Shown piece after piece: positions 1 through 25,225 of a stretch of 25,225 bases of DNA. The position numbers and the translations under genes are program-made. This stretch comes from Calditrichaceae bacterium (GTDB lineage Bacteria > Calditrichota > Calditrichia > Calditrichales > JBFXGD01), in contig JBFXGD010000037.1 of the NCBI GenBank assembly GCA_050178385.1, positions 1-25,225 of the forward strand, given 5' to 3'. The first letter of the stretch is position 1, and every line of letters begins with the position of its first letter. The notes under the pieces are model-generated. The model ran no database searches, was not told the origin of the DNA, and saw only the letters and a program-made list of their open reading frames with translations.

Positions 1-2661
1 GTTGAAGAAAGCTGGCGTAAGTTTTTTGAGGGATTTGATTTCGCTAAACTTAATACCGCCCCGGGTGAGATCCAGACCCAATCCAGTCAAAAAGAGTTAG
101 CTGTCTTAAACCTGATTAACGGATACCGGACAAGAGGGCATTTTTTTACAAAAACAAATCCTGTGCGAAATCGTCGTAAATACATTCCGACTCTGGCCAT
201 TGAAAATTTCAACCTGACTGAAAATGATTTGGATACTGTTTTCCAGGCTGGAACAGAAATTGGTATCGGGCCGGCAACGTTGAGACAAATCATCGATCAT
301 CTGGAAGAAACTTACTGCAAATCAATCGGCGCGGAATATGTATTCATCAGAAAACCTGAAAGAGTGAAATGGCTTCAGGAAAAAATGGAATCAACACGTA
401 ACCGGCCAAATTTTTCCGTCGAACAAAAAAGACGGATACTTCAGAAGTTAAATCAGGCGGCTGTTTTTGAAAATTTTCTGCATACAAAATATGTGGGCCA
501 AAAACGATTTTCTCTTCAGGGTGGTGAAACGCTAATCCCGGGTCTCGATGCCATGATTGAGAAAGGCGCCGAGCTTGGAATCGAGGAATTTATGATCGGA
601 ATGCCGCATCGCGGACGGTTAAATGTCCTTTCGAATATTTTAAACAAAGACTATGAAGAAATATTTTCGGAATTTGAAGGTGAAGAGTATGCCGACGCTG
701 TTTTCGCCGGAGATGTAAAATACCATTTAGGATATACATCTCAGGTGACGACCCAAAACGGTAAAAAGGTCAAGCTGGGACTCGCGCCAAATCCGTCCCA
801 TCTGGAAGCGGTCGATCCCGTAGTGGAAGGTATGGTTCGTTCTAAAATCGATTCCAAATATGATGGTGATGAGAGTAAAATTGCTCCGGTTCTGATTCAT
901 GGAGACGCGGCAATTGCCGCTCAGGGTGTTGTGTTTGAAGTCATCCAAATGTCGCTGCTCAAAGGATACCGGACCGGGGGGACCATACATCTTGTAGTGA
1001 ATAATCAATTGGGGTTTACGACAAATTATCTTGATGGCCGCTCCAGCACTTATTGCACAGATGTGGCAAAAGTGACTTTGTCTCCAGTGTTCCATGTGAA
1101 CGCGGATGATGCCGAAGCCGTAGTTCTGGCTATTCAAATAGCGATGGAATACCGTCAGATTTTTCATACGGATGTTTTTATTGATCTTCTTGGTTACCGC
1201 CGCTACGGACATAATGAAGGTGACGAACCGCGATTCACTCAACCGAAACTATACAAAACCATTGCGAAACACCCCAATCCGAGAGAAATTTATAACGAAA
1301 AACTTCTAAAGACGGGAAGTGTTGAGAAAGACATGGCCAGGGAGATGGAAAAGGAGTTCAGACAGATGCTTCAGGAGGACCTGGAGCAGGCAAAAGCCAA
1401 AAAATATGGTAAGTCTTCTCCCACATTCTCGGATGATTGCGATTTAAAAATGCGTCAGGCCGGACAGAAATTCGATCCAATTCCGGAAACCAGAGTTGCC
1501 AGGAAAAAGTTGCTTGAGATCGGAAAAAATCTATTCTCGATACCAGAACAGTTTAAGCCCTTTAGTAAAATTAAGAAGCTTTATGAAGAACGTTATTCCC
1601 GATTCGCCGAAGGGCAGAATTTTGACTGGGCAATCGGTGAAATGCTCGCGTACGCCACTCTTCTCGATGAAGGGGTGCCGGTGCGTATCAGCGGCCAGGA
1701 TTCTGAAAGAGGCACATTTTCACACCGGCATGCCATTTTAAGAGATGAAGAAACGGAGGATGAATATTCTCCGCTGAATAATGTAAGTGAAAATCAGGCC
1801 CGGTTTCAAATAATCGATTCACTCCTGTCGGAATATGCTGTTCTTGGCTATGAATATGGTTATTCATGCGCGAATCCTGACGGTCTTGTTGTTTGGGAGG
1901 CGCAGTTCGGAGATTTTAACAATGGGGCGCAAATTATTATAGATCAGTTTATATCCAGTTCCGAAGCAAAATGGAACCGTAGTAACGGGCTCGCATTATA
2001 TTTGCCGCATGGATATGAAGGACAGGGGCCTGAGCATTCCTCCGCAAGGATTGAACGTTTTCTTTCTCTGTGCGCGCATGATAATATGCAGGTGGTCAAT
2101 TGTACGACACCCGCCAATCTGTTCCATGCATTACGGATGCATATGAAGTATCCATTCAGAGTGCCGCTTGTCGTGTTTACACCAAAAAGTCTACTGCGGA
2201 ATCCTCTTTGTGTCAGTAATCTCAGCGATTTCACGGAGAGCGGATTCAAAAGAGTCATTGATGATGATTCCGCTGATCCGAATATCGTAAATCGTGTATT
2301 ATTCTGTTCGGGGAAAATATACTATGAACTTTTGACAAAAAAGCAGGAAGAAGCAAGAAAAGATGTGGCCATTGTGCGGGTAGAACAGCTTTATCCGCTG
2401 CCGCAAACAGAATTGGACTTAATCACTAAAAAATACAGGAAGGCCGAGCGATTTATCTGGGTTCAGGAAGAACCTGAAAACAGCGGGGCCTGGTCCTTTC
2501 TGCATCGGAAATATAAGAGTATTCCGCTGGAAGTCATTTCGAGAGACGAAAGCGCAAGCCCGGCCACAGGTTACTATAAAACCCATTTTGCGGAACAGCA
2601 AGCGATACTCACGAAAGCATTTCAGTTATCAAAAAAAGCAAAAAAAACGCTCATAAAATAG
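1..2661 (+). CDS. sucA: 2-oxoglutarate dehydrogenase E1 component, 5'-truncated by the window edge
   Basis: Frame is open from base 1 (VEESWRKFFEGFDFA...), so the GTG at 163 is internal. Motifs GMPHRGRLN, GDVKYHLG, NPSHLEAV, ThDP-binding HGDAA...NNQLGFTT, RRYGHNEGD, WEAQFGDF, PHGYEGQGPEHSS. Directly upstream of an E2 gene. Confidence 0.98.
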   Translation, partial: VEESWRKFFEGFDFAKLNTAPGEIQTQSSQKELAVLNLINGYRTRGHFFTKTNPVRNRRKYIPTLAIENFNLTENDLDTVFQAGTEIGIGPATLRQIIDHLEETYCKSIGAEYVFIRKPERVKWLQEKMESTRNRPNFSVEQKRRILQKLNQAAVFENFLHTKYVGQKRFSLQGGETLIPGLDAMIEKGAELGIEEFMIGMPHRGRLNVLSNILNKDYEEIFSEFEGEEYADAVFAGDVKYHLGYTSQVTTQNGKKVKLGLAPNPSHLEAVDPVVEGMVRSKIDSKYDGDESKIAPVLIHGDAAIAAQGVVFEVIQMSLLKGYRTGGTIHLVVNNQLGFTTNYLDGRSSTYCTDVAKVTLSPVFHVNADDAEAVVLAIQIAMEYRQIFHTDVFIDLLGYRRYGHNEGDEPRFTQPKLYKTIAKHPNPREIYNEKLLKTGSVEKDMAREMEKEFRQMLQEDLEQAKAKKYGKSSPTFSDDCDLKMRQAGQKFDPIPETRVARKKLLEIGKNLFSIPEQFKPFSKIKKLYEERYSRFAEGQNFDWAIGEMLAYATLLDEGVPVRISGQDSERGTFSHRHAILRDEETEDEYSPLNNVSENQARFQIIDSLLSEYAVLGYEYGYSCANPDGLVVWEAQFGDFNNGAQIIIDQFISSSEAKWNRSNGLALYLPHGYEGQGPEHSSARIERFLSLCAHDNMQVVNCTTPANLFHALRMHMKYPFRVPLVVFTPKSLLRNPLCVSNLSDFTESGFKRVIDDDSADPNIVNRVLFCSGKIYYELLTKKQEEARKDVAIVRVEQLYPLPQTELDLITKKYRKAERFIWVQEEPENSGAWSFLHRKYKSIPLEVISRDESASPATGYYKTHFAEQQAILTKAFQLSKKAKKTLIK

Positions 2662-2692
2662 ATATTAAGACTAAAAACTAAGGAAAATATCA

Positions 2693-3937
2693 ATGAAATT
2701 AGAAGTAAAAGTCCCGGCTATCGGAGAGTCCATTAATGAAGTTACCATAGGAACCTGGTTGAAAAAGAGCGGTGATGCGGTTGAAGAGGATGAAATTATC
2801 GCTGAAATTGAATCAGAAAAGGCGACTGTCGAAATTACGGCCGGACAATCGGGAATATTAAAAATTTTATCTGCCGAAGGGGAAACAGTGGCCATCAATG
2901 CTATTATTGCTGAGATTGATGGTGACGGATCAGTTGCTCCGGAAGTGAAAGAAGAACAGCCCGCCGATGACCATTCCAAAATAGTCGAAAAATCGGCATC
3001 GTCTATTCCGGATAATGACAAAAAAGTAAAAATATCACCTCTCGCGTCAAAAATTCTGGAAGATGCGGGGGTTTCTCCGGATAGAGTGGAAGGCAGCGGC
3101 GTAGCGGGAAGAATTATAAAAGATGACGCGCTGAATGCCGTCCGAAGCGCTAAAGAAACGCCGGTTCCGTCCCAGAAAAAGGAAACAAAGAGCGCGGGTG
3201 TAGCAGCTCCAGGCGTTGCCGGTCTCGGGAAAACCGATAGAAAAGACCGCCGGGAACGGATGTCCACTCTACGTAAAACGATTTCAAACAGACTGCTTGC
3301 ATCCAAACAGGGAACAGCCATGCTGACAACGATGAATGAGATTGATATGTCGGCAATAATGGAGTTAAGAAGCAAATACAAAGAGTCATTTAAAGAAAAA
3401 TACGGAGTAGGGCTGGGATTTATGTCATTTTTTACCACAGCATGCGCGATTGCTCTTCAGGAATTTCCGGTTGTTAACGCGATGATTGATGGTGATGAGA
3501 TTGTCTATCACGATTATTGTGATATTTCTATTGCCGTTTCGACTCCGAGAGGATTGGTTGTACCGGTTATCCGAAACGCTGAAAAAATGACGATGGCTCA
3601 AATTGAAGCAGATGTCTTTCGTCTCGCGACAAAAGCCAGAGATAATAAACTGACGATAGACGAAATGACAGGCGGAACTTTTTCAATAACAAATGGCGGC
3701 GTATTTGGTTCTCTCTTATCAACACCGATCATTAATTCGCCTCAATCGGCTATACTGGGTATGCATACCATTCAGGAACGGCCTGTTGTCCGGGATGGAG
3801 AAATCGTGATCAGGCCTATGATGTATGTGGCGATGTCATACGATCACAGAATAATCGACGGGAGTGAATCGGTTAGCTTCCTGGTACGGGTCAAGGAAAT
3901 CCTTGAGGATCCCGTAAGAATGCTGCTGCATTTATAG
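2693..3937 (+). CDS. sucB: 2-oxoglutarate dehydrogenase E2, dihydrolipoyllysine-residue succinyltransferase
   Basis: One N-terminal lipoyl domain (EIESEKA), E3-binding domain (SPLASKIL...[12 protein letters not shown]), catalytic domain with [20 protein letters not shown] and [17 protein letters not shown] upstream. Confidence 0.98.
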
Positions 3938-3969
3938 ATGATGGCGAATTTATAAAGTCGATATGAGCA

Positions 3970-4410
3970 ATGGACGAGAAAGACACTAAATATAATGAGT
4001 TTCCCCGGGCTGCCGTCGGTGGAGTTGTTTTCAGAGATGACCGTGTATTGCTGGTTAAAAGGGCACAGGCTCCGGCCAGGAATCAGTGGGCTATACCCGG
4101 AGGTAAAATTTTAGCCGGTGAAAATATGCGTGATGCGGTGCAACGGGAAATTTTTGAGGAGACCGGAATAAAAGTTAATCCCGGTGAACCGGTATTTGTC
4201 TTTGAACTGATCGAACCAGGCTTGAACGACTCCATAAATTTTCACTATATAATTATAGATTTTGATTGTATTTATGTTGAGGGAGAGGCAATCCCCGGTG
4301 ATGACGCGCTTGATGTGAAATGGGTGAGCCGAAATGATCTGGGAAAATTATCCGTAAACCCCAAAACATTGGAACTTCTGGCCGATAAATATAATTTTTG
4401 CGCCATCTGA
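3970..4410 (+). CDS. Nudix hydrolase, ADP-ribose pyrophosphatase-like
   Basis: Complete Nudix box G-KILAG-E-NMRDAVQ-REIFEETGI, plus WAIPGG and a C-terminal GDDA typical of COG1051-type enzymes. Substrate is inferred. Confidence 0.9.
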   Translation: MDEKDTKYNEFPRAAVGGVVFRDDRVLLVKRAQAPARNQWAIPGGKILAGENMRDAVQREIFEETGIKVNPGEPVFVFELIEPGLNDSINFHYIIIDFDCIYVEGEAIPGDDALDVKWVSRNDLGKLSVNPKTLELLADKYNFCAI

Positions 4411-4453
4411 GCTAAAAATTTTAAAACTATTAATTAGATGACAAGGATGTGAA

Positions 4454-5413
4454 ATGATTATAGGCAGGGATGATAGATTCGCGGGAACACTGCTGGGCGG
4501 CGCGTCGGGTGACATATTGGGAGCCGTGGCCGAAGGCAGATCACGGGAGAGGATAAGAGAGAGGTTTGGAGAGTTACGCGACTTTCAGATCGGCTTTTCC
4601 GGCTTCGGACGCTATACCGATGATACACAAATGACCATTGCCCTGGCATTATCCATTATAGAGCTGTCGGGTGTGGACGCTGAACATTGCGCGAAAACTT
4701 ACGCCACATTTTATGATTCCGGAAGAAAGTATGGAGCCGGCGCCGGGATGATTTTGAAAATGATCAGAAATGGAGAAGATTACCGGAAAACGGCAAGAAT
4801 TCAATTTGCAGAAGGATCATTCGGAAATGGCGGCGCTATGAGAATTGCTCCTGCGGGGCTTGTGTACAGCGGAGCTGAAGAAGCAATCTTTAAAAAAGCA
4901 GTCTATGACGCGCTCATGTGCACACATGTTCATCCGGAAGCTGTTGACGGTGCTGTGGTGCAGGCAAGGGCGGTGTCCCTCATGTTAAATATGAAGTCAG
5001 CGGAATCTTTTGAGCCGGATCAGTTTCTGACGAGTCTGGAATCATTCGCAGAAACCGGCGCGATAAAGGAAAAGATAGGAAATATCCGGAAACTGATAGA
5101 GCGGGATGATGATTTGGCCGTCAAATTTCTCGGAAACGGAATACGCGCGTCGGAAGCCGTATCCTGCGCCTTGTATGCCGCGGCAAAATATTACCGGAAT
5201 CCGGAAGATGCGGTGATTAAAAGTGTTAATTTTGGAGGCGATACAGATACAATCGGAGCCATGACAGGCGCGTTGATGGGAGCGCTTCATGGATCTGGGT
5301 GGATACCGGCCCGGTGGCTTGACAACATGGAAAACGGAGAATTTGGGAAAGAATTTATTATGACTTTAGCGAAAGAACTCTCGAAGGTGGATCCTTTCCG
5401 GTCTAAAAATTAA
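4454..5413 (+). CDS. ADP-ribosylglycohydrolase (DraG/ARH family)
   Basis: All family motifs are visible: GDILG, YTDDT, GNGGAMR, TH, GGDTDTIGAMTGAL.GA.HG...IP..W. AAGGA RBS. Confidence 0.95.
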   Translation: MIIGRDDRFAGTLLGGASGDILGAVAEGRSRERIRERFGELRDFQIGFSGFGRYTDDTQMTIALALSIIELSGVDAEHCAKTYATFYDSGRKYGAGAGMILKMIRNGEDYRKTARIQFAEGSFGNGGAMRIAPAGLVYSGAEEAIFKKAVYDALMCTHVHPEAVDGAVVQARAVSLMLNMKSAESFEPDQFLTSLESFAETGAIKEKIGNIRKLIERDDDLAVKFLGNGIRASEAVSCALYAAAKYYRNPEDAVIKSVNFGGDTDTIGAMTGALMGALHGSGWIPARWLDNMENGEFGKEFIMTLAKELSKVDPFRSKN

Positions 5414-5451
5414 TTTTTCTTTAAAACCCGCCATTATTGTATTAGTTTTTA

Positions 5452-5460
5452 TGTTATACT
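5452..5460 (+). promoter_or_regulatory. Possible extended -10 promoter element for the Gfo/Idh/MocA gene
   Basis: TGTTATACT (TGn + TATACT) in an AT-rich gap 24 nt before the ATG at 5485. No convincing -35. Confidence 0.3.
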
Positions 5461-5484
5461 TTATCATCATACTGAGGCGAAGTC

Positions 5485-6477
5485 ATGTCAAAAATCAAAC
5501 TTGGTATCATTGGCACAGGGCTAGCGGCCAAAAAGCTCCATTGGCCGGCGCTAAAGAAATTGAATGATCTGTTTGAGATTAAAATGGTATGTAATCATAC
5601 TGAGCCCAAGGCGAAAGAGTTTGCCATGCTTGCGGGAAATATTCCATATGTTCTTGATTATCATGAACTTATGAGTCATAAAAATATAGAAGCCGTATCC
5701 ATTATTTTACCGATTCACCTGAACTATCCTGTGACCCGTGACGCGCTTAAATCTGGCAAACATGTGATGGTTGAAAAGCCGCTGGCCGCAAATCTTCATC
5801 AGGGTAAGAACATGCTGGCGCTGGATAAAAAGTATCCCCATGTAAAAATGGTGGCGGAGAATTTTCGGTACAGGAATACATTTAAACGCGTAACAGCATT
5901 GATGGAAGAGGGACAGGCAGGTAAGATACACGCGGCGGTCTGGAATGTTTTTCACCATGTGGAGGGTGAAATCAATCCTTATGCCAAAACTGAATGGCGC
6001 ATAAAGCACCAGTATCCGGGAGGATTTATCACAGACGGCGGAGTGCACTATATTGCCGCCATAAGAGAATTATTCGGGGAGATTACTGACGGATATGCCT
6101 GGACCGCGAGTATAAATCCTGGGATTGGTACTCCTGATTCAATGTCGTTCCAGTTTAGAACGGACCGGAATGTTTCCGGGCTTCTTAACCTGTTTTTCAC
6201 AACCGGCGGCATTGAGGAAAACCGGCTTGTTATTTTAGGTGACAGAGGAAGTGTCATCACGGAGAACAACCGTATCATCTTAAAAAAAATCAATCATGAT
6301 GATCTTGTCGAGGAAACTGACGACGGAGGCGGATACATGGGTGAGTACCTGAACTTTTACGAAGCAATCCGTCATGGCGAATTAGTCGATAGCAGTTTTG
6401 AAAAGGCCTATATTGATTTAAAAATCATTCTTTCAGCTTTGAAATCAGCCGAAAATAAAAGGCGAATCAGAGCATAG
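5485..6477 (+). CDS. Gfo/Idh/MocA family NAD(P)-dependent oxidoreductase
   Basis: N-terminal KLGIIGTG Rossmann motif, GKHVMVEKP, GGFITDGGVHYI. GAGG RBS. Confidence 0.93.
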   Translation: MSKIKLGIIGTGLAAKKLHWPALKKLNDLFEIKMVCNHTEPKAKEFAMLAGNIPYVLDYHELMSHKNIEAVSIILPIHLNYPVTRDALKSGKHVMVEKPLAANLHQGKNMLALDKKYPHVKMVAENFRYRNTFKRVTALMEEGQAGKIHAAVWNVFHHVEGEINPYAKTEWRIKHQYPGGFITDGGVHYIAAIRELFGEITDGYAWTASINPGIGTPDSMSFQFRTDRNVSGLLNLFFTTGGIEENRLVILGDRGSVITENNRIILKKINHDDLVEETDDGGGYMGEYLNFYEAIRHGELVDSSFEKAYIDLKIILSALKSAENKRRIRA

Positions 6478-6648
6478 CCAATGTGCAGAGTCATATTACC
6501 GTCTGCTCATAAAAGAATGATCCGCAGACAAATATTTATCGTGTAATCCTTAATTTCTTCCGTCCCAATAAATTTCTTTTTAAAAATAATTGAAAATACC
6601 GTATATTTATTCGGATCGTTAAAATCAGAATAAAAGGACTTGCCATAA

Positions 6649-7614
6649 ATGATTAAAAATGAAATCATGCTGGGAATTGACATCGGAGGCACCAATACGG
6701 CTTTCGGATTTGTCGATCAAAGCGGAAGGATAATCGGAGAGTCTTCAATCCCGACACACGCTCATGAATCTGCGGAAACCCTGATCGGGCGTCTGCATAT
6801 TGAAACAGAAAAACAATTTCAGAATTTAAAAGATAAGTATAAAATTAAGGGCATCGGTATTGGTGCTCCGAATGCAAATTATTATTCAGGAACAATTGAA
6901 AATCCGCCTAATCTGCAATGGGGATGTGTTGATTTTGTTAAACTTATTAACAACAAATTTAAATTTCCTGCTGTGATCACAAATGACGCCAACGCCTGCG
7001 CTTTAGGGGAAATGCTGTTCGGCGCGGCAAAAGGGATGAAAAATTTTATAGTAATCACTTTAGGTACAGGGCTCGGGAGCGGAATCGTCATAAACGGAGA
7101 GCTGGTTTATGGCGTGGATGGTTTCGCGGGAGAACTTGGTCATACATGCGTGGAAATTAATGGAAGACAATGTTCCTGCGGGAATCAAGGCTGTCTTGAA
7201 ACCTATGTTTCCGCCACAGGGATCAAACGCACCGTCTTCGAATTAATGGCAAAACGGATTCAAAAAAGTTCTTTGTATGATATCCCGTATGACGAGTTGA
7301 CTTCAAAAAAAATCGCGGAAGCAGCCAGGAATGGTGATTATCTGGCTTTGGAAGCGTTCGATTATACGGCACGTATTCTTGGCGTCAGTCTGGCCAATGC
7401 GATAGCCTTCAGCAGCCCGGAAGTCATTATATTATTTGGCGGTCTTGCTTTGGCGGGTGATTTAATCTTTAAACCCGCAAAAAAATATATGGAAGAACAT
7501 GTACTCAAAACATTTCGCGGAAAAGTCAGTTTGCTGCCATCGGGACTATCAAATGGCAATTCTGCCGTACTTGGAGCTGCGGCTCTTGCGTGGAAAGAAT
7601 TTAAAAGTTGTTAG
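6649..7614 (+). CDS. glk: ROK-family sugar kinase (glucokinase-like)
   Basis: GIDIGGT, NDANACALGE, TLGTGLGSG, GELGH and the Zn motif CSCGNQGCLE. No N-terminal HTH, so a kinase rather than a repressor. Confidence 0.88.
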   Translation: MIKNEIMLGIDIGGTNTAFGFVDQSGRIIGESSIPTHAHESAETLIGRLHIETEKQFQNLKDKYKIKGIGIGAPNANYYSGTIENPPNLQWGCVDFVKLINNKFKFPAVITNDANACALGEMLFGAAKGMKNFIVITLGTGLGSGIVINGELVYGVDGFAGELGHTCVEINGRQCSCGNQGCLETYVSATGIKRTVFELMAKRIQKSSLYDIPYDELTSKKIAEAARNGDYLALEAFDYTARILGVSLANAIAFSSPEVIILFGGLALAGDLIFKPAKKYMEEHVLKTFRGKVSLLPSGLSNGNSAVLGAAALAWKEFKSC

Positions 7615-7639
7615 ATTTAATCAGGCATAACATTTTTGA

Positions 7640-8512
7640 TTGAAACCGGGGATAACGTTGTCAGAACGTCCGATTTTTAAAATTGCCTACCAGGGTGAAA
7701 AAGGCGCGTATAGCGATAATGCCATAGATAGTCTTTTCGGGGACAGAGCTGTCGAAAAATTTCCTTTCCGGACTTCTTATGATGTAATCGACGCGATAAA
7801 AAACAACACGGTTGACTTTGGGCTTCTTCCGATAGATAATTCAATCATAGGTAATATAACACATACTTATGATCTGCTTCTTGAGCACAAACTTTATATT
7901 GTAAATGAGACCATCATCCCGATTCATCACGCTTTTCTGGCGGTTGATCAAATCCCGGAAGATGAAATTAAAAAGATTTATTCTCATCCCGCAGCTATCT
8001 CACAGTGTGAAGTCTTTCTGCGCAGTTTTGACAAGGCTGAAATTATCCCGACATATGACACTGCTGGAAGCGCGAAAATGATTGCGGAAAATAGATTGTA
8101 TGATACAGCCGCGATTGCCAGTGAAAAATCAGCGGATTTGTACAGTTTAACAATTCTGCGGAGAAATATCGAAGATTTTAAGCATAATCAAACCCGGTTC
8201 GTGCTGGTGTCAGTCAATCCAGGAAATGAAGATCGGGAAAAAGAGACCCTGTATAAAACATCCATCGTATTCAGCACCCCGGATAAACCGGGGATGCTGG
8301 TTAGATGTCTCGGAATATTTGAAAAATATAACATAAATATGTCGCTGTTGACTTCCCGTCCGCATAAATCAAAATTGTGGAATTATCATTTTTTTGTTGA
8401 TATTGATGGCCATGTGATGGATGAAAACGTGTCAATAGCCTTCGATGAAATTCGCCGGATCACGGGTTCTATTCATATAATGGGATCATATACCAGATTT
8501 ATTGGGAAATGA
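7640..8512 (+). CDS. pheA: Prephenate dehydratase with C-terminal ACT domain (monofunctional)
   Basis: IAYQGEKGAYS, YSHPAAISQC, DTAGSA, catalytic NQTRF, ACT domain KTSIVF...PGMLV...SRP...YHFFVD. The TTG start is uncertain by a few codons. Confidence 0.93.
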   Translation: MKPGITLSERPIFKIAYQGEKGAYSDNAIDSLFGDRAVEKFPFRTSYDVIDAIKNNTVDFGLLPIDNSIIGNITHTYDLLLEHKLYIVNETIIPIHHAFLAVDQIPEDEIKKIYSHPAAISQCEVFLRSFDKAEIIPTYDTAGSAKMIAENRLYDTAAIASEKSADLYSLTILRRNIEDFKHNQTRFVLVSVNPGNEDREKETLYKTSIVFSTPDKPGMLVRCLGIFEKYNINMSLLTSRPHKSKLWNYHFFVDIDGHVMDENVSIAFDEIRRITGSIHIMGSYTRFIGK

Positions 8513-8514
8513 AT

Positions 8515-8548
8515 AAAAAAAGCCCCGGAAGTATAACTTTCGGGGCTT
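8515..8548. terminator. Intrinsic terminator hairpin between convergent pheA and the parvulin gene, probably bidirectional
   Basis: AAGCCCCGGAAG-TATAA-CTTTCGGGGCTT (8520-8548), a 12-bp stem with one G:U on the + strand. The A-run at 8515-8521 gives a U-tract on the minus strand. Confidence 0.85.
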
Positions 8549-8565
8549 ATAATAATCTCAGCTTT

Positions 8566-10371
8566 TTAGAATATATTGAATAATTTTCTATTGTCTTCTA
8601 TATCGGCTTTACTCTTTAAATCTTCATACCAATCGTAGAACGCCTTATTCTTCTTTTCAACAAGAAGTTGATTTTTGATTTGTTTTTTCTGACTATTGAA
8701 AGCTACGCTGTCAAATTCAGTTTTTTCGAGAAGCTTTTCGTAGAAAAATCCACGGGGGGACTCAACTAATCCCGATGTTTCTCCAACATTTAACGTAAAT
8801 GCTGTCGCCGCGAACTCAATATTTTTACCGATTCCCGGGATGTTTTGTTTCATATCAAACATGGATGTTTCGCTGTATGTGACTTTTTTATCAGTATCTT
8901 CATCAGCGATTTGTTCGAACGGCATACCGGATTTTACTTTATCACTTAATTTGATTGCATAATCTTTGGCGCGTTCTGTGGATTTCTCATATTTTATGCG
9001 GTTTTCGATTAATCTTTTTACGGATTCCAGATCTTTAAATCCGGCTTTCTTGATTACGTCAACCTTCACAACGGCATATGAGTGCTCAAGGAAATAAGCA
9101 TCAGAAACCGCGTCAGCATCTGATGTAAATATAAATCCCATGAGGGATGGGTTGCGGCCGATTCCTGGTATAAATCCGCTGCGCTCTTCAAAAGGACCTG
9201 ATTTTAAAACTTCATAGTCTAAATTTTTAGCGGCAGACTCAAAACCCAGATCTTTTGCGTCTTCAGAGAAAAATCGCGCCTTATTTTCCTGTTCCTCTAT
9301 AGTGGACGGCCCGGCGGTTATTTTAAGAAGTATATGGCTTGCTTTGACCTTTTCTACGCCATCTTCAGTTTTTTTATCCTCAACATAAATCAGATGCAGA
9401 CCGTAAGGAGATTTTACAGGCCCGACAACATCGCCAACATTAGCTCCGAAGGCCGCGTCAGAAAACTGTTTAACCATAGCATTCCGATCAAAATAACCAA
9501 GATCGCCATTGTTGCTTTTTACGGAAGGATCCTCAGAATATTCTTTTGCTAAATTGGAAAATTTCTCACCGTTTGCCAGCCGTTCCCGGATAACATCAAA
9601 GTCAGAATAAATTCTGGAAGTATCCTTTTCGGTCGGCCTGATGGAGAAGAGTATATATGAGACATCACGCATTTCATTTTGTTTGTACTCTTCTTTATGC
9701 AGATCGTAATAATTCTTAATTTCCTGATCACTCAGCGTGATATCATCTGTCTGAAATTTATTTGGTAAAATACTAAGATATTCTACTTTTGCCTTCAGGC
9801 TGGATTTTTTAAATTCATTGTGTACTTCATCATCCGTAACGCGGACGGTACTGGTAATTGTACTCTGCAGTTTGACTATTGGAATCTGCTGGCGGTACAC
9901 ATCTTCGATCTGCCCCCATGGAATGCTTGGATCAGAAAAAGCGGTCTGATATTTTTTCATGTCAAACACACCATCTGTCTGAAAAGCAGGGTGGCGTCTG
10001 AAATCTTCCAGAGGACTGTTATATATGTAGTAAACAACTTCGGAATCTGTAACCGCGATACCCAATTTATCCATCTCTTCACTGAACAGAGTCATCTGAA
10101 CAAATTGTTCCCAAACCTGGTTTCTTAATCTTTCCAGAGCAGTATCGTCCAATTCTTTACCGGTCCTTGCGCGCTCATTTTGAAAAGCCTGTTGATACAT
10201 TTCATTAAACTGTTCAAAGGTGAGTTTTTCGCCGTTTACGGAGCCAACGGTATTGTCGCGGGTAGAACGCCCGCTGTAGTCGGCACCCCATTCAAATACC
10301 ATCAATCCCAGAAAAGAAAAGACCAGAATCCACAAAAACACTCCACTCAGCTGACGCAATTTCGTCATCAT
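8566..10371 (-). CDS. ppiD: Membrane-anchored periplasmic chaperone / parvulin-type peptidyl-prolyl isomerase (PpiD/SurA-like)
   Basis: N-terminal TM helix (FLWILVFSFLGLMVFEWG), SurA-N-like region, rotamase motif FSNLAKEYSEDPS...GDLGYF...F..AAF...GPVKSPYGLHLI. AGGAG RBS upstream on the minus strand. Confidence 0.85.
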   Translation of the reverse strand: MMTKLRQLSGVFLWILVFSFLGLMVFEWGADYSGRSTRDNTVGSVNGEKLTFEQFNEMYQQAFQNERARTGKELDDTALERLRNQVWEQFVQMTLFSEEMDKLGIAVTDSEVVYYIYNSPLEDFRRHPAFQTDGVFDMKKYQTAFSDPSIPWGQIEDVYRQQIPIVKLQSTITSTVRVTDDEVHNEFKKSSLKAKVEYLSILPNKFQTDDITLSDQEIKNYYDLHKEEYKQNEMRDVSYILFSIRPTEKDTSRIYSDFDVIRERLANGEKFSNLAKEYSEDPSVKSNNGDLGYFDRNAMVKQFSDAAFGANVGDVVGPVKSPYGLHLIYVEDKKTEDGVEKVKASHILLKITAGPSTIEEQENKARFFSEDAKDLGFESAAKNLDYEVLKSGPFEERSGFIPGIGRNPSLMGFIFTSDADAVSDAYFLEHSYAVVKVDVIKKAGFKDLESVKRLIENRIKYEKSTERAKDYAIKLSDKVKSGMPFEQIADEDTDKKVTYSETSMFDMKQNIPGIGKNIEFAATAFTLNVGETSGLVESPRGFFYEKLLEKTEFDSVAFNSQKKQIKNQLLVEKKNKAFYDWYEDLKSKADIEDNRKLFNIF

Positions 10372-10437
10372 AAGGCATGTATCTCCTTTTGTTTCATAAT
10401 CATCATCACAACAATTTAAATCATTATCTCTGTATTG

Positions 10438-10446
10438 TGATATAAT
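10438..10446 (+). promoter_or_regulatory. Candidate extended -10 promoter for the lipid A/LPS operon
   Basis: Perfect TGnTATAAT (TGATATAAT) in the divergent intergenic region, about 135 nt upstream of the ATG at 10580. No clear -35. Confidence 0.35.
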
Positions 10447-10579
10447 CGGGCTTTCAAAAACTCATAAATTTACAGGTTGAACTACCTAATATCAACTTTA
10501 AATGGATGAATCTTGGAATTATTTTATAACTTTATGTTCTATTGGTTGATTCAAAAATGTTAATTCGCTAACTTTAATT

Positions 10580-11494
10580 ATGCATAAAACAGAATACTAT
10601 ATCGTTAAATTTTTATTTTGGCTTTTGAATAAGATATCTTTTAAAGGAGGCAAAAGAGCCGCATTTTTTTTGTATATTATTGTCGCGAAAATATTTCGCT
10701 ACAGAAGAAAAGTTATTTTGGAAAATTTACATCTGGTTTATGGAGATAATTTGCCTGATGATGAACGTGAACTTTTAAAAAATATTTACAAAAATTTTGT
10801 TTATCTCTGGATGGAATTTATTCAAATGAGGCAGCTTACGGTCCAAAACGCCAATGAACACCTCCGTTTTCATGATAAGGATATTCTGGATAATGCTCTT
10901 AAAAAAGGAAACGGTGTGATTTTGATTTCCGGGCATTTTGGGAATTTTGAATGGGAAGGCGGAGTACTCGCTATGCTTGGCAACCCGATCGCCGGTATAG
11001 CGAAGAAACAAAGCAATCCATACGTTGACAAATTAATTTTTGAAAACCGCACTAAACTGGGCAGCAGAGTCATATATAAAAAAGATGGTATAAAAGACGG
11101 ATTGAAAACTCTTAAGAACAATGAAATCTTATGTTTAGTAGCCGATCAGGATGCCAGAAAGTCAGGAATCTTTGTAAATTTTTTAGGCCAGCCCTCATCC
11201 ACTGCGGTCGGACCGGCTATATTTAAGATAAGAAGTAACGCAACAATGATCTTTACAATTTCCGTACGCAGAGATTATGGAGTGTTTGATGTCTTTTTCG
11301 AAGAACTTCCGGATTCCGCATCCGAAGATGTCAATACTATCACTCAGCTGCATTCCGATTTGCTGGAAAAATGGATAAGGCTTTATCCGGAACAATGGTT
11401 CTGGGTACATAAAAGATGGAAAACCAAACCGCCGGCAGAAGATCAATCGGCGAAGAATACAATTGATAAAGCAAACTCTGAGGGCGCTGCGTAA
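10580..11494 (+). CDS. lpxL: Lipid A biosynthesis late acyltransferase (LpxL/HtrB family)
   Basis: HX4E catalytic motif SGHFGNFE, ADQDA, FVNFLG, C-terminal YPEQWFWVHKRWKT. LPS gene context. Confidence 0.85.
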   Translation: MHKTEYYIVKFLFWLLNKISFKGGKRAAFFLYIIVAKIFRYRRKVILENLHLVYGDNLPDDERELLKNIYKNFVYLWMEFIQMRQLTVQNANEHLRFHDKDILDNALKKGNGVILISGHFGNFEWEGGVLAMLGNPIAGIAKKQSNPYVDKLIFENRTKLGSRVIYKKDGIKDGLKTLKNNEILCLVADQDARKSGIFVNFLGQPSSTAVGPAIFKIRSNATMIFTISVRRDYGVFDVFFEELPDSASEDVNTITQLHSDLLEKWIRLYPEQWFWVHKRWKTKPPAEDQSAKNTIDKANSEGAA

Positions 11495-11508
11495 AAGGAT
11501 TTGCATTA

Positions 11509-12684
11509 ATGGAATATTTTAAGATCAATCCGGAAAAGCCCGATAAAAAAGCGATTGAAAAAGCAATCGAAGTGCTGGGAAATGGTGGTATTATCGCATA
11601 TCCGACGGACACGCTCTACGGGCTTGGTATCGATGTCACCAACGATAAAGCAGTACATAAATTATATTTGCTGAAACAGAGAGACCTAAAACTGCCGGTG
11701 TCTTTAATGGTAAACTCTCTGGATAAAATGGAAGAATTAGTCGGAATCCTGCCCATTGAGTTATACAGTCATCTGAATAAAATACTCCCGGGTAAAGTTA
11801 CCGCCCTGATTAAGAATGCCGAACAGGTCACTCTGCCGATTTTTGAATATCTTGAAAAAAACAAAAACTTACCCGAAAAAATCGGTTTCCGAATTCCTGA
11901 TCATCCTGTCTGCCATGCATTGACAACCGGATTTGAAAATCCTGTTTCGACAACAAGCGCAAACATTTCGGGAAAAGGTAATGTTTTTTCAATTAAAGAT
12001 GTGATTGCTCAATTTGGGAATAAACTGGATCTCATTCTTGACGCGGGCGAGCTTGAACATTCGGAAGGTTCGACCATTGTTGATTTTACAAAAGATCCGT
12101 ATCTGATTGTAAGGCAGGGGGATCTTTCCGCCAGCCAACTGGAAAAAATACTGCCGGATCTGACCTGGAGAAAAAAACGGGATATATTTACCATCACCTT
12201 TGTTTGTTCGGGAAATATCTGCCGCTCACCAATGGCTGAAGGGATATTAAAACATATTCTCAGCAGAACAAAGTATAAAAAATGGATCAGGGTCCGTTCC
12301 GCCGGGACACTCATGATTCCGGTATCGGATGCTCATGAATTTGCCATAGATGTAATGAAAGAAAAAAATATCGAGATAGCAAAACATCGTTCATCGGTTA
12401 TTAATTCAGCAATAATGGCGGAATCGGATTTGGTGATTGCAATGGCCTATAATCACTATAAATATCTACGGGAGAATTTTCCGGGTCATAAAGAAAAGGT
12501 AGTTCTGATAAAGCAGTGGCATCGCGAAAACCGCTTAACTAATCCGTCAATCGCAGATCCGATCGGGCATGACATAGAATTTTTTAATATCACTTACACA
12601 GAAATATATCGGGAAATCAAAAGGATACTTCCGCATATATTAAAACAAATTGAAGTGTTTGCAGATTACAACAATCTTGTTTAA
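11509..12684 (+). CDS. tsaC: Fusion: L-threonylcarbamoyladenylate synthase (TsaC/YrdC domain) + low-molecular-weight protein phosphatase (LMW-PTP)
   Basis: aa ~1-215 carry YPTDTLYGL, LKQR, GFRIPDH, STTSANISG, STIVD. aa ~225-391 carry the P-loop FVCSGNICRSPMAEG, VRSAGT and IADPIG. One uninterrupted frame. Confidence 0.9.
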   Translation: MEYFKINPEKPDKKAIEKAIEVLGNGGIIAYPTDTLYGLGIDVTNDKAVHKLYLLKQRDLKLPVSLMVNSLDKMEELVGILPIELYSHLNKILPGKVTALIKNAEQVTLPIFEYLEKNKNLPEKIGFRIPDHPVCHALTTGFENPVSTTSANISGKGNVFSIKDVIAQFGNKLDLILDAGELEHSEGSTIVDFTKDPYLIVRQGDLSASQLEKILPDLTWRKKRDIFTITFVCSGNICRSPMAEGILKHILSRTKYKKWIRVRSAGTLMIPVSDAHEFAIDVMKEKNIEIAKHRSSVINSAIMAESDLVIAMAYNHYKYLRENFPGHKEKVVLIKQWHRENRLTNPSIADPIGHDIEFFNITYTEIYREIKRILPHILKQIEVFADYNNLV

Positions 12685-12839
12685 TTCGTCGCTATCGACT
12701 CGTATCGATGTGAATATTTGGACCAAATCCAAATGATAAAATGGTTAAGCGTTTTTTAATTGAGCACATGGCCATGATATAAAAAATTGGAACAAGAACA
12801 AAATAGATAAAATAAGTGGTTTTGCTTTTGCCAAAAATG
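12549..12839 (+). repeat. Degenerate direct repeat, left copy (~291 bp): intact 3' end of the tsaC-phosphatase gene, spacer, decayed GT2 5' end
   Basis: Collinear anchors shared with 14916-15206: AATCGCAGATCCGATC (16/16), CGGGAAAT, CTTGTTTAA (stop), GAATATTTGGA, and ATTGG...AAATG (49/55). Confidence 0.9.
12786..12839 (+). pseudogene. Relic of the 5' end (leader plus ~11 codons) of the GT2 gene at 15173
   Basis: Aligns to 15152-15206 with 5 mismatches and one gap. The gap is the G of the ATG. Reads KISGFAFAKN versus the intact MKISGFSFVRN. Confidence 0.85.
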
Positions 12840-12884
12840 TAAGACGATTGATGGCTAATAAAAATCTCACAAACCAGTTTAGCG

Positions 12885-12902
12885 CCTCCGGATCGCCGGA
12901 GG
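12885..12902. other. GC-rich hairpin in the leader of the inserted GT4 gene
   Basis: CCTCCGG-ATCG-CCGGAGG, a perfect 7-bp stem with a 4-nt loop and no U-tract. Confidence 0.55.
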
Positions 12903-12932
12903 AGACGCAGTAAATGATCGAGAGAAGATTAA

Positions 12933-13904
12933 ATGACTAAAAAGGTATTACTGCTGCCGGATCACCCAAACTGGGCTCTTGATAAAAATGCGCGTGATCT
13001 GGTAAAATACAACCGCTCTTCTCTGAAATTGGATATTTGCTATTTTGAAGATTTCATTAAGGACGCGTCGCGATATTATTCTGAATACGATCTGCTGTTC
13101 CCGATGTACAAAGGCAGCTTTTTTAGTATGCTGGATAAAAAAATCCCAACGGATAAAGTAATCACCGGAATTCGCTCTTATCATCGTTGGGATAAAAAAC
13201 AGACCCAACCGCCGGGCTATAACGCAAAACCGCCCCAGGATATTATTCGTCGTTTACGAAAAGCCTTACTGGTAAACACCAATAGTAAAAAATTATGGTA
13301 TATTTTTTCACAGCATCTTCGGGTAATCCATACAAAATATACTTGCGATCTGGAGTTGTTTTATCCGGATAAAATAAAAAAGAACCATAATAAATTAGTT
13401 GTTGGCTGGACTGGCAGCCTTACGAATCATCCGGGAAAGCGTGGCTTCTATGAATTTATCAAACCGGCTTGTGAATCAATTCCGGAAATTGAGCTGAAGG
13501 TGCAGAGTAAAGAGGATAATTTTATTACGGATGATAACCTGATGCGTGATTTTTATAATTCAGTGGATTTATATATAACAGCATCGCGAAGCGAGAGCGG
13601 CCCCAGGCCGGTGATCGAAGCCGCCGCCTGCGGGACACCGGTCCTGTCAACGGATGTCGGTATTGTACCGGAATTGATCGAGGAAGGTGTTAATGGCTTT
13701 GTTGTTGATCGCAACATTAATGCGTTTATATCAAAGTTATCGTGGATTGTGCAAAACCGGGAGATTTTGCCAATTATGGGTAATAAAATGAGAAAAAAGA
13801 TGGAGCAGGAATTTAACTGGGAACATCTGATTTTTCAATGGACGGATTTTATGAATTATGCCCTTGAGTTAAACCGCTTAAAAAAAGAAGGATATATTAA
13901 GTGA
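12933..13904 (+). CDS. Glycosyltransferase family 4 (GT-B)
   Basis: C-terminal Glycos_transf_1 signature YITASRSESGPRPVIEAAACGTPVLSTDVG...ELIEEGVNGF (EX7E), plus VGWTGS. Confidence 0.9.
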   Translation: MTKKVLLLPDHPNWALDKNARDLVKYNRSSLKLDICYFEDFIKDASRYYSEYDLLFPMYKGSFFSMLDKKIPTDKVITGIRSYHRWDKKQTQPPGYNAKPPQDIIRRLRKALLVNTNSKKLWYIFSQHLRVIHTKYTCDLELFYPDKIKKNHNKLVVGWTGSLTNHPGKRGFYEFIKPACESIPEIELKVQSKEDNFITDDNLMRDFYNSVDLYITASRSESGPRPVIEAAACGTPVLSTDVGIVPELIEEGVNGFVVDRNINAFISKLSWIVQNREILPIMGNKMRKKMEQEFNWEHLIFQWTDFMNYALELNRLKKEGYIK

Positions 13905-14833
13905 AAACGGTGGTGATTGTTAAAGACCGTAATAATTTTGGCCCGCTTTTTTATAAATATTCTGAGGAACACGGATTTAAAGCAAAGCTCATTGATATCT
14001 GGAAAAAAGATTCGCTTGATTATCTATTAGAAGAGCCAATAGATGCCTTCGTGTGGTGGGCGAAACATAATCCGGAGATTAAGAATTTTGCCCGGAGACT
14101 GATATATTTATTTAATAATGAAATAAATATTCCGACTTTCCCTGATTGGCAGTCATATTGGCATTATGATGATAAAATAAGCCAGTCATTGCTGTTCCGT
14201 AAATATGATATTCCCGGTGCGGATACTTTTATATTTTTCAATAAGGATGAAGCAGTTGAATTTGCTAAAAATACACATTATCCGATTATTTATAAGTGTG
14301 CTCACGGAGCCGGAAGCGCCAATGTGGGAATTCTGAAAAATCAGACAAGCGCTTTGAATTATATCAGGAAGGCTTTTGGGAAAGGGCTCAAAACATATTT
14401 TAAAGACGAGATTCAAAAAGGTTACGTTTACTTTCAGGAATACCTGGAGGATAACAAAGGTGACTACCGGCTGGTTTGTTTTGGTGATGATAAAATTCAG
14501 GGCGTTTTTCGTAATAATCGAAAAGGTAGTGTATTTGCAAGCGGCAGCGGCCAATTTGATTTTCCGGACTTACCCGAGGATATGTTGAATCTTGTGGCCG
14601 ATACCAACAAGAAACTTGGATTTGGAGTTATGTCATACGACATCTTAAAAAAAAGGGATCAGTGGGTAATTACTGAGATTAGTGTTATTTTTGGTGAGGC
14701 CGTTAACACGATTTATGATAGGATACCGGTATACAATAAAAAAAATGGGATCTGGTACAAGGAAAATATGTATGAGAATCTTTCACAAAGACTGTTTAAC
14801 TATTTATTAAAATATCGATGGAAATGGATTTGA
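13901..14833 (+). CDS. RimK-like ATP-grasp ligase (polysaccharide-locus type)
   Basis: DDKISQ, YPIIYK..HGAGSANV, YFQEYL, DYRLV, ASGSG, SYDIL, TEIS match ATP-grasp positions. GTG start overlaps the GT4 stop (GTGA). Confidence 0.8.
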   Translation: MKTVVIVKDRNNFGPLFYKYSEEHGFKAKLIDIWKKDSLDYLLEEPIDAFVWWAKHNPEIKNFARRLIYLFNNEINIPTFPDWQSYWHYDDKISQSLLFRKYDIPGADTFIFFNKDEAVEFAKNTHYPIIYKCAHGAGSANVGILKNQTSALNYIRKAFGKGLKTYFKDEIQKGYVYFQEYLEDNKGDYRLVCFGDDKIQGVFRNNRKGSVFASGSGQFDFPDLPEDMLNLVADTNKKLGFGVMSYDILKKRDQWVITEISVIFGEAVNTIYDRIPVYNKKNGIWYKENMYENLSQRLFNYLLKYRWKWI

Positions 14834-14866
14834 ATCAATAATTTCCGTCACCATGTGTGGCTAAGC

Positions 14867-14901
14867 CGGATTTTGCAATCTTACCGGCAGTGCGAAATCC
14901 G
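14867..14901. other. Stem-loop downstream of the ATP-grasp gene at the right cassette junction
   Basis: CGGATTTTGCA-(13 nt)-TGCGAAATCCG, an 11-bp stem with one U:G. No U-tract on the + strand. Confidence 0.5.
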
Positions 14902-14915
14902 CGAAAATATTTGAT

Positions 14916-15034
14916 AATCGCAGATCCGATCCGGTTTGAATTAGAACTTTTTATTCACCCAGGCAAATGTACCGGGAAATTTCACATATTGAAAGAAATT
15001 GGAGCGATCGCAATTATATAATACCCTTGTTTAA
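14916..15034 (+). pseudogene. Relic of the last ~45 codons of the tsaC-phosphatase gene
   Basis: Translated blocks IADPIRFELELFI / HILKEIGAIA / YNTLV* versus intact IADPIGHDIEFFN / HILKQIEVFA / YNNLV*. Broken by small indels and a deletion of roughly 15 nt. Confidence 0.88.
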
Positions 15035-15206
15035 GGAACTTCTTTAGGCCTTTAGCGACGCGAATATTTGGAAATAAATCCATAAATTTATATATTTAAC
15101 TTTTTTTGAATATATCCCGAGGGGCTAACAATAACGGGATTGTTATTAAACATTGGAAAAAGAGCAAAATAGATGAAAATAAGTGGTTTTTCTTTTGTCA
15201 GAAATG
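14916..15206 (+). repeat. Degenerate direct repeat, right copy (~291 bp): decayed phosphatase 3' end, spacer, intact GT2 5' end
   Basis: Collinear with 12549-12839 at an offset of 2350-2367 nt. Confidence 0.9.
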
Positions 15207-16120
15207 GCGCGAAACTTTATTATCCGGTTGTTGAATCCATTAAATCAATTCTGCCCGTCTGCGATGAATTTGTAATAGCGGTCGGACAGGGCGACGAGGA
15301 TGATAAGACCAGAGATCAGATTGCGGCAATTGGTGATCCGAAGGTCAAAATTATAGACACCGTCTGGGAAGAAAAATATTTCAAAAAGGGTGTTGTTAAT
15401 GCCATGCAGACTGATATTGCTCAGCAGGCATGCTCAGGTGACTGGCTTTTTTACCTTCAGGCGGATGAGGTTGTACACGAAAAATACCTTCCGGTAATCC
15501 GGAAACGATGCGAAGAATTGTCGGATGTCCCTGAAGTGGAGGGTCTTCTGTTCAGATATAAACATTTCTGGGGTGATTACAACCATTTCCACGGCGGTCA
15601 TGGATGGTATCCGAATGAAATCAGAATAATACGAAATCTTCCGGATGTCCATTCCTGGCAGAGCGCGCAATCATTCCGTCATTTTAACCCTTATGAGAAT
15701 CCGAGACAGGAGACCGGCACGTCAAAACTCAGTGTTGCCCGTGTGGACGCTGAAATCTATCACTACGGCTGGGTAAGACCGCCGCATTTAATGCAGAACA
15801 AAAGAAAAGCTCTCGATTCAGTTCACTGGGGAAGTAATAAAGCGGAAGAATATTACGATAAGGCGCCGAAATATTTTGATTATGGGCCTCTTGATCGTCT
15901 GGAGTATTTTAAGGGGACGCATCCGGCGGTAATGAAGGAACGTATCGCCATGCTCGACTGGCAGGAGAAGTTGCAGTTATCGGGAAAGCCAAACACATAC
16001 AGACTGCCGCATAAGCATGAACTTCTGAAAACCCGTACGATCTCTTTTATAGAAAAAAATATTTTACGCGGTAAACAATTGGGCGGATTCAGGAATTATA
16101 TATTATTGGATCAATTTTGA
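15173..16120 (+). CDS. Glycosyltransferase family 2 (MKISGFSFVRNG type)
   Basis: GT-A fold pattern ESIKSILPVCDEFVIAVG, WLFYLQADE, HFWGDY, IYHYGWVRPP, HPAVM. Confidence 0.85.
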   Translation: MKISGFSFVRNGAKLYYPVVESIKSILPVCDEFVIAVGQGDEDDKTRDQIAAIGDPKVKIIDTVWEEKYFKKGVVNAMQTDIAQQACSGDWLFYLQADEVVHEKYLPVIRKRCEELSDVPEVEGLLFRYKHFWGDYNHFHGGHGWYPNEIRIIRNLPDVHSWQSAQSFRHFNPYENPRQETGTSKLSVARVDAEIYHYGWVRPPHLMQNKRKALDSVHWGSNKAEEYYDKAPKYFDYGPLDRLEYFKGTHPAVMKERIAMLDWQEKLQLSGKPNTYRLPHKHELLKTRTISFIEKNILRGKQLGGFRNYILLDQF

Positions 16121-16145
16121 GAGTGACCGGTAAGGAAATTTCCTG

Positions 16146-17375
16146 ATGCAGTTAAAATATTACGAACGTCTGATTAAAAAATGGTTTCGTCTACCTTTGT
16201 TTCTTGTTTATTTTTTATCTTTCCTTTCCCGGCGGGATAAAAATATCTGGGTTTTCGGAACATATAACAGCGCTTTCAATGATAATACAAAATATATGTA
16301 TTTGTTCCTCGAAAAAAATTTCCCGGCTATCACTCCGGTATGGCTTTCAAAAAGCTCTAAGAGCGCGGAAAAATTCAGAAAATTAGGGGTTACTGCATAT
16401 TACCGGTACAGCCTGAAAGGTATAAAATACCTGTTGACCGGTAAGTTTTATCTCTGCAATACAAATCTTGGAGATCTCAATTTCTGGCTTTCCGGAGGCG
16501 CGGTTTATATAAATTTCTGGCATGGCGTTCCCTTAAAAAAAATTGAATTTGATATCACAAAAGGAAGCCTCACCTGGAAATATCAATCATCCACCAAGTT
16601 AATGAAATGGATAAAAGCTGTCAGTTTTCCGGAACTTTATCGCAAACCGGATCACTTGCTGGTACCATCGACCGAATTGCTGCCGGTATTTAAAAGGGCA
16701 TTCCGTATAAATAATTCAAACGCGATGTACGGACCGTATCCAAGAAATTCGATTTTCAATTATAACAGGATGCAGCTCAGGGAAATTATCAGTAAGTATG
16801 AGGGTAAATCAGCGCTTTCCTTTCTTGATCGTCTTGAGTCATTTGAAAAAGTTGTTTTCTACCTGCCGACATTCAGGGACGGAAACAATGATTTTCTGCA
16901 GGATTCAGGTATCGATATTGAGAAACTGAATGACACGCTTAAAAAACATAATTATTGTCTTATTGTTAAATTTCATAGTAATACGAAGTTGCCGGCGGAT
17001 CTTTTCAGCCGCTTGACGCATATACTTCAACTGAACAATCAGATGGACATTTATCCGCTGTTACCGTTCACCGACGCTCTTTTGACAGACTATTCATCCA
17101 TTTATGTGGATTACCTTCTGCTGGATAAGGAAATCATTTTTTTCCCGTTTGATATAAAAGAATATATGCAGAGAAGCCGCGAATTTTACTATGATTTTGA
17201 TGAAATCACACCGGGAGTTAAATGTTACGATTTCAAATCACTGCTGACACAAATAGAGAATTTGAATGATCTGGATTTCAGGAAGCAAAGGGAAGAAATA
17301 AGAAGCAGGATCTGGAAAACCAACCGGATTGAAGACCTGACAGCTTTGACTGAAGATCTGATTAAAAATCATTAA
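16146..17375 (+). CDS. CDP-glycerol glycerophosphotransferase family protein (TagB/TagF-like)
   Basis: FNDNTKY, WHGVPLKK, YPRN, YLPTFRD, KFH, LLTDYSSIYVDYLLLDK. Confidence 0.88.
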   Translation: MQLKYYERLIKKWFRLPLFLVYFLSFLSRRDKNIWVFGTYNSAFNDNTKYMYLFLEKNFPAITPVWLSKSSKSAEKFRKLGVTAYYRYSLKGIKYLLTGKFYLCNTNLGDLNFWLSGGAVYINFWHGVPLKKIEFDITKGSLTWKYQSSTKLMKWIKAVSFPELYRKPDHLLVPSTELLPVFKRAFRINNSNAMYGPYPRNSIFNYNRMQLREIISKYEGKSALSFLDRLESFEKVVFYLPTFRDGNNDFLQDSGIDIEKLNDTLKKHNYCLIVKFHSNTKLPADLFSRLTHILQLNNQMDIYPLLPFTDALLTDYSSIYVDYLLLDKEIIFFPFDIKEYMQRSREFYYDFDEITPGVKCYDFKSLLTQIENLNDLDFRKQREEIRSRIWKTNRIEDLTALTEDLIKNH

Positions 17376-17420
17376 AATTTTTTGTGGAATTGTACCTGGA
17401 ACAAGGAAAATTATATTTTT

Positions 17421-18290
17421 ATGATAACTAATGATACATCCGGGAAGGTGACGCTGATTATCACGGTTTATAACAGATCCCACTTTCTCCGAAGCGCTCT
17501 GTTGGCTTTACGGAGTCAATCATTTAAAATTGATGAGTTGATCGTATCGGATGACGGTTCAAGTGAAGATATTATTTCGGTGATCAGGGAATCATTGTCC
17601 GGTCTGGATTGCGCTGTAAAGTTTGTGCGTCAGGATGACAATGGATTTCGCCTGGCTAAATGCAGAAATAACGCGATAAGGGAGGCGGAAGGCGATCAGC
17701 TGATTTTTATTGATCAGGATATTGTTTATACCAAAAACTACCTGAAAACGTTTACTGAATATCGGGAAAAGGGCGTTTTTTTAGTCGCGTATCCGGTGCG
17801 CCTCAGGGAAGATCAGACAAACCAGCTTACGGAAGATATGATTGCGACGGCGGATTATTCATCCCTGATCAGTCCTGAGCAAAGAAAAAAGATCCATAAA
17901 CAGTATTATTCGGATTTATTTGAGTATTTTTTGAAAAAAACGCTTAGAACAAAAGGTCATAAACCAAAACTGCGGGGCGGAGTTTTTGCGATCAGAAAAG
18001 AAGATATTTTGAAGGTTGATGGATTTGATGAGAATTATCAGGGGTGGGGTAATGAAGATGACGATCTGGGGAGACGTTTATACAAAGCGGGTATAATTGG
18101 AAAGAATGTCTTCTACGATGAATACCCGATACATCTTTATCATCCGGCGTTTCATGTTAACGGTAAGCGGGTTAATCAGGATTATTACCAGACCCGTATC
18201 AAAGAAATCCGTGACGGGAAATACCGCGCGGTTCACGGAGTTTCCAATCCGCTGGGGGATGATAAAATTGAAGTAATACGACTAAGATAG
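17421..18290 (+). CDS. Glycosyltransferase family 2 with galactosyltransferase-like C-terminus
   Basis: IITVYNR, SDDGS, GFRLAKCRN, FIDQD, GFDENYQGWGNEDDDLGRRL, HLYH. ATG at 17421 (AAGGA upstream) preferred over the TTG at 17382. Confidence 0.9.
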   Translation: MITNDTSGKVTLIITVYNRSHFLRSALLALRSQSFKIDELIVSDDGSSEDIISVIRESLSGLDCAVKFVRQDDNGFRLAKCRNNAIREAEGDQLIFIDQDIVYTKNYLKTFTEYREKGVFLVAYPVRLREDQTNQLTEDMIATADYSSLISPEQRKKIHKQYYSDLFEYFLKKTLRTKGHKPKLRGGVFAIRKEDILKVDGFDENYQGWGNEDDDLGRRLYKAGIIGKNVFYDEYPIHLYHPAFHVNGKRVNQDYYQTRIKEIRDGKYRAVHGVSNPLGDDKIEVIRLR

Positions 18291-18294
18291 GCAA

Positions 18295-19038
18295 ATGGAA
18301 AAACTCTCAATTGTTATAATTACAAAAAATGAAGAATCGAATATTGGCCGCTGTCTTAAATCTGTCCGATGGGCAGATGAAATAGTGGTCATCGACTCTG
18401 GATCCACCGACAGGACACTGGAAATTTGCCGTGACTATTCCTGTGTGATCACTTCTTCCGAATGGCTTGGATTCGGCCGGACAAAACAACTCGCTGCGGC
18501 AACGGCCTCCAACCACTGGCTGTTTTCAATCGACGCCGATGAGGAAATGACGACGGAGCTTGCCAATAAAATCCGTGAGATACTATCAGGCAATGTTCAG
18601 AAGAATGGATACAGAATCAGAAGGATGTCATTTTATCTTGGAAAACTTATCAGGCATTCGGGATGGAATCGTGATTATCCCTTGCGTCTTTTTAACAGAA
18701 AACACGGCACTTTTAATGAAAAAGATGTTCATGAGTCAGTGGAAATTGATGGAGATATCGGAAATTTGAATGAACCATTGCTTCATTATACTTATCCGAC
18801 CATTTCATCACATCTGATCAAAATGGATCGGTATACTTCTATTGGGGCGGATGTGTTGTATCAAAAAGGCAAAAAAGTAACGATTGCAGGGGCGATAATC
18901 AGAGGAATTGTAAAATTTATAAAAATGTATATCATTCAGGGTGGTATCATGGATGGTCGGGAAGGATTTGTTCTTGCGCTTAACTCGGCTTATGGCGTTT
19001 ATCTGAAATATCTCAAATTATGGAAGCTAAATCACTGA
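18295..19038 (+). CDS. Glycosyltransferase family 2, LPS core beta-1,4-glucosyltransferase-like (WaaE/KdtX/LgtF type)
   Basis: IITKNEE, IDSGSTDRT, WLGFG, SIDADE, VHESV, LLHYTY, DGREG. Confidence 0.9.
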   Translation: MEKLSIVIITKNEESNIGRCLKSVRWADEIVVIDSGSTDRTLEICRDYSCVITSSEWLGFGRTKQLAAATASNHWLFSIDADEEMTTELANKIREILSGNVQKNGYRIRRMSFYLGKLIRHSGWNRDYPLRLFNRKHGTFNEKDVHESVEIDGDIGNLNEPLLHYTYPTISSHLIKMDRYTSIGADVLYQKGKKVTIAGAIIRGIVKFIKMYIIQGGIMDGREGFVLALNSAYGVYLKYLKLWKLNH

Positions 19039-20138
19039 AAATATTACATATTGATACGGAAAAAGAGTGGCGCGGAGGGCAGCAGCAGGCTGTTTATCTG
19101 CACCGGTCGCTTATTGAACAAGGGTATTCATCGGATCTTGCATGTCAGCCCGGTTCACGCTACGAATCGTATTGTATCGAAAATCAATTGCCCTGTTTAG
19201 CCGTCAATATGCGCGGTGAATATGACTTTATCGCGGGATGGAAGATTGCAGGATATTGTCGAAAAAATCGCGTTCATATCATTCACGCGCATTCGGCGCA
19301 CGCGCTGGCAATCGGTTTGTGGGCAAAAATGTTTTATTCGGATATAAAACTGATCGCTGCGAGAAGAGTGGATTTCAGTATCCGGAAGAATATGTTCAGT
19401 GTCCTGAAATATAAAAACAGTTTTCTGGATAAAATAGTATGCGTTTCCGATAATATAAAATCGGTTCTTGTTGCTGATGGATTGCCGGAGCATAAAATTA
19501 CTACTGTTCATAGCGGGATTGACCTGAATAAATTTGACAGTGTTCAGGTTCCGGACGGATTTCTTCAGGATTGGAAAATTCCGAAGGGGAATGTAATCAT
19601 CGGAACAGTCGCTGCCATTGTGGGGCATAAGGACTATCCCACATTATTAAAAGCGGCGCGTATCGTTACGAATGAGCATCCAAAAGCGACATTTATCGCG
19701 CTTGGAGGCGGAACTGATGAAGAAAAGGTTAAAGCGCAGGCAGATGAACTGGGACTTGGCGGGAAATTTATATTCGCGGGATTTCAAAAAGATGTGGGAC
19801 TCTTCCTTAAAAGTTTTGATATATTCGTTTTAGCGTCAAAACTGGAAGGGCTGGGAACATCTATTCTTGACGCGCAATCAGTTGGATTGCCGGTCATTGC
19901 CACAAAAACAGGAGGTATTCCCGAGGCGGTGCAGGACGGAGTAAACGGAATGCTTGTTCCTCCGCAAAATCCTGTTAAACTCGCGGAAGCCATTTTAAAT
20001 TTAATTAACGATGATGAAAAACGGATGGCTTTAGGGCGCCGAGCGCTAGCCACCGTCGAAAATTTTGATATCAGAAAAACGGTTGAAAAAACAATCAGGG
20101 TTTACGAGAGCCTTTTTGAAAAACAACCGGTAAGCTGA
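19020..20138 (+). CDS. Glycosyltransferase family 4
   Basis: HIDTEKEWRGGQQQ, HAHSAHA, HKDY, SKLEGLGTSILDA..GLPVIATKTGGIPE. Overlaps the upstream GT2 by 19 nt. Confidence 0.92.
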   Translation: MEAKSLKILHIDTEKEWRGGQQQAVYLHRSLIEQGYSSDLACQPGSRYESYCIENQLPCLAVNMRGEYDFIAGWKIAGYCRKNRVHIIHAHSAHALAIGLWAKMFYSDIKLIAARRVDFSIRKNMFSVLKYKNSFLDKIVCVSDNIKSVLVADGLPEHKITTVHSGIDLNKFDSVQVPDGFLQDWKIPKGNVIIGTVAAIVGHKDYPTLLKAARIVTNEHPKATFIALGGGTDEEKVKAQADELGLGGKFIFAGFQKDVGLFLKSFDIFVLASKLEGLGTSILDAQSVGLPVIATKTGGIPEAVQDGVNGMLVPPQNPVKLAEAILNLINDDEKRMALGRRALATVENFDIRKTVEKTIRVYESLFEKQPVS

Positions 20139-20164
20139 TTTTATGATGAGAGTATTACAAAACG

Positions 20165-21184
20165 ATGAAACCAAATAAAATTTTAATTATACAAACAGCA
20201 TACCTTGGCGATGTTATTCTGATTACACCTTTAATCAGGGCGGTAAAGGAACTTTTTCCCGAAGCCGTGATCGACGCGATGGTTATTCCGCAGACAAAAG
20301 GTGTACTTGATAATAATCCCTATCTCAGAAATGTTATCACATTTGATAAACGGAACAATAAATTGACCGCCTTCTGGCGTACCGTCAAGCATATACGGAA
20401 GAATGAGTACGATCTGGCCATATCGCCTCACAGCTCCATAACTACCGCTTATCTCATGAAATTGGGCGGTATAGAAGATCGGTTGGGATTTGACCGCTGG
20501 CAGGCGGCAAAACATCTGACAAAGAAAGTGCCTCATCTTAATAATATTCACAAGATCAAAAGAATATTGCACTTGTTGACGGTTTTTACGGATCGTGAAT
20601 TTGATATGCAGAGCGAATTGTTTCCGGATGAAGCGATGAAGAAGGCGGCCGGAAAAATATTTTCCGATTTACCCTTTCCCGGCCGGCCGGTTATTGCAAT
20701 CGCTCCCGGATCGGTTTGGTTTACAAAAAGATGGCCGGAAGAATATTACAGCCGTTTGGCGGGAATGCTGCATAATGAAAAATTCAATCTGATTTTCATC
20801 GGCGCGGGAAATGAATATGAACTAAACGAAAAAATCATCAAGGATTCAAAATCTGCCGCAGTTAATCTAACCGGGAAAACTAATATACTGGAATCCGCGG
20901 CTATAATAGAGAGCTGTGATCTGATGATTTGCAATGACAGCGGGCCTCTTCATATTGCCAACGCGATGCAGACAGATGTCTTCGCGTTTTTTGGCCCCAC
21001 GGTTCGTTCAATAGGATATTTTCCATTCAGGGAAAATGATATTGTCTTTGAAATTGATCTCGATTGCCGGCCATGCAGCAGTCACGGCGGAAGCGCGTGC
21101 CCGCTAAAACATCACAATTGTATGAAACAGATCACGCCGGAACTGGTATTGTCACGAGTCAGGCAAAAATTCGGGGATGTTTAA
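20165..21184 (+). CDS. waaF: Glycosyltransferase family 9, LPS heptosyltransferase (WaaF-like)
   Basis: QTAYLGDVIL, APGSVWFTKRWP, NDSGPLHIA, FGPT and the C-terminal Cys cluster CRPCSSHGGSACPLKHHNCM. Exact heptose position is inferred. Confidence 0.82.
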   Translation: MKPNKILIIQTAYLGDVILITPLIRAVKELFPEAVIDAMVIPQTKGVLDNNPYLRNVITFDKRNNKLTAFWRTVKHIRKNEYDLAISPHSSITTAYLMKLGGIEDRLGFDRWQAAKHLTKKVPHLNNIHKIKRILHLLTVFTDREFDMQSELFPDEAMKKAAGKIFSDLPFPGRPVIAIAPGSVWFTKRWPEEYYSRLAGMLHNEKFNLIFIGAGNEYELNEKIIKDSKSAAVNLTGKTNILESAAIIESCDLMICNDSGPLHIANAMQTDVFAFFGPTVRSIGYFPFRENDIVFEIDLDCRPCSSHGGSACPLKHHNCMKQITPELVLSRVRQKFGDV

Positions 21185-22233
21185 TGGTTGTCCCCTATTA
21201 CATCTATAAATACCCGTATAAATTTGCCTGGTATCTCTTGAGATTATTGGGGGTCAATCGCCCGGCGGTCGTGTGTTATATCGCCGAACCATTAGACTAT
21301 ATTCTGTTCGAAACTGTCCAAAAATATCTTCCTCCTGTTCAACTGGCTGCTGCAAAGCAAGCCCGGCCGTATTTAAAAACAAGGGGGATCAATCCGGGGA
21401 GAATCCCTTCATTTCCCGATGCGGTTATAATGTTCCGGCACGCCGCGCATAAATTTCCTGTAAAAAAAATTGTAAAAATCGGCTTACGGCATGGTCCTTA
21501 CCATTTTAAGAAATTTACACGGGCAGCTAATTACAATGCGTTTGATGTATTTATGATGACAAGTGAAAGGGAAGTGGAATTAGGCCGGAGAATTGGAATT
21601 AAATCTGCCGTCTCCGTCGGATTTCCAAAATTGGATCCGCTGTTCAATGGCGTTTACGATGAGATATATTTAGAACCGGTCAGGCTGAAAGCAGGTATCG
21701 ATCACAAAAAAAAGACTGTTATTTTTACCGCCACCTATGACGCATCGGGTATGTCTGCTATTGAAAAGTGGATTAATGAACTGGATGGAATTTCAAAAGT
21801 ATATAATGTTCTTGTTACAGTACACGCCTGGACATCAAAAAAATATGTGAATCGACTAAAGTCGTTAAAAAATATCTATTTTATAGAAGATGTGAATATT
21901 TTGCCGTATCTTGCGATCTCAGATTTATTAGTTGGAGACGTAAGTTCAATAATCGCTGAATTTTGCGCGCTTGATCGCCCTATAGTCACATTTAGCGTCA
22001 ATAAGGCAAAAAGAAGCGTGCCTGAAATATTTGACATCCTTGAGAATATAAGTATAAAGATTGATAATGGCGCGCAGTTGAAAGGCGCTATTGAAGAAGG
22101 GTTATCAGCTCCCGGGGACAAAAGTGAACAACGCCGGAAAGCCAATGACATTATTTATGACAAGCTTGACGGTCAAGCGGGAAAAAGAGCGGCTGACATT
22201 ATAAAAAAATGGATTCCCGTATTAGCTGAATAA
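21184..22233 (+). CDS. Second, divergent CDP-glycerol glycerophosphotransferase family protein
   Basis: LRHG, VGFPKLDPLF, IFTATY, SDLLVGDVSSIIAEFCALDRPIV. ATG at 21184 overlaps the upstream TAA (TAATG) and is preferred over 21064. Confidence 0.75.
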   Translation: MVVPYYIYKYPYKFAWYLLRLLGVNRPAVVCYIAEPLDYILFETVQKYLPPVQLAAAKQARPYLKTRGINPGRIPSFPDAVIMFRHAAHKFPVKKIVKIGLRHGPYHFKKFTRAANYNAFDVFMMTSEREVELGRRIGIKSAVSVGFPKLDPLFNGVYDEIYLEPVRLKAGIDHKKKTVIFTATYDASGMSAIEKWINELDGISKVYNVLVTVHAWTSKKYVNRLKSLKNIYFIEDVNILPYLAISDLLVGDVSSIIAEFCALDRPIVTFSVNKAKRSVPEIFDILENISIKIDNGAQLKGAIEEGLSAPGDKSEQRRKANDIIYDKLDGQAGKRAADIIKKWIPVLAE

Positions 22234-22278
22234 CAATGCTTAATTTTTTTATACAAAAATGAATATTAAAGAGCAGAG

Positions 22279-24213
22279 ATGAAATTATATTTTAAAATAT
22301 TAGCATTCATGAAACCATACTGGAAGCACATCATCTTAGCTGTCTTCCTGACCTTGCTTTATGTGGGCTTTAACAATCTTTCATTGTGGATTTCAGTGGA
22401 TTTTATGCGAGAGTTGTTTGCTCCGGATAAGGTGGAATCAGTTGAAAACACTCAGTCCGGAAATGTGGATACATCCATAATTCCATCCGAACAAAAGCAG
22501 GATAAAATCAAGAATATGCTTGGATTAAGAGCCAATCTGAGTATCTATGATAAGATGAATCTGTATATTAAAAGCGTACTTATCCAGGATGATCGCGCCG
22601 ACACGCTTATTGCGGTATGTTTTGTCATTTTTCTCTCATTCCTTTTGAAAAATATTACACAGTACGGCCGCAGGGTATTATTGAGTTTTATTGAAATAAA
22701 TATTGTAGTGAATATCAGAAATAAATTGCATAAAACCTTGCTTCGGCTTCCATTATCATATTTTGAAAAAAGACACAGCGGTGATCTGACATCGGTTGTT
22801 TTTAACGATGTCAACGCGGTTAATTCGGTTTTGGATAAAAGCTTCAGTAATATGATTCTTTTTCCCATACAGATCATCAGCAATATTGTCATTTTATTCT
22901 TAATCAGCTGGAAGCTGTCATTGATCACACTTACAATTATCCCGATCAGCGCGTACGTGATTGTAAAAATCGGTCAGAGTATGCGCCGCAAGAGCAGGCG
23001 TGTTTTTAAACAGATCGGCAATGTGGTGTCAACTTTTCAGGAAGCCGTTTCAGCAATTCGTATAGTAAAGGCATTTACGAATGAGCCACGAGAAGAAAAA
23101 AATTTTGAAAATGCCAACAGAGAATATTTCCTGAAGTATTTTCGCGCGCAGAAAATGAATTATGCGACTTCGCCGGTAAATGAAACGCTTCAGGTATCTA
23201 TTCTTGTCTTTCTGCTATGGTACGGCGGTAATCTTGTTTACTCGAGTCAGGGACTTTCCGCGGAGGATTTTATTCGTTTTCTCGTTTTTCTGTTTACGAT
23301 GTTCCAGCCGCTGAAAGAACTTTCAGGAATTAATAACACGATCCAGACTGGACTTGCCGCGGCCGAACGAATCTTCGCGGTCATTGATTCGGAGCCTGAA
23401 GTTTATGAAAAACCGAACGCAATTCAGTATGAAGAGTTCAAGAATAATATTAAACTCGAGAATGTCTCATTCAGATATAATGAATCCGGAGACAATGTTT
23501 TAAAAAATATTAATCTGACGATCCAAAAAGGCGAAATGGTCGCTTTTGTCGGTCACAGCGGATCGGGTAAAACGACGCTGGTGAATCTGTTACCCCGTTT
23601 TTATCAATATACTGAGGGTAAAATTACTCTGGATGGAATCGATATTCGGAACATGACGCTGCATTCATTACGGAAAAAAATGGGAATAGTGACTCAGGAA
23701 ACCATATTATTTAATGAAACGGTCAGGTATAATATCGCCTATGGATTGGAAAATATCGGAGAAGACGATATTGTGGAAGCCGCAAAAGCCGCAAATGCCT
23801 GGGAGTTTATCGTAAATCTGGAGAACGGACTCGATTCGAATATAGGTGAGAAGGGCACACGGTTGTCAGGTGGCCAAAAACAAAGACTCTCTATCGCCCG
23901 GGCGTTGCTAAAAAATCCGCCGATTTTAATTCTTGATGAAGCTACATCAGCGCTGGATACGGAATCGGAACGGCTGGTGCAGGAAGCGATCGACAGATTA
24001 CTGGAAAGCCGAACAGTACTCGTTATCGCGCACAGGCTCTCCACCATTACAAACGCGAATAAAATAGTGGTTTTAAACAAAGGTGTGATTGAAGGAATCG
24101 GCACGCATACTGAGCTTCTGCAAACAAGTGAGATTTACCGGACTCTGAGTAAAAATCAGTTTCTAACAAAAACAACAGAGGGAAAAACAGAAGATCTTTC
24201 AGAACTGTCCTGA
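22279..24213 (+). CDS. msbA: Lipid A-core flippase-like ABC exporter (fused TMD-NBD)
   Basis: Six-TM membrane domain, Walker A GHSGSGKTT, LSGGQKQR signature, Walker B ILILDEATSALD, IAHRLST. Last gene of an lpxL/waa locus. Confidence 0.85.
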   Translation: MKLYFKILAFMKPYWKHIILAVFLTLLYVGFNNLSLWISVDFMRELFAPDKVESVENTQSGNVDTSIIPSEQKQDKIKNMLGLRANLSIYDKMNLYIKSVLIQDDRADTLIAVCFVIFLSFLLKNITQYGRRVLLSFIEINIVVNIRNKLHKTLLRLPLSYFEKRHSGDLTSVVFNDVNAVNSVLDKSFSNMILFPIQIISNIVILFLISWKLSLITLTIIPISAYVIVKIGQSMRRKSRRVFKQIGNVVSTFQEAVSAIRIVKAFTNEPREEKNFENANREYFLKYFRAQKMNYATSPVNETLQVSILVFLLWYGGNLVYSSQGLSAEDFIRFLVFLFTMFQPLKELSGINNTIQTGLAAAERIFAVIDSEPEVYEKPNAIQYEEFKNNIKLENVSFRYNESGDNVLKNINLTIQKGEMVAFVGHSGSGKTTLVNLLPRFYQYTEGKITLDGIDIRNMTLHSLRKKMGIVTQETILFNETVRYNIAYGLENIGEDDIVEAAKAANAWEFIVNLENGLDSNIGEKGTRLSGGQKQRLSIARALLKNPPILILDEATSALDTESERLVQEAIDRLLESRTVLVIAHRLSTITNANKIVVLNKGVIEGIGTHTELLQTSEIYRTLSKNQFLTKTTEGKTEDLSELS

Positions 24214-24234
24214 TGATAATATCTTTATCGATCT

Positions 24235-25188
24235 CTATTTTTTGTTCTGGCTGAAATACCATTCTGTAAATCCGGATATCCCTTTTTTGATGCTGGTCGA
24301 AGGTTTATAGCCAAGAAGATTTTTTGCCTTTGTGACATCCGCGAATGTTTCGATCACATCGCCGGGCTGCATCGGTAAAATCTCCCTTTTTGCTTTCTTG
24401 CCGACAGCATTTTCAATTTCGGTGATTAAATCGCTTACGCTGATGGTTTGTGATTCTCCAAGATTAATAATTTCATATCCGTTCACATTCAGTATGGCCT
24501 TTTTGATACCTTCAATGATATCCGTGATATAAGTAAAGTCTCTCCTCGGCATGCCTTCTCCATAAACAGGCACAGGTTTTTCTTCATCAATCAACCGTGT
24601 AAATTTGTGAATTGCCATTTCAGGGCGCTGTCTTGGACCATAAACCGTAAAGAAACGCAGCGCAAAAATATTCATATTATAAAGATGATGATAATTATAA
24701 CAAATGAGTTCACCGGCCTTCTTTGAAGCCGCATATGGGGATATGGGGAAATCCACAGGATCTTTTTCTGAAAACGGCACTTTTTTATTGTTACCATAAA
24801 CCGATGAAGAAGACGCGAAGATAAACTTCCCGATCTTATGAATTTTTGACAATTCGAGTAAATTGGTTGTTCCCTCGATGTTTGTCTGCATATATCCTAC
24901 CGGATCATCAATTGACGGTCTCACCCCTGCTTTCGCCGCCAGATGCACTATCGTTTCAGGATTATGTTTTCTGAATATGTTTTCCAGCGATTCACGATCG
25001 AGTATGTCTGTCCGGTAAAGATGGAAATTCTGATAATCCATCGCCTGTTTAATATTCCGCTCTTTTATGTTTTTATCATAAAAAGCATCGAAATTGTCAA
25101 CGGCAACAATTTCCATATTCTGACCGAGCAACGTGTCGATCAGATTCGATCCTATAAATCCGGCGCCACCGGTAACCAGTATTTTCAA
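24235..25188 (-). CDS. NAD-dependent nucleotide-sugar epimerase (UDP-glucuronate 4-epimerase-like)
   Basis: TGGAGFIG, HLAAKAGVRPS, ASSSSVYG, YAASK, RFFTVYGPRQRPEMA, QPGDV. TTG start preceded by GGAG. Confidence 0.92.
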   Translation of the reverse strand: MKILVTGGAGFIGSNLIDTLLGQNMEIVAVDNFDAFYDKNIKERNIKQAMDYQNFHLYRTDILDRESLENIFRKHNPETIVHLAAKAGVRPSIDDPVGYMQTNIEGTTNLLELSKIHKIGKFIFASSSSVYGNNKKVPFSEKDPVDFPISPYAASKKAGELICYNYHHLYNMNIFALRFFTVYGPRQRPEMAIHKFTRLIDEEKPVPVYGEGMPRRDFTYITDIIEGIKKAILNVNGYEIINLGESQTISVSDLITEIENAVGKKAKREILPMQPGDVIETFADVTKAKNLLGYKPSTSIKKGISGFTEWYFSQNKK

Positions 25189-25225
25189 TTGGTAATCTCC
25201 ATGATAAAATTGAAATAATAAAATG

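What the first reader, a model, noticed from the sequence alone, without database searches (positions are those of the whole stretch)
12549..15206. Two-gene LPS cassette bracketed by a ~291-bp reciprocally decayed duplication of its own integration site
Seen: the gap 14834-15172, which has no ORF, contains a broken copy of the 3' end of the tsaC-phosphatase gene (exact 16-mer AATCGCAGATCCGATC at 12549 and 14916; IADPI, HILK.I and YN.LV* blocks). The gap 12685-12932 contains a broken copy of the start of the GT2 gene at 15173 (49/55 identity, G of the ATG deleted). The spacer anchors (GAATATTTGGA...AAATCCA) are also collinear. The segment [phosphatase end - spacer - GT2 start] therefore occurs twice, about 2.36 kb apart, and in each copy the half facing the cargo is dead while the half needed by the flanking gene is intact. 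Many substitutions are at codon positions 1 and 2, consistent with neutral decay. No integrase, transposase or tRNA is in the window, and ~290 bp is far longer than an IS target-site duplication. Inference: the GT4 + ATP-grasp pair was added by single-crossover (Campbell-type) integration, or by tandem duplication followed by replacement, at the tsaC-PTP/GT2 junction. This may be a recombination-driven swap site for LPS variation that could originally have excised again.
Basis: partly seen in the sequence, partly recalled or inferred. Interest (0 to 1): 0.8.

Follow-up and report, generated by a model that had tools for sequence, protein, structure and literature searches.

The report
Old duplication scar in LPS-core locus
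Two glycan-synthesis genes are bracketed by a decayed 320-base repeat that records an ancient reshuffling of a widely conserved gene block, not a mobile cassette.

Summary
Window 12518-12839 (L) and 14886-15206 (R) are direct copies: 224 of 340 alignment columns identical, local score 84 against at most 31 in shuffles. L keeps the intact tsaC-PTP 3' end and a dead GT2x start. R keeps a dead PTP end and the live spacer and GT2x start. Two same-genus genomes have the predicted empty junction, PTP-spacer-GT2x.

The interpretation needs revising. GT4 + ATP-grasp is not foreign cargo. In 10 of 17 loci from several phyla the block runs GT2x-GT4-ATP-grasp-GT2b. Here GT2x sits behind the pair, and the GT2x stub lies where GT2x normally sits. 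The pair's composition and its tree distances match its flanks.

The dead halves have diverged by 0.22-0.28 substitutions per site. That is about one lineage's share of the neutral divergence between the two species. The longest exact match between copies is 16 nt. No mobility gene or tRNA is present.

Best reading (0.55): a segment [PTP 3' end + spacer + GT2x] was duplicated behind the ATP-grasp gene, and complementary losses followed. Main rival (0.30): insertion with long target duplication. Moderate interest.

The parts
11509..12684 (+). Intact gene for a TsaC(Sua5/YrdC)-LMW phosphotyrosine phosphatase fusion. Its last 167 nt are the left part of repeat copy L.
   Evidence: Pfam Sua5_yciO_yrdC 6e-45 and LMWPc 4e-32. 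TIGR00057 172.8 bits, above its cut-off. 85% identical protein in G001.
12518..12839 (+). Repeat copy L. It holds the live PTP 3' end (12518-12684), a spacer copy (12685-12806) whose right part has decayed and lost about 15 nt, and a dead GT2x start (12807-12839, ATG reduced to AT).
   Evidence: Alignments; blocks D1-D3, D8, D10 and D12.
12840..12932 (+). 93-base junction segment unique in the genome, with a hairpin (stem CCTCCGG/CCGGAGG, about 12881-12908, -16.6 kcal/mol). Origin unexplained.
   Evidence: No similarity to the rest of GT2x or to any other place in the genome.
12933..13904 (+). GT4-family glycosyltransferase gene, first gene of the bracketed pair.
   Evidence: Pfam Glycos_transf_1 1e-17. 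70-73% identical orthologues in three other genomes of the order, next to the ATP-grasp gene in the two where both lie on one contig.
13901..14833 (+). RimK/LysX-like ATP-grasp ligase gene, second gene of the pair.
   Evidence: Below-cut-off matches to LysX and RimK models. Weak CPSase_L_D2 match, E 1.2e-4, 22.1 bits against a 19.8-bit cut-off. Nearest homologue among 5.8 billion proteins is 55% identical.
14834..14885 (+). 52-base junction segment between the ATP-grasp stop codon and repeat copy R. Origin unexplained.
   Evidence: No significant similarity to the PTP gene or to the starts of the Glyphos and GT2b genes, and unique in the genome.
14886..15206 (+). Repeat copy R. It holds a dead PTP 3' end (14886-15034, five deletions and one insertion, stop codon kept), the live spacer (15035-15172, right part 87% identical to G001) and the live GT2x start (15173-15206).
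15173..16120 (+). Intact GT2x gene. The protein is highly conserved, glycosyltransferase-2-like, and below the Pfam threshold. Here it lies behind the pair instead of in front of it.
   Evidence: Pfam Glyco_tranf_2_4 23.9 bits against a cut-off of 27.5; no NCBIfam match. 93% identical in G001 and 70-80% across the order. Directly upstream of GT4 in 10 of 17 loci.
16146..17375 (+). Glycerophosphotransferase-type gene (Glyphos). At this place it is found only in this genus. Its junction with GT2x is shared with G001.
   Evidence: Pfam Glyphos_transf 6e-56. Order-wide search. The 170-base stretch over the GT2x-Glyphos junction is 91.8% identical to G001 and the 25-base spacer is identical.

Best explanation
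The 320-base direct repeat is the scar of an old duplication-and-complementary-loss rearrangement inside a conserved LPS-core/glycan gene block. It is not a mobile cassette.

In relatives from several phyla the block runs GT2x-GT4-ATP-grasp-GT2b. In other members of this order tsaC-PTP lies directly upstream of GT2x. I propose three steps.

1. A second copy of the segment [last ~165 nt of tsaC-PTP + spacer + GT2x] came to lie directly behind the ATP-grasp gene. This could be a tandem duplication of PTP-3'...ATP-grasp. It could equally be one recombination between a canonical allele and a PTP-GT2x-Glyphos allele, by single crossover of a circularised fragment or by one homologous and one illegitimate join. 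All routes give the same intermediate with two GT2x copies.
2. The upstream GT2x copy, now redundant, was deleted down to its first 34 nt.
3. The downstream PTP fragment, never functional, decayed.

Because each copy lost what the other keeps, the arrangement is locked. The net result is that GT2x moved from in front of the pair to behind it, taking its own upstream region with it.

The sister species (G001, L047) carry PTP-spacer-GT2x-Glyphos without the pair. Either the duplication collapsed there or they descend from the unrearranged Glyphos allele.

Shown: the repeat, the reciprocal neutral decay, the empty allele, the canonical order, the native character of the pair, and the age. Inferred: the two-GT2x intermediate, the deletion, and the order of events.
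For: 1. The repeat and its decay are real. R-specific changes in the dead PTP end are spread 12/11/10 over codon positions. Differences between the live copies are 3/3/14.
2. Canonical order. Of 17 genome-contig loci holding an orthologue of the ATP-grasp gene, 10 have GT2x directly upstream of GT4-ATP-grasp on the same strand, 13 have GT2b directly downstream, and 0 have GT2x downstream of the pair.
3. The window holds every member of the block exactly once, permuted. The GT2x stub lies 93 bases upstream of GT4, which is GT2x's canonical place.
4. PTP and GT2x are 12-160 bases apart in 12 of the 17 genomes of the order in which both lie on one contig.
5. The pair looks native. Its GC is 0.40 and 0.36 against 0.375-0.44 for its neighbours, and its synonymous codon use is typical of the genome. 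In trees over the same 12 loci the window's nearest rows are the two Calditrichota-titled loci, for the pair (path 0.71 and 0.75) and for the flanking block genes (0.73 and 0.78). No closer donor exists among 5.8 billion proteins; the best ATP-grasp hit is 55%.
6. Age. The dead halves carry 0.28 and 0.22 substitutions per site (Jukes-Cantor). The window and G001 differ by 0.53 at four-fold sites, with dS of 0.49-0.84 in 10 genes. The duplication is therefore roughly 0.7-1 times as old as the species split.
7. No tRNA, no mobility domain in any of the 25 gene-sized ORFs scanned, and no inverted repeats at the ends of the bracketed segment.
8. The model is in print as a hypothesis for bacteria (SNAP, PMC7055797; abstract and discussion read).
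Against: - No remnant of the body or 3' end of the upstream GT2x copy is detectable in 12840-12932. The claim that a whole GT2x once lay there rests on gene order alone.
- A pure tandem duplication also predicts a second GT4-ATP-grasp copy between GT2x and Glyphos. Nothing is left of one. That junction is a 25-base spacer identical in G001. So either a clean deletion predates the species split or the two-allele route must be invoked.
- No relative with two GT2x copies was found among the 39 genomes of the order searched.
- Only 4 of 39 genomes of the order have the pair at all. Vertical descent then needs many losses, and horizontal exchange of the block is a live possibility.
- The three-sequence test of timing is indecisive. 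The dead copy shares 20 states with its own genome's live copy against 14 with G001 (p = 0.39). The PTP end alone gives 13 against 5 (p = 0.10).
- The 52 bases at 14834-14885 are explained by no version of the model.
Confidence: 0.55

Rival explanations
1. Insertion with long target duplication. The genus ancestor had the empty junction PTP-spacer-GT2x-Glyphos. A 2046-base fragment carrying GT4 + ATP-grasp from a related lineage was inserted, and only about 320 bases of target were ever duplicated. The mechanism could be staggered breaks with fill-in, template switching, or a single crossover of a circle carrying that 320-base homology. Each redundant half then decayed.
For: - Both other same-genus genomes have the empty junction, and the single copy there aligns with both L and R.
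- In the PTP end, the dead copy shares more states with the window's own live copy than with G001 (13 against 5). That is what a duplication after the split predicts.
- No trace of a GT2x body lies between the stub and GT4.
- The GT2x-Glyphos junction is shared with G001.
- The same junction holds other genes in G002, G013 and G020.
- Insertions flanked by target duplications from over 30 up to about 420 bases, without mobility genes, are documented for restriction-modification genes (PMC2853133, passages read).
Against: - The duplicated gene start belongs to GT2x, which is the canonical upstream neighbour of GT4 in 10 of 17 loci. For a random insertion point among the dozen junctions of the locus this would be a coincidence.
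- The pair shows no foreign composition.
- The pair has the same tree distances as the flanks.
- No donor closer than 55% identity is known.
- The three other occupied junctions have no repeats, so there is no sign of a recurrent mechanism.
Confidence: 0.3
2. A currently working recombination-driven swap site. The cassette can still excise and reintegrate by recombination between L and R, or through a site-specific recombinase encoded elsewhere, and so gives LPS variation within populations.
For: Direct repeats flank the pair. The junction is variable across the order.
Against: - The copies are 74% identical over ungapped columns, with 37 gap columns, and share at most 16 identical bases in a row. 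From recall, not from a call, homologous recombination needs longer identical runs than that.
- The decay corresponds to about one lineage's share of the divergence between two species.
- No recombinase gene or tRNA is in the window.
- The other occupied junctions carry no repeats.
Confidence: 0.03
3. Artefact: chance similarity, or a chimeric metagenome assembly joining two strains.
For: The window is a contig of a 320-contig metagenome-assembled genome.
Against: - The alignment score is far outside all controls.
- An independently built 3161-base contig of run X1 covers 12018-15178 with 4 differences. X1 may be the source sample.
- A 251-base contig of run X2, from a different study, covers 12696-12947 across the left junction.
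- Pieces of the pair with 0 differences occur in runs X3 and X4, from other studies.
Confidence: 0.01

Closest known systems
[quoted passage not shown]
   Same: A segment is duplicated and complementary genes are lost from the two copies. This traps the arrangement and leaves a permuted gene order. Pseudogenes with matching active copies are the predicted remains.
   Different: The scale here is about 3 kb within one operon-like block, not tens to hundreds of genes. Selection for gene dosage is not shown. The second copy of GT4-ATP-grasp left no remnant. The intermediate may instead have arisen by recombination between two alleles rather than by an intrachromosomal duplication.
Insertion with long target duplication (Furuta, Abe & Kobayashi 2010, PMC2853133, passages read; it cites Nobusato et al. 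2000, which I did not see)
   Same: A gene unit without mobility genes is flanked by direct repeats of tens to about 420 bases, and these align to a single copy in a related genome that lacks the unit.
   Different: Those cases carry restriction-modification genes, their repeats are nearly identical (for example 417/423), and the inserts are often compositionally foreign. Here the genes are glycan-synthesis genes native to the locus, the repeats are old and reciprocally decayed, and the duplicated gene start belongs to the pair's canonical neighbour.
Gene remnants in Salmonella O-antigen gene clusters (Reeves et al. 2013, PMC3715488, passages read)
   Same: Non-functional gene remnants inside polysaccharide loci record earlier arrangements. 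Different lineages keep different stages of degradation by deletion.
   Different: Those remnants (wzy, H-repeat) come from loss of function after replacement elsewhere, or from IS-linked recombination. They are not a paired, reciprocal duplication scar.
Campbell-type (single-crossover) integration, also called insertion-duplication (general knowledge, recalled)
   Same: It yields a direct duplication of the homologous segment on both sides of the inserted DNA. The insert can be lost again by recombination between the copies.
   Different: No replicon, vector or element backbone lies between the repeats. A circle carrying this homology could only come from the same locus, for example a circularised canonical-order fragment.
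Homology-facilitated illegitimate recombination (abstract of PMC3240628 seen in the search listing)
   Same: One end of the incoming DNA is anchored by homology and the other is joined illegitimately. This could join the PTP 3' end of a Glyphos-allele fragment directly behind the ATP-grasp gene.
   Different: It has not been shown for this phylum. It normally replaces recipient DNA rather than leaving a duplication.

Membership tests
Tandem duplication / complementary loss (SNAP, TDRL) | Gene order is permuted relative to the ancestral order in a way that one duplication plus losses can produce | tested here: met
   The canonical order GT2x-GT4-ATP-grasp-GT2b is seen in 10 of 17 loci. The window has GT4-ATP-grasp-GT2x-(Glyphos)-GT2b.
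Tandem duplication / complementary loss (SNAP, TDRL) | Remnants of the lost copies lie at the expected places | tested here: inconclusive
   The GT2x stub is at GT2x's canonical place and a dead PTP 3' end is at the duplication joint. No remnant of the GT2x body or of a second GT4-ATP-grasp copy was found.
Tandem duplication / complementary loss (SNAP, TDRL) | Each duplicated gene is kept in exactly one working copy | tested here: met
   One match each for the ATP-grasp gene, GT4 and GT2x in the window's genome. The PTP gene is intact only at 11509-12684.
Tandem duplication / complementary loss (SNAP, TDRL) | An intermediate with two full copies exists in a relative | tested here: not met
   Not found in the 39 genomes of the order searched or in the one extra same-genus locus, L047, from metagenome contigs. 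The family is represented by only two species.
Insertion with long target duplication | Direct repeats longer than 30 bases flank the insert and align to a single copy in a genome lacking it | tested here: met
Insertion with long target duplication | No mobility genes are present and the insert is under 20 kb | tested here: met
   The bracketed segment is 2046 bases and holds two biosynthetic genes. No tRNA. No mobility domains in the window's ORFs.
Insertion with long target duplication | The insert is a restriction-modification unit (a criterion of the defining survey) or is otherwise foreign to the locus | tested here: not met
   The genes are GT4 + ATP-grasp. They are native to the same block in other phyla. 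Composition and tree distances match the flanks.
Campbell-type integration of a circular element | Element or replicon functions lie between the repeats | tested here: not met
   Only GT4 and the ATP-grasp gene lie between the repeats.
Campbell-type integration of a circular element | Excised circle or restored empty junction in the same population | not testable with these tools
   Only assembled contigs of the runs were available, and they drop rare variants.
IS or transposon insertion | Transposase, terminal inverted repeats and a short target duplication | tested here: not met
   No transposase domain. No inverted repeat with arms at 12840 and 14885. The duplication is about 321 bases long.
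Integrase-mediated genomic island | Tyrosine or serine recombinase, att core repeats, often a tRNA target | tested here: not met
   No tRNA or tmRNA in the window. No recombinase domain.

The most novel reading that the evidence does not exclude
This may be a natural, nearly finished case of gene-order change by duplication and complementary loss in a bacterial operon. It would have both scars still legible and both outcomes of the unstable intermediate preserved in sister species: the window's genome locked the permuted order GT4-ATP-grasp-GT2x, while the G001 lineage collapsed the duplication and so lost GT4-ATP-grasp altogether. The authors of the SNAP hypothesis wrote that no direct empirical evidence existed for such rearrangements in modern bacteria and that pseudogenes with matching active copies would be the trace to look for (PMC7055797, discussion).
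Probability: 0.3. Interest if true: 0.6.

Novelty: new member of a known kind. Interest (0 to 1): 0.4.

Why it matters
The site gives a dated, base-level record of how a deeply conserved glycan-synthesis block changes gene order and gene content without any mobile element. Duplicating a gene together with its upstream region lets both neighbours survive. Complementary decay then fixes the new order.

If the duplication-loss reading is right, this is a small natural example of a process that has been proposed for bacteria mainly on theoretical grounds. It would also explain how a sister species lost two LPS-modifying genes in a single step.

If the insertion reading is right, it extends 'insertion with long target duplication' from restriction-modification genes to cell-surface glycan genes.

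Either way, the two species should differ in LPS-core decoration: GT4 + ATP-grasp ligase present or absent, with the glycerophosphotransferase in both.

Tried and rejected
It was replaced by the Smith-Waterman test.
- Extension of R to the left (14760-14885 against 12300-12517): score 12, reached by 27 of 300 shuffles. Not supported.
- Remnant of the GT2x body or 3' end in 12840-12932: the DNA score of 9 was reached by 281 of 300 shuffles. Protein scores in three frames were reached by 154-475 of 500 shuffles. An end-to-end alignment to the GT2x 3' end gave nothing.
- Remnants of the Glyphos start, the GT2b start or PTP in 14834-14885: not significant at DNA level or protein level.
- Junction segments and the hairpin are not repeated elsewhere in the genome.
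- Remnant of GT2x in the 350-base PTP-GT4 spacer of G030: none.
- Flanking repeats at the other occupied PTP/GT2x junctions: the observed score was reached by 145 of 200 shuffles in G002, 2 of 200 in G013 and 20 of 200 in G020. No convincing repeat.
- The three-sequence timing test was indecisive.
- The promoter and terminator scan found 17 and 4 sites against 14.9 and 4.2 expected, so no evidence either way. A promoter-like site at 15068-15096 in R has no flagged counterpart in L.
- Reads: no contig of runs X1-X4 joins across the bracketed segment, and X2-X4 cover it only in pieces. Contigs cannot show rare variants, so this says nothing about excision.
- The metagenome scan with the PTP protein gave only one useful locus, L047.
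- The search of earlier findings near this place returned nothing.
- I considered and dropped the idea that R derives from a G001-like donor allele. The dead PTP end shares 13 states with the window's own copy against 5 with G001. Also, GT2x-Glyphos-GT2b are no closer to G001 than the left flank is: dS 0.51-0.72 against 0.63-0.79.

Full report
**1. The observation**

A word-7 blastn of 12400-12960 against 14800-15300 gives one collinear alignment, 12518-12839 against 14886-15206. It has 224 identities in 340 columns, 37 of them gaps, and E 3e-32 for that small search space. The Smith-Waterman score is 84. Controls all fall far below this:
- 300 partial dinucleotide-preserving shuffles: mean 17.3, maximum 31.
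- 300 mononucleotide shuffles: maximum 19.
- All other 500-base slices of the window: at most 15.

Within the whole genome, the left copy finds only its partner in this contig. The 16-mer at 12549 and 14916 is the longest exact match between the copies.

**2. Anatomy**

The genes are:

| Coordinates | Gene |
|---|---|
| 10580-11494 | lipid A acyltransferase |
| 11509-12684 | TsaC/LMW-phosphatase fusion (PTP) |
| 12933-13904 | GT4 glycosyltransferase |
| 13901-14833 | RimK/LysX-like ATP-grasp ligase |
| 15173-16120 | GT2x, a highly conserved GT2-like protein |
| 16146-17375 | glycerophosphotransferase (Glyphos) |
| 17382-18290 | GT2b |

Further glycosyltransferases follow, including a GT9 heptosyltransferase type, and then an MsbA-like exporter. 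This is an LPS-core type locus.

Copy L consists of the live last 167 nt of PTP, a spacer, and the first 33 nt of a GT2x start whose ATG lacks the G. Copy R consists of a PTP end with five deletions (19 nt) and one insertion, the spacer, and the live first 34 nt of GT2x.

Between the copies lie 93 unique bases with a strong hairpin, then the two genes, then 52 unique bases.

Changes specific to the dead PTP end are spread 12/11/10 over the three codon positions. The two live PTP ends (window and G001) differ 3/3/14. This is the signature of neutral decay against purifying selection.

**3. The empty allele**

G001, a same-genus genome, aligns to window 8067-12839 (85.3%) and 14985-25225 (86.0%). 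The two alignments overlap by 223 bases in G001. G001 therefore has one copy of PTP end-spacer-GT2x start and lacks 12840-14885.

A third genome, locus L047, is 95.5% identical to G001 and shows the same arrangement. In a three-way alignment, G001 follows L to the left of GAATATTTGG and R to the right of it. G001 has no ATP-grasp or GT4 orthologue anywhere in its genome, which is 97% complete.

**4. Not an artefact**

A 3161-base contig of run X1 covers 12018-15178 with four differences. X1 may be the sample of origin. A 251-base contig of run X2, from a different study, covers 12696-12947 and so bridges the left junction. Pieces of the two genes with no differences occur in X3 and X4.

**5. 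The surroundings change the reading**

PTP and GT2x are neighbours, 12-160 bases apart, in 12 of the 17 genomes of the order where both lie on one contig. Four genomes, the window included, have 1.1-2.5 kb between them. One has another arrangement.

The three other occupied junctions hold a methyltransferase plus a GT4-like gene, a GT2, and a sulfotransferase. None shows repeats.

The bracketed pair is no stranger to the locus. Orthologues (GT4 70-73%, ATP-grasp 48-51%) occur in three other genomes of the order, and where contiguity allows the order there is PTP-GT2x-GT4-ATP-grasp-GT2b, or PTP-GT4-ATP-grasp-GT2b in G030, which lacks GT2x.

A scan of species-representative genomes returned 17 loci with an ATP-grasp orthologue (38-56% identity). 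Their titles name Calditrichota, KSB1, Melioribacteraceae/Ignavibacteria, Cloacimonadota, Bacteroidia and others. Of these:
- 10 have GT2x directly upstream of GT4-ATP-grasp.
- 13 have GT2b directly downstream.
- None has GT2x behind the pair.

Three of the 17 coincide with loci and are not extra cases.

The window therefore holds a permuted version of a deeply conserved block. The dead GT2x start sits exactly where GT2x belongs.

**6. Is the pair foreign?**

It is not, by any test I could run.
- GC is 0.40 and 0.36 for the pair. LpxL has 0.375, Glyphos 0.376 and GT2x 0.44. Synonymous codon use lies in the genome's typical range.
- Trees were built on the same 12 loci. For GT4 + ATP-grasp, the window's nearest rows are the two Calditrichota-titled loci, at path lengths 0.71 and 0.75. 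For GT2x + GT2b + the next two genes, the nearest rows are the same two loci, at 0.73 and 0.78. The pair's tree is poorly resolved; the flank tree groups the three with 95% support.
- The best ATP-grasp hit among 5.8 billion proteins is 55% identical. Any donor is therefore unsampled.

**7. Age**

In the star of L, R and G001, the dead PTP end carries 35 of 148 private changes (Jukes-Cantor 0.28). The dead spacer and GT2x start carry 24 of 128 (0.22).

Ten genes compared between the window and G001 give dS of 0.49-0.84 and a four-fold-site distance of 0.53, which is about 0.27 per lineage. The duplication is therefore roughly as old as the split of these two species.

The test of whether it came before or after the split is indecisive: 20 against 14 shared states overall, and 13 against 5 in the PTP end.

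**8. Mechanism**

Both remnants and the permuted order follow from a single intermediate: PTP-spacer-GT2x-GT4-ATP-grasp-[PTP 3' fragment-spacer-GT2x]-Glyphos-GT2b. Two routes lead to it.
- A tandem duplication from the PTP 3' end to the ATP-grasp stop codon, with later loss of the second GT4-ATP-grasp.
- One recombination between a canonical allele and a PTP-GT2x-Glyphos allele. This could be a single crossover of a circularised canonical fragment, or one homologous plus one illegitimate join. This route needs fewer steps.

Deletion of the redundant upstream GT2x down to 34 nt then leaves today's 320-base repeat. The PTP fragment decays.

G001 either collapsed the 1.25-kb repeat, losing the pair, or descends from the Glyphos allele. 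The GT2x-Glyphos junction is shared by the window and G001, with an identical 25-base spacer, so it predates their split. Glyphos at this place is confined to this genus.

The intermediate itself is inferred. No relative with two GT2x copies and no trace of the deleted GT2x body were found.

**9. The main rival**

The rival is that only 320 bases were ever duplicated, when a 2046-base fragment entered an empty junction. This is the documented class 'insertion with long target duplication' (PMC2853133).

It fits the empty alleles and the 13-against-5 count. It leaves as coincidence that the duplicated gene start is that of the pair's canonical neighbour, and it needs an unsampled donor with native-looking composition. 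I put it at 0.30, against 0.55 for duplication and complementary loss.

An active swap site is unlikely. The longest identical run is 16 bases, the decay is heavy, there is no recombinase, and the other occupied junctions have no repeats.

**10. Comparison with what is known**

Duplication followed by complementary loss is the standard model for mitochondrial gene-order change (search listing only). It has been proposed for bacteria as the SNAP hypothesis. Its authors state that no direct empirical evidence exists in modern bacteria and that pseudogenes with matching active copies would be the trace to look for.

Gene remnants that record earlier states are well known in Salmonella O-antigen clusters.

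I searched the held library for bacterial cases with the terms. Among the 12, 7 and 10 papers those searches listed, no title or abstract start describes a reciprocal scar of this kind in a glycan locus. That is a statement about those three searches only.

**11. Verdict**

The 'added cassette' reading should be replaced, with moderate confidence, by 'old local duplication-loss rearrangement of a conserved block'. This is a new member of known kinds of event and is of moderate interest.

Noticed in passing
window 15173-24213; loci L054, L055, L057, L059, L061, L062, L064, L065, L067, L069: A block GT2x-GT4-ATP-grasp-GT2b-GT2-GT4-GT9, often with an MsbA-like exporter nearby, keeps its order in genomes titled Calditrichota, KSB1, Ignavibacteria/Melioribacteraceae, Cloacimonadota and Bacteroidia. 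Its product is unknown. The tightly coupled GT4 + RimK/LysX-like ligase suggests an amino-acid-decorated sugar in the LPS core.
   Followed up: partly
window 15173-16120: GT2x is 70-80% identical across the order and 64-78% across phyla. Yet it has no NCBIfam match, and its only Pfam match is sub-threshold (Glyco_tranf_2_4, 23.9 bits against a cut-off of 27.5). It is unusually conserved for an uncharacterised glycosyltransferase-like protein.
   Followed up: no
window 11509-12684: The fusion of a TsaC/Sua5-type threonylcarbamoyl-AMP synthase domain with a low-molecular-weight phosphotyrosine phosphatase domain matches full-length or nearly so (query residues 1 to 385 or more) in at least 32 of 41 genomes searched. 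In the loci I mapped where its upstream side is covered, it sits next to the lipid A acyltransferase gene. A separate stand-alone TsaC-like gene also exists (G000:C41).
   Followed up: no
loci L049:2897-4996, L050:1926-2666, L051:2646-3434: The PTP/GT2x junction holds different genes in three other genomes of the order: methyltransferase + GT4-like, GT2, and sulfotransferase. So it is a variable slot of the locus even without repeats.
   Followed up: partly
window 12881-12908: A strong hairpin (CCTCCGG-ATCG-CCGGAGG within a longer stem, -16.6 kcal/mol), unique in the genome, lies 25 bases upstream of the GT4 start and has no T-run after it. Its function is unknown.
   Followed up: partly
window 15110-15140 and the matching part of G001 (L029): The live spacer copy R and G001 share a CCCG...CGGG stem region upstream of GT2x, and the decayed copy L has deleted it. 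It may be a 5'-UTR element of GT2x.
   Followed up: no
locus L068: One Ignavibacteria-titled locus carries two ATP-grasp paralogues (39% and 42% identical to the query), about 5 kb apart, with the exporter gene between them. This is another rearranged version of the block.
   Followed up: no
window 10544-10876, 11402-11651, 16897-17253 in run X3: Run X3 holds contigs about 88-90% identical to the window beside contigs identical to it. A related species therefore co-occurs with this one there.
   Followed up: no
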